Positions 1-64,000 of a DNA stretch of 64,000 nucleotides are shown here, piece after piece; the first letter of the stretch is position 1; the number at the start of each line of letters is the position of its first letter. The notes under the pieces are model-generated. The model saw only the letters and a list, made by a program, of their open reading frames with translations. It was not told where the DNA came from and made no database searches. The stretch lies in the IMG/VR virus record IMGVR_UViG_3300027969_000053; one strand, 5' to 3'. This DNA is from an uncultured virus (IMG/VR IMGVR_UViG_3300027969_000053). Lineage: Duplodnaviria; Heunggongvirae; Uroviricota; Caudoviricetes. The position numbers and the translations under genes were made by a program.

Positions 1-1
1 A

Positions 2-604
2 AAGGGTCATCTATCAAAATTAGATATTAAAGTTCTTTTATTGAAGCATAATCCACAAAAATTTGATGAATATGAAGACGAAATTCAGTATTTGATTACT
101 CACGAAAAAAGAAATAAATTTATCAAAAATCTGACTTTGGATCTAAAAGGAAATAGTTTAGTTCTTTTTAATCGTGTGGAAACTCACGGACAACCTCTCT
201 ATGAACTTATAAATAGTTCAGCATCAGATGAAAGAAAAATATTTTTTGTTCATGGTGGAGTGGATGCTGAGGAAAGAGAGCAAGTAAGAGCAATTACTGA
301 AAAAGAAGATAATGCAATTATTGTTGCGTCTTATGGTACATTCTCTACTGGAATTAACATTAAAAACCTACATAATGTTATTTTTGCTTCCCCCTCAAAA
401 TCCAGAGTTAGAAATTTACAATCAATTGGTAGAGTTCTAAGGACAAGTGAAAGTAAAACAAAAGCAGTATTATATGATATAGCGGATGATACTACTTACA
501 AATCAAAGAAAAATTATACATTGAATCATCTTGTAGAAAGAATTCGAATTTATAATGAAGAAAAATTTAATTATGAAATTATTCAAATAGACTTTAAAAA
601 TTAA
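2..604 (+). CDS. uvsW: UvsW RNA-DNA/DNA helicase, C-terminal part (gene starts before the window)
   Basis: Frame is open from base 2; SF2 motifs ASYGTFSTGINIKNLHN and QSIGRVLR; T4-like context. Confidence 0.92.
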   Translation, partial: KGHLSKLDIKVLLLKHNPQKFDEYEDEIQYLITHEKRNKFIKNLTLDLKGNSLVLFNRVETHGQPLYELINSSASDERKIFFVHGGVDAEEREQVRAITEKEDNAIIVASYGTFSTGINIKNLHNVIFASPSKSRVRNLQSIGRVLRTSESKTKAVLYDIADDTTYKSKKNYTLNHLVERIRIYNEEKFNYEIIQIDFKN

Positions 605-605
605 A

Positions 606-1004
606 ATGTACGAAGAAGAATTTTACGCAGCTATAAAAATGGTATCCGGAGAAGAAGTTTTCTCAAAAGTTTGTCCTTGTGAAGAAGAAGATAGAACTAT
701 CTTAATTTTAGACAATCCAGTTGTAATGGAAACTATTACCATGAAACAACTTGGAATGACCGCACTTAAAGTTGTTCCTTGGATGAAACTTACAGATGAC
801 ACAATGTTTATTGTGGATATGGAAAAAATTATCACTATGACGGAAGTAAATGAATCTTCAATTATTAAAGTATATGAAAAATATATTAAAGATGTAAATA
901 AAAAAACTAATAAATCAAAAATAAGTCCTAATATGGGATATATTTCTTCCATTTCTGAAGCTAGAATATCTTTGGAAAAACTTTATAAATCATCTAATAC
1001 TTAA
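606..1004 (+). CDS. conserved cyanomyovirus hypothetical protein (Sm-like fold possible)
   Basis: 132-aa ORF between uvsW and gp55; IKMVSGEEV motif. Confidence 0.7.
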   Translation: MYEEEFYAAIKMVSGEEVFSKVCPCEEEDRTILILDNPVVMETITMKQLGMTALKVVPWMKLTDDTMFIVDMEKIITMTEVNESSIIKVYEKYIKDVNKKTNKSKISPNMGYISSISEARISLEKLYKSSNT

Positions 1005-1066
1005 AGATATAACTTATCTATCAACCCTAACAGAGTGATTCTAACTGTTATCAAAACTAATGTCAA
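1005..1066 (-). promoter_or_regulatory. sigma70-type promoter followed by a ~35-bp conserved element, copy 1
   Basis: Minus strand TTGACA(1066-1061)-17-TAGAAT(1043-1038), then CACTCTGTTAGGGTTGATAGATAAGTTATATCT; near-identical to 38069-38103. Confidence 0.75.
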
Positions 1067-1069
1067 GTC

Positions 1070-1099
1070 TTTACAGATAAAGAAATATTATGGTATAAT
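1070..1099 (+). promoter_or_regulatory. sigma70-type promoter for gp55
   Basis: TTTACA-18-TATAAT with TG extended -10; back-to-back with the minus-strand promoter. Confidence 0.55.
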
Positions 1100-1125
1100 A
1101 GAGATAAATCAAAATTCATAAAATA

Positions 1126-1632
1126 ATGAAAGAAAGAAAAAATCCACATTATGTAAATAATAAAGATTTTCATGATGCCTTAATTGTATACAAAATGAAA
1201 ATTGATATTGCAAAGGAAAAATATTTCCAAAAATATGATAAGTATCCTCCAAACAATGGACCCTGGGAAGGAAAACCAAGAATACCAAATTATTTGGGAG
1301 ATTGCTTTTTGAAAATTGCTACACACCTTTCATATCGTCCGAACTTTGTAAATTATATGTTCCGCGAAGATATGATAAGTGATGGAGTGGAAAATGCAGT
1401 TCAATACATTCATAATTTTGATGTAGAAAGAACTAATCCATTTGCTTACTTTACTCAGATTGTTTATTATGCTTTTCTTCGCAGAATTCAAAGGGAGAAG
1501 AGGCAAATGGAAATTAAAGATAAACTAATTGAACGTAGTGGATTTGAAGAAGTATTTACATCAGATGAAAGTGGTTTTAATTCTGATTACAATACGATTA
1601 AAGATAATGTACATATTAAGATGAATCAATGA
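1126..1632 (+). CDS. gp55: late-transcription sigma factor gp55
   Basis: HYVNNKDF, CFLKIATHLSYRPNFVNY, NPFAYFTQIVYYAFLRRIQREK. Confidence 0.95.
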   Translation: MKERKNPHYVNNKDFHDALIVYKMKIDIAKEKYFQKYDKYPPNNGPWEGKPRIPNYLGDCFLKIATHLSYRPNFVNYMFREDMISDGVENAVQYIHNFDVERTNPFAYFTQIVYYAFLRRIQREKRQMEIKDKLIERSGFEEVFTSDESGFNSDYNTIKDNVHIKMNQ

Positions 1633-1678
1633 AACTTGGATTAAATAGAATCTTTATCCTAAGCATTGTCATTAATTA

Positions 1679-1728
1679 TTTCTAACCGCAAAATATTATA
1701 AATATTTGTGATACTATGCAGTTAGAAA
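1679..1728 (+). promoter_or_regulatory. late promoter TATAAATA inside an inverted repeat upstream of the HNH gene
   Basis: TTTCTAACCGCA(1679-1690) / TGCAGTTAGAAA(1717-1728) flank TATAAATA(1697-1704). Confidence 0.7.
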
Positions 1729-1732
1729 AACA

Positions 1733-2377
1733 ATGAAAACAGGAAAATACGCAAAATATACACCCGAAGAACGCAAAAAAATACAAGCAGAAAATTTGCG
1801 AAAAAATAAAGAAACAGCAAAAGAAAGAGGATACACTAGAAGAAATGCTGCTCGTGAAGAAGCAATTGAAGAAGGCAAAAAAACTTATGAAGGTCCTATT
1901 GCTTGTAAAAAATGTGGTAGTTATGAAAAGTATGTGTCTAGTAGGAATTGTGCTCCTTGTGCTATAAAATCTGGTTTAGAAAAACTTAATAATAAAGAGT
2001 TGATGGAACCTTATAGAACAAAGGAGAAGAAACAAAAATATTGTGAGGACAATAAAGAAAAAGTTAATGGAATAAAAAGAAAATATGCTAAAACTGAAAG
2101 GGGCAAGGCAATAGGTTGTGAAAAGTCAAGGAGGTATAGTGCCAGAAAACAACTTGGCATTCCGGTAGATATTACAGAACAGCAACTTAGGCAAATACAG
2201 GAAGTATATCAACAGGCACAGCACTTGACTTTTACTACTGGTGTGCAGTATGATGTAGACCATATTGTTCCCTTATTTGAAGGTGGATTGCACCATCCGA
2301 ATAATTTACAAGTTATCACACACAAAGAGCATCTTATGAAAACTGCGAAAGAAAATAGTAGGAGGCAACAGAAGTGA
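1733..2377 (+). CDS. free-standing HNH endonuclease
   Basis: C-terminal YDVDHIVPLFEGGLHHPNNLQVITHKEH; CxxC pairs in the N-terminal half. Confidence 0.88.
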   Translation: MKTGKYAKYTPEERKKIQAENLRKNKETAKERGYTRRNAAREEAIEEGKKTYEGPIACKKCGSYEKYVSSRNCAPCAIKSGLEKLNNKELMEPYRTKEKKQKYCEDNKEKVNGIKRKYAKTERGKAIGCEKSRRYSARKQLGIPVDITEQQLRQIQEVYQQAQHLTFTTGVQYDVDHIVPLFEGGLHHPNNLQVITHKEHLMKTAKENSRRQQK

Positions 2378-3417
2378 AGGTGGGTTTGATTTGTGACACC
2401 CACTATGGATTTAAGAAAGCAAATAAATCTTTTCACGATTATTTTGCTAAATTTTATGGTGAAGTATTTTTCCCTATATTAGAAAAAAGAAAAATCAAAA
2501 CAGTAGTTCATTTGGGAGATTCTTTTGATAATCGCAAAGGTGTTGATTATTGGGCATTAGAATGGGCAAAGAAGAATGTTTATGACCGATTTGAAAAATT
2601 GGGAATCACAGTTTATAATATAGTAGGAAACCACGATTCTTATTATAAGAATTCCAATGAAGTAAATGCAGTTGATGGATTGTTAAAACAATATGATAAT
2701 GTGATACCAATTTCAAGACCAACAGAAATTTGTATTGAAGGAATGAATTCTTTGGTTCTTCCTTGGATTTGTTCCGATAATGAAGAAGAAACTTTTAATT
2801 TAATTCAAGAAACCAAAGCAAAAGTTGTTTTTGGGCATTTAGAGTTAAATGGATTTTCTGCTTATCCTGGCCATATTATGACTGATGGATTGTCTGCTGA
2901 AAAATTTGAAAAATTTGATAGAGTATTTACCGGTCATTATCATACTAAATCTGATAATGAAAAAGTATTTTATCTCGGAAATCCTTATCAAATGTTTTGG
3001 AATGATGTGGATGATGCTAGAGGATTTCATATTTTTGATACTGATACTTATGAATTGGAATATTTTAAAAATCCATACAATATATTTGAAAGAATCTACT
3101 ATGAAGATAGTGATATAAAAAAAATTGACAGTCCCATTTTAAAAGATAAAATTGTAAAAGTTATAGTTCGCAAAAAAACAAATCAATTAAATTTTGATAA
3201 ATTTTTAGATAAAATTGTAAAATCTTCACCTTTAGATTTGAAAGTTGTAGAAATTATTGATGTTGATGATGAAGATGTAGATTGCGAAGAAATATCTGCA
3301 GAAGATACATTATCCATTTTGGATAAATATGTAGAAGAAGCGGAATTTGGTTTAGACAAAACTATAATCAAAAAACTACTTCGGGATGTATATAAAGAAG
3401 CATTGGAATCAAACTGA
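2374..3417 (+). CDS. gp47: recombination endonuclease subunit gp47 (Mre11/SbcD-like)
   Basis: Metallophosphoesterase motifs DTHYG, LGDSFD, GNHD, GHYH. Confidence 0.95.
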   Translation: MKVGLICDTHYGFKKANKSFHDYFAKFYGEVFFPILEKRKIKTVVHLGDSFDNRKGVDYWALEWAKKNVYDRFEKLGITVYNIVGNHDSYYKNSNEVNAVDGLLKQYDNVIPISRPTEICIEGMNSLVLPWICSDNEEETFNLIQETKAKVVFGHLELNGFSAYPGHIMTDGLSAEKFEKFDRVFTGHYHTKSDNEKVFYLGNPYQMFWNDVDDARGFHIFDTDTYELEYFKNPYNIFERIYYEDSDIKKIDSPILKDKIVKVIVRKKTNQLNFDKFLDKIVKSSPLDLKVVEIIDVDDEDVDCEEISAEDTLSILDKYVEEAEFGLDKTIIKKLLRDVYKEALESN

Positions 3418-3701
3418 TGTATTTACTTACAATTAAAGGAAAAGAAGACGAAGGGGCATATGCCGTAACCGATGAAGATGGAGAAAAGGCTCTGTATCTT
3501 TTTGAGGATGGTGATGATGCTGAACGTTATTCTGGATTATTGGAAGCAGAAGATTATCCTGAAATGACTATAATTGAAGTTGATGATGATCTTGCAGTAA
3601 AAACCTGCGAGATCTATGGGTACAATTATGTTATAATTAATTCAAATGATTTTGTAATACCACCAAGAGAATATGATACTGTTCAAGCGAATAAAATTTA
3701 A
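3417..3701 (+). CDS. conserved acidic hypothetical protein
   Basis: 94-aa ORF translationally coupled between gp47 and gp46. Confidence 0.7.
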   Translation: MYLLTIKGKEDEGAYAVTDEDGEKALYLFEDGDDAERYSGLLEAEDYPEMTIIEVDDDLAVKTCEIYGYNYVIINSNDFVIPPREYDTVQANKI

Positions 3702-5388
3702 GAATTTTTTGTCTTCTGGAAATACGCCAACAGAAATTAATTTTGCCGAAGTTTCAACAACATTAATTGTTGGAACAAATGGTTCTGGCAAAAGTACAAT
3801 GTTGGATGCCTTGTGTTTTGTTTTATTCAATAAAGCATTTAGAAAGATTGTAAAAAATCAACTCATCAATTCAACCAATGAAAAAGAATGTCTGGTTGAA
3901 ATTGAATTTAATATTTCAGACAAAGAATATAAAGTCATAAGAGGAATTAAACCAAATATTTTTGAAATTTGGATTGATGGTGTTCTACAAAATCAAGTAG
4001 CAGCATCAAACGACCAACAAAAATACCTAGAAGATACAATACTGAAATTAAATTATAAATCATTTACGCAAATTGTAATTCTTGGAAGTGCTTCTTTTGT
4101 GCCTTTTATGCAACTTTCGGCAGCACATCGTCGTGAAGTTGTGGAAGACTTATTGGATATTAAAATATTTTCAACAATGAATTCCATTTTAAAAGAAAAA
4201 ATAAGAAATTCAAATGAAAAAATAAAAGAATTCACTTTGCTTGAAAAATCAATTGACGAAAAGATTTTGATGCAGACTGATTTTATTGAAGAATTGGAAA
4301 AAAGAGGTAAAAAAAATATAGAGCAAAAGCAAAATAAAATTCAAGAACTTTTTGATTTAGAAGTTTCTGTGAGTGATGAAATTGACGCGATACAAAAAAA
4401 AGTTGTTTCATTAAATTCGCAACTTGAAGAGTTTTCGGATGCAGCAACTAAACTCAAAAAACTCACCTCCCTTAAAGGAAAAATACAACAAAAAGTTATT
4501 TCTATTACTGAAGAGCACAAATTTTTTAATGAGAATTCTGTATGTCCAACTTGCAAACAATCAATTGAAGAAGATTTTAGGTTCAATAAAGTAAATGAAA
4601 TAGAAACAAATTCAAAAGATTTGAAAGAAGGATATGTTGAATTGGAAAGGACAATTGAAGATGAAGAAAAAAGAGAAGAACAATTCATTCAAATTTCAAA
4701 AGAAATATCAAGATTGAATAATGAAATTTCCAAAGATAATATTTGTATTTCAAATTACAGAAAAAATATTAAAGAATTGCAGAATGAAATTCAAACCATT
4801 ACAGAGCAATTTGAAAATAAAAACATTGAAACCGAAAAATTAAAATTTTTACATAAAGAAAAAGAAGATAATTTTAAAAAGAAATCAAAATATAAAGAAA
4901 CTGTAAATTATTTTGACTTTGCTCAACTTTTAATGAAAGACGGTGGGGTTAAATCAAAAATTATTCAAAAGTATATTCCATTGATGAATCAACAAATCAA
5001 TAAGTATTTGCAGATGATGGAGTTTTATATTAATTTTACTCTTGATGATGAATTCAAAGAACATATTAAATCTCCAATTCACGAAGATTTCAGTTATGAA
5101 AGTTTTAGTGAAGGCGAAAAAATGAGAATTAACTTGGCAATTCTTTTCACTTGGAGAGAAATTGCTAGAATGAAAAATAGTGTCTCTACAAATCTTTTGA
5201 TTTTAGATGAAGTTTTTGATAGTTCTTTAGATAATACTGGAACTGATTACTTTACAAAAATCATCAAATATGTGATTAAAGATACTAATGTGTTTGTGAT
5301 TTCGCATAAGACAGATGAATTGATTGCTAAGTTTGATAAAATTATTACATTTGAAAAAGTGAAAGGATTTTCTAAGATAAGCACTTGA
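3673..5388 (+). CDS. gp46: recombination ATPase subunit gp46 (Rad50/SbcC-like)
   Basis: Walker A GTNGSGKS, zinc hook CPTC, FSEGEK signature, LILDEVFD. Confidence 0.96.
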   Translation: MILFKRIKFKNFLSSGNTPTEINFAEVSTTLIVGTNGSGKSTMLDALCFVLFNKAFRKIVKNQLINSTNEKECLVEIEFNISDKEYKVIRGIKPNIFEIWIDGVLQNQVAASNDQQKYLEDTILKLNYKSFTQIVILGSASFVPFMQLSAAHRREVVEDLLDIKIFSTMNSILKEKIRNSNEKIKEFTLLEKSIDEKILMQTDFIEELEKRGKKNIEQKQNKIQELFDLEVSVSDEIDAIQKKVVSLNSQLEEFSDAATKLKKLTSLKGKIQQKVISITEEHKFFNENSVCPTCKQSIEEDFRFNKVNEIETNSKDLKEGYVELERTIEDEEKREEQFIQISKEISRLNNEISKDNICISNYRKNIKELQNEIQTITEQFENKNIETEKLKFLHKEKEDNFKKKSKYKETVNYFDFAQLLMKDGGVKSKIIQKYIPLMNQQINKYLQMMEFYINFTLDDEFKEHIKSPIHEDFSYESFSEGEKMRINLAILFTWREIARMKNSVSTNLLILDEVFDSSLDNTGTDYFTKIIKYVIKDTNVFVISHKTDELIAKFDKIITFEKVKGFSKIST

Positions 5389-5437
5389 CTTTTTTTGATT
5401 TTTGTGTTAGTATTTTAAGGTAGTTTGATACTAAATT

Positions 5438-5746
5438 ATGAAATGGAAGTACAATGAAGAACAAATTCTAAAAGATATTGGTGAATATGTTCTCAGTACA
5501 TATGGTAGTCATTACGTCGGCAGTGAAGAAGGATATGAAGATATTCAAACGATTGATTTGGCTGCTTCCAAAGGACTTGCTCAAGACTTCTGTCAAGTGA
5601 ATATTTTGAAGTATGGTTCTAGATATGGGCAAAAGAATGGTCGCAATAAAAGAGATTTGCTTAAAGTCATTCATTATGCTATGCTACTTCTTCACTTTGA
5701 CAGGCACTATAGCCGTGTTGATAATGGACTGGATGAATTTAAATGA
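5438..5746 (+). CDS. conserved phage protein (DUF3310-like)
   Basis: HY...FCQVNILKYGSRYGQKNG...DLLKVIHY pattern. Confidence 0.65.
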   Translation: MKWKYNEEQILKDIGEYVLSTYGSHYVGSEEGYEDIQTIDLAASKGLAQDFCQVNILKYGSRYGQKNGRNKRDLLKVIHYAMLLLHFDRHYSRVDNGLDEFK

Positions 5747-6408
5747 AACTATCTGAAAATACAATTTCAATTCTTAAAAACTTTGCGTCAATTAATCAAT
5801 CTATTCTTGTGAAGAGTGGATCAAAAATTCGCACTATGTCTGTAATAAAAACTATCTTGGCACAGGCAGAAGTAGAAGAAGAATTTCCAAAAGACTTTGC
5901 AATTTATGATTTAAATCAATTTCTAAACGGTCTTAGCCTTCACCAAGACCCAGAACTTGATTTTTCAAATGATAATTATCTTGTAATCCGAGAAGGGAAA
6001 CGTAAGGTAAAGTATTTCTTTGCTGATCCAGAAGTAATTGTTTCTGCGCCAGAAAAAGAAATTGAACTTCCTTCCAAAGATGTTTGTTTTCAACTTGATC
6101 ATTCCCATTTAGATAAATTGAAAAAAGCATCAGCAGTATATCAGTTGAATGATCTATCTGTAATTGGTGATGCTGGTGTAATTCGTTTGGTTGTAAGAGA
6201 TAAGAGAAACGATACTTCTAACGAGTATTCAATTACTGTGGGAGAAACTGATAAGGAATTTGTGTTTAATTTTAAAGTTGAAAATCTTAAAATTATTCCA
6301 ACAAATTATGATGTTGTGATTTCATCTAAACTCATTTCCCAATTTACAAATGAGAAGTATAATTTGAATTATTGGATTCCAATGGAACCCGATTCTGAAT
6401 TTAAATAA
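5743..6408 (+). CDS. gp45: DNA polymerase sliding clamp gp45
   Basis: MKLSENTISILKNFASINQS, FAIYDLNQFL. Confidence 0.95.
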   Translation: MKLSENTISILKNFASINQSILVKSGSKIRTMSVIKTILAQAEVEEEFPKDFAIYDLNQFLNGLSLHQDPELDFSNDNYLVIREGKRKVKYFFADPEVIVSAPEKEIELPSKDVCFQLDHSHLDKLKKASAVYQLNDLSVIGDAGVIRLVVRDKRNDTSNEYSITVGETDKEFVFNFKVENLKIIPTNYDVVISSKLISQFTNEKYNLNYWIPMEPDSEFK

Positions 6409-6425
6409 CTTTATTTTTTTATATT

Positions 6426-6956
6426 ATGAACATTTTTGCCAATGATCAGTGTCCGGTGCTTTCTGCCGTGGCACTTCCTGACAAATACTCAGTGAAAATG
6501 CCCTTGGAGACCTGTCAGATGATTTCTGTCATCTACTCCAAGTGGTACTATGATTGGGGAACCATTCCAAAGAAAGACGGCACCCCCTATAATACAGAGA
6601 AGGGTGCCTTCCGTAATCATCCTTGTACTCAATGGGCAGCAAAATCCCACGAGAACCTTGCTTGGTTGATTCGGCACGGATTTGCCCTTTGTAATGAGTA
6701 TCGGCATCGTTATGAAAAAGACCACGCTTGTATGAAAGGTCTTGAAGTTGCGGAGAATATCTTTGCTACTAAAAGTGGAAAAGAAATCGGTATCTACAAA
6801 AATGTGGTAGAATTCACAAGGGCAATGTCGGATGAGTTCAAGTGCGATACTTCAATTGATACATTTGAGGCATATAGAAGATATGTTGCCTCCAAACCCT
6901 GGGTGAAGGATAATTACCTTCGCATCCCCGAAAGACGACCGCAATGGGTGGTATAA
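6426..6956 (+). CDS. pyrimidine-dimer DNA glycosylase (DenV)-family protein
   Basis: MNIF..., DK..VKMPLETCQM, NHPCTQWA, EYRHRY motifs; visibly higher GC than its neighbours. Confidence 0.7.
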   Translation: MNIFANDQCPVLSAVALPDKYSVKMPLETCQMISVIYSKWYYDWGTIPKKDGTPYNTEKGAFRNHPCTQWAAKSHENLAWLIRHGFALCNEYRHRYEKDHACMKGLEVAENIFATKSGKEIGIYKNVVEFTRAMSDEFKCDTSIDTFEAYRRYVASKPWVKDNYLRIPERRPQWVV

Positions 6957-7048
6957 ATAATGATGCCTGGTTTGTTCGCACTTTTCGGGTGGGGGAGTAG
7001 AAATGCTCTCCCTTATAAATAGTATTGCGAACAAACAACAGAGCAGAA
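6952..7048 (+). ncRNA. candidate small structured RNA cassette with two late promoters, copy 1
   Basis: TATAAATA(6952-6959); GCCTG/CGGGT stem with loop GTTTGTTCGCA; GGGAG/CTCCC hairpin; TATAAATA(7014-7021); TGCGAACAAAC complementary to the loop. Confidence 0.6.
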
Positions 7049-7618
7049 ATGTATTACTACACTTACGCATATTTGCGTGAAGATAAAACTCCTTATTATA
7101 TTGGTAAGGGTAAAGGTAATAGAATTAACTCTAAACAAAGAAGTATAAAACCCCCCAAAGATAAAAGTAGAATAATATACCTCAAACAAAATCTAACTGA
7201 AGCAGAGGCATTTAGACACGAAATCTATATGATTGCTGTGTTCGGTAGAAAGGATTTAGGAACTGGTATTCTTCATAATAGAACTGATGGTGGTGATGGT
7301 GCTTCTGGTACTGTAAGAAGTGTGGAAGTTAAGAAAAAGCAAAGTGAAAGGATGAGTGGAGAAAACAATCCTCACTATGGTAAAAGAGGTAAAGAGGGAC
7401 CTCATTATGGTAAAAAACATACGCAAGAAACAAAAGATAGAATAAGAAAATCTCTACAAGGTAATGTAATTTCCAAAGAAACTAGAATAAAGATTAGTGA
7501 AAAAAATAAACTAAATCAACTTGGAGAAAACAATTCCTTTTATGGGAGAAAACATACAGAAGAAACTAAAAGAAAAATGAGTGAGGCAGCAAAACGAAGA
7601 AAAGAAAAAGGTTCTTGA
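7049..7618 (+). CDS. GIY-YIG homing endonuclease with NUMOD3 repeats
   Basis: YTYAY...YYIGKG.GNR; GENNPHYGK and GRKHTEETKRKMSE repeats; ATG at 7049 downstream of the late promoter. Confidence 0.88.
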   Translation: MYYYTYAYLREDKTPYYIGKGKGNRINSKQRSIKPPKDKSRIIYLKQNLTEAEAFRHEIYMIAVFGRKDLGTGILHNRTDGGDGASGTVRSVEVKKKQSERMSGENNPHYGKRGKEGPHYGKKHTQETKDRIRKSLQGNVISKETRIKISEKNKLNQLGENNSFYGRKHTEETKRKMSEAAKRRKEKGS

Positions 7619-7670
7619 CTTTTGTTGATTGTCGTGCTAAACTAAACACTAAACCTTACTGGATTTAATT

Positions 7671-8108
7671 ATGACTACGATTAAAACTTATGCGATTAAT
7701 GAACTCACCAGAATTGGAATGTATAATTCTGGGGAAGAAATGAATGATGAAATGTGTGAACATATTCTCAAAATAGTGGATGTATTTGACGAAGAGGGGC
7801 ACTCTGGATTTTCGGCAGAATATGCGATTGGTATTCTTCAAAAACTTCTAAGATGGGAACCACTTTCGCCCTTGACTGGTGATGATGATGAGTGGAAGAA
7901 TTTGGAGAATGAAGGATTTCAAAATAAGAGATGCTCTCGTGTCTTCAAGGATGAAAAAGGTGGACAAGCATATGATATTCGTGGCAAAGTCTTCGTAAAT
8001 CCTGATGGTGCTGCTTTTACTAGTCGTGACAGTCGGGTGTATATTGACTTTCCGTATGTTCCTAAAACTGAATATGTAAATGTAGAACACGAAACTACTG
8101 AAGACTGA
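7671..8108 (+). CDS. hypothetical protein
   Basis: 145-aa ORF downstream of a TTGACT-17-TAAACT promoter-like site; GHSGFSA and PLSPLTG motifs. Confidence 0.7.
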   Translation: MTTIKTYAINELTRIGMYNSGEEMNDEMCEHILKIVDVFDEEGHSGFSAEYAIGILQKLLRWEPLSPLTGDDDEWKNLENEGFQNKRCSRVFKDEKGGQAYDIRGKVFVNPDGAAFTSRDSRVYIDFPYVPKTEYVNVEHETTED

Positions 8109-8110
8109 TT

Positions 8111-8347
8111 ATGACTTTTAAATTAACACAAGAACAAATCGATACTATTCGAGAAGTATTTGATAAACAATCACCCGGACAGTATGATTTTGATTGTTGG
8201 GAAGGAATATACAAACAACTCCTACTGGCGGATGAAAAATATATTAAAATAACTGAAGAAGGAAAGGAAGTACTTTCAATTTTTTATCTGAAACCTCAAG
8301 GTAGGGGACCACTTTGTATCGAAATGGTAAAAGTAACCAGAGATTGA
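8111..8347 (+). CDS. hypothetical protein
   Basis: 78-aa ORF in operon arrangement. Confidence 0.55.
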   Translation: MTFKLTQEQIDTIREVFDKQSPGQYDFDCWEGIYKQLLLADEKYIKITEEGKEVLSIFYLKPQGRGPLCIEMVKVTRD

Positions 8348-8389
8348 GATTATTCGCAGATTATTATTACCTTTGAACTTATTTAAATT

Positions 8390-9343
8390 ATGAACACAGA
8401 CAGAACTGACTTCTTGTGGTGCGAAAAATATCGCCCAAAGACGATTGAGGATTGTATCCTTCCAGAAGGTATTAAAAAGACTTTCCAAGACTTTCTAAAT
8501 AGGGGTGAAATTCCAAATATGCTACTTGCCGGTCCTGCCGGATGTGGTAAGACTACAGTAGCAAAAGCACTATGTAATGAATTAGGGGTAGATTTTTATG
8601 TCATTAATGGATCCGACGAAGGTAGATTCCTCGATACTGTCCGAAACAATGCGAAAAACTTTGCTTCGACCGTCTCACTTTCTTCGGATGCTAAACACAA
8701 AGTCATCATCATTGATGAAGCAGACAATTCAAGTAAAGATGTTCAACTCCTTCTACGGGCGTTTACTGAGGAATTTAACAAGAATTGCCGATTTATCTTT
8801 ACCTGTAACTACAAAAACAAAATTATTGAACCCCTTCACTCCCGATGTGCAGTTGTTGAGTTCTCAATCCAAGGCAAAGAAAAAGCGCAGTTGGCAGGAT
8901 CCTTTTTCAAGCGTCTTCAAAACATCTTGGATGAAGAGAGGATCCGATATGATCCGAAAGTCCTTGCAGAACTGATCAATAAGCACTTTCCTGATTGGCG
9001 TAGAGTTCTCAACGAATGCCAAAGGTATTCTGTAAGTGGTGAAATTGATTCTGGTATTCTTGCATCGTTCTCTGACGTAAAAGTAAATGATCTCATTAAA
9101 TGTCTCAAAGAAAAGAACTTTACGGAAGTTCGTAAATGGGTTATATCCAATCTTGATAATGACTCTTCTGTTATTCTTCGTAGGGTGTATGATGCACTTT
9201 ATGAATCTTTGGTTCCTTCTAGTATTCCTGCCGCTGTTCTTACTATTGCGAAGTATTTGTATCAAGGTAGTTTTGTTGCCGACAATGAAATAAATCTTCT
9301 TGCTTGTTTGACTGAAATAATGTGTGAGTGCGAGTTCCTATGA
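8390..9343 (+). CDS. gp44: clamp loader large subunit gp44
   Basis: LWCEKYRP, GPAGCGKTT, IIIDEAD, PLHSRC. Confidence 0.96.
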   Translation: MNTDRTDFLWCEKYRPKTIEDCILPEGIKKTFQDFLNRGEIPNMLLAGPAGCGKTTVAKALCNELGVDFYVINGSDEGRFLDTVRNNAKNFASTVSLSSDAKHKVIIIDEADNSSKDVQLLLRAFTEEFNKNCRFIFTCNYKNKIIEPLHSRCAVVEFSIQGKEKAQLAGSFFKRLQNILDEERIRYDPKVLAELINKHFPDWRRVLNECQRYSVSGEIDSGILASFSDVKVNDLIKCLKEKNFTEVRKWVISNLDNDSSVILRRVYDALYESLVPSSIPAAVLTIAKYLYQGSFVADNEINLLACLTEIMCECEFL

Positions 9344-9612
9344 GTTTCAATCACTTAAAAGACGAACCAGTAAAGACAACTCCTGAAAATGTGAAGGAAG
9401 CAAATGAAGCACTTTATCGTGCCAAGTGGAATCTTCCCCAAGCGGCAAAGCACTGTGGAATGACCAATAAAGAAATGAAATTAACCTTTTGGGAATATTT
9501 GAAGTATCATAAACCAGATTTTGAAATTCAAAAAGAACCAAAAATTCAACTTAATTTTGATGGTTGTTATAATTATAATAGATTGAAAAAAGAAGGATTA
9601 GCTGATGGTTGA
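9340..9612 (+). CDS. hypothetical protein (possible helix-turn-helix)
   Basis: ATG overlaps the gp44 stop; WNLPQAAKHCGMT. Confidence 0.6.
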   Translation: MSFNHLKDEPVKTTPENVKEANEALYRAKWNLPQAAKHCGMTNKEMKLTFWEYLKYHKPDFEIQKEPKIQLNFDGCYNYNRLKKEGLADG

Positions 9613-9988
9613 ACTTAAAGATTGGTTGAAATCAATCAATCAGAATAAAAAAAATATTATGGATGGCGACGCATCAACAGAAAAAGATTATGCTCCATAT
9701 ATTATCAATCGTTGCTTATCCGCACATATTGATTGCTTAATGTATGTAAATGAAATGAATAAATATCACTTTCTTCCAAAGAAGCTTCAATATGATTTTT
9801 TTATAAATATTTTGAGAACCAAAAAGAGATATTCTACTTGGTTAAGTAAAGAAAAAATCAAAGATATTGATTATGTCAAACGTTATTATGGATATAATAA
9901 TGAAAAGGCACTACAAGCTTTGTCTATTCTATCAAAAGAACAATTAACATTTATTAAAGCGAAATTTGAAACTGGAGGAACAAAATGA
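9605..9988 (+). CDS. gp62: clamp loader small subunit gp62
   Basis: YAPYIINRCLS, QYDFFIN, VKRYYGYNNEKA. Confidence 0.92.
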   Translation: MVELKDWLKSINQNKKNIMDGDASTEKDYAPYIINRCLSAHIDCLMYVNEMNKYHFLPKKLQYDFFINILRTKKRYSTWLSKEKIKDIDYVKRYYGYNNEKALQALSILSKEQLTFIKAKFETGGTK

Positions 9989-10422
9989 GTGTAATTCAAG
10001 AACCTGTTGTAAATTGGACACCTGACCAAATGGTTGAGGTAATCCTAAATGAACCTGATGACTTTCTGAAAGTTCGTGAAACTTTGACACGCATCGGAGT
10101 TGCTTCACGCAAGGAAAAGAAAATCTATCAATCTTGCCATATTCTTCACAAGCAAGGCAGATACTATCTTGTGCATTTTAAAGAATTATTTGCACTTGAT
10201 GGAAAACACGCAAATCTTACGGTAAATGATGTCCAACGTCGTAATCGTATTGTACAACTTCTTGCAGATTGGGGACTTATTACTATAATTTCTCCGGAAA
10301 AAATTACTGATATTGCACCTTTGAATCAAATTAAAGTTCTTGCATTTAAAGATAAGGGTGAATGGGAACTTGAAACCAAATATAATATTGGCAAAAAGAC
10401 CAAACCACAGGAAACCGAATGA
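9985..10422 (+). CDS. regA: translational repressor RegA
   Basis: DDFLKVRETLTRIGVAS, QSCHILHKQGRYYLVHFKELFALDG. Confidence 0.96.
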   Translation: MSVIQEPVVNWTPDQMVEVILNEPDDFLKVRETLTRIGVASRKEKKIYQSCHILHKQGRYYLVHFKELFALDGKHANLTVNDVQRRNRIVQLLADWGLITIISPEKITDIAPLNQIKVLAFKDKGEWELETKYNIGKKTKPQETE

Positions 10423-10427
10423 TTTTG

Positions 10428-10453
10428 TAGGGAGTTCAACACTCCCTTTTTTT
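10428..10453 (+). terminator. intrinsic terminator after regA
   Basis: AGGGAGT-TCAAC-ACTCCCT followed by a T-run. Confidence 0.75.
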
Positions 10454-10474
10454 ATGTTCTGTGATATATACTAG

Positions 10475-10528
10475 TGATGTTGCCTTCGGGGACATCATTC
10501 ACTTACAGACGCTTTAAGGAGGTCTATT
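10475..10528 (+). promoter_or_regulatory. structured 5' leader of hsp20
   Basis: C(TTCG)G-capped hairpin at 10475-10497, then an AGAC/GTCT stem enclosing the AAGGAGG Shine-Dalgarno. Confidence 0.5.
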
Positions 10529-11014
10529 ATGTTTGGAACAGATTCATTTACACTTACAGTACCACAAACTGCAAAGTATTTGTTGGAAATTCAAAAGAAT
10601 AGTATTGGGATGGATGAGTGGTTTAAAAAATTTGATAGTGCGTTTGATACGCACACAAATTATCCACCATACAATTTAGTCAAAGAAAGTAGTGTTGAAT
10701 TTAGATTAGAAATCGCACTTGCTGGATACAAAAAAGAAGATATTAGGGTATCTACGGAAGAAAATATACTTACCCTTGATGTAGCAGAAGATAAAAAATC
10801 CAAAGATGCTACCGAATATCTTCATAATGGAATAGCAAAAAGAAGATTGAAAAGAACTTGGACTTTATCTAATGATGTAGTTCTTGGTGATGTTTCTTTT
10901 GTTGATGGATTGCTTACCATCAAACTAAATAGAGTTATTCCAGAGCATCAAAAGAGAAAAGTTTATGAAATCATTTCAGGAGTTCGTGAAGACAATTCGG
11001 GAAATGAAGGGTGA
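10529..11014 (+). CDS. hsp20: small heat-shock protein Hsp20
   Basis: NYPPYNL, EIALAGY, HNGIAKR, DGLLTIKL. Confidence 0.93.
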   Translation: MFGTDSFTLTVPQTAKYLLEIQKNSIGMDEWFKKFDSAFDTHTNYPPYNLVKESSVEFRLEIALAGYKKEDIRVSTEENILTLDVAEDKKSKDATEYLHNGIAKRRLKRTWTLSNDVVLGDVSFVDGLLTIKLNRVIPEHQKRKVYEIISGVREDNSGNEG

Positions 11015-11126
11015 TTTTGGCGCTGATGAAAAGATGAGTGATCAACCAGTTAATTGTTATGGTAAAACCGTGAAATATAAAATGGCGCCAAACAAAAAAG
11101 TATGTGCCTTTAAAAGAAAAAGATAA
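10965..11126 (+). CDS. 53-aa ORF with capsid-targeting-like N-terminus, overlapping the hsp20 3' end
   Basis: MKSFQEFVKTIREMKG...FKRKR; CTAAATA at 10925-10931. Confidence 0.55.
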   Translation: MKSFQEFVKTIREMKGDFGADEKMSDQPVNCYGKTVKYKMAPNKKVCAFKRKR

Positions 11127-11163
11127 ATAATTGTGGGCTACCCCAATTAACTATCGTCGCCGC

Positions 11164-11218
11164 AGAGGGGAAGACTGGCAGAATCAGTCTTGACACCCCT
11201 CTTTTTTCTTGTTATAAT
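11164..11218 (+). promoter_or_regulatory. terminator-like hairpin with embedded sigma70 promoter
   Basis: AGAGGGG-AAGACTG...CAGTCTT-GACA-CCCCTCT plus T-run; TTGACA(11190-11195)-17-TATAAT(11213-11218). Confidence 0.75.
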
Positions 11219-11239
11219 ATATGAACGTATGAGGAATTT

Positions 11240-11635
11240 ATGTCAATTAAATTAGCACTTCTTAAATCAGGAGAAGAAGTGATTGCCGATATTAAAGAGA
11301 TTGTGAATGAAGAAGAAAAGATAGTTTCTCTTCTATTTTCAAATCCATATGTCGTTAAACTGATTACTCCACAAATTTTAGTTGAAGAATTGTCCGAATC
11401 ACCAGAGATGGAATATAAAGTTTCCTTTTCTTCTTGGTTGCCATTATCTCTAGAAAAAGATATTGTGGTTAGGACTGATTGGGTGGTTTCAATTGTAGAA
11501 CCAGTAGAAATGGTAAAAAAATCTTACGAGGAAAAATTTAATGGAAGAGGAAATGACATTGCCGATGGACGAGCAGGTGGAGGAAACGACAATTCAAGTA
11601 TTGATCTTAACGAATCAATTAGTTTTAATCAGTGA
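11240..11635 (+). CDS. conserved hypothetical protein
   Basis: MSIKLALLKSGEEVIAD; GAGGA Shine-Dalgarno; upstream of gp43. Confidence 0.75.
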   Translation: MSIKLALLKSGEEVIADIKEIVNEEEKIVSLLFSNPYVVKLITPQILVEELSESPEMEYKVSFSSWLPLSLEKDIVVRTDWVVSIVEPVEMVKKSYEEKFNGRGNDIADGRAGGGNDNSSIDLNESISFNQ

Positions 11636-11852
11636 AGTAAGAGAAGTTTTAGCTGACATTGGGCAACCTGATTGTTTGCTAATCAAACCTTACCAAATCA
11701 AGAAAGGAATTGCTGAAGACAATTATCTAGTGCCTTGGTTATTTGGTGATTATACGAACGAAAAAGAAATTGCTTTAAGTTCTGATAAAATTTTAACATT
11801 AGTAGATCCAAAAAAAAATTTACTTGAAGAATATTTAAAACTTTCCAAATGA
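11541..11852 (+). CDS. conserved hypothetical protein
   Basis: ADIGQPDCLLIKPY motif; overlaps the previous gene. Confidence 0.7.
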   Translation: MEEEMTLPMDEQVEETTIQVLILTNQLVLISEVREVLADIGQPDCLLIKPYQIKKGIAEDNYLVPWLFGDYTNEKEIALSSDKILTLVDPKKNLLEEYLKLSK

Positions 11853-11858
11853 GGATAA

Positions 11859-14354
11859 ATGCGTTTTTATACATCAGTTTATGAGAAATTTAATAAAATT
11901 TATGTGCGAGGGTATGAAGACGGAAAGTATTTTGAATCAATAGAAGATTTTTATCCTACCTTTTATGTTTCTTCAAAAAAAGAAAGTAAGTATAAAACTT
12001 TGAGTGGAGAATCAGTAGAACCGATTCAACCTGGAAAAATATCAGAGTGTAAAGATTTTCTTCAAAAATATTCAAATGTTGATGGATTTTCTGTTTATGG
12101 AAATGATAATTATAAAGCACAATATATTTCCCAAACATATCCAGAAGACGAAATTGAGTTTAATATTAAGAAAATTCGTCTTGTGACAATTGATATTGAG
12201 GTTGCTTCTGAGAATGGATTTCCAAATGTATTTGATTGTGCGGAAGAACTTCTAGCAATCACATTACAAAACTACGCAACAAAGAAGTTGGTATGTTTTG
12301 CTTCTCGTCCTTATATTAATACCCGTAAGGATGTTGAATATGTTGAGTGTAGAGACGAAATTGATTTAATTCAACATTTTCTCGGATTTTGGGAAAGGGA
12401 AACTCCAGATGTGATTACAGGATGGAACTGTGAATTGTATGATATTCCTTATATTGCTGGAAGAATTGAAAGAATTTTGGGAGAGAAAGAAGCACGTCGT
12501 CTTTCACCTTGGGGAAACATTCACAGAAGAGAACTTGTAATTAAAGGAAGAGAACAAATCTCTTATGAAATTTCTGGAGTTTCTGTGATTGATTATCTTG
12601 ATCTTTATAAAAAGTTTACTTACAAAGCACAAGAATCTTATCGTCTAGACCATATTGCGAATGTGGAATTAGGCCAAAAGAAATTAGATCACTCTGAATT
12701 TGAGACCTTCAAGGATTTTTATACAAAAGATTGGCAGAAGTTTATTGATTATAATATTAGAGACGTAGAACTTGTAGATCAACTAGAAGATAAAATGAAG
12801 TTAATTGAACTTTGTTTTACAATGGCGTATGACGCAAAAGTAAATTTTAATGATGTTTTCTATCAAGTAAGAACTTGGGATGCTATCATTTATAATTACT
12901 TAAAGAAAAGAGATATTGTCATTCCTCCTAAGGACCATTCGGAAAAGAGTGATAAATTTGCTGGTGCATATGTAAAAGATCCAATTCCCGGAAAATATGA
13001 TTGGGTAGTGAATTTTGACCTTAACAGTCTATACCCTCACCTGATTATGCAATATAATATAAGTCCAGAAACTTTAATTGACCAAAGGCATCCTTCTGTA
13101 ACTATTGATAAAATTTTAAATCAAGATATTACTTTTGATAAGTATAGTGATTATGCAGTTTGTGCGAATGGCGCGATGTATCGCAAAGATGTTCGTGGAT
13201 TTCTTCCAGAACTAATGGAAAAAATGTATAACGACCGTGTAATCTTCAAGAAAAAGATGTTGGTTGCAAAGCAGCAATATGAAAAAACCAAGACAAAAGA
13301 ATTGGAAAAAGAAATTGCAAGATGCAACAACATCCAAATGGCGAAAAAGATTTCTCTTAATAGTGCTTACGGTGCTATTGGAAATGCATACTTTCGTTAT
13401 TATAAACTAGCAAATGCCGAAGCAATCACAATGTCTGGGCAAGTTTCCATTCGTTGGATTGAAAGTAAAATGAATTTATACTTGAATAGAATTCTTAAAA
13501 CTAATAATATTGATTATGTGATTGCTTCTGATACAGATTCTATCTATCTTAACTTAGGTCCATTGGTTGATAAAGTGTATAGCGGAAAGGAAAAAGATAC
13601 TAAAAGTATTGTTTCATTTCTAGATAAACTCTGCAAGGTAGAACTTGAAAAATACATTGATAGTTGTTATCAAGAACTGGCAGAATATGTAAATGCATAT
13701 GACCAAAAGATGCAAATGAAACGTGAGAATATCGCAGAACGTGGAATCTGGACTGCCAAAAAACGATACATCTTAAATGTTTGGGATAGTGAAGGTGTTC
13801 GTTATGAAGAACCTAAACTTAAAATAACAGGTATTGAGGCGGTTAAATCTTCAACTCCTGCTCCGTGTCGTCAAATGATTAAAGACGCACTTAAAATAGT
13901 GATGACAAAAACAGAAGATGATCTAATTTCTTTTATAGATAATTTTCGTAAAGATTTCAATCAACTTTCTCCAGAAGAAATTTCATTTCCAAGAACAGTT
14001 TCTGATGTAAATAAATACAAATCTTCTTCAACTCTTTATAGTAAAGGAACGCCAATTAACGCAAGAGGAGCAATTCTTTATAATTATTTAATTAAAGAAA
14101 AAAAGTTAGATAAGAAGTATGCGAAAATTCAAAATGGCGAGAAGATTAAATTTTGTTATTTAAAACTTCCAAATCCAATTCAAGAAAATGTTATTTCTTA
14201 TATTCAAGAATTTCCGAAGGAATTTGGGCTGGACAAATACATTGATTATGACCTACAATTTAGTAAAGCATTTTTGGAGCCAATGAAAGTAATTTTGGAT
14301 TCAATTGGTTGGAGAACAGAAAAAACAGTAACACTTGACTCATTTTTTATATAG
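11859..14354 (+). CDS. gp43: family B DNA polymerase gp43, uninterrupted
   Basis: Exonuclease DIE motif, FDLNSLYPH, KISLNSAYG, SDTDS. Confidence 0.98.
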   Translation: MRFYTSVYEKFNKIYVRGYEDGKYFESIEDFYPTFYVSSKKESKYKTLSGESVEPIQPGKISECKDFLQKYSNVDGFSVYGNDNYKAQYISQTYPEDEIEFNIKKIRLVTIDIEVASENGFPNVFDCAEELLAITLQNYATKKLVCFASRPYINTRKDVEYVECRDEIDLIQHFLGFWERETPDVITGWNCELYDIPYIAGRIERILGEKEARRLSPWGNIHRRELVIKGREQISYEISGVSVIDYLDLYKKFTYKAQESYRLDHIANVELGQKKLDHSEFETFKDFYTKDWQKFIDYNIRDVELVDQLEDKMKLIELCFTMAYDAKVNFNDVFYQVRTWDAIIYNYLKKRDIVIPPKDHSEKSDKFAGAYVKDPIPGKYDWVVNFDLNSLYPHLIMQYNISPETLIDQRHPSVTIDKILNQDITFDKYSDYAVCANGAMYRKDVRGFLPELMEKMYNDRVIFKKKMLVAKQQYEKTKTKELEKEIARCNNIQMAKKISLNSAYGAIGNAYFRYYKLANAEAITMSGQVSIRWIESKMNLYLNRILKTNNIDYVIASDTDSIYLNLGPLVDKVYSGKEKDTKSIVSFLDKLCKVELEKYIDSCYQELAEYVNAYDQKMQMKRENIAERGIWTAKKRYILNVWDSEGVRYEEPKLKITGIEAVKSSTPAPCRQMIKDALKIVMTKTEDDLISFIDNFRKDFNQLSPEEISFPRTVSDVNKYKSSSTLYSKGTPINARGAILYNYLIKEKKLDKKYAKIQNGEKIKFCYLKLPNPIQENVISYIQEFPKEFGLDKYIDYDLQFSKAFLEPMKVILDSIGWRTEKTVTLDSFFI

Positions 14355-14362
14355 GAGGTAAA

Positions 14363-15367
14363 ATGGATTTTTTAAAAGATATAGTAAACGAAATTGGTGG
14401 AGAATACACACAACTTGCATCAGAGATTGACGAAACTGAAACGTATGTGGACACTGGTAGTTACATATTCAATGCTCTTGTTAGCGGGAGCATCTTTGGT
14501 GGGGTATCTGGTAATAAAATTACTGCAATTGCGGGCGAATCAAGCACTGGAAAAACTTTCTTTAGTTTGGCAGTCGTTAAGAATTTTCTTGATAATAATC
14601 CTACTGGATACTGTCTGTATTTTGATACTGAAGCTGCAATCACCAGATCCTTATTAGAGGGGAGAGGCATTGACACAACTCGCTTGGTCGTTGTCAATGT
14701 TGTCACCGTAGAAGAGTTCCGTGGGAAGGCGCTTAAAGCAGTTGATCTTTATATGAAGAAACCCGAAGCAGAACGCAATCCTTGCATGTTTGTGCTAGAT
14801 TCTTTGGGAATGCTTTCTACCAGTAAGGAGATCAACGATGCTCTGAACGACAAGGAGGTGCGAGATATGACCAAATCTCAACTCATCAAAGGTGCATTCC
14901 GTATGCTCACACTGAAACTGGGTCAGGCAAATATTCCAATGATCGTGACGAATCACTTATATTCTGTTGTGGGAGCTTATGTTCCAACACAAGAACAATC
15001 TGGAGGAAGTGGATTGAAGTATGCAGCTTCTTCTATAGTTTATCTTTCCAAAAAGAAAGAAAAAGATGGGACGGAAGTTATTGGTAACATTATTAAATCA
15101 AAATTAGTCAAATCTCGTTTAAGTAAAGAAAATCAAGAAGTAGAAATACGACTTTATTATGATGAAAGAGGTCTTGATAAGTATTATGGTTTATTGGAAC
15201 TTGGAGAGATTGGTGGATTGTGGAAAAATACTGCTGGTAGATATGAAATGGATGGAAAAAAAATATATGGAAAGGAAATATTAAAAAATCCAGAACAATA
15301 TTTTACTCCTCAAGTATTACAAGCACTTGATGAAATTGCTAGGCAAAAATTTTCTTATGGAAAATGA
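14363..15367 (+). CDS. uvsX: RecA-like recombinase UvsX
   Basis: AGESSTGKT, YFDTE, VLDSLG, GGSGLKYAAS. Confidence 0.96.
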   Translation: MDFLKDIVNEIGGEYTQLASEIDETETYVDTGSYIFNALVSGSIFGGVSGNKITAIAGESSTGKTFFSLAVVKNFLDNNPTGYCLYFDTEAAITRSLLEGRGIDTTRLVVVNVVTVEEFRGKALKAVDLYMKKPEAERNPCMFVLDSLGMLSTSKEINDALNDKEVRDMTKSQLIKGAFRMLTLKLGQANIPMIVTNHLYSVVGAYVPTQEQSGGSGLKYAASSIVYLSKKKEKDGTEVIGNIIKSKLVKSRLSKENQEVEIRLYYDERGLDKYYGLLELGEIGGLWKNTAGRYEMDGKKIYGKEILKNPEQYFTPQVLQALDEIARQKFSYGK

Positions 15368-15399
15368 TATAAATAAGTGTGGTTACTAACCATACACAA

Positions 15400-15957
15400 A
15401 TGTTTATAGATACGCACCACATAATACCAAGATCTGAAGGTGGAACTGATGATCCAAAAAATCTTGTTAAACTTCCAAGAAGATTACATCAAGAAGTTCA
15501 TCATCGTAGGTGGTTAGTTGGTGGATCTATTAATGATTTGTATGCTTTCCAAATATTAGGCGGAAATTTATCAGACGATGAATTGAAAAAAATTTATGAA
15601 GATCAAGTTTATAGATGTAAGAGGGATCAAACTAAATTGACTGAATCTAGAATAAATTCTGATAAATGGAAACAATCACATCAAAATGATGAATATAAAC
15701 AAAAGAAAAGAGAACAGAGTATTTTATTAAATAAACTTGGAAAAATTAATTCTAAAGAATCATCAATGCTTATAAGTGAAAAGAAAAAATCGGTGAAAAA
15801 TTACAATTCAAAATTAATTTCAGTTTATGGTAAAATATGGGAGGATGCTTCTAAATGTGTAAGAAGTGGTGGTTCTAATGGATTAAGTTTAAGACAATTG
15901 AGATACCGAGCGAATGAAATTAATTATCCCGATATATTTTATGTGGAGCAAATTTAG
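15400..15957 (+). CDS. free-standing HNH endonuclease
   Basis: HHIIPRSEGGTDDPKNLVKL..RLHQEVH; late promoter TATAAATA at 15368-15375. Confidence 0.85.
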   Translation: MFIDTHHIIPRSEGGTDDPKNLVKLPRRLHQEVHHRRWLVGGSINDLYAFQILGGNLSDDELKKIYEDQVYRCKRDQTKLTESRINSDKWKQSHQNDEYKQKKREQSILLNKLGKINSKESSMLISEKKKSVKNYNSKLISVYGKIWEDASKCVRSGGSNGLSLRQLRYRANEINYPDIFYVEQI

Positions 15958-15959
15958 TT

Positions 15960-16520
15960 ATGGTAATTGATTTAAATTATTTTGTTCAAGTTCATGAAAA
16001 TGCACTGGAAGAAAATGTTTGTGATTTCTTAATTTCATTATTTGATCAAGTTCCAGATAAACACGAGAGAATAGAAAACGAAAGAAAACCAAACTTCACT
16101 CAATTCAATCTTACTGAAAACTGTAAGATCACAGACGAAGTAAATACTGTTCACAATCATTTAATTAAAAAAACTTTTGATTATCGTAATGAATATTATG
16201 ATATGATTGATAAGAGAGTTTTTCCGGAAGAACACGCATTTGAACAATTTCGCATTAAGAGGTACAATAATGATGGCAATGACGAATTTGACACTCACGT
16301 AGATGTTATAGATCACGCAACATCAAGAAGATATTTGGCATTCTTTTGGTATTTGAATGATGTAGAACAGGGAGGAGAAACTAAATTTGCTGATATGATT
16401 ATACAACCAAAGAAAGGGAGTCTTCTTGTATTCCCTCCTCTTTGGATGTTTCCTCACGCAGGATTGCAACCAATAAGCAATCCAAAATATATTTTACACA
16501 CGTATTTGCACTATAAGTAA
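15960..16520 (+). CDS. 2OG-Fe(II) oxygenase
   Basis: HVD, YLNDVEQGGET, FPP.W.FPHAG, distal K. Confidence 0.9.
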   Translation: MVIDLNYFVQVHENALEENVCDFLISLFDQVPDKHERIENERKPNFTQFNLTENCKITDEVNTVHNHLIKKTFDYRNEYYDMIDKRVFPEEHAFEQFRIKRYNNDGNDEFDTHVDVIDHATSRRYLAFFWYLNDVEQGGETKFADMIIQPKKGSLLVFPPLWMFPHAGLQPISNPKYILHTYLHYK

Positions 16521-17152
16521 TGGAAAAAGTCGAAACTACTATTTTAAGAAATTTACTTTTTAATAATGATTATTGTAGAAAAGTATTACCATTTATTAAA
16601 AATGAATATTTTGAAAACCTTCACGAGAAGGTAGTTTTTGAAGAGATTTGTAAGTTTATTGTTGCTTATGATGGTCTTGCGACAAAAGAAGTTCTTTTAA
16701 TTGAAACTGAAAAAAGAACTGATATTACAGAAGATACTTATAAAACAATTTGTGAATATGTTTCTAATTTAGATAATACTCCTGCTGATACGAATTGGGT
16801 TACTGATACTACAGAAAAATGGTGCCGTGATAGAGCAATCTATCTTGCACTTATGGAAAGCATTAAAATTGCTGACGGACAAGATGATAAGAAGAATAGA
16901 GATGCAATTCCAACTATTCTTCAAGAAGCACTTGCTATTTCTTTTGATGACCATATTGGCCACGATTATCTAAACGATTATGAGGACAGATTTAATTCTT
17001 ATCACAGAAAAGAAGATAAAATTTCTTTTGATTTGGAATATTTTAACAAAATTACCAAAGGTGGTATTCCCAATAAAACACTCAATATTGCTTTAGCTGG
17101 TTGCGTTCATCCAGAAACCAGAGTTAAAATCAGATTTAGGAAGATTTCTTGA
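16520..17152 (+). CDS. gp41: replicative helicase gp41 N-terminal fragment fused to a 16-aa split-intein N part
   Basis: gp41 sequence up to NIALAG, then CVHPETRVKIRFRKIS and stop. Confidence 0.93.
   Translation: MEKVETTILRNLLFNNDYCRKVLPFIKNEYFENLHEKVVFEEICKFIVAYDGLATKEVLLIETEKRTDITEDTYKTICEYVSNLDNTPADTNWVTDTTEKWCRDRAIYLALMESIKIADGQDDKKNRDAIPTILQEALAISFDDHIGHDYLNDYEDRFNSYHRKEDKISFDLEYFNKITKGGIPNKTLNIALAGCVHPETRVKIRFRKIS
17102..17149 (+). mobile_element. atypically split intein, IntN (16 aa)
   Basis: Starts with Cys1 immediately after LAG of the Walker A loop; block A-like CVHPETRV. Confidence 0.88.
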
Positions 17153-17804
17153 TTTTGGAGTTTGGTGCTGGTTCTCCAGTTCCAAACTTCCAACCTTCAT
17201 TTAGTTTTATATCAACTTCTTCTGGTGATACTCTTTTCCATCCCTTTGTTCCCGGTAAATGCATTACCTTTTTGCCTTTATGTGCCTTTCCCCCTAATGA
17301 TGCTCGTGTTTTTCTTCCTTCATTAGATGCCCAATAATTGAATTCTGTGGATGCTCTTTGTTTTCCTCCAATTGATGCTCTTTCCTTTCTGCCTTCTTCT
17401 GTACTCCAATAATAGAAATTTTTAGTATTATTGATTAGATATTCTTGTTTTTGTATTTCTATTCCTTTTAGTCTCCAATCTTTTCTTTCTTCTACTGGGA
17501 TTGAGAAGAACCCAATTTGATTATCTCTACAAAATTCTCCTATTATTTTTCTGTGTTGGGGTGTTATATTTGCCCCCAACATTTTCATAGACCTTAAATC
17601 ATTTGGATTTTTATAAATTTTCCAAAGTAAATAATGTGCTATGATATGTTCTCTTACACTTAAATAAGTGAGATTTTCTTCACTATTATCTCCCCCCATA
17701 TGTTTTGGAGTAATATGGTGTTCGTGTATCCCAGAATATTTTTTATAATTGTCTTTTCTTGACCTATTGCTTTCGCATAGATTATAATAGATTTGACTAA
17801 ACAT
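17136..17804 (-). CDS. HNH endonuclease inserted antisense between the gp41 halves
   Basis: HEHHITPKHMGGDNSEENLTYLSVREHIIAH; minus-strand TATAAATA at 17833-17826. Confidence 0.88.
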   Translation of the reverse strand: MFSQIYYNLCESNRSRKDNYKKYSGIHEHHITPKHMGGDNSEENLTYLSVREHIIAHYLLWKIYKNPNDLRSMKMLGANITPQHRKIIGEFCRDNQIGFFSIPVEERKDWRLKGIEIQKQEYLINNTKNFYYWSTEEGRKERASIGGKQRASTEFNYWASNEGRKTRASLGGKAHKGKKVMHLPGTKGWKRVSPEEVDIKLNEGWKFGTGEPAPNSKIKKSS

Positions 17805-17837
17805 TTCCCCTGTCCCTGCTACTACTATTTATACAAA

Positions 17838-18215
17838 ATGTGGATTGAAAAAGAAACATCAATTGCTGAAATCAAAACATTACTTGATAATGGATATGAA
17901 GTGGAGGTCGATTCTCCCGATGGATATGTTCCTGTTAATTTTTTTATTAATAAAGGAATGTACGAAGAATATGAATTGCACTTGTATGATACTACTACTA
18001 AAGTAAAATGTAACGAAAGTCATTTATTTGAAACTAATCAGGGGTGGATTTCTGCTAAATCATTAGAGTATTCTAATTCGTATTGGGAGTTTATTACTAA
18101 AGACGGACTTAGAATTGGTAAGGTTATTAAGACCAATAATCAAATACCTATTGTAGATATTAATGTAAATCATCCAAATCATAGGTATTATACTAATGGG
18201 GTTTCCTCCCATAAT
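17838..18215 (+). mobile_element. atypically split intein, IntC (126 aa)
   Basis: Block B-like CNESH, block F IVDINV, terminal SHN, +1 Thr. Confidence 0.88.
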
Positions 18216-19010
18216 ACTGGTGTCGGAAAATCTTTGTTTATGTGTCATTTTGCTGCATCAGTTCTTCTTCAAGGAAAAAATGTTTTATACATTACACTTG
18301 AAATGGCAGAGGAAAAGATTGCTGAAAGAATTGACGCAAATCTTCTAAACATTAATATTAAAGACATTGAAACATTACCTAAAATGATGTTTGACTCAAA
18401 AATAAATAGTATTGCGAAGAAGACTCAAGGAACTTTAATTATTAAAGAGTATCCAACTGCTTCCGCACACGCAGGACATTTCAGAGCACTTCTAAATGAA
18501 CTCTCTCTTAAGAAATCATTCAGACCTGATATTATTTTTATTGACTACCTTAATATTTGTGGTTCCTCAAGATATAAGAGTAATTTTTCAGTTAATTCTT
18601 ATTCATATATTAAAGCAATTGCAGAAGAACTTCGTGGTCTTGCAGTTGAAGCAAATGTTCCAATTGTTTCCGCTACTCAAACTACTCGTAGTGGTTTTTC
18701 TAGCTCTGATCCTGATCTTACTGATACTTCTGAATCCTTTGGTCTCCCTGCTACTGCTGATCTTATGTTTGCCCTTATTAGCACAGAAGAGTTGGAACAA
18801 CTCGGGCAGATTATGGTAAAACAATTGAAGAATAGATACAATGACCCAACAATGAATAAAAGATTTGTAGTTGGTATTGACCGTGCGAAGATGAGATTAT
18901 TTGATGTAGAGCAAAGTGCTCAAACCGATATACTTGACTCTGGACAAGAAGAAGAGTATACTTATGAAGAAGATAAACCCAAAAAACAATTCTCTGGATT
19001 TAAATTTTAA
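17838..19010 (+). CDS. gp41: split-intein C part fused to the gp41 helicase C-terminal fragment
   Basis: MWIEKE...YYTNGVSSHN, then TGVGKSLFMCH, ITLEM, IFIDYL, SATQTTR. Confidence 0.93.
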   Translation: MWIEKETSIAEIKTLLDNGYEVEVDSPDGYVPVNFFINKGMYEEYELHLYDTTTKVKCNESHLFETNQGWISAKSLEYSNSYWEFITKDGLRIGKVIKTNNQIPIVDINVNHPNHRYYTNGVSSHNTGVGKSLFMCHFAASVLLQGKNVLYITLEMAEEKIAERIDANLLNINIKDIETLPKMMFDSKINSIAKKTQGTLIIKEYPTASAHAGHFRALLNELSLKKSFRPDIIFIDYLNICGSSRYKSNFSVNSYSYIKAIAEELRGLAVEANVPIVSATQTTRSGFSSSDPDLTDTSESFGLPATADLMFALISTEELEQLGQIMVKQLKNRYNDPTMNKRFVVGIDRAKMRLFDVEQSAQTDILDSGQEEEYTYEEDKPKKQFSGFKF

Positions 19011-19420
19011 TGACTAAAAAAATTGACTTTTCTAAATATCAAAACTTTGTAGATGCTGTAACTAGTGATGCATCTAAAGACTTTCTTGCTCTTTCTGACC
19101 GTATGGTAGAACTTGATGAGAAAGGTGCTAATATTGAAAGACTTTTGACTGCTGGTGTTGGTATTAATGCCGAAGGTGGTGAATTTCTTGAGATTGTGAA
19201 GAAAATGCTATTTCAGGGAAAACCTTGGAATGACGAAACCCGTACTCACCTGATTAAAGAACTTGGAGATACGATGTGGTATGTTGCCCAAGCCTGTATT
19301 GCTCTTGAAGTTTCTTTTGATGAAGTAATTCAAACCAATATTGACAAGCTAATGAAGCGTTATCCAGAAGGTTATTTTGATGCTTACTACAGCGAAAATC
19401 GTGAAGTGGGAGACATTTGA
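19010..19420 (+). CDS. mazG: MazG-like pyrophosphohydrolase
   Basis: EGGEFLEIVKK, KELGDTMWY, NIDKLMKRYP. Confidence 0.92.
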   Translation: MTKKIDFSKYQNFVDAVTSDASKDFLALSDRMVELDEKGANIERLLTAGVGINAEGGEFLEIVKKMLFQGKPWNDETRTHLIKELGDTMWYVAQACIALEVSFDEVIQTNIDKLMKRYPEGYFDAYYSENREVGDI

Positions 19421-19596
19421 TGGCAAAAACTGTAACTATTAAAATGGATGTTCGTTCTGCTGCGGCAGTTCGTCAAATTCTTTTTGAACACCAAAAAACA
19501 TATACTTATGATGAGTATACTATTCCTCCTAGGATTGCTGATATTCGTAGTGTAATTACGGACATTGATAAAAAAATTGAAGAACAAGTAAAATAA
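19420..19596 (+). CDS. small hypothetical protein (58 aa, not in the ORF track)
   Basis: ATG overlaps the mazG stop; MAKTVTIKMDVRSAAAVRQILF... Confidence 0.65.
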   Translation: MAKTVTIKMDVRSAAAVRQILFEHQKTYTYDEYTIPPRIADIRSVITDIDKKIEEQVK

Positions 19597-19602
19597 TAAT
19601 TT

Positions 19603-19641
19603 AATCCCCCCTCTTTCTAAATATAAGAAAGAGGGGGGATT
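19603..19641 (+). promoter_or_regulatory. perfect 16-bp inverted repeat spanning a late-promoter core and the RBS
   Basis: AATCCCCCCTCTTTCT-AAATATA-AGAAAGAGGGGGGATT; CTAAATA across the loop; ATG at 19646. Confidence 0.7.
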
Positions 19642-19645
19642 TCTT

Positions 19646-21148
19646 ATGGCAGTTGGAGCTTCTATGAATGAAACATTTTTTGCAATATATTATGTAATTG
19701 CAAAAAAATCTAAAGCAAATAATAAAAGGGATTTTATTTTAAATACTATTGAAATTAATCCTTCTTTTTGGAAAAATTCTTATCTTTTGCCCGGTACATT
19801 ATCCGGAGCTTTAAAAAAACTTGGAATAGATGATGAATTAAGTTCTTTGAATAGTGATATTAGAAGACTTGGTAGGGAAAGGCCCGAAGAAATTTATGAT
19901 TTTTTTGAAAGAAGAAAATGGGACGATTTGTTGAAACAGCAAACAATTAATTTTTCAAAAAATCCTAAAACTGCTTTCATACGAAATAATAATCTTTCAT
20001 TATTGAGAGGTAGTGAATTTTTAGAAAAATCAAATTTAAAAGAATTTTTAAAAAAATTTAGAAAAATTTATTTTGGAGTTTCTGGATTATATAAAGATGA
20101 AAGATGGAATCCAAGTGATATTTGGTTTTATAATCAAAATAGTTTAAAGGAAATACAGGATTACATATCTCAAACATCTATTATAAAAAATGATATAAAA
20201 AATAAAGAAATTATAAAAAATTTAGCATTAGAAGACATCAATGGTCTTAATCAATTAATATTTAAATTATATAAAGATAAAAATTTAGCCCCAATTTCAT
20301 TAAAAAAAGCTTCTCTTGGGGTTGCCGGAAGTTCTTCTTTAAATATTAGTTTGATAAATTCTCCCGAAAAACCATATAGATATAAACCATCACTGGAGAA
20401 AATTACAAACATTAAAAATTCAATAAACTCTAACTCATATGAAATCAATGGCGAACTTTCATTTCAAATAGAAGTAGAACATATTGTTTTAACTGAAACT
20501 GGAAAAAAAGTACCCAAAAAAATAATAGATAAAGTTTTTTATAATGATGCTGGTAATGGATTTAAATCTCAAACCAAAGGTGCCCCAGCTGCTGCAGGAC
20601 AAGTTGGAAAAAAAATAATAGAAAAAAATGTATATACTTCAAATGCATTAAAAAAAATATTAAATATTCGCAAATCAACTATTAAAAATAATTTTAACAA
20701 AAAGGATATAATTAGTAATATTCCTTTAAGTGGAAGAGCACAAAGTCCTACAACTAATTCATCTGTTGAATATTTACAAAAATTAGCAGAAGATGCAGAC
20801 CATTCTTTAATTAATAAAACACCTAATATAAAGTCTTACTTTCCCAACACGTCTGCTCAAGATAAACTTGAAATTAATTTTGCAATTGATAATGCAGGCA
20901 CAAAAAAAGAACAAGATGAAATTAGAATCAATCTTTGGGAATCTTGTACTAGTAGAGGAATTGTAGATAGAAAAGAATATGAAAAAATGGTTACTAGAAT
21001 TGGAGCAAGATTGCATAAAAAATCAAGAAAAAAAGGACAACAAAATATGACTATCCAAGAGGCAGAAAATTTAGCTAAAGATTTGATGAGGGCAAGAAAT
21101 GTCAATCCAACAAGAATACCATCTTCATTTCATATAAAATTATATTGA
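19646..21148 (+). CDS. basic protein with PD-(D/E)XK-like nuclease motifs
   Basis: N-terminal NE, WNPSDIW, PISLKK; very AT-rich. Confidence 0.55.
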   Translation: MAVGASMNETFFAIYYVIAKKSKANNKRDFILNTIEINPSFWKNSYLLPGTLSGALKKLGIDDELSSLNSDIRRLGRERPEEIYDFFERRKWDDLLKQQTINFSKNPKTAFIRNNNLSLLRGSEFLEKSNLKEFLKKFRKIYFGVSGLYKDERWNPSDIWFYNQNSLKEIQDYISQTSIIKNDIKNKEIIKNLALEDINGLNQLIFKLYKDKNLAPISLKKASLGVAGSSSLNISLINSPEKPYRYKPSLEKITNIKNSINSNSYEINGELSFQIEVEHIVLTETGKKVPKKIIDKVFYNDAGNGFKSQTKGAPAAAGQVGKKIIEKNVYTSNALKKILNIRKSTIKNNFNKKDIISNIPLSGRAQSPTTNSSVEYLQKLAEDADHSLINKTPNIKSYFPNTSAQDKLEINFAIDNAGTKKEQDEIRINLWESCTSRGIVDRKEYEKMVTRIGARLHKKSRKKGQQNMTIQEAENLAKDLMRARNVNPTRIPSSFHIKLY

Positions 21149-21172
21149 ATAAATAACTAAAAACCAATATAA

Positions 21173-22366
21173 ATGAAGACTTTTGCCCAGTTTATAATAG
21201 AAGCACGAACTACTGCCGCATCCACGGAAGCAAAGAATCGTGGTCTTAAAAGTGATGCCCATGGAGATTATTACGATAATCAAGGAAATCTTGTAGCAAA
21301 AACTGTGGGAGGAAAGTTACAATATTTTGGTCAAGGTGGTGCCGGGGCACAACAGCAGCAACAAACACAACAAAGGACTTCACAAACATCATCACAACAA
21401 ACTGCGCCACAGCAGACTCAAACTGCACCACAGGAAGAGCAACAAGAACCAAATGGTGCAGTAATTGTATTGGGAAGATTCAATCCGCCATCCAAAAATC
21501 ACGAAGCACTTTTGAGATCGGGATATTCGCAAGCAAATAGAAGAAAATTTGAATATCGCATATACCCAAGTCGTATTCAGGATGATGCTACAAATCCATT
21601 GAATGTAAGACTTAAAGTTTCTTATATGCAATCAATGTATCCACAATATGCAGAATATATTGTGGATAGTGATAAGATGAAAACAATATTTGATGTTCTT
21701 GAATCTTTATATGGTGATGGATATACTGATGTAGTTATCGTTGTTGGTCAAGATAGACTTGGAGAATTTCAAAGTTTAGCACACAAAGGCGAAGGAGAAG
21801 CATATCAATTCAATACCATTCAGGTAATTTCTGCTGGTGTGAAAGATCCAGATAGTGATGTTGGAGGTGCTGGTTCTTCTGCGATGATGAGAACCGCTGC
21901 TGCTATGGGAGATTTTGAAAAGTTTTCAAGTGGCCTTCCCGCTACTATGAAGGTTAGTGAAAGAAAAGAAATGTTTAATACTATAAAAAGGTCTATGAAG
22001 GTAAATGAAAATACTGAATTATGGAAAATAGCGCCTGAACTTGATTATAATGGAATGAGATGGAACTATAAGAAAAATGGATTATTTGAGGTGGGAGCAT
22101 TCGTTGAAAATTTAAATACTGGATTAGTTGGAAGAATACTTCGCAAGGGGTCAAATCATCTTATCTGTGTGACAGAAGATGGAGTAATGTTTAAGAGTTG
22201 GTTAAGAGATTTGAGAGAAGTTCAAGAGATTGGAACTTGTGATTATAGAGCACACGCGCAATCAATGACGCCCGGACAACCAGTAGTTCCTTATACGGAT
22301 ACTGAAATTAAAATAACAGTACCAAAGAAAAAGATAAATACTAAAAGAAATAGTGGGTCTAAGTAA
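21173..22366 (+). CDS. cytidylyltransferase-like protein with capsid-targeting-like N-terminus
   Basis: GRFNPPSKNHEAL, VVGQDR, SSAMMR; begins MKTFAQFIIEA. Confidence 0.75.
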   Translation: MKTFAQFIIEARTTAASTEAKNRGLKSDAHGDYYDNQGNLVAKTVGGKLQYFGQGGAGAQQQQQTQQRTSQTSSQQTAPQQTQTAPQEEQQEPNGAVIVLGRFNPPSKNHEALLRSGYSQANRRKFEYRIYPSRIQDDATNPLNVRLKVSYMQSMYPQYAEYIVDSDKMKTIFDVLESLYGDGYTDVVIVVGQDRLGEFQSLAHKGEGEAYQFNTIQVISAGVKDPDSDVGGAGSSAMMRTAAAMGDFEKFSSGLPATMKVSERKEMFNTIKRSMKVNENTELWKIAPELDYNGMRWNYKKNGLFEVGAFVENLNTGLVGRILRKGSNHLICVTEDGVMFKSWLRDLREVQEIGTCDYRAHAQSMTPGQPVVPYTDTEIKITVPKKKINTKRNSGSK

Positions 22367-22370
22367 AAAA

Positions 22371-24293
22371 ATGAAGACTTGGAAAGAAATTATTACCGAA
22401 GCGAAAACAAAAAGAGAGCAACAACTTGCAGCTGCGACTGCACAACTTGCTGATAAAGACCCATCAATGCCAAAATCTCTTCAAAGTAAAGAAAAGAAAG
22501 CAAAAGACAAAAGAGACTATCAATCGGCTCATACCCAACTGTTGAGAGATATTCACCAGTTCAAAAAAGAAAAATATGAAGCACAAAAACAAGCACAAAT
22601 TGATAAATTAAAGAAACAGGGAGTAGAGAAACACGCAGCAGCAGCAAAAGCATCTATTTCTGGCATTAAAACCCAACAGATTAGTAGTCAAGATAAAGAA
22701 GGAACTGCATATTCCAAAGCAATGGGAAATGTAGGTTCTGCTGCTGCTGGCGTTGCTGGTGCAGCAGTTAATCTTACAAAGTTGACTTTTGCAAAAAGAA
22801 AAGCAAATGCAGCAGCAAATGCAGCAAAAAAAGCACAACCAGAAAAGAAAGAACCAGGGGCACCTGGAAGACCACCACAAGCAAATAAAACTGCACCAGC
22901 AACTCCTGGGACTGGATCTTCAAGTTCAGCACCTACGCCAAAAGCAACTGCACCAGCAACTAGACCCGCTGGACCCAAAGGACCTTCTGGACCATCGGGA
23001 CCAGCAGCAATGAGACCAAAAGGACCTTCTGGACCAAAAGGACCATCGGGACCAGCAGCAATGAGACCAAAAGGACCGGGATCTAATGTATCAACCGGAC
23101 AAAAACCAACTGCGCCAGCATCAACAACACCAACAGTTCCAGCGAAACGTGTTGTGCATAAAGCACCAACCGCATTTGGATTTCCTGTTGGTCGTTTAGC
23201 TACAGCAACTGCAGTTGCTGGTAAAACTTTATCCGGAAAATTTCATACTATTGGACGAGGAGGAGAAAATCCACTCAGCAAAAGAATTGATAAAGCCAAT
23301 GCGGTAAAAAGACCATATAAAGGAAATACGTCAAATATTAGAGAAAAATATTCCAATTGGAGAGATGAATTGCTCACCGAACAGGGATTGATTATTGAAA
23401 TTGATGATTTTGGATTAAAAGATAACAAAAAAGAAAAAGGAGAGAAAAAGATTATTGACGTGATGAAAGGAAAGAATAAGATTGATATTAATCCAAATGA
23501 AACTTCGGTTAAAGAAGAGGTGTCTGGTGTGGATACTCAACAAAATCCAAATCAAGCAAATGATTTAGAAAAAAAACAAAAAGCAATACAAAGACAAATC
23601 TTATTGAAAAAAATACAGTCATTATCTGTTCCTGGTCCAACTGATATTACTGCATCTTATGACCCAAGAATTGAAGAGGCATATAAAGACGAAGAAGGCG
23701 GAATGTCCCGCAATGAACTTTCTACTGTGGAAAGAGCAATCAAATCTCTTCGTAAAAAAATAAAGTCTAATAATCAACAGTTGCCTGCTTGGGTCCAATC
23801 TAAAATCACAAAAGCAGCAGACTATATTGATACTGCTGCAGATTATATGTCAGGTGAAACTGAACAAGTTAAAGAAGCATATGATGATGACAATGAAACT
23901 TTCCGTCAGCATTCTCGTGAGAGATTTACTGCTGGTCCTGCTGATGATGATGGAGCACAAAGAACTTCTAGAATTCTTCAAAGAATGAAAGAAATGAATA
24001 AAGATGCTGAACCAAAGAAAAAGAAAAAGAAAAAAAAAAATAAACTAAAAGAAGAAGGACCCGTATTATCTGTTGGTAGAGGTGAAAAACTTTCAGTAGA
24101 AAAGGGTGGTGGACTTACTCAAAAAGGCAGAGATAAATATAATCGTGCTACTGGTTCGCATCTTCAAGCACCAGTAACTGGTGATGTAAAACCAGGAAGT
24201 AAAGCAGCAAAACGTAGAAAAAACTTCTGTTCTCGTAGTAGAAGTTGGCATGGTGAAAGAGGATTAGCAGCAAGAAGACGTTGGAAGTGTTAG
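22371..24293 (+). CDS. large low-complexity putative internal virion protein
   Basis: Begins MKTWKEIITEA after ATAAATA(22334-22340); Pro/Gly/Ala tract; PAWVQSKITKAADYID; ends RRRWKC. Confidence 0.7.
   Translation: MKTWKEIITEAKTKREQQLAAATAQLADKDPSMPKSLQSKEKKAKDKRDYQSAHTQLLRDIHQFKKEKYEAQKQAQIDKLKKQGVEKHAAAAKASISGIKTQQISSQDKEGTAYSKAMGNVGSAAAGVAGAAVNLTKLTFAKRKANAAANAAKKAQPEKKEPGAPGRPPQANKTAPATPGTGSSSSAPTPKATAPATRPAGPKGPSGPSGPAAMRPKGPSGPKGPSGPAAMRPKGPGSNVSTGQKPTAPASTTPTVPAKRVVHKAPTAFGFPVGRLATATAVAGKTLSGKFHTIGRGGENPLSKRIDKANAVKRPYKGNTSNIREKYSNWRDELLTEQGLIIEIDDFGLKDNKKEKGEKKIIDVMKGKNKIDINPNETSVKEEVSGVDTQQNPNQANDLEKKQKAIQRQILLKKIQSLSVPGPTDITASYDPRIEEAYKDEEGGMSRNELSTVERAIKSLRKKIKSNNQQLPAWVQSKITKAADYIDTAADYMSGETEQVKEAYDDDNETFRQHSRERFTAGPADDDGAQRTSRILQRMKEMNKDAEPKKKKKKKKNKLKEEGPVLSVGRGEKLSVEKGGGLTQKGRDKYNRATGSHLQAPVTGDVKPGSKAAKRRKNFCSRSRSWHGERGLAARRRWKC
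22970..23078 (+). repeat. in-frame imperfect tandem repeat encoding GPKGPSGP/AAMRPK
   Basis: GGACCATCGGGACCAGCAGCAATGAGACCAAAAGGACC occurs twice about 51 bp apart, with shorter GGACC units. Confidence 0.85.
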
Positions 24294-24294
24294 T

Positions 24295-25311
24295 ATGTCT
24301 CAAGATTTGAATGATTTTTTTAAATTATTAGCAGAAGATAAGAAACAAAAAAAAGAAGAATTTGATAATCTTGTAGGAGATTTGGGATTAAATTCTCTTT
24401 TTGGTGAATTTGCTGCAATTAAAAAAGAACAAAAAGAAAAAAAGATAGAAGAAAAGAAAAAAACAGAATCTATTATTGGTGAACTTACTTTAGATTCTGT
24501 TTTTAAAGAAGTTGTTAATTTAAAAAAAGAAACAAAAAAGAAAAAAGTACAAGAACAAAAAACAATCCAAGCATTTGAAACTTGGTTATATTCTGATTCT
24601 GTATTGGAACAAGATGAAATAATCAATGAAGTTATTGAAGAATCTTTGGAAGAAGTTCTTGAGGTTCTTGAAGATAACAAAGAAGAATTGGAAGAATTTA
24701 ATAAAATTGAAGAACCAACATTAATTGAAAAATCATTAGGTCTTCTTGCCGAACCAAGTGATGTCAAGCAACAAAATGACCCATTAACTCCATTAGATCA
24801 AAAGTTCGCAACACTTGATGATTTACAAAAACATTACAGTACTTTCCTTTCTCGTATTCAACAACAACTTTCCACATTAGGTGGAGGGGGAGAAACCAGA
24901 TTAAGATACTTGGATGATATTGTAGGTATTGCAACGAATTCTGGTGCTTATGATGGAAAGTATTTGCAATGGAACTCTACTACTAATAAAGCAGAATTTA
25001 CTGACCCAAGTGATTCAGAATCTACAACAATAGTTTCAATTACTGGAATTACCACTTACTATCAGGCAACCGATAATGATGATTATATTGGTGTCAATGC
25101 TAGTGTTCCTGTAACAATAGTTCTTCCAACATCTCCAAATACTGGAAAAAAAATCATCGTCAAAGATGAGGGAAATAATATATCTACATATAGTATTAGA
25201 GTTCAATCAGGTATTGGTAAAAGTGTAGAAAACGATACTTCTGTGATTATGTCTATCAATCATCAATCACTAACATATTTTTTTAATGGAAACAATTGGT
25301 TTATTATCTAA
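24295..25311 (+). CDS. putative structural protein (coiled coil plus beta-rich C-terminal domain)
   Basis: LSTLGGGGE..LRYLDD; YIGVNASVPVTIVLP...IIVKDE. Confidence 0.6.
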   Translation: MSQDLNDFFKLLAEDKKQKKEEFDNLVGDLGLNSLFGEFAAIKKEQKEKKIEEKKKTESIIGELTLDSVFKEVVNLKKETKKKKVQEQKTIQAFETWLYSDSVLEQDEIINEVIEESLEEVLEVLEDNKEELEEFNKIEEPTLIEKSLGLLAEPSDVKQQNDPLTPLDQKFATLDDLQKHYSTFLSRIQQQLSTLGGGGETRLRYLDDIVGIATNSGAYDGKYLQWNSTTNKAEFTDPSDSESTTIVSITGITTYYQATDNDDYIGVNASVPVTIVLPTSPNTGKKIIVKDEGNNISTYSIRVQSGIGKSVENDTSVIMSINHQSLTYFFNGNNWFII

Positions 25312-25413
25312 CTAAATATCAATACCTGTGTGGTTCGCATCTATCAGGTGGAAAGGGTGCTTTCGGGCACCTTTTCTTGTATAAATAGTATTGCGAACCA
25401 TAACAGAATAAAA
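25312..25413 (+). ncRNA. candidate small structured RNA cassette with two late promoters, copy 2
   Basis: CTAAATA(25312-25318); ACCTG/CAGGT stem with loop TGTGGTTCGCA; GGTGC-TTTCGG-GCACC hairpin plus T-run; TATAAATA(25380-25387); TGCGAACCATA. Confidence 0.6.
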
Positions 25414-25980
25414 ATGATTTATTACACTTACGCATATTTGCGGGTAGATAGAACACCTTATTACATAGGAAAAGGAAAAGGTAATAGGGCATATAGAAGA
25501 AGATATAAAGGTGAAGTAAGAGCACCAAAGGATAAGTCAAGAATAATTTTCCTAAAACAAAACTTAACCGAAGAAGAAGCATTTAAGCACGAAATCTATA
25601 TGATTGCCGTGTTCGGCAGGATAGATTTAGGAACTGGTATTCTTCACAATAGAACTGATGGTGGTGAAGGTGCTTCTGGTGCTATAAGAAGTGAAGAAAC
25701 AAAATTAAAAATGAGAACTCCTAAAAAAACAACAATAAATATGAAAAAACCAAAAAGTGAGGAGCATAAGAAAAAAATAGGATTGCGTAGAAAAGGAAAA
25801 AAACACACGGAAGAAGCAAGAAAAAAAATGAGTGATGCTCAGGTTAGGAGAATTATCACTGATGAATTTAGAGAAAAAATTCAAAAAAGTAGAATGGGAA
25901 GAAAACATTCCGAAGAAACAAAACAAAAAATGAGAGAAAAAGCATTATTAAGAGAAGAACTAAAACGGAACAATAAATAA
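25414..25980 (+). CDS. GIY-YIG homing endonuclease with NUMOD3 repeats, paralog of 7049..7618
   Basis: [52 protein letters not shown] and GRKHSEE. Confidence 0.88.
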
Positions 25981-25998
25981 GGTATCAATATAATTGTT

Positions 25999-26775
25999 AT
26001 GTCTTATAATCCACTTCCCCAACCAGCACAATCCGTAGTTTTTACTGGGGCAGGAAATACAGTAGTAAGTTTTTCCAATCCATTTCCAGTATCGTTGGGT
26101 TCTTCCAATATTACGATTACTGGTAATGTAAATGTTGGAACCACAGTATCAGTCACAAGTTCTCCACAAAATCCAAATCATGTACATCTTACAGAAGTTG
26201 GAACATCAGGAATTCTAACAACACCATACCTTCCAGTAGGTATATCAACTTTTAATAATATTATAGTTGTCAAACAACCTGAAGGCAGTTTATATTCATT
26301 TAACAATCACGCAACAAATACAAATCGTGGTTGGACTATGGATGATACAATGAGACCCGTAATGAGTATTAGAGTAAATAGTTCTGGAACTACTATATCA
26401 GATTTGGCAGAAATTACAGAATATGAAATTGGAAATAATAACGCCAATCAAAGTACTATCATCTATGAGTGGTATGAGGGTGATATTAATATTGCTGGAG
26501 CAGCAATTCCTGCTTGGAATTCATTAGGAACAAAATTACAATATAGAGTATATCAAGATAAGTATAGTACTAATACGGGAAATACCTTCACACAAAATAG
26601 TTCTGTTATGAGACATAGTGGAGTTATTATTGGAAAAAATACTTCAGGTGATGAAGGACCATCAACTATGCATGGTGGAGCATCTCCAAATATGCTTACA
26701 CTTTGTATGAAAAGAGTTGATAATTCAACAAAATTAGATGTTTGGTTTGCTTTTACTTGTAAGGAATTATCGTAA
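25999..26775 (+). CDS. putative virion structural protein
   Basis: S/T/N/G-rich; ATAAATA at 25973-25979. Confidence 0.6.
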   Translation: MSYNPLPQPAQSVVFTGAGNTVVSFSNPFPVSLGSSNITITGNVNVGTTVSVTSSPQNPNHVHLTEVGTSGILTTPYLPVGISTFNNIIVVKQPEGSLYSFNNHATNTNRGWTMDDTMRPVMSIRVNSSGTTISDLAEITEYEIGNNNANQSTIIYEWYEGDINIAGAAIPAWNSLGTKLQYRVYQDKYSTNTGNTFTQNSSVMRHSGVIIGKNTSGDEGPSTMHGGASPNMLTLCMKRVDNSTKLDVWFAFTCKELS

Positions 26776-26854
26776 ATAGTAATAATTACTTCTATGAATG
26801 TTATTGGGAACTTGTAAGTAATAAATAAGATAGGATACTTCACCGGAGGTTATT

Positions 26855-27040
26855 ATGTCTACAGCACTAATACTTGGATTTTTTAAAGCAAATCCAACAC
26901 TCATTTTAACTATTCTTTTTGCAGTTTCGGAAGCACTTGGAGCAAATCCAAAAGTCAAAGCAAACGGTCTTCTTTCACTTATTCTTTTACAAGTCCAAGG
27001 ACAACTAAAAGGCAAAGGTGCTAAAGATTTGACACCTTAA
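26855..27040 (+). CDS. small membrane protein
   Basis: GGAGG Shine-Dalgarno, ATAAATA upstream, hydrophobic segments. Confidence 0.65.
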   Translation: MSTALILGFFKANPTLILTILFAVSEALGANPKVKANGLLSLILLQVQGQLKGKGAKDLTP

Positions 27041-27063
27041 ATATAAATCAAATATATCACTAA

Positions 27064-27096
27064 ATGGAGACTTAATTTATAGGTCTCCATTTTTTT
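27064..27096 (+). terminator. intrinsic terminator
   Basis: ATGGAGACT...GGTCTCCAT plus T-run, followed by TATAAATA. Confidence 0.7.
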
Positions 27097-27129
27097 ATAA
27101 ATAAAAATAGGAAACTTACGGAAAAGAGA

Positions 27130-28155
27130 ATGGCACTCTGGGGCATTTCAACAACATCGGAAACTGCGGCAAACAATTACGCTATTCCAAAATTCCAATC
27201 TGAGACTGATCGTAACAGAAGTCCTTGGAATACATTTGCAGATGTTCGTGGTTGGGTTCAAAGAAGATACAAGACTAAAGTAAATTCAGGAATTTCTACT
27301 CGTTACTTTGACGAAGTTTTAGTTCCAGTTGTTGGATTGAATAGTACTGCAGCAGTAGGAGGAACTACTGGTATTGGTACTGCCGGTCCAGTCGCAGTTT
27401 TCTTTGAAGATCCTAACCAAGCATCACCAATTTCTGTAGGTGGTGGTGGAACTACTGGTATTGCTACGAATACTACTGGTTATGTTCATTTAGTGTTCAA
27501 TGAACTTGTATTTGCTGGTGCTGGTGCAACAGTTAGAATTCGTACCTTTGATGCAAATAATGCTAACGAATCAACAGCAATTGTTGGAACTGCAGTATCA
27601 AATACTGGAACTCAATATGCTTGGGCGGGACCTGCTGCTAATCACGGTTCGCCAAATGTATATACTGGATTTAATGGTCAAATTACAAACCGAGTAGCAT
27701 TTGCATTCACTACACCAAGTACTGTTTTGACTGCACAAGTTGCAATCTCAACAACATTGACTACAACAGGACAAACTGTTGCTGTTGGTGCAACTAACAT
27801 TTTTGTTGATTCGGTAACAGGTGTTTCTATTGGAAGTTCCCTCACAGTTGCAGGCAAACTTGCAAATGTTCCTATTGTTGCTGTTGGAACTACCACCGTT
27901 CAGATTGGAACTGCAAGCACAATTGCAACAACGATTACTCAAGGACTTGGAGTTACATTCAGCACAAGAACTGTTGCTACTAAATTGTTTATTGATATTC
28001 CAAGTGGATTTGTTGGTGTAATTACTGACGGATCAAATGGTGTTGGTGTAATTAATTCATTCACTTCACAATTTGGAGACCTTCTTCGTAATGTTGGTGG
28101 TGCAGGAACTACTGGATCTGTTGGACTTGGAACTACTACATTAACTGTTAGATAA
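27130..28155 (+). CDS. putative virion fibre/decoration protein
   Basis: MALWG start; G/T/A/V-rich; late promoter directly upstream. Confidence 0.65.
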   Translation: MALWGISTTSETAANNYAIPKFQSETDRNRSPWNTFADVRGWVQRRYKTKVNSGISTRYFDEVLVPVVGLNSTAAVGGTTGIGTAGPVAVFFEDPNQASPISVGGGGTTGIATNTTGYVHLVFNELVFAGAGATVRIRTFDANNANESTAIVGTAVSNTGTQYAWAGPAANHGSPNVYTGFNGQITNRVAFAFTTPSTVLTAQVAISTTLTTTGQTVAVGATNIFVDSVTGVSIGSSLTVAGKLANVPIVAVGTTTVQIGTASTIATTITQGLGVTFSTRTVATKLFIDIPSGFVGVITDGSNGVGVINSFTSQFGDLLRNVGGAGTTGSVGLGTTTLTVR

Positions 28156-28162
28156 AAATTAA

Positions 28163-28534
28163 ATGAAATTTGATGAATTGAACGAAGAAAATTATATAAT
28201 CTTTGCTATCAAACACTACGAAAATCCTCAAGCAATGACGCAAGAGGATTTTTTTGAAGATATGAAAAGATTTAAGTGGATTAAACGACTTCTAAACAAA
28301 TACAAAAACACAGGTGAATTGAATATTCATCTAATTATTAATCATTTTATGGTTCTTTATAATGTATTTGGTGAAGCAGCAACACCTTTATTATTTTATA
28401 AATTGAATAAAGAATTGTGGAGTATATTGAAAACTTTTGTTTTGTACCTTGGAAGACTTCCAGAGTATCCAAAGACATCTATACACGATATACCAATTGA
28501 TATTGAATGTCTTAAAATTTTAAAATCAATCTAA
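28163..28534 (+). CDS. conserved T4-like hypothetical protein
   Basis: FAIKHYENPQ, DMKRFKWIKRLL, NHFMVLYNVFG. Confidence 0.75.
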   Translation: MKFDELNEENYIIFAIKHYENPQAMTQEDFFEDMKRFKWIKRLLNKYKNTGELNIHLIINHFMVLYNVFGEAATPLLFYKLNKELWSILKTFVLYLGRLPEYPKTSIHDIPIDIECLKILKSI

Positions 28535-28755
28535 TGAAAGAAGAAACTCTTTTAAAATTTATTAATATTGTTCGTAATCTTCGTGAGGATGGTGAAATGG
28601 TTATTACTAATAATGCATCAAGTGGAAAAATTGCGGGATTGCCACCGGATAATCCTCCGGTCTTTAAGAATAGAAAAACTGAACCAAAAAGAAAAAATCG
28701 CAATCCATTTTTTAAAAATTTAGATCAAATAGAAAGACGAAACCCACCGCAATAG
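28534..28755 (+). CDS. hypothetical protein
   Basis: Translationally coupled 73-aa ORF; IAGLPPDNPPV. Confidence 0.6.
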   Translation: MKEETLLKFINIVRNLREDGEMVITNNASSGKIAGLPPDNPPVFKNRKTEPKRKNRNPFFKNLDQIERRNPPQ

Positions 28756-28759
28756 AAAA

Positions 28760-29224
28760 ATGTTCAATCAAAACGTTACCTCTGATACAAAGATAGCTGT
28801 TCTAGAAGAAAGATTATCTGTATATGAGCAGATGGTAAGTAGGATTGACATAGCAATTCAAAAAATTAGTGAGACTAATCAAGGAATTAGCAAAATGCTC
28901 ACAATTCACAATGAAAGAATTGAGCAATCAATTAGAACTGATGATATAATTGTAAAAATGATAGAAGATATGAAAATATCGTCAAAAATACAACACGAAG
29001 CAATCAGTGAAGAGATAGGGGAAAGAATAGAAAAATTAGAAAAAAAGGTAGAACACATATCACAAATAAAATGGATGACAGTTGGTTGTGGTGTGATTCT
29101 TGCTATACTTACGACGGCAATTTCATCTCTTGCTTCTGGAATGTGGACTCCTTCTGGAATGCAACAAAATAAAACAAATCAAAGTCAAAGTTTGACCGTA
29201 CCAAATATTCGTGCTAGCATATAA
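28760..29224 (+). CDS. coiled-coil protein with C-terminal transmembrane helix
   Basis: IAVLEER...; WMTVGCGVILAILTTAISSLA. Confidence 0.7.
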   Translation: MFNQNVTSDTKIAVLEERLSVYEQMVSRIDIAIQKISETNQGISKMLTIHNERIEQSIRTDDIIVKMIEDMKISSKIQHEAISEEIGERIEKLEKKVEHISQIKWMTVGCGVILAILTTAISSLASGMWTPSGMQQNKTNQSQSLTVPNIRASI

Positions 29225-29242
29225 GTCCTGAACTTTTTGTGA

Positions 29243-30247
29243 ATGAATTTTATTGATCAAAAATACATTGGTCTGGTTTCTTCAAGACTGGAGAAGTTTA
29301 AACAAGTTAAAACTGGACTGTATAATTTTAGATGTGTATATTGTGGGGATTCACAAAAGAATAAAAGCAAGACAAGAGGATATATTTACGGTTATAAGAA
29401 CGATCATAATTACAAGTGTCACAATTGTGGAGTATCTAAATCTTTTACTAATTTTCTAAAAGATATTGACACCACTCTTTATGATCAATATATTATGGAG
29501 AGATATAAGAATGGTTCTACTGGCAAGGGATCTAATACACCGGAACCAAAATTCACCTTTGAAAAACCAAAATTCACAAAAAAAGCATTTGATTTGCCAT
29601 CCATCGCAGAACTAAATAAAGAACATTCGGCAAGAATTTATTTAGAAAACAGAAAAATTCCTCAAGATTTTTTGAGTCAATTATTTTATTGTGAAAAGTT
29701 CAAACAATGGACGAATGAACAAAAAAAAACTTTTGAATCTACAAAATACGATGAACCTAGAATCATCATTCCACTTATCAACAATGGAGAAATATTTGGA
29801 TTTCAGGGTCGTAGTTTAAGTAAGAAACCAAAAGTAAAATACATCACAATTATTCTAGATGAAGATCAACCAAAAATTTATGGATTAAACAGAATTGATT
29901 GGAACAAAACTGTTTATGTTGTAGAAGGTCCATTTGATAGTATGTTTATTGAAAATTCAATTGCGATGGTTGGTGCGGATATTGATAAAATGTTTTTCAT
30001 AGCAAATTTTGAAACCAATTTTGTTATGGTCTATGATAATGAAAAAAGAAATAAAGAGATGGTTGCACGATTAGAAAAAAGCATTGAGATGAAATTTCCT
30101 GTGGTAATTTGGCCAAAAGATTTAAAGGAAAAAGACATTAATGATATTGTATTATCTGGACAAGACGTGGAATCTATGCTAAAATTAAATACTTACCAAG
30201 GATTAGAAGCAAAACTTAAATTTACCAACTGGAAAAAAGTAGCATGA
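29243..30247 (+). CDS. gp61: DNA primase gp61
   Basis: Zn finger CVYCGD...CHNC, FQGRSL, TOPRIM VEGPFD, KDIND. Confidence 0.96.
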   Translation: MNFIDQKYIGLVSSRLEKFKQVKTGLYNFRCVYCGDSQKNKSKTRGYIYGYKNDHNYKCHNCGVSKSFTNFLKDIDTTLYDQYIMERYKNGSTGKGSNTPEPKFTFEKPKFTKKAFDLPSIAELNKEHSARIYLENRKIPQDFLSQLFYCEKFKQWTNEQKKTFESTKYDEPRIIIPLINNGEIFGFQGRSLSKKPKVKYITIILDEDQPKIYGLNRIDWNKTVYVVEGPFDSMFIENSIAMVGADIDKMFFIANFETNFVMVYDNEKRNKEMVARLEKSIEMKFPVVIWPKDLKEKDINDIVLSGQDVESMLKLNTYQGLEAKLKFTNWKKVA

Positions 30248-31959
30248 GTAACGGCATAAACGTAGTTAAGAGAGATGGGTCTATTGAAAGTTTAGACCTC
30301 AATAAACTTCATTTGATGGTTGAAGAGTCTTGTAAAGACCTTGCTGGAGTGTCTGCATCTCAAGTTGAGATGACTTCTGGAATTCAATTTTATGATGGAA
30401 TTTCAACAAGAGAAGTTCAAGAAATTTTGATCAAATCTGCAGCAGATTTGATTGATTTAGAAAATCCAAATTATCAGTTTGTGGCAGCAAGACTTCTTTT
30501 GTTCTCTGTTCGTAAATCACTTTACGGAAAAATTAAAGATCATCCTACATTCTTTGAACATATTAATAAATGTGTAGATGCAAGTGTTTATGATAAGGAA
30601 ATCTTATCATATTATACGGAAGAAGAACTAAATCGTCTTGGTGATTATATCAAACATAAACGGGATTATCTCTTCACCTATGCCGGTCTTCGTCAAGTTG
30701 TTGATAAATATCTTGTTCAAGATAGAAGCACCGGACAAGTATATGAAACTCCACAGTTCATGTATATGATGATTGCTGCAACAAAATTCTCCCAATATCC
30801 AAAAGAAACTCGTCTTTCATATGTAAAGAGGTACTATGACGCAATATCAAAACACAAAATCAACATCCCAACACCAATTATGGGAGGAGTTAGAACTCCT
30901 TTACGACAATTTGCAAGTTGTGTTCTTGTTGATTCTGATGATACCCTCGATAGCATCGGTCACTCTGATTTGGCTATTTACAAGTACGTTGCTCAAAGGG
31001 CTGGCATCGGTATCAATGCGGGCAGAATACGTGGTATCAATTCTAAAATCAGAGGCGGAGAAGTACAACACACAGGTGTTATTCCCTTCCTTAAAAAGTT
31101 TGAAGCAACTGTCAGAAGTTGCACTCAAAACGGTATCAGAGGTGGTTCAGCAACTGTTCACTTTCCAATCTGGCACCAAGAAATAGAAGACATTATTGTT
31201 CTGAAAAATAATAAGGGAACTGAAGATAATCGTGTTCGTAAGTTAGACTATTCTATTCAAATCAGCAAAATCTTCTATGAACGATTTATCCGCAACGAAG
31301 AAATCACACTCTTCTCTCCCCACGATGTTCCTGGTCTTTATGATGCTTTTGGCACTGATGGATTTGACGACCTTTATGTGGGTTATGAACGAAATGAATC
31401 TATTCCAAGAAAAACTATCGGTGCTCAAGAACTCTTTCTGGACCTTCTAAAAGAACGTGCAGAAACAGGTCGTATTTATATTATGAATATTGACCATTGT
31501 AATTCTCATAGTTCTTTTCTTGATAAGGTTTCAATGAGTAACCTTTGTGTTGCTGGTGATACAAAGATTAAAATCAAATACCCAAAAGCAATATATGATG
31601 ATATTGGAGAGATTTATGATTGGAAAGTTTATGAAGAAGAAATTGAGATTGGAGATCTGGATGAATATATTAGTTCCAGAGAAATTAGAGTTATGTCTTA
31701 TAAAGTAAGTGATAATGATCCTTGTGAGGATGTTCCTCAAATAGAAGTTCTTTCTTATAATACAGAAACTAATCAACAAGAATGGGCACCTATTACAGCA
31801 TTTGCCGAAACATCACCAAAAGCAAAGGTAATGAGAATTACTGATGAAGAAAGTGGTAAGAGTATTGTAGTGACACCAGAGCATAAAGTATTCACAAAAA
31901 ATCGTGGATATGTAATGGCAAAAGACCTAACCGAAACTGATGAGTTGGCAATCAACTAA
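30244..31959 (+). CDS. nrdA: class Ia ribonucleotide reductase alpha, N-terminal fragment fused to a split-intein N part
   Basis: ATP cone, PTPIMGG, QFASC, ERAETGRIY, up to MSNL then intein CVAGDT. Confidence 0.95.
   Translation: MSNGINVVKRDGSIESLDLNKLHLMVEESCKDLAGVSASQVEMTSGIQFYDGISTREVQEILIKSAADLIDLENPNYQFVAARLLLFSVRKSLYGKIKDHPTFFEHINKCVDASVYDKEILSYYTEEELNRLGDYIKHKRDYLFTYAGLRQVVDKYLVQDRSTGQVYETPQFMYMMIAATKFSQYPKETRLSYVKRYYDAISKHKINIPTPIMGGVRTPLRQFASCVLVDSDDTLDSIGHSDLAIYKYVAQRAGIGINAGRIRGINSKIRGGEVQHTGVIPFLKKFEATVRSCTQNGIRGGSATVHFPIWHQEIEDIIVLKNNKGTEDNRVRKLDYSIQISKIFYERFIRNEEITLFSPHDVPGLYDAFGTDGFDDLYVGYERNESIPRKTIGAQELFLDLLKERAETGRIYIMNIDHCNSHSSFLDKVSMSNLCVAGDTKIKIKYPKAIYDDIGEIYDWKVYEEEIEIGDLDEYISSREIRVMSYKVSDNDPCEDVPQIEVLSYNTETNQQEWAPITAFAETSPKAKVMRITDEESGKSIVVTPEHKVFTKNRGYVMAKDLTETDELAIN
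31546..31956 (+). mobile_element. split intein IntN (137 aa)
   Basis: CVAGDTKI (block A), VTPEHKVFT (block B), AKDLTETDEL then stop. Confidence 0.92.
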
Positions 31960-31963
31960 TATG

Positions 31964-32017
31964 ATAGGAAGTGTAATTTCTATATTTTATAAATAGTTAT
32001 GAGATTACACTTCCTAT
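31964..32017 (+). promoter_or_regulatory. 17-bp inverted repeat enclosing late promoter TATAAATA
   Basis: ATAGGAAGTGTAATTTC / GAGATTACACTTCCTAT; TATAAATA at 31988-31995; ATG at 32019. Confidence 0.8.
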
Positions 32018-32018
32018 A

Positions 32019-32693
32019 ATGAAAACATATATTGTTTATAAAATTACCAATAAGAATAACGGAAAATCTTACATAGGAAAAACTGAATACTCATTAGAAC
32101 ATCGTTGGAATCGTCATTTATCATCGGCAAGAAATGGTTCTAAATTTAGATTTCATTCTGCTATTAGAAAATATGGTGAAGATTGTTGGGACTTATCTGT
32201 GATTGAAACCTATCTGACCGAAGATGAAAACTTTATTAACGAAAAAGAAACTCACTTTATTAAACTCTTTGAAAGTGATACTAAAAAAGGTTATAATGCT
32301 ACTTCAGGTGGAACTGGTGGATGGATGCTTCCCAAATGCTCTCCGGAGGTTCAGGAAGAATGGAGAAACAATATTTCTATAAGAACTACTGGTTCCAACA
32401 ATCCAAACCATTCTGGATATACTGATGAGCAACTTATAGAAATAGGTGTAAAGTTTGTTAAAAAATTTGGATTTATTGGTGGTAGAACGAGAATAGTTGA
32501 TTTTGCCAGTAATGAATTGAATATAAAGTTTCCAAAACATTTTTCTAAAAATAGATTTGGAGGAAACCATCAAAACTTTTATAAATCTATTGAAGAACAG
32601 ACTGGATTGGTGTATAATTCATATTATAGAGACGAAACTCAAAGAACACTTGCTAAACAACTTTTAGAACAAAACAGGAGAAAAAAATGCTAA
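32019..32693 (+). CDS. GIY-YIG endonuclease between the nrdA halves
   Basis: YIVYKITNKNNGKSYIGKT, R..H, E..FI, GYN. Confidence 0.9.
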   Translation: MKTYIVYKITNKNNGKSYIGKTEYSLEHRWNRHLSSARNGSKFRFHSAIRKYGEDCWDLSVIETYLTEDENFINEKETHFIKLFESDTKKGYNATSGGTGGWMLPKCSPEVQEEWRNNISIRTTGSNNPNHSGYTDEQLIEIGVKFVKKFGFIGGRTRIVDFASNELNIKFPKHFSKNRFGGNHQNFYKSIEEQTGLVYNSYYRDETQRTLAKQLLEQNRRKKC

Positions 32694-32785
32694 AGATTGA
32701 ATATCTTGAAGAAGAAATTCCAGTTTATGATATTACTGTAGAAGGAACACACAATTTCTTTGCAAATAATATTCTGGTCCATAAT
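32687..32785 (+). mobile_element. split intein IntC (33 aa)
   Basis: Blocks F/G VYDITV...HNFFAN..LVHN; +1 Cys. Confidence 0.92.
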
Positions 32786-33781
32786 TGCCAAGAGATTACA
32801 CTTCCCACCAAACCTCTTCAACATATTGATGATCCAGATGGAGAGATTGCTCTCTGTATTCTTTCTGCAATCAATGTGGGTAAAGTTAAGGATGATAGTG
32901 AATTTGAAGAACTTTGTGATTTGGCTGTTCGTGGGTTGGAAGAACTCATTGATTATCAGCAATATCCAATAGTTGCTGCTGAAAAATCAACAAAAGCACG
33001 TAGATCTCTTGGTGTTGGATTTATTGGTTTGGCACATTATCTTGCTAAACTTGGTTTTGATTATGATTCTCAAGAAGCATGGGATGCAGTTCATAGTCTT
33101 TCTGAATCATTCCAATATTTCTTACTCAAATCTTCTAATCAGATTGCCAAAGAAAAAGGTGCTTGTGAATATTTCAATCGCACAAAGTATTCCCAAGGAA
33201 TTCTTCCAATTGATACATACAAAAAGGATGTTGATGAACTGTCAAATCCAACTCTTCAACACGATTGGGAAACACTTAGAGAAGATATAAAACTGTATGG
33301 TCTTAGACACTCCACACTATCCGCACAGATGCCCTCTGAGAGCAGTTCAGTCGTCTCTAATGCAACTAATGGAATTGAACCCCCTAGAGGTTATTTGTCC
33401 GTCAAACAGTCTAAAAAAGGTCCTCTCAAGCAAATTGTTCCACAGTTTCAAAGTCTTAAAAACAATTATACGCTTCTTTGGGATATGCCTAGCAATCGTG
33501 GTTATATTAATATTGTTGCAGTTATGCAAAAATTCTTTGATCAAGCGATTTCTGGAAACTGGTCATATAATCCGGAGAATTATCCCGATAATGAAGTTCC
33601 TGTTAGCGTAATGGCACAAGATATGCTCACTTGCTTTAAGTATGGGCACAAAACAGCATATTATCAGAATACTTATGATGGTAAGTCCGATGAAATCAAA
33701 GAAGAAAAATCCAACCTTGACAGTTTAGTGCAGGACATACTAAACTCTAATGAAGATGACTGTGAGAGTTGTAAAATTTGA
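32687..33781 (+). CDS. nrdA: split-intein C part (33 aa) fused to the NrdA C-terminal fragment
   Basis: MLKIEY...VYDITVEGTHNFFANNILVHN then CQEITLP; AGGAG Shine-Dalgarno; ends CESCKI. Confidence 0.95.
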   Translation: MLKIEYLEEEIPVYDITVEGTHNFFANNILVHNCQEITLPTKPLQHIDDPDGEIALCILSAINVGKVKDDSEFEELCDLAVRGLEELIDYQQYPIVAAEKSTKARRSLGVGFIGLAHYLAKLGFDYDSQEAWDAVHSLSESFQYFLLKSSNQIAKEKGACEYFNRTKYSQGILPIDTYKKDVDELSNPTLQHDWETLREDIKLYGLRHSTLSAQMPSESSSVVSNATNGIEPPRGYLSVKQSKKGPLKQIVPQFQSLKNNYTLLWDMPSNRGYINIVAVMQKFFDQAISGNWSYNPENYPDNEVPVSVMAQDMLTCFKYGHKTAYYQNTYDGKSDEIKEEKSNLDSLVQDILNSNEDDCESCKI

Positions 33782-34941
33782 TTATGGAAGAAACTAAAAC
33801 AATACAAGGTATGACTGTTCTTAATACCCAACAAGTAGATTTCAAAAAACAACCAATGTTTTTTGGAGCACCTCAAGGAATTCAAAGATACGATTCTTAT
33901 AAGTATCCTGTCTTTGATAAACTCACACAGCAGCAACTTGGTTTCTTCTGGAGACCAGAAGAAATCTCTCTTCAAAAAGATCGTTCTGACTATCTGACAC
34001 TGCGACCTGAACAAAGGCATATGTATACTTCAAATTTGAAGTATCAGATTATGCTTGATAGTGTTCAGGGTCGTGCTCCTGGTATGGCATTTATTCCATA
34101 TTGCTCTCTTCCTGAACTGGAAGCTTGTATGACAGTCTGGGGTTTTATGGAGATGATTCACTCTAGATCTTATACTTATATTATTAAAAATATCTATTCT
34201 GATCCATCAGAAGTATTTGATACTATTTTAAATAATGATAAGATTTTAGAAAGAGCATCTTCTGTTACCGGAACTTATGATGATTTCATCAATTCCGCAC
34301 AACAATATGGATCTTCAAATCTATGGATTCACGCGCAAGAAGGTGCTGGTGGTGCAAGAGAGGAAAGATTAGAACTCAAAAGAAAACTTTATCGTGCGGT
34401 CGCAAATGTCAACATTCTCGAAGGTATCAGATTTTATGTCTCATTCGCTTGCTCGTTTGCGTTTGGTGAACTCAAACTTATGGAAGGATCCGCTAAAATT
34501 ATCTCTCTCATCGCAAGAGACGAAAATCAGCACCTTGTCATTACTCAAAACATCCTCAATAAGTGGCGTGAAGGAGATGATCCTGAAATGCAACAAATTG
34601 CTGGAGAAGAAGAAGGGTGGGTAAGAAATGCGTTTAAGATTTGCGTAAATGAAGAAAAGAGATGGGCAGAATATCTCTTCAAAGATGGTTCTATGATTGG
34701 TTTGAATGATAAACTACTTTGGAACTATGTTGAATGGATTGCGAATCGTCGTATGAAGGCAATTGGTCTTAAACCAGAATATGATATTCCGGCAAAGAAC
34801 AATCCACTTCCTTGGACAGACCACTGGTTAAACAGTAAATCAGTTCAAGTCGCACCCCAAGAAACAGAAATTTCTAGTTATGTGGTAGGTGGTATTAAAC
34901 AAGACATTAAAAACGATACATTCTCTGGATTTCAGTTGTGA
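33778..34941 (+). CDS. nrdB: ribonucleotide reductase beta subunit
   Basis: FFWRPEE, EMIHSRSY, EGIRFYVSF, RDENQH, APQETE. Confidence 0.97.
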   Translation: MIMEETKTIQGMTVLNTQQVDFKKQPMFFGAPQGIQRYDSYKYPVFDKLTQQQLGFFWRPEEISLQKDRSDYLTLRPEQRHMYTSNLKYQIMLDSVQGRAPGMAFIPYCSLPELEACMTVWGFMEMIHSRSYTYIIKNIYSDPSEVFDTILNNDKILERASSVTGTYDDFINSAQQYGSSNLWIHAQEGAGGAREERLELKRKLYRAVANVNILEGIRFYVSFACSFAFGELKLMEGSAKIISLIARDENQHLVITQNILNKWREGDDPEMQQIAGEEEGWVRNAFKICVNEEKRWAEYLFKDGSMIGLNDKLLWNYVEWIANRRMKAIGLKPEYDIPAKNNPLPWTDHWLNSKSVQVAPQETEISSYVVGGIKQDIKNDTFSGFQL

Positions 34942-34945
34942 CGCA

Positions 34946-34969
34946 AGAGGGGTTTTGCCCCTCTTTTTT
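34946..34969 (+). terminator. intrinsic terminator after nrdB, abutting a late promoter
   Basis: AGAGGG/CCCTCT stem plus T-run, then TATAAATA. Confidence 0.75.
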
Positions 34970-34999
34970 ATAAATAACTAAAAAGTATTTCTTATTCAT

Positions 35000-36511
35000 A
35001 TGTCTGGAACTTATAAGTCTAAAGAAATTTACAGTGAAGGAGTATTGAGAGGGTCTCAAAGTCAAATTAAAAAATCTAGTGGAGCATCAGCATTAACACC
35101 AGATGCGGCAGCACAACTTGGACCCAAAGCAGTAGAATTACAAAGAAAAAAAGCAAAACAAGTAGATGTTCCTAATTTTGTGAAGACTGTAAAAAAAGAA
35201 GAATTTGAAGTAAATGAAAAGATTGATGTAGGTGCTGATGCTGGTGCGACAATCAGTGATTTCGTTCATTCAAAGAGTGCTACATTCAAAGGTGATAGTA
35301 AGAAGCAAAGAATTAAGAGAGCACTTGGTGCCTATTACGCAGCACAAAAAGAAGAAACAGAAAACATTTATAATTATGTAATTGGAACTTTGGTTGATAG
35401 CGAATTCGCAGAAGATTATGAGACTGCTGAAAATATGTTTGAACATATGAGTAGTGAATTTGTAGCAGTCATTCTTGAAGAGTATATTGAAGAAAAGGCA
35501 AGAGGAACCAGACCAAAAAGAACAGTTCACGCATATGATGTTGACGAGACTTTGGTTGGACACGGTAAGAAAGGAAAAACAAACGTGAAAGTTCACGTAA
35601 ATGATGCATCCGGTAAAAGAGTTAAGAGTTTAAGCAATCAAGAATTCAATACTCATAAACTTGATAAGGGACATTCTTATGATTTTAGTGAATTCAGAAG
35701 TGCTAAAAAGTTTGGAGAAACTTCAAGCGCAAACAAAAAAGTAATTAAAGATGTAAAAAGAAAGCAGGCAAGAGGACAAAATGTTCATATCATCACTGCT
35801 CGTGCGAAGTTTGATAATCCATCAGAGTTTCAAGGACATTTGAAGAAGAAAGGTGTTGATGTTCCTTTGAATAAAATTCATTATACTGGTGGAATGAAAG
35901 GTAGTGATATTGGAAAGAAAAAAGTAGATGTAGCAAAGGGGGTTGCAAAGCAGAGTGGTGCCAAGAAGATCCACATGTATGATGATGCCGCAAAGGTTCA
36001 TAAGGCATTTGAGGGGGAAAAGAAAAATCAACCAACTTCCACAAAAATTAAAACTCATTTGGCAAAACCAAATGCATCTGGCGAAACACAACTTCGTTCT
36101 TATCAAGGAACAAAAGGTGGAAGAACTAGCGATAATCCTTCATCAACTACTAAACAAACACAACGCAGAAGACAAAGGGCAAGAAGAGGTATGAGTGAAG
36201 AGATGTCTTCTTATCTAAATATAGAAGAAGGAAAAGTCAAAGGAGAAATTATGTCACATTCCTACCAAGAAACCAAAGAAGATTTTGATCTTAGAGATAA
36301 ACTCTTTATCAATTTCTCTGGAACTTCAAAAGCAAAAAATGAATTAAAAGAAGAAACTGAAATGACTCCATACGAACAATGGAAGTCTTTTGTTAAAGAA
36401 AATGAAGTTGAAGAAATTCAAGAGTCTGTTGAAATTGAAACAGAACTAAACGAAGAGTTAGTACCTATGAATTCCTATCAAGCTTGGAAATCATATCTAG
36501 AATCAATTTGA
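35000..36511 (+). CDS. late multi-module protein with an internal HAD-like domain
   Basis: YDVDETL, IITAR, MYDD motifs between Glu-rich linkers. Confidence 0.6.
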   Translation: MSGTYKSKEIYSEGVLRGSQSQIKKSSGASALTPDAAAQLGPKAVELQRKKAKQVDVPNFVKTVKKEEFEVNEKIDVGADAGATISDFVHSKSATFKGDSKKQRIKRALGAYYAAQKEETENIYNYVIGTLVDSEFAEDYETAENMFEHMSSEFVAVILEEYIEEKARGTRPKRTVHAYDVDETLVGHGKKGKTNVKVHVNDASGKRVKSLSNQEFNTHKLDKGHSYDFSEFRSAKKFGETSSANKKVIKDVKRKQARGQNVHIITARAKFDNPSEFQGHLKKKGVDVPLNKIHYTGGMKGSDIGKKKVDVAKGVAKQSGAKKIHMYDDAAKVHKAFEGEKKNQPTSTKIKTHLAKPNASGETQLRSYQGTKGGRTSDNPSSTTKQTQRRRQRARRGMSEEMSSYLNIEEGKVKGEIMSHSYQETKEDFDLRDKLFINFSGTSKAKNELKEETEMTPYEQWKSFVKENEVEEIQESVEIETELNEELVPMNSYQAWKSYLESI

Positions 36512-36518
36512 GATTGAT

Positions 36519-36556
36519 AAAGGTCTTTCTAGTCCTAGAAAGACCTTTTATTTTTT
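36519..36556 (+). terminator. intrinsic terminator
   Basis: AAAGGTCTTTCTAG-TC-CTAGAAAGACCTTT plus T-run. Confidence 0.7.
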
Positions 36557-36607
36557 TATAATAAATAAATAACTAAATAATAATAAGAAAAAGTATTTTT
36601 CAGTCAT

Positions 36608-38014
36608 ATGGAAACTTGGAACACTGTCAAAACTCTTAAAGATATCGCAGGGGCATATCAATCAATCTACGAAGCAAAGAAGCAAGTAGATCAGGATGAA
36701 GATGGTGATAATGATTTTGCCGATAATATGATTGCGAGAATGGTTGCTTCTGGTATGTCTAGAGAAGAAGCAATTAAAAAAGTAAAGAATAAGGAATACA
36801 ATAAAGAAGAGTATTCCTTGGACGAGGAAACCAAAGCAGAAAAAGAAGCAAGAATAGCAGCAAGACGAGCAAGGGTTAAGCAAATGGAAGATGAAGGTGC
36901 AGTAATGACATCTTCTCGTAGAGCAAGTGAAGTAGCAAAGCAAAGAAAAGAAGCCAAGAAAGCGGAGGCACTTGAAAGAGCAGGGTCATCTGTCCTCAAT
37001 CAAATGCGTGGAGCATCTGGAAGGGTCTCCGAGAGGCCTATGGGATCAGAAGCACCAAGGGCAAAGGAGAAGGCACCAGAAGCAACCAGAAGACTAAATC
37101 CGAACCTTAGAAAGGACAATCTTGGATCTGCTGCTGACCGAGTTCTCAAATCAATGAAAAAAGAAGAATTGGAACTTTGGGTAAATGAACTCATTGAAGA
37201 AGGTTATGACCTAAGTGAATATACTTGGGATGAGATGGCAGAGATTTATCTCGATGAAGCAACAAGAATGAGAAAAGAACTTGGAAAGGAAGGTGAGATT
37301 GCGACCCGTAAGGAGCTTGCATCACGTTCTAATGCCTACCAACGTTCTGGTAGTGTAGATAAGACCATTGCGGCGGCAGAGAGACGTGCAGACCGTCCTT
37401 ACATCAAACCAGTGCGTGATGAAAGTAAATCTGATTATAATAAGAGACTGCAGAAAAGTTCGGACACTATGTCAAAACTTGCAGCATCAAGAAGAGGTTC
37501 AGTAAGAGACAAACCCCGTGCTGGTCTAAGAGGTTATGATGCTGCTATAAAAGGTATTGTTAGTGATAAAGAACTACAAAATTCAAGACGTTCTGCTATG
37601 GCTGCAGGAACTCTAACTCCCAGAGAGAAAAAAATGCTCAACAGAGAAGCATATGAAACCTATGAGTTTGTAGCATCATACCTTTTAGAGAATAACTTTG
37701 CTGAATCCGTTGAAGATGCAAATGCAATTATCAACAATATGAGTGAGGGTTGGTTTGAAAGTATTATGGAAGAAAAGAAACCACTTCCTGTTGCTAAAAT
37801 GAAGAGAAAAGAAACAGAACTTCTTGGAAGTGATGAAGAACATTTTGCAACATTGAACACACCTATGGGTTCTCCTGAAAGAAAAAAAGCAATGAAAAAC
37901 CTTGACAGATTTGATAATATAAATACGGCAAGAAGAAGTGTAGCAACTAGAGGTGGCAAGAGACCATTACCAATGCCCGAAGTTGGTAGATATAGATCAA
38001 AAGACGAAGATTAA
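36608..38014 (+). CDS. late charged low-complexity putative internal virion protein
   Basis: ATAAATA/CTAAATA upstream; basic modules alternating with acidic linkers (ELIEEGYDLSEYTWDEMAE). Confidence 0.65.
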   Translation: METWNTVKTLKDIAGAYQSIYEAKKQVDQDEDGDNDFADNMIARMVASGMSREEAIKKVKNKEYNKEEYSLDEETKAEKEARIAARRARVKQMEDEGAVMTSSRRASEVAKQRKEAKKAEALERAGSSVLNQMRGASGRVSERPMGSEAPRAKEKAPEATRRLNPNLRKDNLGSAADRVLKSMKKEELELWVNELIEEGYDLSEYTWDEMAEIYLDEATRMRKELGKEGEIATRKELASRSNAYQRSGSVDKTIAAAERRADRPYIKPVRDESKSDYNKRLQKSSDTMSKLAASRRGSVRDKPRAGLRGYDAAIKGIVSDKELQNSRRSAMAAGTLTPREKKMLNREAYETYEFVASYLLENNFAESVEDANAIINNMSEGWFESIMEEKKPLPVAKMKRKETELLGSDEEHFATLNTPMGSPERKKAMKNLDRFDNINTARRSVATRGGKRPLPMPEVGRYRSKDED

Positions 38015-38042
38015 TATAATATTACAATTCATTAAGCACCTC

Positions 38043-38103
38043 TTGACAGGTGCTTTTTTTATGACTATAATCACTCTGTTAGGGTTGAAGATAAGTTGTA
38101 TCT
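38043..38103 (+). promoter_or_regulatory. sigma70-type promoter followed by a ~35-bp conserved element, copy 2
   Basis: TTGACA(38043-38048)-17-TATAAT(38066-38071), then CACTCTGTTAGGGTTGAAGATAAGTTGTATCT; the -35 box lies in the AAGCACCT/AGGTGCTT hairpin. Confidence 0.78.
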
Positions 38104-38132
38104 ATATAACTTGAAGAATATTAAGAACCCGA

Positions 38133-38718
38133 ATGAGTTATGATAATCCTTGGTTATATCAAGGAAAGATTTTTGAGACAGAAGATATTGGAGAGCACTT
38201 TGGATTTATCACAATGTTCTACTAGACTATAAATTCTATCAATTTCTGTTGAAAAATATTTACCTTCTATATTTGTATTATAATAGTCTTCACTTATAAG
38301 TACATTACGATTGAATTGTTCATAAGTTTCATAATAACTCATAGATTTCTTATGAGGACATAGATACAATATTTCCTTTATGAACTTATCTTCACCAAGA
38401 TTTTTTATATCTACTTTAAGTTCATCGCAAGAGCTTAAATATTTTCTCCAATCACTTTCTTTCTTTTTTCTCCTTCCGGTTTTTCTATCTTTTTGACGAG
38501 TCCAAAAATGTTTCTTGCCAACATACTTTTTATTATTCGTGAGATTGGTAATTAAATATACAAACCCTTCCATTTCTTTTGGAATTTCAATTAAATCTTC
38601 TTCGTTATACTTCCACTCCATAAAAATATTTTCTTCCTTTAAAATTATTTATAGAAAATACTTCTGGTCTCTTAGAACACCAAAAGGATATGTTACTAAA
38701 TTAGTTGAGCCGTTCTAG
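38133..38718 (+). pseudogene. relic of a GIY-YIG gene disrupted by an inverted homolog
   Basis: MSYDNPWLYQGKIFETEDIGEHFGFI (38133-38210) and RKYFWSLRTPKG (38653-38688) flank the minus-strand gene. Confidence 0.7.
38154..38621 (-). CDS. short GIY-YIG endonuclease (DenA/Seg-like)
   Basis: GFVYLITNLTNNKKYVGKKHFW, ESDWRKY, YYNTNI; minus-strand TATAAATA at 38653-38646. Confidence 0.85.
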   Translation of the reverse strand: MEWKYNEEDLIEIPKEMEGFVYLITNLTNNKKYVGKKHFWTRQKDRKTGRRKKKESDWRKYLSSCDELKVDIKNLGEDKFIKEILYLCPHKKSMSYYETYEQFNRNVLISEDYYNTNIEGKYFSTEIDRIYSLVEHCDKSKVLSNIFCLKNLSLI

Positions 38719-38765
38719 AGTCGGTCCGACACATAAATACAATTATTAAAACTTCAGAGAATCAG

Positions 38766-39275
38766 ATGATCGGACCCAAAAAGAAACCACAAGATTTCGG
38801 ATTTAAGAAAGGAGATACTCATCTCATTGTTAATGATATTACAGAAAAAGTAAAAGCATATAATTTTGATGGAAAACTTCTTTGGGAACTTCCTGCATTA
38901 GCAAGAGGACAGGGGAGTGATTATGAGTTTAAATTTTCAAATACAGATACTCCTCCTGGTCTTTACAAAATTGGAACTATCTACAAGGATTATGAGAAAG
39001 ATTCCACGCCAGAATATTCTAGGGATGTGATGGCATTTGGGTGGTATAGTTTTGATTTGGTTGAACTTGAGAATCAGGAGGCAAAGAATGGCCGTGCTGG
39101 AATCATGATTCATGGTGGTGGTTCTGCCTGCGGGTGGCCAGGCGCCTGGGCAGCAATGCAGAAACTCTTCTCAACACATGGTTGTGTAAGAATGCATAAT
39201 CAACACCTTAAAGATAATCTTCTTCCTTTGACGAAAAAGGGGACAGTCTTTGTTTCTGTATTTCAAGAGGGATGA
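38766..39275 (+). CDS. L,D-transpeptidase (YkuD)-like protein
   Basis: DTPPGLY, IMIHGG...THGCVRM. Confidence 0.8.
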   Translation: MIGPKKKPQDFGFKKGDTHLIVNDITEKVKAYNFDGKLLWELPALARGQGSDYEFKFSNTDTPPGLYKIGTIYKDYEKDSTPEYSRDVMAFGWYSFDLVELENQEAKNGRAGIMIHGGGSACGWPGAWAAMQKLFSTHGCVRMHNQHLKDNLLPLTKKGTVFVSVFQEG

Positions 39276-39754
39276 TTACTTCAATTCCACAACCAGGTAT
39301 TAAATTAATCAAAGAATTTGAAGGATGTCATCTTAAAGCATATCCGGATCCTCTGTCAGGTAAACTTCCAATCACTATAGGATGGGGGTCTACTCGCAGG
39401 AAGAATGGATCTCCATTTAAACTTGACGACACCATTACTCAAAAGGAAGCAGATGAATTATTGATTGCTCAATGCGAGAGTCAGTTCTTACCAGCACTTT
39501 CTAAAATCCCATATTGGAGAGAAATGAATGACAATCAACGCGGAGCACTACTATCCTTTGCTTACAATCTCGGTGCTGGATTTTACGGTGGAAGTGGGTT
39601 TAATAGCATCACTCTCAACCTTCGTGAGAAAAATTGGACGGCAATCCCAAAAACATTAGAACTCTATAGAAATCCTGGAAGTAATGTTGAGACGGGATTG
39701 CTCCGTAGAAGGATTGCTGAAGGGAAATTATGGAAAAAAATAATCATTCCTTAG
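39272..39754 (+). CDS. GH24 lysozyme/endolysin
   Basis: IKEFEGCHLKAYPD, TIGWGST, ALLSFAYNLG, GLLRRRIAE. Confidence 0.92.
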   Translation: MITSIPQPGIKLIKEFEGCHLKAYPDPLSGKLPITIGWGSTRRKNGSPFKLDDTITQKEADELLIAQCESQFLPALSKIPYWREMNDNQRGALLSFAYNLGAGFYGGSGFNSITLNLREKNWTAIPKTLELYRNPGSNVETGLLRRRIAEGKLWKKIIIP

Positions 39755-39854
39755 TCTCCAGATATGCCATTCGTAGTATGTAGTAAATACACCACATAGT
39801 AAAAATTAAACCTGCTCCAAGAATTATACATACTCCCCAGGGAAACTCATTCAT
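39744..39854 (-). CDS. 36-aa single-transmembrane peptide
   Basis: MNEFPWGVCIILGAGLIFTMWCIYYILRMAYLETKE; starts 1 nt after the stop of the upstream minus-strand gene. Confidence 0.6.
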   Translation of the reverse strand: MNEFPWGVCIILGAGLIFTMWCIYYILRMAYLETKE

Positions 39855-39855
39855 T

Positions 39856-40047
39856 TCATCTTCCTTCTTCTTTGTGTATCCAAACTTTTAAATTTTTAAC
39901 GTATTTTCTTAATATCTGTGCTTGCTCTTCGTGCCAGTAATCTCCTGTTTCTAGGTGAATACGTGTATGATTATCTATTGCTTGTAGCATTTGGTGAATG
40001 GGTTTGTTCCATTTTTCTCTATGTGGAGTATCAAACTCTCTTGCCAT
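39856..40047 (-). CDS. small hypothetical protein
   Basis: GAGG Shine-Dalgarno; MAREFDTPHREKWN..AIDNH. Confidence 0.7.
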   Translation of the reverse strand: MAREFDTPHREKWNKPIHQMLQAIDNHTRIHLETGDYWHEEQAQILRKYVKNLKVWIHKEEGR

Positions 40048-40053
40048 AATACC

Positions 40054-40167
40054 TCATTTCTTTTTGCCTCCATTTTTAGCTTTTTTAATAGTTGCATTAC
40101 CTTGATTTTGTTTGGATTGCTTTCCACCAGCAGAACCTTTTTTACCTTTATTTGCAGACTTACTCAT
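40054..40167 (-). CDS. 37-aa Lys/Gly-rich basic peptide
   Basis: MSKSANKGKKGSAGGKQSKQNQGNATIKKAKNGGKKK; minus-strand TATAAATA at 40196-40189. Confidence 0.6.
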   Translation of the reverse strand: MSKSANKGKKGSAGGKQSKQNQGNATIKKAKNGGKKK

Positions 40168-40256
40168 GAGGGCATTTCTATTTGTAAATATTTATACTTT
40201 TTATGGAAGAATTCCAAAAGATTGACAAATCCTAAATATTCTGATATTATGTTGAA

Positions 40257-40377
40257 ACCCAAACACATTGGGTCATATCATGAGATTTTGATGTGAAACT
40301 TAGAGCCGTGGGCAATGCCTCCCGAGAGGGTTGGAACTTCTCCTTTGCCTATACGGATGTCGAATTCTATTAAACTA
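40257..40377 (+). ncRNA. candidate structured 5' leader RNA upstream of the rlpA-like gene
   Basis: Follows TTGACA(40222)-17-TATTAT; two hairpins, then nested CCGT/ACGG and GGCAA/TTGCC stems with CCC-GAGA-GGG. Confidence 0.5.
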
Positions 40378-40749
40378 ATGCTTTTCAAAAAAACAATTCA
40401 AACCCTTTCGGTCGTTGCTCTGAGTCTTGGTGCTCTTGCCCCAATTCCCTCTCAAGCGGCGACCTGTTCTTATGCTTCACATTATGGGATTGGTGACGGT
40501 TACGATGGTCAAAGAACTGCTAATGGCGAACGGTTCAATGCTTATGGTAACTCAGCCGCACATCGTGATCTTCCATTTGGCACTAGATTGAGAGTAACTA
40601 ATGAATCAAATGGAAAATCTGTTGTTATACGAATCAATGATCGTGGTCCATATGTAAGTGGTAGGAGTCTTGATCTTTCTTATGGTGCTTTCTCAACGAT
40701 TGCATCACCAAGTAGGGGAGAGATTAGGGTTTGTTATTCTAGATTGTAA
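40378..40749 (+). CDS. RlpA-like lytic transglycosylase (double-psi beta-barrel) with signal peptide
   Basis: ASHYG, RTANGERF, AAHRDLPFGT, RINDRGPY, LDLSYGAF. Confidence 0.9.
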   Translation: MLFKKTIQTLSVVALSLGALAPIPSQAATCSYASHYGIGDGYDGQRTANGERFNAYGNSAAHRDLPFGTRLRVTNESNGKSVVIRINDRGPYVSGRSLDLSYGAFSTIASPSRGEIRVCYSRL

Positions 40750-40783
40750 TTGATAAATAGGGGAGAGTTCATTCTCTCCCTTT

Positions 40784-41212
40784 ATGTTTAATTTTAATTT
40801 TGGAAATAAAAAACCAGATATTAAACAATATGCAATCATAGGAATTATCTTAAGTTCTGTGATTGCAACTCTTACACAATGTACTGGAATTCAAGAAACA
40901 TCCTTATGGGATGTATTTGATGAGGTGCAACGTAAGTTTTTCCCTCAAACAATCTTGAATGATTTCATCATCAAAGATCCCGAAAAATTGGATCGTAGGG
41001 TGAAGAGAGATGTTGATTTGGCAATTGCTGAGTATGAAAGATTGACAGGAGATGATGGAAAGATTAGGATGCCTAAACCACGATATTCAGAGAAACCACC
41101 AGACGGGTCTTATGTCCAATCAGTTTTGGGTGGTGAAATGAGATTGTGTGCTCCTTGGGTAAACGATTGCCCCTTTACAGACCAGAATAATGCGGATGTA
41201 ACTCAGCGGTAG
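40784..41212 (+). CDS. hypothetical membrane-anchored protein
   Basis: ATAAATA upstream; N-terminal hydrophobic helix; stop lies inside tRNA-Gly. Confidence 0.65.
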   Translation: MFNFNFGNKKPDIKQYAIIGIILSSVIATLTQCTGIQETSLWDVFDEVQRKFFPQTILNDFIIKDPEKLDRRVKRDVDLAIAEYERLTGDDGKIRMPKPRYSEKPPDGSYVQSVLGGEMRLCAPWVNDCPFTDQNNADVTQR

Positions 41213-41263
41213 AGTTCCTGCTTGCCAAGTAGATTGTCGTCGGTTCGAATCCGATCATCCGCT
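41192..41263 (+). tRNA. tRNA-Gly(GCC)
   Basis: GCGGATG/CATCCGC acceptor, loop TTGCCAA, GGTTCGAATCC T-arm, discriminator T, CCA not encoded. Confidence 0.9.
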
Positions 41264-41319
41264 TTCCCAGAAACACTGGGATATAAATAAACTTCGTAGT
41301 TATAAAACTTAACAAATTT

Positions 41320-42207
41320 ATGAAATTTAAATCAATTTTTGCTGGTGCCGTTATTGCCTCTGGAATGGTTGCACCTGCTCTTGCGACTCCAAACGGGCAG
41401 TTCTCTGATGTTTCTCCAACAAATTGGGCATATCAGGCAATTACCAATCTAAATGCTCGTTATGGTTGCCTTGCTGGTTATCCAAATGGTACTCTAAAAC
41501 CATCCCAGTCTGCTACTCGTGCTGAACTAGTTGCTCTGACAAATGCTTGTCTGGATCGTATTTCTGAGTTTTCTAGTGCTGAAGATGCCCGCACTGCTTC
41601 TGCTCTTCGTGCTCAATTCTCCAAAGAACTTGCAGTTACTAATGCTCGTCTGAGTGTATTGGAAGTTGCTTCTGCTCGTAAGGCACAAGGAGTTGGTCAA
41701 TATGTTGGTGTTGGCGTTCTTCTAAATCAACAAGGTGTAAGTGGTAATGGTTATGGTGCTAATCGTACCGTTTCTGGTGCTACCGTTCAGGCACGTTTCC
41801 CTGTTGCTACTGCTTGGGGTAATGAAGTCTCCGTTCGTCCTTATGCTAACTTTGTTGGCAGTCCTTCCGGTCAGATTGGATCTGCTGGTGGTGCTCTTGC
41901 CACTTATGATTATTCCATTTCAAGCAAAACTCTTGCTGATGGAACTAAAGTAAGTCGTGCAAATGTTTATGGTGGTGTTGGTTATCAAGTTCCTTTCGTA
42001 AATAACACTACTTCAAACTATCAGTCTGCTGTTGGTTCACAAGGTCAAGTTGTTCTTGCTCTTGGTGTTGAAGGTCGTATTACCAATTCTTTGGTTGGTT
42101 TTGCCGATGTTAAGTTCCCTACCACCAATGCTGCAAATAGTTATGGAGTTACTGGAGGTTCTTATAGTCCAGTGTTCACAACTGGTCTTGGTATCAAATT
42201 TAACTGA
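41320..42207 (+). CDS. SLH-domain outer-membrane beta-barrel protein (cyanobacterial porin-like)
   Basis: Signal peptide; FSDVSPTNWAYQAI..YGCLAGYPNGT..TRAE; terminal strand GLGIKF. Confidence 0.82.
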   Translation: MKFKSIFAGAVIASGMVAPALATPNGQFSDVSPTNWAYQAITNLNARYGCLAGYPNGTLKPSQSATRAELVALTNACLDRISEFSSAEDARTASALRAQFSKELAVTNARLSVLEVASARKAQGVGQYVGVGVLLNQQGVSGNGYGANRTVSGATVQARFPVATAWGNEVSVRPYANFVGSPSGQIGSAGGALATYDYSISSKTLADGTKVSRANVYGGVGYQVPFVNNTTSNYQSAVGSQGQVVLALGVEGRITNSLVGFADVKFPTTNAANSYGVTGGSYSPVFTTGLGIKFN

Positions 42208-42230
42208 TAGACTACTCATAAGTTGAGTTG

Positions 42231-42260
42231 GACTACCTCTTTATGGGGTAGTCTTTTTTT
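42231..42260 (+). terminator. intrinsic terminator abutting a late promoter
   Basis: GACTACCTC/GGGGTAGTC plus T-run, then TATAAATA. Confidence 0.75.
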
Positions 42261-42284
42261 TATAAATAATAAAAAAAGTCTATA

Positions 42285-42719
42285 ATGGAAACTTTATTTA
42301 AATCTTTGAGTGATGCTCAAGCATCACTTTTTGTTTTATTTCAAAAGACGTGGATTTACCATTGGAATGTTGTTGGACCAGACTTTCAACAACTTCATAC
42401 ACTCTTTGGTGGGCAGTATGAGACTATGTTTGAAGAGATTGATACCCTCACCGAACATATGAGGTATTTGGGAATGAAACCAGTCAGCACTCTCACAAGA
42501 GCAGTTGAAGTATCTCAAATTTCAGAAGCAGATAGTTCAATTGGTGCTATGGAAATGGTTTCCCAACTACGTGATGATAATAAGAAACTCATTGAAATGC
42601 TTACTGTAATATCAGAAGAAGCAGATGACCAAAAGCAATACGCAACATCAAATTTAGTTCAAAGTTTATGTGAAACTCACGGTAAATTTGTTTGGCAATT
42701 AAGAAGTATTTTAGAATAA
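42285..42719 (+). CDS. dps: Dps-family ferritin-like protein
   Basis: HWNVVGPDFQQLHTLF, IDTLTEH, HGKFVWQL. Confidence 0.88.
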   Translation: METLFKSLSDAQASLFVLFQKTWIYHWNVVGPDFQQLHTLFGGQYETMFEEIDTLTEHMRYLGMKPVSTLTRAVEVSQISEADSSIGAMEMVSQLRDDNKKLIEMLTVISEEADDQKQYATSNLVQSLCETHGKFVWQLRSILE

Positions 42720-42750
42720 AGACTTGAATTTTTTGAATAGGTATGGTAAG

Positions 42751-43005
42751 ATGTTAAAGGTTAGATGTAAAAATTGTAATGCTGTGTTGGAGTCTCATCC
42801 GACACAGACCAGATGTTGTGGTTGTGATAATTTCACAACTTTAAGAGGAGAAAATATCTCTGGATTAGATTTAACACGAATAGAATTAATTTCAAATTTT
42901 CGTGGTGAATCTAATTCAACAACACTTCTTACACAAGAAGATATTGCTTATCACGAAGCAAGACGAAACCGCAAAATTAGAAAAATGGAGTTTGAAATTA
43001 GATGA
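42751..43005 (+). CDS. small Cys-rich hypothetical protein
   Basis: CKNC...CCGC. Confidence 0.65.
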   Translation: MLKVRCKNCNAVLESHPTQTRCCGCDNFTTLRGENISGLDLTRIELISNFRGESNSTTLLTQEDIAYHEARRNRKIRKMEFEIR

Positions 43006-43160
43006 GTTGGGAATCCCCAAAACTTTCAAAAAGAGATATTGAACTACTTACAGTCACTCTTGATGATTATATTTTTTATGCCAAAAACGATGGTGGCCCT
43101 GATACGGGAGAAGTTGAAAGATTTCTTCATAGATTAGAAGATCATTTAAATAAGTTTTGA
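43002..43160 (+). CDS. small hypothetical protein (52 aa)
   Basis: ATGA overlap with the upstream gene; MSWESPKLSKRD... Confidence 0.55.
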   Translation: MSWESPKLSKRDIELLTVTLDDYIFYAKNDGGPDTGEVERFLHRLEDHLNKF

Positions 43161-43221
43161 TTTCAACATAGTTATAGATTTTAACATTTATAACTATTAG
43201 TATCCTCTTGATACAAAATAA

Positions 43222-43371
43222 ATGGATCAACACACCTATGATAATTGGATTAAGATCAAAGAAACTTTTGAAAAATCCGGCAATACCAATAATATGTTTT
43301 ATAGACGTGCTTGTGAAATTATAAAATCAAAAAAAGACCCATTAGCAAAATATCTTGGTGATGAAAAATGA
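43222..43371 (+). CDS. small hypothetical protein (49 aa)
   Basis: MDQHTYDNWIKIKETFEKSGNTNNMFYRRAC... Confidence 0.65.
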   Translation: MDQHTYDNWIKIKETFEKSGNTNNMFYRRACEIIKSKKDPLAKYLGDEK

Positions 43372-43511
43372 ATTATGATGATATTGAAAAATTGATTGAT
43401 AAAAAAATTCAACAGCACGAATTTAGAATTGGTATTATTAGTGGAATTTTGGGATCCCTATTTGTATTTGGAATTATTCACGCAATTTGGTTAATCAAAG
43501 AAAGCATATAA
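43368..43511 (+). CDS. small membrane protein (47 aa)
   Basis: ATGA overlap; single hydrophobic helix. Confidence 0.55.
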   Translation: MNYDDIEKLIDKKIQQHEFRIGIISGILGSLFVFGIIHAIWLIKESI

Positions 43512-43565
43512 ATTCTCTTGACAGATCAACAGATTTTTGGTATGATTAATTCACACAACTTAAAT

Positions 43566-43754
43566 ATGATTATGGAAACTTTTACAATTGAAGAATTTCA
43601 AGAAGATTTTGATAATCTTTTAGGAAGAGTTGAGACTGGTGAATCTTTTGTAATTACTAGTGAATATGGAAATGCTGTTCTTATTCCATATGCTGAATAC
43701 AAAGAAGTAAATGAATTTGTAAAATGTTTATGTGATCACGACGACGGTTGTTGA
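43566..43754 (+). CDS. Phd/YefM-like antitoxin-fold protein
   Basis: FTIEEFQEDFDNLLGRVETGESFVITSEYGNAVLIP; own promoter TTGACA(43518)-17-TATGAT. Confidence 0.65.
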   Translation: MIMETFTIEEFQEDFDNLLGRVETGESFVITSEYGNAVLIPYAEYKEVNEFVKCLCDHDDGC

Positions 43755-43770
43755 TTCTTTCTGATGATAC

Positions 43771-43842
43771 GGTTCTGTCGCCTATTGGTTAAGGCCGACA
43801 CCTTATAAGTGTCTGAACGGAGTTCAATTCTCTGCAGAACCA
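43771..43842 (+). tRNA. tRNA-Ile(UAU)
   Basis: GGTTCTG/CAGAACC acceptor; GCCT/AGGC D-stem; GACAC-CTTATAA-GTGTC anticodon arm; CGGAG-TTCAATT-CTCTG T-arm. Confidence 0.85.
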
Positions 43843-43874
43843 CTATTAATAATATTAAAATTATCTTATTTTTT

Positions 43875-44345
43875 ATGGGGAAAAAACCTACGTGGAACGA
43901 CAACGAATTGATTGATGCAGTATCTAAATGTAAAAGTTTTAGTCAAGTTGCATTTTATTTAAATATGTCCAAATCTACCAATTCATTGTTAAAAAAAAGA
44001 GCAAATGAATTGGGATTAGATTATACGCATTTTAAAATTTCAGGATATGATGCAAAACCTATTGCTGAAATATTAATTTATGCAAATGAAGACATAAAGG
44101 GAACTCATAAGTTAAAAATAAGATTAATTAAAGAAAAATATTTTGATCATAAATGTTATAATTGTGGTATAACAGAATGGAATGGTAAACCAACTCCTAT
44201 AGAACTGGAACATATTAACGGAGACAGGTGTAATAATAGATTGGAAAATCTAACCATATTATGTCCAAATTGCCACGCACAAACCCCAACTTATAGGGGA
44301 AAAAATATTAAGTTAAAAAGAATAGCAACATATTTACCAGATTAA
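43875..44345 (+). CDS. HNH endonuclease in the tRNA region
   Basis: CYNC, IELEHINGDRCNNRLENLTILCPNCHAQT. Confidence 0.9.
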   Translation: MGKKPTWNDNELIDAVSKCKSFSQVAFYLNMSKSTNSLLKKRANELGLDYTHFKISGYDAKPIAEILIYANEDIKGTHKLKIRLIKEKYFDHKCYNCGITEWNGKPTPIELEHINGDRCNNRLENLTILCPNCHAQTPTYRGKNIKLKRIATYLPD

Positions 44346-44379
44346 GGCCTTTGGCAGGGTTCGATACCCTGGGCGACTA
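44343..44379 (+). pseudogene. orphan 3' half of a tRNA
   Basis: TAA-GGCCT-TTGG-CAGGG TTCGATA CCCTG-GGCGACT-A; no clear 5' half nearby. Confidence 0.65.
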
Positions 44380-44441
44380 TTACTAAATATAACGAGAGAG
44401 TTTATTACTCTCTTTTTTAATATAATATTGTAAAATTTTTT

Positions 44442-44942
44442 ATGAAAATTGGTTTTAATTGTAGTTCATTTGATTTGTTTCACGCTGGGCACGTTACTAT
44501 GCTTAAAATGGAAAAAGAATTATGCGATTACTTAAAAGTTGCACTTCAAGTTGATCCGACCGTAGATCGTCCTGGCATTAAAAATAAACCAGTACAATCT
44601 GCTTACGAACGTTATGTTCAACTTCAAGGATGCAAGTATGTTGATGAAATCCTTGTTTATGAAACAGAAGAAGATCTTCTTAATTTAATTCAATCCCAAA
44701 CAATTCATATAAGATTTTTGAGTGAAGAATATAAAGATAGAGATTTTACTGGTAAGCAATATTGTATTGATAATGGTATAGAATTATTCTTTCATTTAAG
44801 AAGGCACAAATATTCTTCAACTGAAATTAGAACTAGAGTTCATCATCTTGAAGAACAAAAAAGAATAAAAAAATTAGAAGAAAATGTAATAGAACAATAT
44901 TCCCCAGAAATTTTAGAAAAATATTCTTTTAAAGATAATTAA
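44442..44942 (+). CDS. cytidylyltransferase (TagD-like)
   Basis: SSFDLFHAGH, CKYVDE, YSSTEIR. Confidence 0.88.
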   Translation: MKIGFNCSSFDLFHAGHVTMLKMEKELCDYLKVALQVDPTVDRPGIKNKPVQSAYERYVQLQGCKYVDEILVYETEEDLLNLIQSQTIHIRFLSEEYKDRDFTGKQYCIDNGIELFFHLRRHKYSSTEIRTRVHHLEEQKRIKKLEENVIEQYSPEILEKYSFKDN

Positions 44943-44944
44943 CT

Positions 44945-45865
44945 ATGACAATTTTAGTGACTGGTGGGTGTGGATTTATTGGCAGTAATTTTATTCACCA
45001 TTTAAAAAAGAGAACAAGTGAAAAAATCATTTGTATTGATAAAATGACTTATGCTGCTGATTATGGAAATATTTCAAATTTAGATATTGAATTATATCCA
45101 CTTGATATTAATAATTCGGATTATGTATTTAAAGAAAATAAAATTAAAACCGTCTATCATTTTGCTGCGGAAAGTCACGTAGATAATTCAATTAAAAGTT
45201 GCTCCGAATTTATCAATACTAATATTAATGGAACAGTCAATCTTTTGAATCTTTCTATGAAATATAATGTTGAGAAGTTTATTCATATTTCTACGGATGA
45301 AGTTTATGGTTCAATTGAACACGGTAAATTTACGGAGACAACAACATATAATCCAAGAAATCCATATTCAGCATCAAAAGCTGCAAGTGATCATTTTGTG
45401 ATGGCTTACCATAATACTTACGGTCTTCCTGCTATCATTACAAATTGTTCAAATAACTATGGACCAAGACAGCACGAAGAAAAATTAATTCCAAAGACAA
45501 TTAAAAATTTAATGATGGGGAATAAAGTTCCTATCTATGGTGATGGGCAACAAATTCGTGATTGGTTATATGTTCAAGACCATTGTGAGGCAATTTTAGT
45601 TGTGGCAGAAAAAGGAAAGTTTGGTGAAAAATATAATATTGGTGGAGAATGTGAAGTCAAAAATCTTGATTTGATAAAAAATATTCTTAATATTATGAAA
45701 AAAGACGAAGATATGATAGAATATGTGAAGGACCGTCCAGGGCACGACCGTAGATATTCAACTGATATTACTAAAATACAAACTGAACTTGGTTGGTCTC
45801 CTAGATTTAATTTAGAACAAGGATTGGAAAAAACCATTGAATGGTATAAAAGTCATTTACAATAA
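44945..45865 (+). CDS. rfbB: dTDP-glucose 4,6-dehydratase
   Basis: GGCGFIG, AAESHVDNS, STDEVYG, YSASK, DRPGHDRRY. Confidence 0.93.
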   Translation: MTILVTGGCGFIGSNFIHHLKKRTSEKIICIDKMTYAADYGNISNLDIELYPLDINNSDYVFKENKIKTVYHFAAESHVDNSIKSCSEFINTNINGTVNLLNLSMKYNVEKFIHISTDEVYGSIEHGKFTETTTYNPRNPYSASKAASDHFVMAYHNTYGLPAIITNCSNNYGPRQHEEKLIPKTIKNLMMGNKVPIYGDGQQIRDWLYVQDHCEAILVVAEKGKFGEKYNIGGECEVKNLDLIKNILNIMKKDEDMIEYVKDRPGHDRRYSTDITKIQTELGWSPRFNLEQGLEKTIEWYKSHLQ

Positions 45866-45913
45866 AGGCATTTTAAACTAAAATACATAGTACATACACT
45901 AATAAGTTAATTT

Positions 45914-46960
45914 ATGAGTCAATATAAAAAAACTGCACTTGTTCTTGGTGCGGGTGGCTTTATTGGAAGTCATATGGTAAAACGATTGAGATCCGAAGGA
46001 TATTGGGTCACCGGAGTAGATGTTAAACTCCCAGAATATTCTAAAAGTGAAGCAAATGAATTCATCCTTGGAGATTTGACAAATCAATTATTTACTGATA
46101 AAGTAATAATGTTTAAAGGATATCAACAAAACTTTTATAAATTTGTCCCATCCAAATACATATCAGCATTTGATGAAATATATCAATTTGCCGCTGATAT
46201 GGGAGGTGCTGGATATATTTTTACTGGAGAAAACGATGCTGATGTGATGAACAATTCTTGTTCTATCAATTTGAATATTCTTCGCTCGGTTAAAAATTTA
46301 AATGACAATCTTGGCGTGAATAAAACAAAAATATTTTATTCGTCATCAGCGTGTATGTATCCAGAGCACAATCAATTAGATCCTAATAATCCAAACTGCC
46401 GTGAAGAATCTGCTTATCCCGCTAGCCCAGACTCTGAATATGGATGGGAAAAACTTTTTTCAGAACGTCTTTACTTTGCGTACAATAGGAATTATAATAT
46501 ACCTGTGCGTGTATGTCGCTACCATAACATCTTTGGCCCCGAAGGGACCTGGAAAGGCGGAAAAGAAAAATCCCCAGCAGCAATTTGTCGCAAAGTAGCA
46601 GAACTTCCTGATCTTGGTGGATCCATTGAAGTTTGGGGTGATGGGGAGCAAACTCGTTCGTTCCTTTATATCAATGAATGTATTGAAGCGACACGAAGAT
46701 TGATGGAATCTGATTTTATGGGACCAGTCAATATTGGATCTGAAGAGATGGTAACAATCAATCAACTTGTGGATATTACTGCTAAAGTTTCCAGCAAAAC
46801 AGTACAGAAAAGATATAAATTGGATGCTCCCCTTGGTGTCCGTGGTCGTAATTCTAATAATGACTTAATTCGTAAAGAACTCGGTTGGGATTATAGTATG
46901 ACTTTAGAAGAGGGTATTACAAAAACTTACAAATGGATTGAGGAACAATTAAATGGTTGA
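45914..46960 (+). CDS. GDP-mannose 3,5-epimerase-like SDR
   Basis: AADMGGAGYI, SSSACMYP, YGWEK, GGKEKSPAA, GVRGRNS. Confidence 0.85.
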   Translation: MSQYKKTALVLGAGGFIGSHMVKRLRSEGYWVTGVDVKLPEYSKSEANEFILGDLTNQLFTDKVIMFKGYQQNFYKFVPSKYISAFDEIYQFAADMGGAGYIFTGENDADVMNNSCSINLNILRSVKNLNDNLGVNKTKIFYSSSACMYPEHNQLDPNNPNCREESAYPASPDSEYGWEKLFSERLYFAYNRNYNIPVRVCRYHNIFGPEGTWKGGKEKSPAAICRKVAELPDLGGSIEVWGDGEQTRSFLYINECIEATRRLMESDFMGPVNIGSEEMVTINQLVDITAKVSSKTVQKRYKLDAPLGVRGRNSNNDLIRKELGWDYSMTLEEGITKTYKWIEEQLNG

Positions 46961-47606
46961 AAATTTTTCTTGGAGTGATAATAGAAGAGAAGATTGGAGA
47001 GATTATGTCCGTTCTTTGGAAAATGATAATATAAGTGAAATTCTTGGAGCAATTCCATCAGGATGGAATGTACCACCAAAAAGTCATAATGAATTTGTGA
47101 TTTGGTTGATGAATAGAATTGATCCAAAATTAACTGTAGAACTTGGAGTTGATTGGGGATATTCATCTTTTATGCTTGCTTTGAATACAAAAAATGAGGT
47201 TGTTGGTATTGATTGTTTTGATATTTCAAAACATAGTTTAAGAAAAGATGATGACTATCAATTTGTTATGGACATAAAAGAAAAACTAAAACTTGATAAC
47301 TTAGAAATTATTAAAGGATATTTTGACGATGTAGCAAAAACTTGGAATAAAGAAATCAATCTTCTTCATATTGATGGTCTTCACGATTATAATAATTGTA
47401 AAAATGATTGCGATACCTGGGCGCCATTTTTGGAAGAAAGAGGTGTAGTATTATTCCACGATACTATTTCAAATCCAGATGGAGTTGGACTTTTCTTTTC
47501 TCAACTTGAACTTCCAAAAGTGAATTTTACCAATTCTTGTGGATTGGGTGTTGCTTCAAATGATGTTAAATTGATTGAAGAAATTAAACAAGTTTTTAAA
47601 CTATGA
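46953..47606 (+). CDS. class I SAM-dependent methyltransferase
   Basis: VELGVDWGYS, LLHIDGLHDY, VLFHD. Confidence 0.85.
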   Translation: MVENFSWSDNRREDWRDYVRSLENDNISEILGAIPSGWNVPPKSHNEFVIWLMNRIDPKLTVELGVDWGYSSFMLALNTKNEVVGIDCFDISKHSLRKDDDYQFVMDIKEKLKLDNLEIIKGYFDDVAKTWNKEINLLHIDGLHDYNNCKNDCDTWAPFLEERGVVLFHDTISNPDGVGLFFSQLELPKVNFTNSCGLGVASNDVKLIEEIKQVFKL

Positions 47607-48139
47607 TTAAACTTATAATCCTTGATGTGGATGGTGTTCTTACTGATGGCACCAAATATTATGATCATGATGGGAAAGTAGTTCTTAAACTTTTCTGTGA
47701 TAAGGATTGGACTGCAATTAAAAGGTTTCGTGCTATTGGAATTCCAGTTGTTTTTATAACTGGCGATCCTTATAATGAGATCATTCTTAAGAATAGAAAT
47801 CTCCCTGTTGTAGTGAATCGTGGCGAAGGATTTCATAAAGACAAAGTAAATTATCTTGCAGAAGTTCTTGATGATTACAATTGTCTTGTAGAAGAAGTTG
47901 TTTATCTTGGAGATGATCTTTTTGATTATGGTATAATGAGAGAGGTTGGATATCCTTATTGTGTGTTAAATTCACCAAGAACTCTTCAAGACATTTCTGT
48001 AGTTCTTCACTGTAATGGTGGAGAAAATGCAGTGATGTGTTTGTTTGAATATCTGGAGGATAGAGAATTGATTCCGGTTGTTCCTTATGATGAGGTAATG
48101 TCTAAAATTTATGAACTTGACTTGAAGGAAAACTTTTAA
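47603..48139 (+). CDS. KdsC-like HAD phosphatase
   Basis: LDVDGVLTDG, YLGDDLFD, GGENAV. Confidence 0.85.
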   Translation: MIKLIILDVDGVLTDGTKYYDHDGKVVLKLFCDKDWTAIKRFRAIGIPVVFITGDPYNEIILKNRNLPVVVNRGEGFHKDKVNYLAEVLDDYNCLVEEVVYLGDDLFDYGIMREVGYPYCVLNSPRTLQDISVVLHCNGGENAVMCLFEYLEDRELIPVVPYDEVMSKIYELDLKENF

Positions 48140-48810
48140 TGAAAGACATTTCTCTTTATGGGCATCTGACTATTGATACGATTCTTGACGGTAATTCTGA
48201 AAAGAAAAGTTTAGGATCAATGGCAAATGTTTGGAGATCTTTACTTGAGATTGATTCAACATTAAATATTGGACTTTCTCCAATTGATGTTGGTCAAGCA
48301 CTTGTTTATATTGATAAACTTTCAGCACAAAGGTATTCAAAAGCAAATTTAAATCTAGTTCAACACAAAGTAAAAATCTTCGAATCAAAAGTTCACCATC
48401 TAATTTATCTCAATGAAATGTCTATTCATGATTTTATTCCAAAACTGAATGGTATTATCACTGCAGATATATGTTCTGGAAAATCATTGAATAAAGATTT
48501 ACTTAAGGGTGTAGATTATCTTTTTATTTCTGATGAAGATATTGATGGCAATCTTTCAGATTACGTGAATACAATAAAGGGGTATGTGATACTTCATAGT
48601 TCATCAGGAAGCATTGTATCAAATGGAAAAGATGAGTTTTTCTATAAACTGCCTAAAGATTTAATACTGAAAGGTGTTAATGTTCTTGGTGCTGGTGATA
48701 CATTTGCGTCTTGTTTCTTATATAAATTACTAAGGAATGAAGGAAGCATCCACAACTGGATCGAATTTGCTCATTTAAAGACAACTGAAATTATTAGGAA
48801 TTCGATATGA
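48139..48810 (+). CDS. PfkB/ribokinase-family sugar kinase
   Basis: GHLTID and VLGAGDTFA. Confidence 0.78.
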   Translation: MKDISLYGHLTIDTILDGNSEKKSLGSMANVWRSLLEIDSTLNIGLSPIDVGQALVYIDKLSAQRYSKANLNLVQHKVKIFESKVHHLIYLNEMSIHDFIPKLNGIITADICSGKSLNKDLLKGVDYLFISDEDIDGNLSDYVNTIKGYVILHSSSGSIVSNGKDEFFYKLPKDLILKGVNVLGAGDTFASCFLYKLLRNEGSIHNWIEFAHLKTTEIIRNSI

Positions 48811-49964
48811 AACCAAATATTCTTGTTCCGATGGCGGGACTTGGTAGTAGATTTATTAAAGAAGGATTTAAAGTACCAAAGCAGTTAATTAATATCAAAG
48901 ACAAACATCTAATTGATATTTCGCTTGATTGTTTGAACTATGAAGATTGTAATCTAATCTTCGTGGTTAGGGATGAAACTGTTTATAATTTTCATATTGA
49001 TGAACTCCTAAAGAAAAAGTTTGGTGAAGATATCAAGATTGTTATTATTGATAAACTTACTGATGGATCTGTGAGCAGTTGTCTGTATGCAGAAGAATAT
49101 ATTGATAATGATGCGCCTCTTGTAATTCATACTCTAGATATTGAATTCCGTCCAGTATTTGATCCGCATACTATTAATAACTTGAATGCAGATGGACTCC
49201 TTTTGACATTTAAATCAAATTCTGCAAATTATAGTTATGCTGATGTTAATGAAGATGGATATGTAAAAAGAACTGCTGAAAAGAAAGCAATTAGTTCTAA
49301 TGCCTGTGTTGGTATCTATGGATTCAAAAAAGGATCCGACTTCTGCAAGTATGCAAAGGAAATGATCGAAAGAGATATTAGAACTAATAATGAGTTTTAT
49401 ATTGCACCTTTGTATAATCTTCTTATTGATGATTGTAAGAAAATCGTTACTTCGGATGTAGATAAAATGCATGTATTTGGAACTCCTGATGAGTTTCATT
49501 TCTACAAAGAAAATGTCATTCGTAAGGTTGGTGATAAACCAATTGCTATTTGCTCAGACCATTCTGGATTTGAATCAAAGGAAAAGTTTAAACATATTCT
49601 AGAAAAACACAATCTTGAGTATATTGATTTTGGAACTATCTTGAATAAGGATTGTGATTATAGTGATTATATTGCACAAGCAGTTAAAGCAATTGCTGAG
49701 CGTGATTGTGATTATGGATTTGGTTTCTGTAGAACAGGTCAAGGTGTGAATATTTGTGCTAACAAATACAAAGGTATTCGTTCAGCACTTATCTATGATG
49801 ATTTCTCTATGGAGATGGCAATCCGACATAATTGTGCTAACTTTTTTGCAATTCCTGCAAAAGATTATACTATCGAAAAAATGGATAAGTATTTGGAAAT
49901 CTGTTCTACTCATAACTTTGATGGCGGTCGTCATCAGGTTCGTATTCAGGAATTAGAAAAATGA
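48807..49964 (+). CDS. nucleotidyltransferase fused to a RpiB/LacAB isomerase domain
   Basis: PMAGLGSRF..PKQLI, NEFYIAP, FGTPDE; then SDHSG, CRTGQG, FDGGRH. Confidence 0.85.
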   Translation: MKPNILVPMAGLGSRFIKEGFKVPKQLINIKDKHLIDISLDCLNYEDCNLIFVVRDETVYNFHIDELLKKKFGEDIKIVIIDKLTDGSVSSCLYAEEYIDNDAPLVIHTLDIEFRPVFDPHTINNLNADGLLLTFKSNSANYSYADVNEDGYVKRTAEKKAISSNACVGIYGFKKGSDFCKYAKEMIERDIRTNNEFYIAPLYNLLIDDCKKIVTSDVDKMHVFGTPDEFHFYKENVIRKVGDKPIAICSDHSGFESKEKFKHILEKHNLEYIDFGTILNKDCDYSDYIAQAVKAIAERDCDYGFGFCRTGQGVNICANKYKGIRSALIYDDFSMEMAIRHNCANFFAIPAKDYTIEKMDKYLEICSTHNFDGGRHQVRIQELEK

Positions 49965-50281
49965 TTCAAGCAAATATTGTTGACTTTAAAGCAGGATGGT
50001 TTGTTGGGGACTTTGAACCATCTATTTTTAAGAATCCATTTTTTGAAGTTGCACACCATTCTCACACAAAAGGTCAACAAACTTTTCCTCATTACCATGC
50101 AGTCACTAATGAACTTAACTACATTGTAAAAGGTGAACTAATAGTATCTGGAAAGCATTTGAATGCAGGTAATATGTGGATCTATGAACCAAAGGAAATT
50201 TCTGATGTTGAGTTCTTGAGTGATGTTGATCTTATAGTAGTGAGATGGCCGTCTATTCCTTCGGATAAGTATATGGTATGA
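49961..50281 (+). CDS. cupin-domain protein
   Basis: GWFVGDFEP, HYH...E.NYIVKG. Confidence 0.75.
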   Translation: MIQANIVDFKAGWFVGDFEPSIFKNPFFEVAHHSHTKGQQTFPHYHAVTNELNYIVKGELIVSGKHLNAGNMWIYEPKEISDVEFLSDVDLIVVRWPSIPSDKYMV

Positions 50282-50745
50282 AACTGATAGCACATAGAGG
50301 TAATATTGTAGGACCTAATCCTCTAGAGGAGAATAAACTAGAATACATTGAAGCAGCAATTGCAGGTGGATATGATGTTGAGATTGATGTAAGATGGGAA
50401 GATCATCAGTTTTATTTGGGACATGATGGACCACAATATTATGTCCCTATGACTTGGTTAGTTAAAAGAAAAGATAAACTTTGGATTCATTGTAAAGATT
50501 TTAAATCTTTGAATATTTTTTCTAATAGTCCAATAGATTTTAACTTTTTTTGGCATGAAAACGATAAGTATACTTTGACTAGTAAAGGTTATATTTGGAC
50601 TTATCCTGGGCAATTATTTGAAAATAATTCTGTTATTGTAATGCCAGAAGTATTCGACTTGCAAAATATTCAAGATAATGGTACAATAGCATACAGCAAA
50701 AAATCTTTTGCTGTATGTAGTGACTATGTGGAAAAATTTAAATGA
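50278..50745 (+). CDS. glycerophosphodiester-phosphodiesterase-like protein
   Basis: IAHRGN, EN, VEIDV, LGHD, WIHCK. Confidence 0.78.
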   Translation: MKLIAHRGNIVGPNPLEENKLEYIEAAIAGGYDVEIDVRWEDHQFYLGHDGPQYYVPMTWLVKRKDKLWIHCKDFKSLNIFSNSPIDFNFFWHENDKYTLTSKGYIWTYPGQLFENNSVIVMPEVFDLQNIQDNGTIAYSKKSFAVCSDYVEKFK

Positions 50746-51353
50746 CATCTACGATTTCCCCAGTATTTAAAGAATTAAAACAATATGATAAAATTAATGT
50801 TATAGATGTTGGATCTGCAAGAGCATCTTTTTTGGTAGAATTGGAAAAATCCTTTGATCTAAAAAATGTTTATTCTATAGGAATTGATCCAATTGATTAT
50901 GGAGTAGAATCTCATTATGATAAGTTTTATCGTGTTTGTCTGGATGACGTTAAAACTCCTCAAAAGCAAATATTTTATAACGATGATCAATCCTCTTCGC
51001 TGCTTTCTTCCAAAGGTGAAAAAATGGGCTTGGTTGACATTTTAAATATCAATAGCATTATCGATGTTGATATACCAGAAAATATTATACATTTTATTAA
51101 AATAGATGCAGAAGGAAAGGATTTGTCTATTGTAAAATCTTTATCAAAACAAAATTTAAATAGAACAAAATTTATTGCAATAGAATGTCCAAATAAAATT
51201 CCAAGATATGATGGCGAATATATTAAAAAAGATTGTATTGAATATTTTAATTCTATAAATTTTGAATTTTTTTATGAATACGATACTAATATTGAATCTT
51301 GGAACAAATCAGATTTGAGTGATGTCGTTTTTATAAACAAACGAGAATTATGA
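50742..51353 (+). CDS. FkbM-family methyltransferase
   Basis: VIDVGS, FIKIDAEG. Confidence 0.72.
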   Translation: MTSTISPVFKELKQYDKINVIDVGSARASFLVELEKSFDLKNVYSIGIDPIDYGVESHYDKFYRVCLDDVKTPQKQIFYNDDQSSSLLSSKGEKMGLVDILNINSIIDVDIPENIIHFIKIDAEGKDLSIVKSLSKQNLNRTKFIAIECPNKIPRYDGEYIKKDCIEYFNSINFEFFYEYDTNIESWNKSDLSDVVFINKREL

Positions 51354-52090
51354 AAGTAGCATTATGTTTATCCGGTCAACCAAGAGTAGTTGACATTGGG
51401 TTTCAAAAACTAAGCCAATCAATTCTTCAGCACAATGATGTTGATGTGTTTATTCATACTTGGTTTGATCCTGAAAATCTTAGTACAAATTCTGTCATTC
51501 CTGGCAGAGAATCTCATAGGTTAGATCCTCAAGCAATTGATAAATTGATTCATTATTATCAACCAAAACGCATTATGGTTGAAAAACCAAAAAAGTGGTC
51601 AAAAAGATATGAGTTTCCTGATAAGGTTTTTACACATTCGCATACTTGGGCACTTGAAGTTCCTGTAGGATTGGAAGCGGCAAAAGATTATATTTGTGAT
51701 ACTACAAATAGTATGTTTTATAGTATTATGATGTCAAATCTTTTGAAGGAGCAATATTCAACAGAAATCGGAATTGAATATGATTTAGTAATTCGAAATA
51801 GAATTGACTATTCTCCTCATGTAGTGCTAAAATTGAATGAGATTCCAATAGATGATTGTACACTAATATATCAAGATCTATATCAACCTGATGGTATGAT
51901 TAGTGATTGGTTTGGTATGGGATCAACAAACACTATGAATGTTTTTTGTGGCGTATATAATCAAATAGGTCATCTCATCCGACAATCAAATGAAGTTGAT
52001 GGATATTGGTGCAATGAACTTCTTCTTAAACATCATATCAAAAATAATAAAATTAAAACAAATCCTATAGACTATCAAGTTCACTATTAA
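51350..52090 (+). CDS. glycan-related hypothetical protein
   Basis: [28 protein letters not shown]. Confidence 0.65.
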
Positions 52091-52091
52091 C

Positions 52092-53117
52092 ATGAAGAAA
52101 GCACTTATTACTGGCATTACTGGTCAAGATGGATCATATCTTGCGGATTTACTTTTGAGCAAAGGATATGAAGTTCATGGAATTATTCGTAGAAATTCAA
52201 CATCAGATTGTACTGATAGAATTAATTATCTTTTAGGAAATCCCAAAATCACTTTACATTACGGAGATCTAACTGATTTCTCAAATATTACATCTATCAT
52301 TCAAGAAACTCGTCCTGATGAGATCTATAATCTTGCAGCACAAAGTCATGTAAAAGTATCTTTTTCCAATGCACTTTATACTGCTGATGTAGATGCTTTA
52401 GGTGTTTGTCGTATTCTTGAAGCACTACGAATTCTTGGCATGATTAATACGACCAAGTTTTATCAGGCAAGCACTTCAGAAATGTATGGTCTTGTTCAAG
52501 AAATTCCTCAACGTGAAGGTACAAAATTTCATCCAAGATCTCCTTATGGTGTGGCAAAACTTTATGCTTATTGGATTACTAAAAACTATCGTGAAGCATA
52601 TGGTTTGTTTGGATGTAACGGAATTCTTTTTAATCATGAAAGTCCTCGTCGCGGAGAAACTTTTGTGACTCGTAAGATTACTAAAACTCTTGCAGAGATC
52701 AAGAATGGTAAACGTAGTCTACCATTAGAACTTGGTAATATAGACGCAAAACGTGATTGGGGTCATGCAAAAGATTATGTGGAGGCAATGTGGTTAATAC
52801 TTCAACGTAATAAACCAGATGATTATGTTGTTGCAATGGGTGAACAGCATTCTGTTCGTGAATTTGTTGAGATTGCCTGTGAACATTTTGGATTTGATAT
52901 TGAATGGAAAGGAGAGGGAATAGAGGAGGTGGCAGTCTTTAGAAATACAAATAATGTTCTTATAAAAATTAATTCAGAATTTTATCGTCCTGCTGAAGTT
53001 GATTCTCTTGTTGGTGATTCTAGTTATACTAAAAGCAGAATTGGTTGGATTCCCAGATACTCTTTTTCTGATCTTGTAACGGAAATGTGCGATAGTGATT
53101 TGGAGGCAACAAAGTGA
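52092..53117 (+). CDS. gmd: GDP-mannose 4,6-dehydratase
   Basis: [44 protein letters not shown]. Confidence 0.95.
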
Positions 53118-54043
53118 AGAAAAGGATTGTATTTTGGGTAGAAAATAAACCATATCAAACTTTTTCTTACATCTATGCTGGAATGAAAAAAGCATTTGAA
53201 AGATTGGGTTGTGAAACATATTGGTTTAGTGATTCTAATTATCCTTCAAAATTGGAGTTTGATTACTCGGATTGTATTTTTTTTGTAGATAATCAAGGTC
53301 CACTTGATTGGAATGTTCCTATTATTGATAGTGGAATTTATTTTTCTTATGATAAATTTACAAATCTGGATAAGTATCTTGATAAGGTCAAGTGTCTTGT
53401 GAATTATCGAGTTGCTGAATTCAAAAAACCAATTCCGGATAATGATAGGTATATTGAAGTTGAAAAAGGAGTTACTTTTGATACTCAAGCACCAGAACCT
53501 TATAATGTTGTTTATTTTAGTTGGGCAACTAATTTGCTTCCTGATGAAATTGATTTTGATTGGGCCAATAAACAGAGAAATGATGAATATAATTTTGTTG
53601 GTACTATTCATTCTCCCCGTCCAAATTCCAAACCCCTTCATCAAGATTTTATTGATATTGTAAAAAATAAAAATATTACATTCAATCATTATAATCCTAA
53701 TATTAATCCTGCAACTGATCAGGAACATATTGAGATTCTTCAAAAATCGATGTTTGTTCCAGATTTTAGACCACAAGAACAAAAAGATAATTGGTATGTT
53801 TCATGTCGTGTTTTGAAGGCAATTAGTTATGGTTGTCTTACTGTTTCGGATTCTTCTTATCTTAAACACTTTATTGATGATAGTCTTTTGGTTTCTGAAA
53901 ATGCTCAAGAAATATTTGATCTTGGAATGAGAAATCAGTATAATAAAGATTTAATTGTACATCAAATGGAAATTATAAAAAGAGATCATACTTATTTAAA
54001 TAGGTGCAAAGGTATTCTTCAAATCGTAGAAAATATAAAATGA
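53114..54043 (+). CDS. putative glycosyltransferase (GT-B-like)
   Basis: [17 protein letters not shown]; island context. Confidence 0.6.
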
Positions 54044-54897
54044 AAATTACAATTTTAGGTTCCAGTGGACAGATCGGTGCCTATCTTACCGAGTATCTGC
54101 GTAAAAAAGGACATGTAGTTGAAGAGTTTGATGTAGTTAATGGACCTTCACAGGATATGACCGTAATTCCTAATCAATATCTTGAAATAAAAATTAGAGA
54201 TTCTGATTTTGTATTCTTCCTTGCATTTGATGTGGGTGGATCACGTTATCTTAAAAAGTATCAACATACTTTCCAGTTCATTGATAATAATACTCGTTTG
54301 ATGGCAAATGCTTTTGGATTTCTTCAAAAGTATAATAAGAGGTTCATCTTTGCCTCATCTCAGATGAGTAACATGAGTTATTCTCCTTATGGAGTTCTCA
54401 AGAACGTTGGTGAACTGTATACCAAATCACTTAAAGGACTGATCGTTAAGTTTTGGAATGTTTATGGTATTGAGAAAGATCAAGAAAAAGCACACGTCAT
54501 CACAGACTTTATTCGTAAAGGATTTGAGACTGGTTTGATTGATATGCTTACTGATGGCGAAGAGGAACGTGAGTTTCTTTATGCTGAAGATTGTTGTGAA
54601 GCACTTGAAACCATTATGGAGAATTATACTGACTTTACCTCAGAAGATAATCTTCATATTACTAGTTACCATCCAACTAAGATTATTGATATTGCAAATA
54701 TGATTATTGGGCAATTTAATTTGATTGGTAAGTATGATATAAAACTTCAACCATCTACCGAAAAAGATAGTGTTCAGATGGATAAAAAGAATCGTCCAGA
54801 TTTATATCTTTCTAAGTGGTGGATTCCCAAAACAACAATAGATCAAGGAATTTCAAAAGTTTTTAAAAGTATGGAGAAAAATTATGTTAGCGTGTAA
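54040..54897 (+). CDS. NAD-dependent epimerase/dehydratase
   Basis: GSSGQIG, YGVLK, REFLYAED. Confidence 0.85.
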   Translation: MKITILGSSGQIGAYLTEYLRKKGHVVEEFDVVNGPSQDMTVIPNQYLEIKIRDSDFVFFLAFDVGGSRYLKKYQHTFQFIDNNTRLMANAFGFLQKYNKRFIFASSQMSNMSYSPYGVLKNVGELYTKSLKGLIVKFWNVYGIEKDQEKAHVITDFIRKGFETGLIDMLTDGEEEREFLYAEDCCEALETIMENYTDFTSEDNLHITSYHPTKIIDIANMIIGQFNLIGKYDIKLQPSTEKDSVQMDKKNRPDLYLSKWWIPKTTIDQGISKVFKSMEKNYVSV

Positions 54898-55726
54898 TCA
54901 ACTTGGCAATAATGGAAGACTTGGGAATCAAATGTTCCAATATGCTGCACTAAAAGGTATCGCACATCGTAGAGGATTTGATTATTGTATTCCCCCATTT
55001 GACCAACAAGGAATTGATAATTATGGACTTGGTGATGCCTTTAATATTAAATCTTTTACTGGTATAGCAAATCTTCCATCAGTTGGAGAACCTCATTTTC
55101 ATTACAGTGAAGAATTTCACAATACTTGTCCAGATGATGTTACTCTTGTTGGATATTTCCAAACTGAAAAATATTTCAAAGATATTGAAGACCAAATCCG
55201 CCAAGACTTTATTTTTAGAGATGAATGGATGGAACCCTGTAAGGGGTTTCTTCAAGAGTTTGAGGGACAAGAGATCGCTTTCCTTCATGTTCGCCGTGGA
55301 GATCCAAATCTAGTGGATCGTAGGGGATTTAAATGGGCATACGTGAATTGTTCCGATCAACATCCAGTTCAATCTTTGGAATATTATGAGGAGGCAATCA
55401 AGAGATTGCCAGAAGATATGCCGATACTTGTTTTTTCTGATTCAATTGAATGGTGTAAAGAACAAGAATTCTTTCAACCAGATAGATTTTTATTTTCGGA
55501 ATCAGAAGACAAATATTCAGATGGCGCTTTGGTTCCATATGTTGATTTGTGCTTGATGTCCTTGTGTGATCATGCTATAATTGCTAATAGTAGTATGAGT
55601 TGGTGGGGTGCTTGGTTGATGAAAAATCCAAACAAAAAAGTAATCGCACCAAAAATGTGGTTTGGAACAGCATATTCTCACCACATCACAAAAGACATTT
55701 ACTGCGATAATTGGGAGATTATTTGA
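54884..55726 (+). CDS. GT11 alpha-1,2-fucosyltransferase-like protein
   Basis: GRLGNQMFQYA, GYFQ, HVRRGD, IANSSMSWWGA. Confidence 0.9.
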   Translation: MLACNQLGNNGRLGNQMFQYAALKGIAHRRGFDYCIPPFDQQGIDNYGLGDAFNIKSFTGIANLPSVGEPHFHYSEEFHNTCPDDVTLVGYFQTEKYFKDIEDQIRQDFIFRDEWMEPCKGFLQEFEGQEIAFLHVRRGDPNLVDRRGFKWAYVNCSDQHPVQSLEYYEEAIKRLPEDMPILVFSDSIEWCKEQEFFQPDRFLFSESEDKYSDGALVPYVDLCLMSLCDHAIIANSSMSWWGAWLMKNPNKKVIAPKMWFGTAYSHHITKDIYCDNWEII

Positions 55727-56553
55727 TGATTTATATTTCTGGGTCTAATGGATTGATCGGAACAGAACTGACAAAAAATATTCAAAACTATATTCCAATC
55801 TCTTATAGGAATCAATATCCAGAAATAAATTTTTTATCGAATTCTACATTGATTCATTTATCTTCATCAACCACTCCTAGAAATAGTTTTGGTGAATTGC
55901 AATCATCATTTAATAGTGATGTTTTGATTCCTTTTGAATTGTTTCAAAATTATTTAAAAGTAAATTCAAATGGAAGAATTATTTTTCTTTCTACTGCTGG
56001 GGATTTACATAGTTCTGAATTTGATGTTTGGTCTAATGAAGAATCAGAACCTATTCCAAAGTCAATTTATGGCGCACATAAATTACTTTTAGAACATTGT
56101 ACAAAGTTACTTCATAGTCAATATGATTTTACGAGTATAGTTTTAAGAACTACAAATGTTTATGGTGGAAAGATTGACCCAAAAAGAGTGAATGGATTGA
56201 TTGATAAATTGATTTCAAATAATAATGAAATCGTAATAACATCAAATATTAAAACGACAGTTAATTTTATTCATATTAGTGATTTGATTAGTTTAATTTT
56301 GCAATCATTGGATGCGAATCTTAAAGGATTTAATTTATTTTTGGTTGGCAGTGAAAAATCCATTTCTATTCAGGATTTGATTGAAAAAATATCATCATAT
56401 ATTTCTCCAAATATTGTATTTAAAAATGAGAATTCAAATCCCTCATACATAAACATAGACACCTCAAAGGTGCAAAAATATCTCAATTGGAAATGCAAAT
56501 ATTCAATTGATAGTGGTATAATTAAACAAGTACAATCTTTGAATTCTTTATGA
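55726..56553 (+). CDS. NAD-dependent epimerase/dehydratase
   Basis: GSNGLIG, YGAHK, LRTTNVYG. Confidence 0.8.
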   Translation: MIYISGSNGLIGTELTKNIQNYIPISYRNQYPEINFLSNSTLIHLSSSTTPRNSFGELQSSFNSDVLIPFELFQNYLKVNSNGRIIFLSTAGDLHSSEFDVWSNEESEPIPKSIYGAHKLLLEHCTKLLHSQYDFTSIVLRTTNVYGGKIDPKRVNGLIDKLISNNNEIVITSNIKTTVNFIHISDLISLILQSLDANLKGFNLFLVGSEKSISIQDLIEKISSYISPNIVFKNENSNPSYINIDTSKVQKYLNWKCKYSIDSGIIKQVQSLNSL

Positions 56554-57269
56554 AAATTGCTATTTCATTTTTTGGGACAGGAAGTTATTTGAATTTTCTT
56601 CCTAATTGGTATACGTCCATTCATGATAATTTTCTTCCAGGTGTAGAAAAAAAGTTTATTGTATTTACAGATGGAGAGGGTGATTTTCCAGAAGATGTTA
56701 CTAAAATAGAAATAGAACATTTTGGGTGGCCTGATGTTTTTTACAAAACATTTGAAACAATCTTGAAAGCAAAAGAAATTATTTCTGAATGCGATTGGTT
56801 TATTTCTATTGATGCGGATATGATTGTTAATGGCAAAGTATCTATTGAAGAATTTATTGATGAAACCAAAGATTATATTGGAGTTCATCATCCTTGTGCT
56901 TATTTAAAACTTCCACCACACGACAAATATCCAGGATCTTTTGATGTAAATCCACTATCAAATGCTTACATCACCGAAGATATGGATACTTCTGTTTATT
57001 ATCAAGGATGTTTATGGGGTGGAAAGGTTCCTGAAATTATTGAAATGATGGAACTTTTAGATGAATGGACAAAGAAAGATATTGAAAAGAATTCTACTCC
57101 CGTTTGGTATGAAGAATCTTATTTTAATAAGTTTTTTATTACAAACAAAGAAAGAGTACATACACTTCCTCCGTCATTTGCTTATCCAGAAGACTTTAAA
57201 CAATATTGCGATTTTGAAGAAAAAATCACACATATCTCTAAAAATAATCAACAATATCATAATCAATGA
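56550..57269 (+). CDS. GT6-family glycosyltransferase
   Basis: GTGSY, VFTD, GWP, DAD, YYQGCLWGG, WYEESYFNK. Confidence 0.85.
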   Translation: MKIAISFFGTGSYLNFLPNWYTSIHDNFLPGVEKKFIVFTDGEGDFPEDVTKIEIEHFGWPDVFYKTFETILKAKEIISECDWFISIDADMIVNGKVSIEEFIDETKDYIGVHHPCAYLKLPPHDKYPGSFDVNPLSNAYITEDMDTSVYYQGCLWGGKVPEIIEMMELLDEWTKKDIEKNSTPVWYEESYFNKFFITNKERVHTLPPSFAYPEDFKQYCDFEEKITHISKNNQQYHNQ

Positions 57270-58048
57270 CTATGACTAAAAATTTATCAGTTTATTATCA
57301 TATCTGGAGTCCTGGCGGAACGGATCTTTGGAAATTGATGGTAGACGAACAACTTAAAAGAATTTATCGCAATGGACTTACGGAAAGTGCTTCTATCTAT
57401 TGCGCTATTAATGGACCACAAGCAAACCGAATTGCAGAATATATCTCCATCTATGATTGGTTAAATGTTCTTGATGTTTCAATTGATGAAAGTGAGTATG
57501 AAGGATTCACTTTAAAGAGAGCATACGAAGAGGCACATTTCAATCCAGATTTGAAAGCAGTTGCTTATCTTCATACAAAAGGCATTAGTCATATGTGTGG
57601 AGTTCGGGATCATTACTCTGATCGTAAGTTTAGAGCAGTGAATAGTTGGAGACATCAAATGGAATGGGGCATTCTTGATCGGTGGAAAGAAGCGGTAGAA
57701 AAACTTGACGAATATCAAGTTTCTGGTGTAAATTATTGTTTGGATCCTTGGCCTCATATGAGTGGAAACTTTTGGTGGGCACGGGCGGATTATCTTAAAA
57801 CTTTAATTCATCCCACTAGAGATAGATTTCCAAATGACAATAGAGATTTTGGACCAATTCAAAGAATGAATTTTGAAAAATGGATTGGACTGAATAATCC
57901 AAAATCTTTCAGTTTTTACGATGCTCCATTTAGTTATGATTTTAAAGGAATGACACCAGATGTACAACCAACACCCCCAGGAGAACCGCATTGGTTCTGG
58001 TTGTACCGAGACGACATTGAACCCTATTATAGAAAGGAAGGTAACTGA
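57266..58048 (+). CDS. glycan-related hypothetical protein
   Basis: YLHTKG, HMSGNFWWA, EKWI. Confidence 0.65.
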   Translation: MTMTKNLSVYYHIWSPGGTDLWKLMVDEQLKRIYRNGLTESASIYCAINGPQANRIAEYISIYDWLNVLDVSIDESEYEGFTLKRAYEEAHFNPDLKAVAYLHTKGISHMCGVRDHYSDRKFRAVNSWRHQMEWGILDRWKEAVEKLDEYQVSGVNYCLDPWPHMSGNFWWARADYLKTLIHPTRDRFPNDNRDFGPIQRMNFEKWIGLNNPKSFSFYDAPFSYDFKGMTPDVQPTPPGEPHWFWLYRDDIEPYYRKEGN

Positions 58049-58049
58049 T

Positions 58050-58772
58050 ATGACTTTTGGATGCTTTCATACAGTGTATGAAAATAAAAGAGCAACAGAG
58101 TTTATTTTGCAAGAGTTTAGAAAATATTATCCAGATGCTCCTTATACTTTGATTTGTGATGGTGGAGTAGATTACTCTGATCTTGCTGTAAAGTACAATT
58201 GTAAATATATTCATTCGTATATGCATATTGGCAGAAGAAATTCTGGGGATCCTTCTGGAATTTATGGATTCACAAAGGATGAAAGTCTTCATTGGATTCA
58301 TATGTTTAGGGAGGCAGCAAGACACGTTAAAGAAAATGGTGGAACACATATGATTATGATGGAAGATGATGTTCTCACTCAAGGTGAAGTGAAAATTAAT
58401 CCAATTTGGGAATGTGCTGGATTTGATGTTCCGGGAAATAAAATTTCTCCTGGTCTTTTGAAGTTTATTGAAGAAAAGTATAATGCAAAACCAAATGTTG
58501 ATTGGTATGGTGCTGGTGGCGGAACCATTTATAATATTGAAACATTTTTAGATAACTATCATAAAATCTATGATTTTATTGATTTTGATTTTGAAAATAT
58601 TCTAGAAAATATGGATTATAGATTTGGTTGGTTGGATCTTTATATGCAAATTGCTTATTTTGTAATTGGTAAACATTATTCAATTAATACAAATTTAACT
58701 GAAGTTTGGAAAACACCAAACTTTAGGGATAGTGAATTTACTCTTGTTCATGCTTATAAGGAATTATACTGA
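58050..58772 (+). CDS. putative GT-A glycosyltransferase
   Basis: ICDGG, MMEDD; island context. Confidence 0.55.
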   Translation: MTFGCFHTVYENKRATEFILQEFRKYYPDAPYTLICDGGVDYSDLAVKYNCKYIHSYMHIGRRNSGDPSGIYGFTKDESLHWIHMFREAARHVKENGGTHMIMMEDDVLTQGEVKINPIWECAGFDVPGNKISPGLLKFIEEKYNAKPNVDWYGAGGGTIYNIETFLDNYHKIYDFIDFDFENILENMDYRFGWLDLYMQIAYFVIGKHYSINTNLTEVWKTPNFRDSEFTLVHAYKELY

Positions 58773-59749
58773 TGAAAATTGCATTTATTGGACCTGGAAT
58801 TATGCCCATTCCTCCTGATGGGTGGGGGGCAGTTGAATCTTTAATCTGGGAAATTGCTTGTGAACTTGGGGAAATGGGTCATAGTGGAACAATTATTAAT
58901 GATCCAAATTTGAATGAAATTATTAAAACAGTCCAACAAGATGAGTACGATTTCATTCATTTATTTTATGATGTTTTTCACCCAATTATGGATGAGATTA
59001 AAAGGTTGTGTCCCAAATCTATAACTGCGATTAGTAGTGCTTATCCTTATGTGGATCAATTTCAATTTCATCAAAGAGATGGATATGATAAAACATATAA
59101 GTGGTTGATTGAACAAAAAAATCATTATAATTTTTGTTTGTCTGATAAAGATTTTGAAACATTTAAAAAGGGTGGAGCAGACGAATCAAAACTTTTGAGA
59201 CTTGGACTTGGTGCTCAACATAAGAATTTTAAATTTAATATTGAATGCGAAAAACCAAATAAAACCCTATATATGGCAAAAATTGAAGTTAGAAAACGTC
59301 AATGGGTCTATCAGTCAATTGATAGCATTGAGTTTGTTGGTAGATATTCTCCCACAACTACATTTGATAAACTTCATAAAAGTTATATTGGAGAGTGGAC
59401 AACAGAACAAAAACACGAAAATGTAACCAAGTATGCAAATTTACTTCTTCTTTCTGATGGTGAAAATGGGACTCCGCTCGTAATTAAAGAGGCACTTGTT
59501 TCTGGTATTGGTGTGGTTTGTTCTAAGTATGCTGCTTATGATTTGGATCATAGTCTTCCATTTATTACAGTTGTTCCTGATGATAAATTAAATGACTTGA
59601 ATTATGTGAGTAATGCAATTAAAGAAAATCGTGAAGTATCTGTGAACATGCGACAGCAAATTCATGAATATGGTGTAAATAATTTTTCTTGGGAGAATAT
59701 TGTAAAACCTTATATTCAAACTATTGAAAAATTGGAGAGTGTTCAGTGA
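58772..59749 (+). CDS. GT4-like glycosyltransferase
   Basis: IPPDGWGAVE, LSDGE..PLVIKEAL. Confidence 0.8.
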   Translation: MKIAFIGPGIMPIPPDGWGAVESLIWEIACELGEMGHSGTIINDPNLNEIIKTVQQDEYDFIHLFYDVFHPIMDEIKRLCPKSITAISSAYPYVDQFQFHQRDGYDKTYKWLIEQKNHYNFCLSDKDFETFKKGGADESKLLRLGLGAQHKNFKFNIECEKPNKTLYMAKIEVRKRQWVYQSIDSIEFVGRYSPTTTFDKLHKSYIGEWTTEQKHENVTKYANLLLLSDGENGTPLVIKEALVSGIGVVCSKYAAYDLDHSLPFITVVPDDKLNDLNYVSNAIKENREVSVNMRQQIHEYGVNNFSWENIVKPYIQTIEKLESVQ

Positions 59750-60699
59750 AAATCTGCATCATTGGTCCTGGATTTTCTCAAATTCCACCAGTTGGTTGGG
59801 GTGCTGTTGAAATTGTAATTTGGGATACAGCAAATACGTTGAAAGAATTAGGACATCAAGTAGATATTATTAATACTACTGATCCCCAACAAATTCTTTC
59901 AACAATTAATCAAATTAATCCGGATTTTGTTCACGTTCATTATGATGATTATGTCTTCTTGTATCCATATATTCAATTTCCAAAAGCAATTACAACGCAT
60001 TATGGATATCTAGAAAGACCAGAAATGTATGGTGCTTACTCATATAAAGCAAATGGATTTGCAAATATCAAACCAAATGTTTTTGCTTTGTCTGATGGTA
60101 TTAAAAGTATCTATCAAAATCAAATGAGAATTCCGGAACAAAACTTATATACTGTTCCAAATGGTGTGATTAATGAGAATTTTAAATTTACTAATACACC
60201 AGAATTTCCAAATAGATCAATCTACCTAGCAAAAGTAGATTACAGAAAGAGGCAGTGTTTATTTCAATCAATATCTTCAATTTATTATGCTGGAAATATT
60301 GTAGATGAAAGATTTGATAGAAATAAAAATTATCTTGGGGAATGGTCAAAAGAAGATTTGTATAATAATTTAACTGATTATGCGAATCTTATTTTACTCT
60401 CTGATGGTGAAGCACATCCACTTGTTTGTATGGAAGCACTCTCTGCTGGATTGGGTCTTGTGATTTCTGAATGGGCAACTGCTAATTTGGATTTAAATAA
60501 AGATTTCATTACTGTTATTCCTGAAAGTAAAATTATAGACTTGGAATATGTGTCTTTAAAAATTGAAGAAAATAGAACAATATCTTTACAAAAAAGAAAT
60601 GAAATAGTAGAGTATTCAAAAGAATTTGCTTGGAAAAAACAAATTGAAAACTATTATATTCCTGCTGTAAAACAAGTTATGCAAAAATCTAATGGATAA
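59746..60699 (+). CDS. GT4-like glycosyltransferase, paralog of the upstream gene
   Basis: IPPVGWGAVE, PNGV, LSDGEAHPLVCMEAL. Confidence 0.8.
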   Translation: MKICIIGPGFSQIPPVGWGAVEIVIWDTANTLKELGHQVDIINTTDPQQILSTINQINPDFVHVHYDDYVFLYPYIQFPKAITTHYGYLERPEMYGAYSYKANGFANIKPNVFALSDGIKSIYQNQMRIPEQNLYTVPNGVINENFKFTNTPEFPNRSIYLAKVDYRKRQCLFQSISSIYYAGNIVDERFDRNKNYLGEWSKEDLYNNLTDYANLILLSDGEAHPLVCMEALSAGLGLVISEWATANLDLNKDFITVIPESKIIDLEYVSLKIEENRTISLQKRNEIVEYSKEFAWKKQIENYYIPAVKQVMQKSNG

Positions 60700-61489
60700 A
60701 AACAAATCTACCTACAAACTTCAAGGAATTGGTCCAATTTATTACATTAATCTTGATGGACAACCAGAAAGAAAACAATATGTAGAAGATCAATTTGAGT
60801 ATTGGGAAATTGAAAATTACACTCGTATTTCTGCTTATGATGGTCGTAATGATGATTTAAGTGATATTATATCTGGTCGTTATCCAGATAATATGACTTC
60901 TGGTGAGATTGGGTGTGTCACCTCCCACCTTAAAGCAATCAAGCATTGGTACGAAACAACAGATAGTCCATATGCAATTATTATGGAAGATGATGTTGAT
61001 CTGCAACTTGTAAAGAATTGGGATTTTTCTTGGAAAGATTTTTACTCATTGATTCCCTATGATTGGGATGTAGTTCAACTTGCTATTATTTGTACTGGAC
61101 CTTTACATATCAAACTTCATAAAAGATTTGTAAATAACTTTTCTACTGCCGCTTATATGATTAATCGGCATCACGCAGAAAAACTTTTAAAGTTTCATAT
61201 TCGGGGTGATAAGTATAAACTTGATAATGGATGCAAACCAAGAGCGGTTGCAGATGATCTAGTTTATAATTCTGGAAATACTTATAGTATTCCTTTACTT
61301 CTTTATAAAATTCAATTGGGTTCTTCTATTCACCCAGAGCACGTTGATATTTTTCACAAATCAAGTCACGATGGTCTCTTAGAATTTTGGCAACAGAAAG
61401 GGGCAGGATTGAATATTCGGGAACTGATGGATTATGATCCTTATCTTGGTAGAATTACTGAAAATGTTCCAGAACAAAGTAACACTTGA
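60692..61489 (+). CDS. GT25-family glycosyltransferase
   Basis: YINLD...ERK, GEIGCVTSH, IMEDDV. Confidence 0.85.
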   Translation: MDKNKSTYKLQGIGPIYYINLDGQPERKQYVEDQFEYWEIENYTRISAYDGRNDDLSDIISGRYPDNMTSGEIGCVTSHLKAIKHWYETTDSPYAIIMEDDVDLQLVKNWDFSWKDFYSLIPYDWDVVQLAIICTGPLHIKLHKRFVNNFSTAAYMINRHHAEKLLKFHIRGDKYKLDNGCKPRAVADDLVYNSGNTYSIPLLLYKIQLGSSIHPEHVDIFHKSSHDGLLEFWQQKGAGLNIRELMDYDPYLGRITENVPEQSNT

Positions 61490-61514
61490 CAAGTCTTAAC
61501 ATTTCCTATATAAT
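61486..61514 (+). promoter_or_regulatory. sigma70-type promoter for the hli genes
   Basis: TTGACA-17-TATAAT. Confidence 0.8.
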
Positions 61515-61541
61515 TGTGTAGTAAAACTTCATAAAACAAAA

Positions 61542-61751
61542 ATGACTGTAACAACCAATGAGCGCGGGCAAAATAATATGTGGGCACTTGAGCCAAAAGT
61601 TTATATTTCTGATGAAGATGCAATCAAATATGGAATTAAAACTTATGCCGAACGTGCAGAGCTTGCTAATGGAAAATTTGCGATGCTTGGATTTGTTGCC
61701 GCAATTATATCTTATGCGACAACAGGACACCTCTTTTTTGGTGTAATCTAA
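61542..61751 (+). CDS. hli: high-light-inducible protein
   Basis: AELANGKFAMLGF. Confidence 0.9.
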   Translation: MTVTTNERGQNNMWALEPKVYISDEDAIKYGIKTYAERAELANGKFAMLGFVAAIISYATTGHLFFGVI

Positions 61752-61837
61752 TGGGAGAAGCAATCTTTACCATCGCAAGCATTGCCTTCTTTGTGCTTCT
61801 TTCACATTCTATCAATCAACTTTCAGAAACTTACTAA
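61751..61837 (+). CDS. 28-aa hydrophobic peptide between the hli genes
   Basis: TAATG coupling; MGEAIFTIASIAFFVLLSHSINQLSETY. Confidence 0.5.
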   Translation: MGEAIFTIASIAFFVLLSHSINQLSETY

Positions 61838-61850
61838 CGGAGAAACAAAA

Positions 61851-61970
61851 ATGAAATTCGGATTTACCCCTGAGGCAGAACTTCTTAATTCTCGCCTCGC
61901 AATGCTTGGATTTGTAATCGCAGTTGGCACTTATCTCGCCACTGGGCAAATTCTGCCTGGAGTATGGTGA
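61851..61970 (+). CDS. hli: high-light-inducible protein
   Basis: MKFGFTPEAELLNSRLAMLGF...TGQILPG; GGAG Shine-Dalgarno. Confidence 0.92.
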   Translation: MKFGFTPEAELLNSRLAMLGFVIAVGTYLATGQILPGVW

Positions 61971-62009
61971 GACCCTAACACAAGTAAGCAATTATACTTA
62001 TTCTTTGCT

Positions 62010-62042
62010 ATCCTCACTCTAAATAAGGGTGAGGATTTTTTT
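62010..62042 (+). terminator. intrinsic terminator after hli
   Basis: ATCCTCACTC/GGGTGAGGAT plus T-run. Confidence 0.75.
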
Positions 62043-62130
62043 GTTTGGACGATGTATAATATATTGGAGATTTATTTTTTAGTCATTTTTGTCGTTCTGG
62101 TGCTGAAGGCAGCGACTTTCAAATGACCCC

Positions 62131-62164
62131 TTGACAGGACCCAGGGACCGTGCTATGATAAATA
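62131..62164 (+). promoter_or_regulatory. overlapping sigma70 and late promoters for psbA
   Basis: TTGACA-17-TATGAT overlapping ATAAATA(62158-62164). Confidence 0.75.
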
Positions 62165-62199
62165 AGTCAGGAAACGAAGACAAATCTTTACGTTTCTTA

Positions 62200-62318
62200 A
62201 CCTTCTGTAACCGAGATCATCAGAAGTAAAGCGTCTCTCATATCCGTACTGGAGGGTGGTACGGAAATAACTGTAACATTCAGTTCCCCCTGAATTCTTA
62301 TTTACCCTTTAACGAAAA
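62200..62318 (+). ncRNA. structured psbA leader, probably the PhotoRC-II-type motif
   Basis: CTTCTG/CAGAAG, GAGA/TCTC, TCCGTAC-TGGAGGGTG-GTACGGA, ATTCAG/CTGAAT; family match is from recall, not a search. Confidence 0.6.
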
Positions 62319-63398
62319 ATGACTGCTACAATTGCTACACGTTCTGATAATAATGTCTGGGAACAGTTTTGTTCTTGGATTACTTCTACCGACAACCGTC
62401 TTTATGTTGGTTGGTTCGGTGTTCTACTTATTCCAACAGTTTTAACTGCAACCATCTGCTTTATTCTTGCTTTTATTGCGGCACCTCCAACAGATCTGGA
62501 CGGAATTAGGGAAGCAGTATCTGGTTCTCTAATGTATGGCAATAACATTATTAGTGCTTCAGTAATTCCTAGTTCTAATGCCATAGGATTGCATCTATAC
62601 CCAATTTGGGAAGCACAATCTCTGGAAGAATGGCTATACAATGGAGGCGAATATCAACTTATTGTTTTCCATTTTATGATTGCAATTTATGCTTATATGG
62701 GTCGTGAATGGGAACTTTCATATAGGTTGTCAATGCGCCCTTGGATTTGTGTTGCTTATAGTGCTCCTGTTGCTGCTGCTACTGCTATCTTTCTTGCTTA
62801 TCCAATTTCACAAGGTTCATTTTCTGATGGATTTCCTTTGGGAATTTCGGGCCAATTTAATTTTATGTTAGTCTTTCAGGCAGAGCATAATATTCTTATG
62901 AATCCGTTTCATATGTTAGGTGTTGCTGGTGTTTTTGGTGGCGCTTTAGTTTCTGCCACTCACGGATCACTCGTAACAAGTTCTCTTGTGAGAGAAACTA
63001 CTGAGGAGGAAAGTCAAAATAAAGGATATAAATTTGGTCAAGAACAAGAAACTTATAATTTAGTTGCCGCACACGGGTATCTGGGTCGTCTTCTGTTTCA
63101 ATATGCATCCTTTAATAATAGTCGTTCATTGCACTTTGTGATGGCTGCACTACCTGTTATTGGTATTTGGTTTGCTGCTTGTGGAATTTTTATGTCTGGT
63201 TTTAATCTCAACGGTCTAAATTATGTTCATAGTATCCAAGATAACCAAATGAGAACAATTCCTACTTGGGCGGACGTATTGAACCGGGCAAATTTGGGAA
63301 TTGAAACAATTCACGAAAGAAATAGCCATCAGTTTCCATTAGATTTGGCATTTTCTGCTGGTTCGGAAATTGCACTTATTGCACCTTCAGTTGGTTGA
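62319..63398 (+). CDS. psbA: photosystem II D1 protein, divergent and intronless
   Basis: Colinear with D1 to A344; Y161, D170, E189, H190, H198, H215, H272, H332, E333, H337, D342 present. Confidence 0.97.
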
Positions 63399-63424
63399 TA
63401 AAAAACTGAATATATGATAAATGA

Positions 63425-63451
63425 AGAGACCCATCAAAGGGTCTCTTTTTT
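63425..63451 (+). terminator. intrinsic terminator after psbA
   Basis: AAGAGACCC/GGGTCTCTT plus T-run; CTAAATA follows. Confidence 0.8.
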
Positions 63452-63486
63452 GTCTAAATATTTAAAATTAATCAACTTAAAAATAA

Positions 63487-63939
63487 ATGAAAGAATTAGA
63501 AAGGAAATGTAGAGACTGTGGTTTAATTAAATCAATTGCTGAATATTATAGAACAACTTATAAGAAAAAGGAATGTTATCATACTAATTGCAAATCTTGT
63601 TATATTAAAAGAAATCAGGAAAGATATGACCCAATAAAACAAAGAGATAATAATTTAAAACGTTTATATGGAAAGCAATTTGGAATTGATGAATATAATA
63701 AACTTCTAGAGAAGCAAGATTTTAAATGTGCTATATGCAAAACTACTGAAATTAAGGGTAGAAAAACTGGTAGAGGGGGGCAGATAGAAGTTTTTTATGT
63801 AGACCACGATCATAAGACGGGAAAAGTTCGTGGATTGCTTTGTAATATATGCAATAGAACTATGGGTTATGTTGGTGAAAATTCTGGAGTGTTGGAAGAA
63901 ATGATTAAATACCTACAAAAACACCAACCCACACCTTGA
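63487..63939 (+). CDS. EndoVII-motif homing endonuclease (F-CphI-like)
   Basis: CAIC...VDHDHKTGKVRGLLCNICN; N-terminal CxxC pairs; directly downstream of psbA. Confidence 0.85.
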   Translation: MKELERKCRDCGLIKSIAEYYRTTYKKKECYHTNCKSCYIKRNQERYDPIKQRDNNLKRLYGKQFGIDEYNKLLEKQDFKCAICKTTEIKGRKTGRGGQIEVFYVDHDHKTGKVRGLLCNICNRTMGYVGENSGVLEEMIKYLQKHQPTP

Positions 63940-64000
63940 CACCACCCCCCAAAAACTGCTATAATACTCACAACGTCGCAAACACATTATGAAACAACTC

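Follow-up and report, generated by a model that had tools for sequence, protein, structure and literature searches.

Homing Endonuclease Cassettes in the Window

The DNA analyzed here (the window) is a stretch of 64,000 nucleotides from an uncultured virus, and carries two genes for GIY-YIG/NUMOD3 homing endonucleases, both on the plus strand. Gene 1 (7049–7618, start codon ATG at 7049) codes for 189 aa and matches NUMOD3 (2.8e-20) and phrog_314, annotated as "homing endonuclease" (5.6e-18), while gene 2 (25414–25981) codes for 188 aa and matches the same two families (8.9e-10 and 1.1e-17, respectively). The GIY-YIG motif of gene 1 was recognized by eye (YYYTYAY...YYIGKG); Pfam PF01541 gave no report at E ≤ 0.01.

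Gene 1 is part of an inserted cassette (6936–7650, plus strand), defined against contigs devoid of it, that comprises an upstream module, the endonuclease gene, and a promoter-like string at the 3′ end. In runs X4 and X5 (one contig each), position 6935 is joined directly to 7651, and in another contig of X5, 31 diverged letters separate 6904 from 7651. Presence/absence polymorphism at one and the same site is the mark of a free-standing homing endonuclease cassette, and many nuclease genes are accompanied by the module as it moves (see below), in agreement with the preliminary description of this locus, which had proposed nuclease and RNA module as one mobile unit. The insertion displaced the original 3′ end of a denV-like gene, whose remnant (KPYWI*) is found at 7651–7668 (plus strand), and the cassette supplies its own denV-like 3′ end (RPQWVV*, 6936–6956, plus strand). 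At the 3′ end of the cassette, a sigma-70-like string on the plus strand (TTGACT-17-TAAACT, 7615–7643; a consensus match only, with 9 of 12 matches and a TG before the second hexamer) overlaps the endonuclease stop codon, and downstream of it lies a Tad3-like gene (7671–8108, plus strand; Tad3, 1.2e-41). The late-promoter box is not repeated in the 3′ flanks of the nuclease genes, and a cassette bounded by promoter repeats was discarded.

A blastn search of 6400–7700 against public phage records matched only the denV-like part, none of the 276 records covering at least 80% of the query; the nearest record, G001 (a fragment of 40.5 kb), contains a single module. The RNA-run material consisted of assembled contigs from four runs (five matched, with word shares of 0.05–0.13), whose cover leaves out 6951–7032. 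Contigs of related nuclease genes in run X1 have loose ends that extend upstream through a TATAAATA.

Anatomy of the Upstream Module

The elements follow the same order in both copies. A promoter box (P1) comes first, then a hairpin whose loop contains a variable segment (X), and then another hairpin, terminator-like and rich in GC; a second promoter box (P2), the complement of X, and the ATG complete the series. In copy 1 (6952–7051), with all elements on the plus strand, P1 is a late-promoter box TATAAATA (6952–6959) overlapping the TAA stop codon (6954–6956) of the denV-like ORF 6426–6956. Hairpin 1 (6965–6990), as it appears in the fold of the short RNA, pairs stem A, GCCTG(G), with A′, (C)CGGGT; its parts are GCCTG (6965–6969), X GTTTGTTCGCA (6970–6980) in the loop, and CGGGT (6986–6990). 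Hairpin 2, the terminator-like one (6991–7012), has 9 bp (GGGGGAGTA / GAAA / TGCTCTCCC) and no U-run. After P2, the canonical late promoter TATAAATA (7014–7021), comes the leader (7026–7045), made of TGCGAACAAAC (7026–7036), which is the exact complement of X, and A″ CAG.AGC (7039–7045), and ending 3 nt before the AUG. This leader is the 3′ arm of a long-range helix whose 5′ arm occupies 6964–6982 and whose loop contains P2. The minimum-energy fold of 6940–7075 has around 19 pairs and −45.3 kcal/mol (z = −5.3), equaled by none of 200 shuffles.

Copy 2 (25311–25416, plus strand) consists of a P1-like box ACTAAATA (25311–25318), hairpin 1 (25324–25349; ACCTG / CAGGT, with X = TGTGGTTCGCA in the loop and the 5′ arm at 25326–25339), a terminator-like hairpin (25350–25379; core GGTGCT / UUCG / GGCACC, then TTTTCTTG), P2 TATAAATA (25380–25387), and the leader or 3′ arm GCGAACCAT.ACAG (25392–25406). 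Its long-range helix encloses hairpin 2 and P2 as in copy 1, also with z = −5.3, and its arms differ from those of copy 1 by compensated changes (TGTGGTTCGCA / TGCGAACCATA, one of the pairs being G:U).

The preliminary description had located every element of copy 1 correctly, the exact 11-nt complement of loop and leader among them, but the helix proved to be longer, with ~19 pairs reaching CAG.AGC. It had also announced the same layout before the paralog at 25414, which is right for the remaining elements and for the compensated arm changes, but not for the first box, ACTAAATA instead of TATAAATA. Its terminator-like hairpin exists as a 9-bp structure, but lacks the U-run in copy 1, and a consensus terminator scan flagged hairpin 2 in neither window copy, that of copy 2 being missed because the scan extends the stem into the T-run.

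The box TATAAATA has 17 matches in the window versus 8.0 expected, and 0 of 100 shuffles reach 17. Two other candidates were rejected: the look-alike string AATAAATAgtattgcgaag at 18401, a chance occurrence within a gp41-like coding frame, and a leader peptide from the small ORF at ATG 6961, which is not conserved, its ATG being absent in relatives.

A Family of Covarying Modules

The full module is present at 67 of 79 related endonuclease loci, found by their proteins, and seven more have a simpler form with no P1 and a 3′ arm that abuts the AUG. An ungapped complement of at least 9 nt (9–15 nt) between leader and upstream region was detected in 74 of the 77 P2-bearing sequences (the two window copies and 75 related loci), so that pairing is far beyond chance. 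One sequence with such a complement, L075, is off the usual register. In an alignment of 49 distinct rows, all 10 pairs of the X helix have changed on both sides, with 96% of cells paired, and the same holds for 5 of the 6 pairs of the A/A″ helix; the score was reached by 0 of 500 shuffles, and slid controls were 43–55% paired versus 91%. The local stem A/A′ (6 pairs, 93% paired, 5 of 6 with both partners changed, a level reached by 0 of 500 shuffles) and the family helix of hairpin 2 (11 of 12 pairs changed on both sides) covary as well. The preliminary description had named loop–leader covariation and Rfam as checks: the former is evident from these figures, and Rfam returned no gathering-score match in the window region and 0 matches at E ≤ 10 for 6900–7100, in keeping with its statement that it did not recognize a described family.

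The arms are hypervariable across the family yet compensated, and the cells of the arm pairs include 31 G:U versus 4 A:C, hence the arms pair as sense-strand RNA. Both facts stand against an inverted repeat working as DNA, either as an operator for autorepression by the nuclease or as a recombination site, since a protein site would be expected to be conserved in sequence and the excess of G:U over A:C indicates RNA pairing specific to one strand. It is true that the repeat flanks a promoter, and autorepression of I-TevI at its own late promoter is known (PMC2988022). Another conceivable role of the RNA is to guide the GIY-YIG enzyme or to serve as its cofactor (the preliminary description named a guide or a nuclease-binding RNA), but the genes we found behind the same module belong to several subfamilies of GIY-YIG and to two types of HNH, and one is a TnpB-like ORF. 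These nuclease families are unrelated, and the module must therefore be a gene-expression device and not the partner of one enzyme. We consider the DNA site and the guide or cofactor largely refuted and highly improbable.

The predicted folds are uniform across the family. The minimum-energy fold joins the 5′ region to the leader by 13–24 pairs in 44 of 44 distinct members, the last pair being at most 7 nt from the AUG in all of them and pairing reaching into the AUG in nine. This long-range fold is more stable than the two-hairpin form by a median of 14.75 kcal/mol (44 members). The RNA from P1 to P2 (median 55.5 nt), folded by itself, gives hairpin 1 from nt 0–1 and hairpin 2, with X displayed in the loop, also in 44 of 44. 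The mean energy of the arm/leader duplex was −21 kcal/mol for cognate combinations versus −11 for non-cognate ones, and in the cultured freshwater phage S-SRM01, which has six modules, cognate pairing was the best for all six.

A Probable Translational Mask in Cis

We believe that the module at 6952–7051 is probably a portable 5′ control unit of ~100 nt that is found before selfish nuclease genes of T4-like cyanophages and acts as a mask of the T4 type. We infer the transcript start sites, the termination, and the effect on translation from the architecture described above. An upstream "anti-leader" (stem A plus X) is the complement of the initial ~20 nt in the leader of the nuclease mRNA, and the ~45–70 nt that separate the two arms contain P2, the canonical late promoter, as well as the terminator-like hairpin. 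Any RNA with both arms, coming from read-through of the upstream gene or from a P1 transcript that continues past the hairpin, would form the long-range helix of 13–24 bp, covering the ribosome-landing region to a few nt before the AUG, and the nuclease would stay untranslated. Transcripts started at P2 would be devoid of the 5′ arm and their leader would be free. The net outcome would be a low, late-only expression of the potentially harmful nuclease, shielded from the genomic context of the site where the cassette lands.

Two hallmarks of T4-type masks are found here, a helix over the ribosome-binding region in 44 of 44 predicted folds, even if a strong Shine-Dalgarno is absent, and a late promoter that lies between the arms at 5 nt from the 3′ one, recognized by sequence only in both copies and as TATAAATA in 45 of 48 distinct modules. 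A simple occluding hairpin had been set aside in the preliminary description; the occluding fold is actually the best-supported core of the system, and the fold of any RNA with both arms encloses P2. Some observations count against the mask. The leader offers only AGAG-like strings as Shine-Dalgarno, and 35 of 44 folds leave the AUG itself free of pairing. At five distinct loci, apparently of one shared genomic context, the module is intact downstream of a divergent minus-strand gene, and there is no obvious read-through source of the 5′ arm. Besides, a purely cis mask needs neither an invariant P1 at a fixed distance, nor a covarying local stem A/A′, nor a terminator between the arms.

The Upstream Box and a Possible Small RNA

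Those three features, the invariant P1 5 nt before the hairpin base, the covarying local hairpin, and the internal terminator-like hairpin, would fit an RNA of ~55 nt. It is possible, though we would not bet on it, that the upstream half constitutes a separate gene, whose RNA would be started by P1 at the base of hairpin 1 (~6965) and ended by hairpin 2 (~7013), with two hairpins in ~50–60 nt. Its loop X might then kiss the 5′ end of the P2-made mRNA, zip to the ribosome-landing region, and repress in trans, a step we hold just as tentatively. The segment from P1 to the terminator would in that case provide a late RNA of ~55 nt, conceivably a cognate "anti-leader" that brakes the nuclease mRNA in trans. 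Such a brake, encoded on the strand of its target and in tandem with it, may operate beside the cis mask and not necessarily replace it.

In each of the 48 distinct aligned modules, rows that were gathered with a model including P1 itself, the P1 position reads N[A/C]TAAATA, and a purine (33 times G, 15 times A) comes after a further 5 nt; the distance from P2 to its arm is the same. It fits the cyanomyovirus late-promoter consensus, NATAAATA (PMC2984593), and NCTAAATA is also located 22–28 nt upstream of large ORFs of the window (19616, 36572, and 63453). However, the first base of P1 appears unselected (T 12, A 12, G 10, C 5, with C at position 2 in nine more), compared to a P2 that is nearly always TATAAATA, so P1 may be a weak promoter or none. 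An upstream ORF has its stop codon in the box or within a few nt of it at ~21 of ~44 distinct loci, including both window copies, which offers another cause for part of the conservation of P1.

These last facts are accommodated by a different explanation, to which we give a lower probability than to the small RNA: the box would be no promoter but a stop codon plus an AU-rich single-stranded stretch (possibly a processing site), hairpins 1 and 2 would be the terminator and 3′-end stabilizer of the upstream mRNA, and only the cis mask would matter. Formation of the mask needs the ribosome to stop before the 5′ arm, and the seven loci with the P1-less form speak for this explanation and against the small RNA alike. 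Nevertheless, six invariant bases, TAAATA (48 of 48), with the fixed 5-nt spacer and the purine are more than a stop codon needs, and the box is kept where no same-strand ORF ends nearby (e.g., L007, L009, L010, L053, and L054).

Other evidence concerns the small RNA alone. The complementarity to the leader is displayed in an accessible loop in all 44 predicted short-RNA folds, on a local stem whose covariation would be superfluous for a cis-only mask. A U-run follows hairpin 2 in copy 2 and most relatives, but copy 1 has none. Retention of the module where the upstream gene is divergent favors it too, and so do half modules with neither leader nor nuclease (L059(-) and its copies, L122, and L126), although a mobile cassette may retain all its parts whatever its present context. 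On the other side, the orphan half modules come from fragmentary records (24% and 12% complete) in which they lack a target: the only complement of the orphan loop there is the loop itself, and matches with one or two mismatches are no commoner than in the reversed control. No orphan half module was found in S-SRM01, which also counts against the small RNA.

Significance

Homing endonucleases require enough expression to spread and too little to harm their own phage. The arms have been re-coded many times and are still complementary, and therefore amount to a naturally occurring collection of translation locks that are programmable by sequence and largely orthogonal. The second promoter box, the covarying 5′ hairpin that displays X, and the internal terminator jointly predict a small late RNA; if it is made, the cassettes would be self-contained units of a toxin-like gene and an antisense RNA, and orphan half modules left after nuclease loss could blunt the cognate nuclease of a co-infecting phage. 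With its six modules, the cultured S-SRM01 offers an experimental system.

Comparison with Known Systems

Base-pairing small RNAs that mask the ribosome entry site of a toxin mRNA are found in type I toxin-antitoxin pairs (IstR-1/tisB) and among phage antisense RNAs (lambda OOP). The latter is a table entry in PMC12197685. If an RNA is made here, it would share with the IstR-1/tisB type a promoter and terminator of its own, a pairing segment shown by a stem-loop, and the leader of a harmful protein as target, but the candidate would be placed in tandem, on the same strand and upstream of its target, and is a prediction from the sequence. In cyanomyoviruses, the antisense RNA CfrI of cyanophage S-PM2 is linked to a homing endonuclease gene (PMC2984593, PMC12197685); in contrast to our candidate, it has ~225 nt, is transcribed from the other strand, and extends over both psbA and the endonuclease gene, another layout that implies no similarity. 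A review of 2010 stated that T4 had, as of then, no regulatory RNA acting in trans with a functional characterization (PMC3014915), and the RNA, if real, would be a candidate for a first class of small regulatory RNAs that act in trans in T4-like phages.

A literature search for the unit of P1, hairpin, and terminator, or for its small RNA, found none described, although the figures and supplement of Dassa et al. (2009) may show more, and the genome paper of S-SRM01 mentions no late promoter, hairpin, small RNA, or transcriptome. The loci of Dassa et al. (2009), ocean-metagenome "fractured genes," are similar in that cyanophage-like GIY-YIG and other free-standing endonuclease genes have hairpins in their 5′ UTRs; of the 16 metagenomic loci of this kind, 15 were reported to have them, and TATAAATA is contained in 10 (PMC2677866). 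The likeness is by description, and the text of that paper, as far as consulted, is silent on a promoter box farther upstream, a terminator inside the unit, an alternative local hairpin, and covariation statistics (PMC2677866).

The closest relatives of the favored cis mask are those of T4. In I-TevI, I-TevII, I-TevIII, segB, e, and soc of T4, and in mobE of Aeromonas phage Aeh1, a helix sequesters the RBS on longer transcripts only, and the late promoter is sited so that late transcripts are made without the 5′ strand (PMC2988022, PMC3014915). These masks, together with that of T4 gene 49, have in common with ours a helix over the translation-initiation region on long transcripts and a nested TATAAATA; homing endonuclease genes are masked there too, within a multi-layered late-only expression (PMC2988022, PMC3014915). 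Unlike them, the modules described here have arms 45–70 nt apart that enclose a separate terminator-like hairpin, a 5′ arm that is looped out of a covarying hairpin of its own, another late-promoter box upstream at a fixed distance, and a helix that usually ends a few nt short of the AUG. Hairpins in T4 are tailored gene by gene, whereas here the same logic takes the form of a single portable RNA module, one homologous sequence family common to many nuclease genes. The probable cis mask is an elaboration of a trick known from phage T4.

Anatomy of the Two Copies

The window represents a T4-like cyanomyovirus whose blastn identity to Synechococcus and Prochlorococcus phages is only 60–80%, and the site studied is flanked by recombination and replication genes. 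All the elements listed for copy 1 in the preliminary description are present: an upstream late-promoter-like box (P1, TATAAATA, 6952–6959) that overlaps the TAA terminating a denV-like (Pyr_excise) ORF; hairpin 1, in which the local stem A/A' (GCCTG, 6965–6969, and CGGGT, 6986–6990) flanks the variable loop segment X (GTTTGTTCGCA, 6970–6980); a GC-rich, terminator-like inner hairpin of 9 bp (6991–7012); a canonical late-promoter box (P2, TATAAATA, 7014–7021); and the leader segment TGCGAACAAAC (7026–7036), the exact complement of 6970–6980. The ATG at 7049 starts a 189-aa NUMOD3 protein (2.8e-20; phrog_314 'homing endonuclease'), with a GIY-YIG motif recognized by eye only. Copy 2 (25311–25416) keeps the element order, as had been reported, but its first box reads ACTAAATA and not TATAAATA. 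The window contains the string TATAAATA 17 times, against an expectation of 8, and a covariance model of the module has exactly two matches there, copies 1 and 2 (98.7 and 89.6 bits). Rfam contains no family matching the module, in agreement with the initial impression that it is not a described one; elsewhere in the window Rfam matches a PhotoRC-II RNA (62188–62278, 60.4 bits) and two tRNA genes (41192–41263 and 43771–43842).

Conservation and Covariation Among Relatives

A protein-guided scan across viral contigs provided 391 candidate stretches, 298 encoding relatives, and the best 80 retained gave 79 loci. In 67 of these 79 the covariance model places the full module immediately 5' of the nuclease ORF, and seven loci (L021, L022, L025–L028, and L048) have a simpler form with no P1 box, in which X sits in the terminator-like hairpin's own loop and the 3' arm adjoins the AUG. 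Complementary arms were counted in 78 loci (excluding L078, a match without the N-terminus) plus the two window copies. The P2 box was not found in three of these 80 (L016, L030, and L074), and an ungapped leader/upstream complement of 9–15 nt appears in 74 of the 77 P2-bearing sequences, the exceptions being L014 and L024, whose arms are interrupted, and the truncated L018. The best complement of L075 is out of register.

The suggestion that paired positions change together was borne out among these relatives. In an alignment of 49 distinct rows, fitted to the long-range model and thus biased toward it, the X helix is 96% paired with 10/10 pairs changed on both sides, as are 5/6 pairs of the basal helix between A and its leader-side partner A'' and 11/12 of the inner hairpin; the covariation score was reached by none of 500 shuffles, and sliding the partner as a control lowered pairing from 91% to 43–55%. 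The local stem A/A', in an alignment with the same kind of bias toward its short two-hairpin model, also covaries (six pairs, 93% paired, five changed on both sides, 0/500 shuffles as high), so that A covaries with two alternative partners. Even a plain MAFFT alignment contains compensatory changes in 10 of the 11 pairs it predicts. Alignment-free tests agree. The mean energy of cognate duplexes is -21 kcal/mol vs. -11 for non-cognate ones (50 distinct sequences, five with a wrongly chosen ATG). G:U cells exceed A:C cells both in the long-range helix (31 vs. 4) and in the inner hairpin (91 vs. 12), so the arms pair as sense-strand RNA and not as a DNA palindrome. This asymmetry, together with the hypervariability of the arms, makes it unlikely that the inverted repeat is a DNA operator.

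Predicted Folds and a Probable Mask in cis

In the minimum-energy folds of both copies (-45.3 kcal/mol for copy 1, -39.1 for copy 2, z = -5.3 each), RNA with both arms forms the long-range helix around the inner hairpin and P2. The 11-nt complement first noticed is exact but belongs to a longer pairing, which in copy 1 reaches some 19 pairs, the last at 7045, 3 nt upstream of the AUG. An RNA ending before P2 folds instead into two neighboring hairpins, A/A' with X in the loop and then the GC-rich one. The long-range helix is in the minimum-energy fold of 44/44 distinct members (13–24 pairs, the last at most 7 nt from the AUG), a median of 14.75 kcal/mol below the two-hairpin form. Such a helix would hide the ribosome-landing region on any RNA carrying both arms, and the late promoter between them would give transcripts without the 5' arm. 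This cis mask, the T4 paradigm, is the common denominator of the full and P1-less forms, and we consider it probably a real function.

A Putative Small RNA

P1 reads N[A/C]TAAATA in 48/48 distinct aligned modules, a count biased by a row-gathering model that includes P1, and is followed by a 5-nt spacer and a purine (G in 33, A in 15) with which hairpin 1 begins; the P2-to-arm spacing is identical. Sequence comparison indicates that selection acts on the local stem A/A'. P1 with its spacing, this stem and the inter-arm terminator-like hairpin predict a P1-to-P2 RNA of 48–71 nt (median 55.5), whose loop would complement the 5' end of the RNA initiated at P2. It is possible, though less likely than not, that a small RNA from P1 acts in trans alongside the mask, not replacing it. 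The fixed spacing, the covarying stem and the terminator-like hairpin, unexplained by the T4 paradigm, speak for it, as does the published late-promoter consensus of cyanomyoviruses, NATAAATA (PMC2984593), and NCTAAATA also lies 22–28 nt 5' of large ORFs in the window. However, the first base of P1 is unselected, unlike that of P2, the box is also the upstream gene's stop codon in ~21 of ~44 distinct loci, copy 1 has no U-run, a scan flagged no terminator in either copy, and the P1-less form does without such a box. Five distinct loci with a divergent minus-strand upstream neighbor retain the full module; all have a 50–52 nt gap and are probably one shared context.

Spread Across Nuclease Families

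A protein-blind pattern scan (P1 core, CCTG, CAGG) gave more than 122 stretches; among the 80 analyzed, 50 match a model of the half module (P1 plus both hairpins) and 46 the full model at ≥67.9 bits. The 46 downstream ORFs, grouped by blastp and by eye with Pfam and PHROGs run on 10 representatives only, comprise 13 classic GIY-YIG enzymes, 10 relatives of the window enzymes, nine of one HNH type and one of another, eight of a 'PRIYxYKITFEEVPYYYYG' family, four of a 'KKYFYVYYSYEE' family, and one TnpB-like protein (HTH_OrfB_IS605, 2.6e-18; phrog_506 transposase; L150:400–837, on a 243-kb viral contig). Because unrelated enzymes share the module, the guide or nuclease-binding RNA raised in the preliminary description is unlikely. 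Six modules occur in the cultured phage S-SRM01, each 5' of a nuclease gene and of at least five sequence types, with the cognate duplex strongest for 6/6; no orphan half module was found in it. Three orphans, which have the P1 box and both hairpins (L059:2980–3086, minus strand; L122:400–478; L126:400–484), have neither a complementary leader nor a nuclease gene behind them and are probably scars left when a nuclease was lost; a search of their own, fragmentary records revealed no target.

Mobility of the Cassette and Neighboring Nuclease Genes

Contigs from two RNA-library runs (both freshwater, 2017, perhaps one campaign, with DNA carry-over possible) link 6935 straight to 7651, which delimits the cassette (module plus nuclease gene) as 6936–7650. 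The denV-like gene ends KPYWI* in the cassette-less form, a remnant of this coding string persists at 7651–7668, and the cassette supplies its own end, RPQWVV* (6936–6956). A KPYWI*-type remnant is likewise seen in relatives L003 and L004. At the cassette 3' end, a sigma-70-like TTGACT-17-TAAACT (7615–7643) overlaps the stop codon of the endonuclease gene and points toward a gene (7671–8108) that matches Tad3, a family of Thoeris inhibitors (1.2e-41); on sequence grounds, the cassette may be a source of early expression for this anti-defense gene. The 3' flanks of nuclease genes in L006, L014, L040, L060, and L075 share a ACTGGCAC...TTGA...TATAAT string, perhaps an early promoter that serves the downstream gene and is carried at the end of the cassette or beyond it.

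A further HNH endonuclease gene (15368–15957; PF01844, 2.2e-05) adjoins the 3' side of a uvsX-like gene. It carries TATAAATA at 15368, and its leader contains a small local hairpin; the module is not present there. The gp41-like helicase (16520–19010) is split into an N part (16520–17152) and a C part (17793–19010; DnaB_C from residue 142 only, after an intein-like stretch ending SHNT), with an HNH-like ORF between them on the opposite strand (17136–17804; motif seen by eye, without a Pfam hit), the 'fractured gene' arrangement described in passages of Dassa 2009 (PMC2677866). In front of this HNH-like gene, TATAAATA (17833–17826, minus strand) lies inside a plain T4-style hairpin in which AUGUUUCUUUU pairs with GGGGAAAUGU over the start.

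Comparison With Known Systems

A mask with a nested late promoter is documented, in passages of PMC2988022 and PMC3014915, for I-TevI, I-TevII, I-TevIII, segB, Aeh1 mobE, and T4 genes e and soc, and upstream hairpins containing TATAAATA were already noted for metagenomic cyanophage-like endonucleases (PMC2677866, in part). The regulatory logic is not new, nor is the hairpin, which was noted in 2009; the P1/hairpin/terminator unit was not found described in the literature searched, including the main-text passages of that paper. The T4 paradigm leaves unexplained the features by which the module goes beyond it, namely the P1 box with fixed spacing, the selected local stem A/A' and the terminator-like hairpin between the arms. 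What is new is a defined, homologous and portable module in which two alternative pairings covary, its second promoter box and internal terminator, and its spread across nuclease families.

Follow-up and report, generated by a model that had tools for sequence, protein, structure and literature searches.

A predicted VidaL-type split intein in the Walker A motif of a T4-like cyanophage gp41 helicase, with an antisense HNH homing-endonuclease cassette between its halves

In an uncultured T4-like cyanophage (IMG/VR IMGVR_UViG_3300027969_000053; the whole stretch of 64,000 nucleotides analyzed is referred to here as the window), gp41, a DnaB-like replicative helicase, is encoded by two genes that are broken inside the Walker A motif. 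It is highly probable that this helicase is made as two polypeptides joined by class-1 protein trans-splicing, and that the split was caused by insertion of a cassette carrying an HNH endonuclease. The first polypeptide would consist of the N-extein and a 16-aa IntN, the second of a 126-aa IntC and the C-extein. The short IntN strand would dock on IntC and complete the HINT fold, with Cys1, the block-B His, the block-F Asp/His, the terminal His-Asn and Thr+1 performing class-1 trans-splicing; excision of the intein would recreate the Walker A motif LAG-TGVGKS. In the proposed origin of this arrangement, a 688-bp mobile cassette would have entered a once-contiguous mini-intein right after the second beta-strand (the S1 site), so that the upstream half gained a stop codon and the downstream half a start codon.

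The N-half is an open reading frame of 210 aa on the plus strand (16520-17152), ending in ...TLNIALAGCVHPETRVKIRFRKIS followed by TGA. Its terminus reads ...NIALAG/CVHPETRVKIRFRKIS-stop (slashes mark junctions), with the IntN codons at 17102-17149 and the stop at 17150-17152 (Table 1). The C-half begins with an ATG at 17838, 685 bp past this stop and in a different frame, and extends to 19010 as MWIEKE...NGVSSHN/TGVGKSLFMCH.... Compared with uninterrupted cyanophage gp41, the N-extein is 63-76% identical to residues 1-194 and the C-extein 79-85% identical to the C part. The N-extein also matches, through a contiguous allele, the T4-type helicase structures 8dtp/8due, and the C-extein carries Pfam DnaB_C (E 5.5e-18). 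In an alignment with uninterrupted gp41 from Synechococcus phage S-SCSM1 and Prochlorococcus phage P-TIM68, the halves abut precisely at ...TLNIALAG/TGVGKSLFMCH; the insertion in Walker A therefore amounts to 16 + 126 = 142 residues, with zero loss or duplication of extein residues, and in-frame removal of the insert gives LAG/TGVGKS, the same as in these two phages. A preliminary description of this DNA had placed the break inside Walker A and had suggested that splicing would restore LAG-TGVGKS; the open reading frames and the alignment to intact gp41 showed its coordinates and frames to be correct to the base, and the restored motif is borne out by the alignment to the S-SCSM1 and P-TIM68 proteins.

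Table 1. Coordinates of the features at the split gp41 locus (positions of the window)
Feature	Coordinates	Strand	Description
gp41 N-extein	16520..17101	+	194 aa, ...TLNIALAG at end
IntN	17102..17152	+	16 aa (CVHPETRVKIRFRKIS) + TGA stop
Homing-endonuclease cassette	17152..17839	.	688-bp insertion
Free-standing HNH homing endonuclease gene	17136..17804	-	222 aa
Sigma-70-like site TTGACC-18 nt-TATAAT	17759..17788	+	11/12 match
TATAAATA, T4-type late-promoter consensus	17826..17833	-	direct sequence reading
IntC	17838..18215	+	126 aa, MWIEKE...NGVSSHN; blocks B, F, G
gp41 C-extein	18216..19010	+	264 aa + stop, Thr+1 first (TGVGKSLFMCH...)

An assembly artefact does not account for the split arrangement. 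Contigs from an independent DNA run (X2) span 16400-19100, pieces with 0-2 differences cross both junctions, and 61 of the 80 related IMG/VR loci have the same layout. Among GenBank phages, the 25 top matches span 47-55% of the 2491-bp stretch, each broken into 2-3 pieces, which indicates that those phages are without the insert. Group I introns with endonuclease genes inside them are a frequent cause of interrupted phage genes. However, a scan of 16000-19500 against Rfam with E up to 1 gave zero matches and thus no intron family, the insert is flanked in frame by intein blocks, and the endonuclease lies on the opposite strand. Logan contigs from RNA libraries, which prove neither transcription nor its strand or level, include pieces at 17104-17346 (crossing the junction of the IntN stop and the cassette) and 17810-17979 (X20), at 17392-17619 (X21) and just 18713-18796 (X19). 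None of the RNA-library contigs has a joint that skips the cassette (17150-17837). Skipping joints (17055 or 17089 to 18215) were found in the DNA run only, where they reflect alleles without an intein in co-occurring phages. Either an intron or an assembly chimera is thus an extremely improbable explanation of the locus.

The insert is, by its sequence, a class-1 intein and appears to be a VidaL-type S1-split one, a relative of the already characterized VidaL. The preliminary description had pointed to such a resemblance, and the PDB sequence search (E up to 10) agrees with it: 6vgv, 'VidaL', is the best solved-structure match of IntC (E 1.1e-11), while AceL/GOS TerL and PolB16 are absent among the matches. 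A contiguous allele aligns with 6vgv over all 142 intein residues (E 1.3e-14; query 194-338, chain 3-144) with about 29% identity, i.e., 42 identical columns out of approximately 145 by our count on this alignment. The IntN aligns to that of VidaL residue for residue, the codon at the split lines up with the Met next to the 16 IntN residues of the VidaL chain, and the VidaL IntN/IntC boundary KKG/M aligns with KIS/(L or M) in the cyanophage intein, placing the split at the same aligned position; block B of IntC aligns to C-x-x-x-H of VidaL. VidaL is described as a natural S1-split intein (split after beta-strand 2) that is Cys-dependent and has a 16-aa IntN and a t1/2 of ~1 min (PMC13014065, citing Burton et al. 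2020 and Neugebauer et al. 2017; structures 6vgv/6vgw). On that account, both are class-1, Cys1-dependent mini-inteins of ~142 aa with an S1 split into a 16-aa IntN and a ~126-aa IntC; they also share Gly at -1 and a near-identical block F/G HPNHRYY..G..SH. They differ in the IntN, which is CVHPETRVKIRFRKIS in the window and ALPKEAVVQIRLTKKG at the aligned positions of the crystal chain, where Ala replaces Cys1 in the construct, and at +1, which is Thr here and Ser in the 6vgv chain, a construct that may carry non-native exteins. In addition, the member described here comes from a freshwater T4-like cyanophage. The host gene of VidaL is presumably also a T4-like helicase; the G at -1 and S-G at +1/+2 of the 6vgv chain are compatible with the same insertion site but do not prove it.

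The residues expected to carry out the splicing chemistry are conserved. Cys1 directly follows ...LAG; it is invariant in 13/13 N-halves, and every one of the 71 loci that include an N side has it. In a comparison of 13 sequences with 62-94% identity to those of the window, block B of IntC (C-N-x-x-H, C58-N59-x-x-H62), block F (IPIVDINVNH.NHRY) and block G (SSHN/T) are invariant in 13/13, as are the individual IntC residues C58, N59, H62, D107, H112, H115, S123, S124, H125 and N126 and the +1 residue, T127. The IntN core CVHPETKVKIRFRK is kept in the relatives, with a tail of 2 to 11 aa after this 14-aa core. The 16-aa IntN and the Thr at +1, both proposed before, are thus confirmed. By homology, the two halves would be joined in trans, with ...TLNIALAGTGVGK as the predicted spliced-junction peptide.

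Against 13 loci with unsaturated dS, dN/dS ranged over 0.09-0.40 in IntC and 0-0.41 in the IntN core, while the exteins gave 0.08-0.22 and the endonuclease 0.10-0.21; intein and exteins are under purifying selection (dN/dS < 1). These values also bear on whether gp41 is a pseudogene killed by the endonuclease insertion, with replication served by another helicase. While a stop codon and a selfish element do interrupt the gene, and a second helicase could lie elsewhere in the genome, beyond the window, the frames of both halves are open over their full length, the exteins show the low dN/dS given above, and the stop and start codons are exactly placed. Moreover, the split layout is kept in 61/80 related loci even though their exteins have diverged to ~57-88% nucleotide identity, making a dead gene very improbable.

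Modeling of the two halves as a complex supports their binding and is silent on chemistry. The complex model scored 0.81 and the best of 3 controls 0.00, on a scale whose mark is reached by 116/157 solved complexes and 2/215 mismatched pairs, although this score may reflect memory of 6vgv. Contact agreement between runs was at least 79%, with a modest partner pLDDT of 56-58, and the modeled interface places AG and IntN (chain-2 residues 23-39) against IntC residues 1-12, 19-25, 56-63, 103-107 and 117-127. Since the model supports binding only, it would also fit a two-chain helicase in which the halves assemble non-covalently, through the intein pieces or helicase contacts. A precedent for such a helicase is the HNH-split, intein-free nrdA of Aeh1, for which Dassa et al. 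(2009; PMC2677866) describe two chains that form an active enzyme. However, 142 extra residues in the Walker A loop would block ATP binding unless removed, and mere docking would need neither the 13/13 invariance of C1, the block-B H, the HN and T+1 nor the purifying selection on the intein; furthermore, the characterized homologue VidaL splices (PMC13014065). Assembly without splicing is therefore improbable, and trans-splicing in infected cells is the reading that we prefer.

The gap between the halves is filled by a 222-aa minus-strand open reading frame (17136-17804) that was absent from the preliminary description. Its product matches PHROG 655 'homing endonuclease' (E 2.2e-15), and its Pfam HNH match is weak and under the cut-off (E 0.008). 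The last codons and stop of this gene overlap, in convergent orientation, the last 17 nt of the N-half open reading frame, including its stop. The intein is probably split because the 688-bp cassette with this antisense HNH homing endonuclease was inserted. The cassette begins with the A that completes the TGA stop and ends with the AT of the ATG start; contiguous alleles (L049, L055, L058-60 and L062) read ...AAGATTTCTTG/GTGGATTGAAAAAG where the window reads ...TCTTG-A...AT-GTGGATT. The cassette also bears the signature of a mobile element. It is 99% identical to those of three loci (L006-8) whose exteins are just 72-75% identical, and identity to L006 is 97-100% from ~17120 to ~17960, 80-85% in mid IntC and ~70% in the exteins, which is a conversion tract centered on the cassette. 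The endonuclease presumably cuts contiguous-intein alleles.

The 80 related IMG/VR loci, which were not de-replicated and include one (L003) 100% identical to the window, comprise 61 that are split with an insert of 592-1575 bp, 4 that are split without a gene between the halves, 6 that are contiguous and 9 that are cut off and lack the N side. A minus-strand homologue of the endonuclease is found in 58 of the 61 split loci with an insert. Two contiguous protein alleles (P0008 and P0014) are 98% identical in the IntC part. The change may have proceeded from contiguous to split or, by precise loss, in reverse. The preliminary description had regarded splits with a short IntN and a long IntC as rare; this holds among characterized inteins, but in metagenomes the atypical layout is common and is represented by 589 protein clusters.

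The locus has the "fractured gene" arrangement of Dassa et al. (2009), who described gp41-1 to gp41-9, NrdA, NrdJ and IMPDH with split inteins and free-standing endonucleases and proposed a model in which the invader brings the stop and start codons (PMC2677866). Like the cases described there, the locus consists of a phage replication gene divided into two neighbouring pieces on one strand that carry split-intein halves, an endonuclease gene between them and TATAAATA before the endonuclease, and alleles without the endonuclease gene exist. In those cases, the endonucleases are of GIY-YIG or Vsr-like type, lie on the same strand and overlap with the gene downstream. In the cyanophage locus, the insertion point is Walker A, the split is of the S1 type, and an antisense HNH endonuclease overlaps the end of the upstream gene. 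The 5'-UTR hairpin of those cases also differs: a hairpin sequestering the endonuclease ribosome binding site was not found in the minus-strand fold of 17790-17860 (-6.9 kcal/mol, z 0.81), as 163/200 shuffles fold as well or better. [quoted passage not shown] They differ from the cyanophage intein in their host genes (terminase and PolB) and in that the TerL inteins are split at S2 and PolB16 is without catalytic cysteines, whereas the present intein is S1-split with Cys1. No description of this cyanophage intein was found in the literature searched, a set to which Burton 2020, Bachmann & Mootz 2015, Neugebauer 2017 and Thiel 2014 did not belong.

Promoter-like signals were found around the downstream junction. 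On the minus strand, TATAAATA lies 21 nt upstream of the ATG that opens the endonuclease gene, 4 nt ahead of that of IntC, and it occupies the same position in 41/47 distinct cassette-bearing upstream sequences; the same element has been reported before fracturing endonuclease genes (Dassa 2009, PMC2677866), and a late-promoter role is predicted from its sequence. The sigma-70-like TTGACC-18 nt-TATAAT, 49 nt upstream of the IntC ATG, is the best match in the region, which has 23 sigma-70-like sites in total vs. a shuffle expectation of 21.4. Matches of at least 10/12 are found 46-62 nt upstream in 42/47 distinct loci; the site is inside the endonuclease coding sequence, and its conservation may therefore stem from coding. 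It is a possible promoter for the C-half, as a lead only. The IntC ATG lacks an evident Shine-Dalgarno sequence in front of it, and expression of the C-half is therefore putative. Taken further, the antisense HNH cassette might be an autonomous gene-splitting homing element with the S1 loop of a contiguous intein, not the helicase gene, as its target, a reading that we hold only tentatively. Such an element would deliver a stop, a start and possibly the sigma-70-like promoter, converting cis-splicing to trans-splicing in one step. A still more daring extension starts from the putative late promoter TATAAATA, which points antisense without a terminator-like site after it: endonuclease transcripts made late would continue, antisense, through the N-half gene and might switch off the production of helicase at that stage of infection.

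Split inteins whose IntN can be made by peptide synthesis are valued tools in protein semisynthesis, and only a small number of natural examples has been characterized (VidaL, PolB16 and the TerL inteins). VidaL already serves this engineering purpose. The locus and its several hundred metagenomic relatives represent a natural library of VidaL-type S1-split inteins with Thr+1 and divergent IntN, some members of which may be orthogonal to VidaL. As the kind is already known, specialists will find here confirmation and enrichment rather than surprise. That contiguous, endonuclease-split and endonuclease-less alleles exist side by side supports, in an unusually direct way, the 'gene-breaking' model of 2009 for the origin of split inteins and extends it to an HNH endonuclease, antisense orientation and a non-canonical split site. 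Since these states coexist at up to 98-99% identity, the birth of an atypical split intein might be replayable in the laboratory.

Among the larger cassettes of the relatives, 9 extra plus-strand open reading frames were tested and had no Pfam family, with a sub-threshold RyR match in 2; one weak PHROG match to 'metallo-protease' (E 8e-5) was found. Separately, 15 lake/freshwater runs contain ~0.43-0.44 of the sampled words, which may represent a near-identical cassette in other phage backgrounds.

The coordinates and sequences of the split gp41 gene in the preliminary description proved correct when the ORFs were re-read (see table). Synechococcus phage S-SCSM1 and Prochlorococcus phage P-TIM68 have an uninterrupted gp41, and alignment with these proteins showed that the two halves join exactly at LAG/TGVGKS, in agreement with the proposed break inside Walker A, and the C-half carries DnaB_C (Pfam E 5.5e-18). 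The top GenBank phage matches to the split-gp41 stretch were Kyanoviridae (70-75% nucleotide identity), which cover just 47-55% of it because they are without the insert. The original observation is confirmed and its first reading, a helicase assembled by protein trans-splicing, is supported; the element is a genuine, mobile VidaL-type split intein and is probably functional.

Features of the split gp41 locus and of other genes in the window
Feature	Position	Strand	Details
gp41 N-half ORF	16520-17152	+	194 residues of a gp41/DnaB-like helicase to ...TLNIALAG, then CVHPETRVKIRFRKIS and TGA
gp41 C-half	17838 (ATG)-19010	+	different frame, 685 bp on; MWIEKE...NGVSSHN/TGVGKSLFMCH...
Homing endonuclease ORF, 222 aa	17136-17804	-	PHROG 655 'homing endonuclease', E 2.2e-15
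TATAAATA	17833-17826	-	21 nt ahead of endonuclease ATG
TTGACC-18-TATAAT match	17759-17788	+	49 nt ahead of IntC ATG
Second free-standing HNH homing endonuclease	15379-15957	+	PHROG 655, E 8e-16; Pfam HNH, E 2.2e-5
NUMOD3-motif protein	25330-25980	+	E 2e-9
SegE-type GIY-YIG gene	38154-38621	-	Pfam E 1.4e-35
Sugar-nucleotide epimerase/dehydratase gene block	44945-53117
psbA (photosystem II D1)	62319-63398	+	Pfam Photo_RC, E 2e-88

Among solved structures, the best match to the 126-aa intein C-piece (IntC) was VidaL (PDB 6vgv, E 1.1e-11); the gp41-1 intein matched much more weakly (E 0.0023). VidaL is described as a natural, cysteine-dependent S1 split intein (split after beta-strand 2) with a 16-aa N-piece (IntN) and a t1/2 of ~1 min (PMC13014065). 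When only the IntC portion was scored in a protein search, 589 clusters among 636 candidates matched at the threshold of E <=0.001. Among the 120 matches listed, 14 carry the Pfam intein label PF14890; 116 are 291-405 aa long and the other 4, of 598-608 aa, are contiguous alleles, such as the cluster P0008 (...NIALAG-CVHPETKVKIRFRKIS-L-WIEKE...SSHN-TGVGKS...). The whole intein of P0008 aligned with the VidaL chain (E 1.3e-14, residues 194-338 against 3-144), with 42 of ~145 columns identical when counted by hand; the 16 IntN residues of VidaL pair one to one with those of P0008, and the split codon lies opposite the Met that opens the VidaL C-piece. The likeness to VidaL and its 16-aa IntN given in the preliminary description holds at the level of both top structure match and split site. 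Cys1, block B (C-N-x-x-H), block F (IPIVDINVNH.NHRY), SSHN and Thr+1 were invariant in 13 relatives (62-94% identical to the window's sequences), consistent with the proposal of Thr as the +1 nucleophile. Residues 9-49 of IntC (17862-17984; IAEIKTLLDNGYEVEVDSPDGYVPVNFFINKG) resemble an ankyrin repeat in sequence: the PDB search matched designed ankyrin proteins (E 6.6e-5), and a representative-library search with IntC included multi-repeat proteins of 1000-2800 aa; this likeness is probably due to chance or convergence.

A complex model that paired a 140-aa chain (IntC followed by 14 extein residues) with the C-terminal 40 residues of the N-half (13-row alignment each) scored 0.81, against 0.00 for the best of three controls, and reached a mark also attained by 116/157 solved complexes and 2/215 mismatched pairs. 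Contact agreement between runs was >=79% and partner pLDDT >=56. The confident interface comprised residues 23-39 of the N-piece (AG and the entire IntN) and IntC residues 1-12, 19-25, 56-63 (block B), 103-107 (block F) and 117-127 (block G and Thr+1). Since the VidaL structure has been solved, this predicted pairing may reflect likeness to it rather than independent evidence.

In six IMG/VR loci with contiguous intein DNA, ...AAGATTTCTTG is followed directly by GTGGATTGAAAAAG..., where the window instead reads ...TCTTG-A...AT-GTGGATT...; this empty-site comparison therefore defines the insert as 17152-17839 (688 bp). Its first base completes the TGA stop and its final two bases complete the ATG start, as Dassa et al. 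2009 (PMC2677866) predict in their gene-breaking model, which describes such an insert-supplied stop and start. The Pfam HNH match of the 222-aa endonuclease encoded on this cassette is weak (E 0.008). Of 47 distinct upstream sequences that bear the cassette, 41 have TATAAATA at the same position. The TTGACC-18-TATAAT match lies inside the endonuclease coding sequence, in a region where the site count equals chance, and is therefore only a lead. RNA folding found at the window endonuclease no hairpin of the type described by Dassa et al. before fracturing endonuclease genes.

An IMG/VR scan with IntC yielded 80 loci, near-duplicates kept, including one 100% identical to the window (L003). The intein is split by a 592-1575 bp insert in 61, contiguous in 6 (L049, L055, L058-60, L062) and split with no room for a gene in 4 (L005, with a TAATG overlap, L024, L072 and L073 (TGATTATG)); the N side is cut off in 9. 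A minus-strand endonuclease homologue over ~200 aa was present in 58 of the 61 insert-bearing loci (five only 37-39% and four 49-50% identical), while L038 and L056 retain only a remnant and L076 carries a plus-strand gene. A further ORF of 102-278 aa on the plus strand lies between the IntN stop and the antisense endonuclease in 19 loci (L012, L016, L029, L030, L033, L034, L037-39, L041-43, L045, L046, L048, L051, L061, L071, L075); none of nine tested had a Pfam family (RyR was sub-threshold in two), and one gave a weak PHROG 'metallo-protease' match. IntC was also compared with a library reduced by clustering at 50% identity, where it matched 268 clusters at E <=0.001 and 82 at E <=1e-10. 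When sorted by length and match position, the 82 comprised 17 split-looking clusters (match beginning in residues 1-15 of a 340-460-aa protein), 22 contiguous-looking ones (residue 150-260 of 540-900 aa) and 43 fragments, other architectures or ankyrin-repeat proteins.

Nucleotide identity between the window and loci L006-8 was 72-75% in the exteins, 99% in the cassette, 96% in IntN and 92% in IntC; in 60-nt steps against L006 it was 97-100% from ~17120 to ~17960, then 80-85% within IntC and ~70% in the exteins. This high-identity tract is centered on the cassette and its ends do not coincide with the intein borders, which points to intein DNA as the homing target of the endonuclease. By Nei-Gojobori against 13 loci with unsaturated dS, dN/dS was 0.09-0.40 for IntC, 0-0.41 for the IntN core (14 codons), 0.10-0.21 for the endonuclease and 0.08-0.22 for the exteins. 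Helicase halves, intein and endonuclease are thus alike under purifying selection, which speaks against a reading of the locus as a pseudogene.

Three runs labelled freshwater metagenome carry 0.86-0.98 of the stretch's sampled words, one of them possibly being the source. Contigs of sequencing run X2 span 16400-19100, and pieces at 0-2 differences cross both cassette junctions; X2 also contains joints from 17055 or 17089 to 18215, which are intein-less alleles from co-occurring phages. Removal of the gap at the RNA level, as an intron, would also rejoin the halves. Contigs from RNA libraries overlap the cassette and one of its junctions, which is no proof of transcription, but none had a joint that skips the cassette and Rfam detected no intron at the locus; both results speak against RNA-level joining.

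No close IntC relative was found in 50,697 GenBank phages, a set in which the genome of the window itself may be masked. The 16 records that match are all <60% identical (highest 32.6-33.3%), and 11 of them (H28-H38) are PA5oct-like Pseudomonas jumbo phages (31.5% identity, 99% of IntC covered). The PA5oct-like genes are annotated UvsX/RecA(-like recombinase) in most records, and hence carry a related intein in a different gene of replication or recombination. This kind of element is already known twice over: the intein type from VidaL, and the arrangement as a fractured gene from Dassa 2009. The fractured genes in the latter study have canonical split sites except terminase and GIY-YIG or Vsr-like endonucleases (PMC2677866), whereas the window has a Walker A site, an S1 split and an antisense endonuclease of the HNH family. 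The main addition here is a natural allele series, in which the intein is contiguous, split with an endonuclease gene or split without one, together with an exact empty-site comparison.

In some relatives (P0016, P0031), gp41 is in three pieces, the middle protein (374-375 aa) having a VidaL-type IntC at its start and a canonical gp41-1 split-intein IntN at its end (TRSGY/CLDLKTQV...; PDB 6qaz, E 5.4e-48); the window gp41 is uninterrupted at this second site (TRSGFSSSD). A second fractured gene in the window (30244-33781) encodes the ribonucleotide reductase large subunit, broken by a canonically split intein with a long IntN (...NL/CVAGDTKIKI...) and a 33-aa IntC (MLKIEY...ILVHN/CQEITLP); it matches the fractured NrdA genes described in Dassa 2009. 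Between its halves, on the same strand, is a GIY-YIG endonuclease gene (32019-32693) with a 7-nt overlap with the C-half start. The second HNH gene, closely preceding gp41, sits between uvsX and a gene for a 2OG-Fe(II) oxygenase; its nuclease domain shares 35% identity across 65 aa with that of the intein-splitting endonuclease. In total, the 64-kb window contains at least five homing-endonuclease-like genes. The psbA gene and the sugar-nucleotide gene block confirm a cyanophage with auxiliary metabolic genes.

Follow-up and report, generated by a model that had tools for sequence, protein, structure and literature searches.

Free-standing homing endonuclease genes of T4-like cyanophages are preceded by a small cassette that travels with them and that probably acts as a portable expression lock, the core function of which would be exerted in cis. 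Two copies of this cassette, of about 105 bases each, are carried by the plus strand of the window, i.e., the whole stretch of 64,000 nucleotides from an uncultured virus that was analysed here. Both display the same succession of a late-promoter-like box (P1), a 5' hairpin, a GC hairpin followed by a U-rich tail, a second late-promoter box (P2), a leader complementary to the 5' hairpin and the ATG of a nuclease gene. The complementary segments of the 5' hairpin and of the leader are referred to below as the 5' arm and the 3' arm.

The window originates from a freshwater T4-like cyanophage. Its nearest cultured relatives at the DNA level are Synechococcus myoviruses, such as S-SRM01, and the public runs containing this stretch are labelled as freshwater or lake metagenomes. 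A PhotoRC-II RNA and two tRNAs are the only Rfam matches at the gathering score in the whole window. Nearly all its genes are carried by the plus strand, and many of the ORF starts are preceded, 16 to 30 nt upstream, by the motifs NATAAATA or NCTAAATA, which agree with the published forms of the late promoters of T4-like phages. Thus, in the excerpted text of PMC1524935, the T4-like late promoter TATAAATA covers positions -13 to -6 with respect to the start site, its first T is poorly conserved and the Aeh1 form is CTAAATA. In the same way, NATAAATA is given as the cyanomyovirus form in an extract of PMC2984593.

The copy 2 cassette extends over positions 25311-25416 (plus strand, as for all features described here). 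It begins with P1, ACTAAATA (25311..25318), in which CTAAATA occupies 25312-25318. The start predicted for this box, 25324, is the base of the 5' hairpin (25324..25349), made of the stem ACCTG (25324-25328)/CAGGT (25345-25349) and of a 16-nt loop, TGTGGTTCGCATCTAT (25329-25344). The 5' arm, CCTGTGTGGTTCGCA (25325..25339), is the complement of the leader and forms with 25392-25406 a duplex of -21.5 kcal/mol. Energy folds then give a terminator-like GC hairpin with its U-rich tail (25351..25379). The core of this hairpin, GGTGC-TTTCGG-GCACC (25356-25371), is followed by TTTTCTTG; as folded, it includes 11 pairs (-14.6 kcal/mol) before UUUUCUUG, and the U-run is partly paired with an A-run located upstream. 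P2 is a consensus T4-type late promoter, TATAAATA (25380..25387), with a predicted start at G25393. The 3' arm, TGCGAACCATAACAG (25392..25406), recognized from the sequence and from folds, corresponds to the first part of the nuclease mRNA leader and includes the 11-base target TGCGAACCATA (25392-25402). The Seg-like homing endonuclease gene that follows (25414..25980, ATG at 25414) encodes 188 aa. Its stop codon is overlapped by a further box, AATAAATA (25972..25979), located 19 nt 5' of the next ATG (25999), which may allow late transcription to restart after the insert.

The copy 1 cassette (6952..7051) has the same order of elements. Its P1 is TATAAATA (6952-6959) and its 5' hairpin (6965-6990) consists of GCCTG (6965-6969), a 16-nt loop (6970-6985) and CGGGT (6986-6990). 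The adjoining GC hairpin (6991-7012; 9 pairs, -13.8 kcal/mol) is followed only by UUAUAAAU, a poor U tract. P2, again TATAAATA (7014-7021), precedes the 3' arm (7026-7045), whose 11-base target is TGCGAACAAAC (7026-7036), and the gene encodes a Seg-like homing endonuclease of 189 aa (7049..7618, ATG at 7049).

A preliminary description of copy 2 had listed its elements, all of which are found base for base where it had placed them. It had also noted that the loop and its target keep 11 pairs, with one G-U, when the two copies are compared. All 11 are indeed paired in both copies, the single G.U being in copy 2, and three of the 11 pairs differ on both sides while pairing is kept. The small stem likewise changes at a constant loop length of 16 nt, as had been proposed, two stem pairs passing from G.U or U.G to A-U or U-A. 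The arm pairing is actually longer than these 11 bases: in the full-length folds of the window copies it amounts to 14 to 17 pairs, from the foot of the 5' hairpin (CUG) up to a few bases short of the AUG, with both the GC hairpin and TATAAATA lying inside. The cassette regions fold with z-scores of -5.0 and -4.3, and none of 200 shuffles folds as well. Furthermore, the 19-mer TATAAATAGTATTGCGAAC occurs three times at up to three mismatches, versus 0.04 expected. The window has 107 TAAATA sites when both strands are counted, and the full architecture, in which TAAATA is followed by two hairpins, a U-rich tail, another TAAATA and a leader complementary to the upstream segment, is found at no others than those of the two cassettes; a covariance model of the cassette (R1, built from 53 cassettes) also matches exactly two copies in the window.

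Whether the two copies regulate each other had been left undecided. The cognate duplexes reach -22.3 kcal/mol for copy 1 and -21.5 for copy 2, versus predicted values of -13.2 for arm 1 on leader 2 and -16.1 for arm 2 on leader 1, the non-cognate background being -10.8 (sd 4.1). According to these predictions, cross-regulation would be partial at most; a weak cross-talk of arm 2 on leader 1 is possible because the copies share the core UUCGCA/UGCGAA.

The mobility of the cassette with its gene, suggested in the preliminary description, is supported by a nuclease-less allele. A contig from the X24 run joins 25286 to 25998; the 25 intervening letters are a diverged form of 25287-25311, the end of the upstream gene, so that this allele reads as a stop codon, one base and the ATG of the next gene. 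The segment 25312-25997 is therefore one insert, which starts exactly at CTAAATA and gathers the cassette, the nuclease gene and the third late-promoter-like box at its end. Comparison with phage S-B05 indicates that the insert of copy 1 also starts at its box: the homologous gene of S-B05 at this site ends in ...TGGGTATGA, without a P1-like box.

As judged from protein comparisons, the genes placed under the two cassettes are homing endonuclease genes. Their products are paralogues (54% identity) and both carry NUMOD3 repeats (E 8.9e-10 and 2.8e-20). Both also match phrog_314, annotated "homing endonuclease" (E 1e-17), and their relatives are annotated as Seg-like homing endonucleases. The N-terminus of the copy 2 nuclease appears to be a divergent GIY-YIG-like domain, a label that is weakly supported. 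Neither window protein gives a match to Pfam PF01541 reaching E 0.01. Among 32 relatives, 27 match LEM-3_GIY-YIG (best E 6.7e-4) and three match PF01541 (best E 8.8e-4), in both cases under the curated cut-offs, and the top match to a solved structure is a "GIY-YIG domain-containing protein" (E 0.013 to 0.025). The residues that are invariant in the alignment are Y4, Y6, Y16, Y17, G19, R25, E60 and N79.

The cassette is widespread among relatives of these nucleases. A protein-guided scan of viral contigs led to the identification of 420 relatives, of which 80 loci were kept, and the upstream regions of 77 of these loci were examined together with those of the two window copies. Two TAAATA boxes separated by 55 to 90 nt are present in 64 of these 79 regions and define 54 unique cassettes. 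The remaining 15 comprise two regions with one degenerate box (L059, L067), two with a variant layout (L015, L016) and 11 without a cassette. A second scan, independent of the gene, relied on the junction between the terminator tail and P2. It returned 125 stretches, 77 of which were analysed; 68 of the 77 are cassettes, P1 being found in 68 of 77, and the other nine are one decayed copy lacking P1 and eight apparently unrelated stretches, probably due to chance. About 139 distinct cassettes were thus collected overall. A single cultured genome can carry several of them: R1 finds six in the complete 240-kb genome of S-SRM01, and a genome-wide search of S-SRM01 for the architecture (TAAATA, two hairpins and a U-rich tail) gives the same six, all adjoining their own target, and no stand-alone module. 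A blastn search with one cassette found no cultured phage carrying it besides S-SRM01. A TAAATA restart box at the right end of the insert, as seen for copy 2, was rejected as a general feature, such a box lying near the nuclease stop codon in only seven of 52 relatives.

The survey also indicates that the cassette is modular. Among 65 downstream ORFs of at least 60 aa, one broad GIY-YIG-like cluster holds 57, four are classical GIY-YIG proteins (Pfam PF01541, E 1.1e-6) and two are other proteins. The remaining two have H-H-I motifs read by eye as HNH-like, for which Pfam gives NUMOD3 in one case and nothing in the other. Furthermore, one S-SRM01 cassette lies 5' of a gene annotated as an HNH endonuclease. 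As far as can be judged from these ORFs, the cassette is not tied to one nuclease family and precedes several. The arm sequence of copy 2 recurs before nucleases of another subfamily (loci L130 and L147), which implies that cassettes are exchanged between genes. Many of the nucleases that they precede lie amid small early-type genes or have sigma-70-like promoters downstream.

The preliminary description had proposed that selection acts on the pairing of the leader with the upstream segment. This is borne out by two lines of evidence, duplex energies calculated without any alignment and covariation in 101 cassettes. In all 54 unique cassettes, the cognate arms form a duplex, the energy of which ranges between -19.7 and -26.5 kcal/mol (mean -22.6, sd 1.6), versus a mean of -10.8 kcal/mol (sd 4.1) for non-cognate arms. 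The arms fall into 25 distinct classes. The helices that they form comprise 14 to 24 pairs. In the 101 cassettes aligned to the model, 91.5% of the cells are paired versus 71.0% in shuffles (none of 500 reaches the observed value) and at most 49.1% when partners are slid; this alignment was fitted to the model structure and is thus biased towards it, a weakness that the alignment-free duplex test does not share. Both-sided changes affect 28 of 29 pairs, including all 12 pairs of the GC hairpin. A broader alignment showing non-compensatory changes had been named as the outcome that would tell against selection; in the 101 cassettes, the changes are compensatory.

A function of the repeat at the DNA level can also be considered, as a palindrome bound by a protein, as a cruciform or as a site of recombination serving insertion: the arms are an inverted repeat in the DNA, and the cassette moves and is found recombined with different nuclease genes. 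Such a function is nevertheless very improbable, since the 914 pairs of the arms comprise 876 Watson-Crick pairs and 38 G.U but no A.C, which points to a constraint on the plus-strand RNA and neither on the DNA nor on the minus strand. Moreover, a protein site would be conserved, whereas the arms are free to vary between their 25 classes. The only 1x1 mismatches found in the arm helices are GA (four cases) and UU (two cases).

The long-range helix around the GC hairpin is used in all 53 full-length folds, and P2 is TATAAATA, lying between the arms, in 52 of the 54 unique cassettes. In 29 of these 54 the helix begins 4 nt downstream of P2, and in 49 it stops 1 to 6 nt short of the AUG. Its basal part (helix 1), in which UGCCU pairs with the conserved AGAG(C/U)A, is paired at 93.4%, and AGAG(C/U)A is the only Shine-Dalgarno-like feature of the leader. 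P1 fits N[A/C]TAAATA in 53 of 54 unique cassettes and is located 4 nt before the arm in 37 of 54.

The small ACCTG/CAGGT-type stem, on which selection had likewise been proposed to act, covaries across the 139 cassettes. Folded by itself, the segment running from P1 up to the terminator gives two hairpins in 136 of the 139 unique cassettes; in 135, the first of them starts within 2 nt of a conserved TGC, which holds the predicted start. In the stem, C-G (70 cases) alternates with U-A (59) and G-C (59) alternates with U-A (32) and A-U (20), counts for which the pairs were taken from energy folds and thus lean towards the tested structure. The long-range helix and this hairpin are competing structures; the latter buries the constant part of the arm, and its loop displays the variable part. 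Pairing of the P1 spacer with the bases before the AUG was looked for by eye and is seen in some cassettes only, not systematically, so that the conservation of the spacer is not explained by such pairing.

Taken together, these features are best accounted for by a mask acting in cis. A transcript coming from upstream would first meet the GC hairpin and its U-rich tail, where most of this transcription would probably be terminated. In a transcript reading through, pairing of the 5' arm with the leader would yield a 14- to 24-bp helix, covering AGAG(C/U)A, ending 1 to 6 nt before the AUG and thereby hiding the ribosome site. P2 lies between the arms, and transcription from it is predicted to start at the first or second base of the 3' arm; a late mRNA initiated there would lack the 5' arm and would thus be translatable. 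While the complementarity of the arms is established, we infer from it that it represses the nuclease gene. The location of many of these nucleases amid early-type genes makes sense of a guard against expression by early read-through.

A bulged helix of 14 to 24 bp between two genes, at a place where the 3' end of the upstream transcript has two adjoining hairpins, could alternatively be an RNase III-type site that splits the nuclease message from that of the upstream gene, or could protect the 3' end of the upstream mRNA. RNase E-type processing is indeed described for segB and mobE transcripts in the consulted portion of PMC2988022. However, in all cases the helix extends into the last few bases before the AUG and includes AGAG, which a mere processing site would not need, and the nesting of P2 between the arms (consensus in 52 of 54) is a signature of the mask logic. 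A role limited to processing or stability is therefore unlikely, and the mask in cis remains the preferred reading.

Three features of the cassette are not needed by a mask acting in cis alone: the insert begins with P1, the 5' hairpin covaries and begins at the start predicted for P1, and a terminator comes directly after this hairpin. A pure cis mask leaves the covarying and competing 5' hairpin, as well as the retention of P1, unexplained. P1, the 5' hairpin and two variant cassettes, L060 and L087, in which the terminator hairpin itself bears the complementary stretch in its apical loop, are what would be expected if the 5' arm were also made as a short RNA meeting the P2 mRNA in trans, which is the reading of the preliminary description. 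P1, the 5' hairpin and the terminator are indeed predicted to release the 5' arm probably also as an RNA of its own, about 55 nt long and made of two hairpins. That this RNA is functional in trans is a serious possibility, to which we give somewhat less than an even chance. Its variable loop would seed on the 5' end of the cognate P2 mRNA and pairing would then extend into the stem and cover the ribosome site, so that nuclease output would be kept low independently of the template copy number. Action in trans is compatible with action in cis, and the latter is ranked first.

Besides being the first base of the insert, P1 never has a T at its second position among the 54 unique cassettes (A in 37, C in 16, G in one). 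P1 and P2 share a flanking context that lies outside the helix and is thus unpaired (T at -4, A at -3, T at -1, G or A at +1 and C at +2, i.e., TAAATA-nTAnT-GC). The start predicted for P1 falls at the base of the covarying hairpin, in which the constant UGCCU is buried in the local stem and the variable part of the arm is presented in the loop. The displacement of the complementary stretch to another apical loop in L060 and L087 points in the same direction, as does the leader of the P2 mRNA, which is mostly open (mean unpaired probability 0.65). All these observations argue for an RNA acting in trans.

Several others argue against it. The six modules of S-SRM01 all lie beside their own targets and none is an orphan. 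In the free RNA, the arm offers a short toehold, with a longest unpaired run of 3 to 9 nt (mean 5.1). Paralogous cassettes of one genome are no more different from each other than random pairs (-9.9 versus -10.8 kcal/mol), in a comparison of low power (22 comparisons in nine genomes). The refolding barrier in cis is estimated at a modest 8.7 to 11.5 kcal/mol, and action in cis therefore needs no help. Finally, the terminator is putative: a simple consensus terminator scan flagged neither of the two GC hairpins of the window, and the U tract of copy 1 is poor. In the comparison of the window with contigs of the runs X23, X24 and X1, those of the two RNA-library runs leave the cassette uncovered, which is neutral as regards the short RNA.

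The core logic of the cassette, a mask with a nested late promoter, is already known, and a simpler form of it has been published for the same phage group. In the consulted part of PMC2988022, a stable structure hides the ribosome site of T4 I-TevI, I-TevII, I-TevIII and segB and of Aeh1 mobE on transcripts from upstream promoters, while an inner late promoter starts a transcript too short to form the masking structure. The same text describes the T4 late genes soc and e as having the same hairpin sequestering the ribosome-binding site, with a nested late promoter. The cassette resembles these T-even masks (as they appear in PMC2988022) by its helix over the ribosome site, by the presence of TATAAATA inside the structure and by its association with a homing endonuclease gene. 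It differs from the forms described there in three respects: a complete GC hairpin with its U-rich tail is enclosed between the arms, which are separated by 55 to 90 nt, its 5' arm forms a covarying hairpin of its own and a second late-promoter-like box lies 4 nt before this arm.

The simpler form is that of Dassa et al. (2009). According to the extracts of PMC2677866, TATAAATA hairpins with mutually complementary motifs precede free-standing endonucleases in cyanophage-like "fractured gene" loci of metagenomes; they are found before GIY-YIG and Vsr-like endonucleases and were interpreted as masks of the ribosome site. The example shown in these extracts, gp41-1, consists of only one short hairpin (about 50 nt), in which there is neither an enclosed terminator hairpin nor a second promoter box. 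The elaborated form, with its enclosed terminator, its covarying 5' hairpin and its tandem late-type box, looks undescribed in the literature found, as far as the consulted parts of these sources extend. In the same literature, including the portions considered of a 2025 review of phage small RNAs (PMC12197685), no small RNA was found before homing endonucleases. The sole cyanophage nuclease-linked RNA mentioned in these portions of the review is the antisense RNA CfrI of S-PM2 (PMC12197685).

Other small modules of phages can be compared with the cassette. The PeSL cassettes of T4-like phages are likewise small repeated promoter/terminator modules linked to modular gene exchange (PMC2839356, PMC4122927). 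In the consulted parts of PMC4122927, PeSLs have an early promoter and no leader-complementary arm is described, whereas the present cassette has late-type boxes and is tied to nucleases. Membership of the PeSL group was rejected, as both boxes are of the late type TAAATA and no sigma-70-like site was called inside either window cassette. StxS of Stx phages, as presented in an extract of PMC7547250, arises from a late promoter immediately followed by a terminator (PR'-tR'), which yields a trans-acting small RNA. It differs from the cassette, according to the same extract, by its lambdoid antitermination system and by its targets, which are host genes and not the adjacent gene. A search of Rfam with the window cassettes and four related loci gave only sub-threshold chance matches (STnc370, Chlorobi-1 and Fluoride).

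If the short RNA exists, its closest parallel in mode of action would be the c4 RNA of phages P1 and P7. This regulator is encoded on the same strand as its target and upstream of it, and its loops base-pair around the ribosome site of the gene located downstream. Matched changes carry the differences in specificity between relatives. The c4 RNA is processed from an operon transcript and controls an antirepressor in temperate phages; the action of IS10 RNA-OUT on RNA-IN is a comparable regulation by pairing. The cassette shares with c4 the complementarity to the downstream ribosome-site region and the matched changes between relatives. The c4 family itself (RF01695) has no match in the window at the gathering score, nor on either cassette at E up to 10.

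As selfish genes, homing endonucleases need a level of expression that lets them spread without harming the phage. With its proposed stop for incoming transcription, its late promoter and its ribosome-site mask, the module would be self-contained, and a nuclease gene carrying it could land in early or late regions without disturbance. The module is common (about 139 distinct cassettes were collected, and a single cultured phage genome carries six), and its strongly covarying structure, which has no Rfam match, makes it a candidate for a new RNA family. We tentatively consider that the late two-hairpin RNA of about 55 nt could belong to a so far unobserved class of phage regulatory RNAs pairing with the mRNA of their cognate nuclease, although the chances of this remain a little under even. 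If this were true, it would be the first family of trans-acting small RNAs of T4-like phages, and the at least 25 arm classes borne by a constant scaffold would form a library of mutually orthogonal pairs of small RNA and leader. The existence of the short RNA would provide synthetic biology with natural orthogonal RNA-RNA pairs and would add a c4-like antisense principle to the lytic T4-like phages. Each selfish nuclease would then have its own dose-limiting leash, independent of the template copy number.

The limits of the insert that carries the second cassette (copy 2, 25311-25416) and the Seg-like NUMOD3 homing endonuclease gene following it could be set by means of an allele that lacks the nuclease. 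In a contig of the public sequencing run X24, a freshwater RNA library, the sequences corresponding to window positions 25286 and 25998 are joined through 25 letters, a diverged version of 25287-25311, so that the stop codon of a tail-fibre-like gene is followed by one base and then by the ATG of the next gene. The insert, being defined by this X24 allele, thus extends from 25312 to 25997. The 8-mer TATCAATA is found at 25317-25324 and again at 25983-25990, just inside either end of these 686 nt. This pair could be a boundary repeat or could be due to chance: by a rough estimate, an AT-rich sequence as long as this one has a ~5% chance of containing one such 8-mer repeat.

The first cassette (copy 1, 6952-7051) and its nuclease gene lie between a gene encoding a denV-like pyrimidine dimer DNA glycosylase (6426-6956; Pfam Pyr_excise, E 2.8e-11), whose stop codon falls inside the late-promoter-like box (P1) that opens the cassette, and, directly downstream, a gene with a match to the Type I Thoeris inhibitor family Tad3 of Pfam (7671-8108; E 1.2e-41). 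The sigma-70-like promoter of the latter (TTGACT-17-TAAACT, 7615-7643) overlaps the end of the copy 1 nuclease gene.

A search of the window for the string AATAAATAGTATTGCGAAG, which joins the consensus late promoter P2 to the leader, gave a third match (17/19) at 18401-18419, with 0.04 matches expected by chance. This match lies within the coding region of a DnaB/gp41-like helicase gene. In cyanophage-like loci, gp41 is a known target of endonuclease insertions (PMC2677866). It may represent a late promoter internal to the gene, or else a relic or a point of recombination.

Elsewhere in the window, 9-bp-periodic repeats (22951-23061, in the ORF 22353-24293) encode a proline/glycine-rich (GPxGPSGP) stretch of a 646-aa protein. 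A PhotoRC-II RNA (62188-62278, 60.4 bits) and two tRNA genes (41192-41263 and 43771-43842) are also present.

Homologues of the nucleases are labelled "translation initiation factor 2" in GenBank, in the Synechococcus phage S-SRM01 (MW015081.1, 62515-63273) and in phages B3, B23 and Sf-CH5. This label is probably erroneous and due to the NUMOD3 repeats, which are rich in lysine and glutamate.

Some related loci on other viral contigs (L060, 489-594; L087; L015/L016) carry a variant cassette devoid of a separate 5' hairpin. There, a long hairpin, itself followed by a U-run, carries in its apical loop the 13 to 14 nt complementary to the leader. The L087 variant is found in S-SRM01, 5' of the nuclease at record position 77672. 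A motif GGACACTTGA..AACTGGCACAAG..(hairpin)..TATAAT recurs directly 3' of the nuclease stop codons of L007, L026, L027, L036, L042 and L057. It looks like an early promoter and stem-loop, similar to the PeSL cassettes of T4-like phages, shared by the right ends of the inserts.
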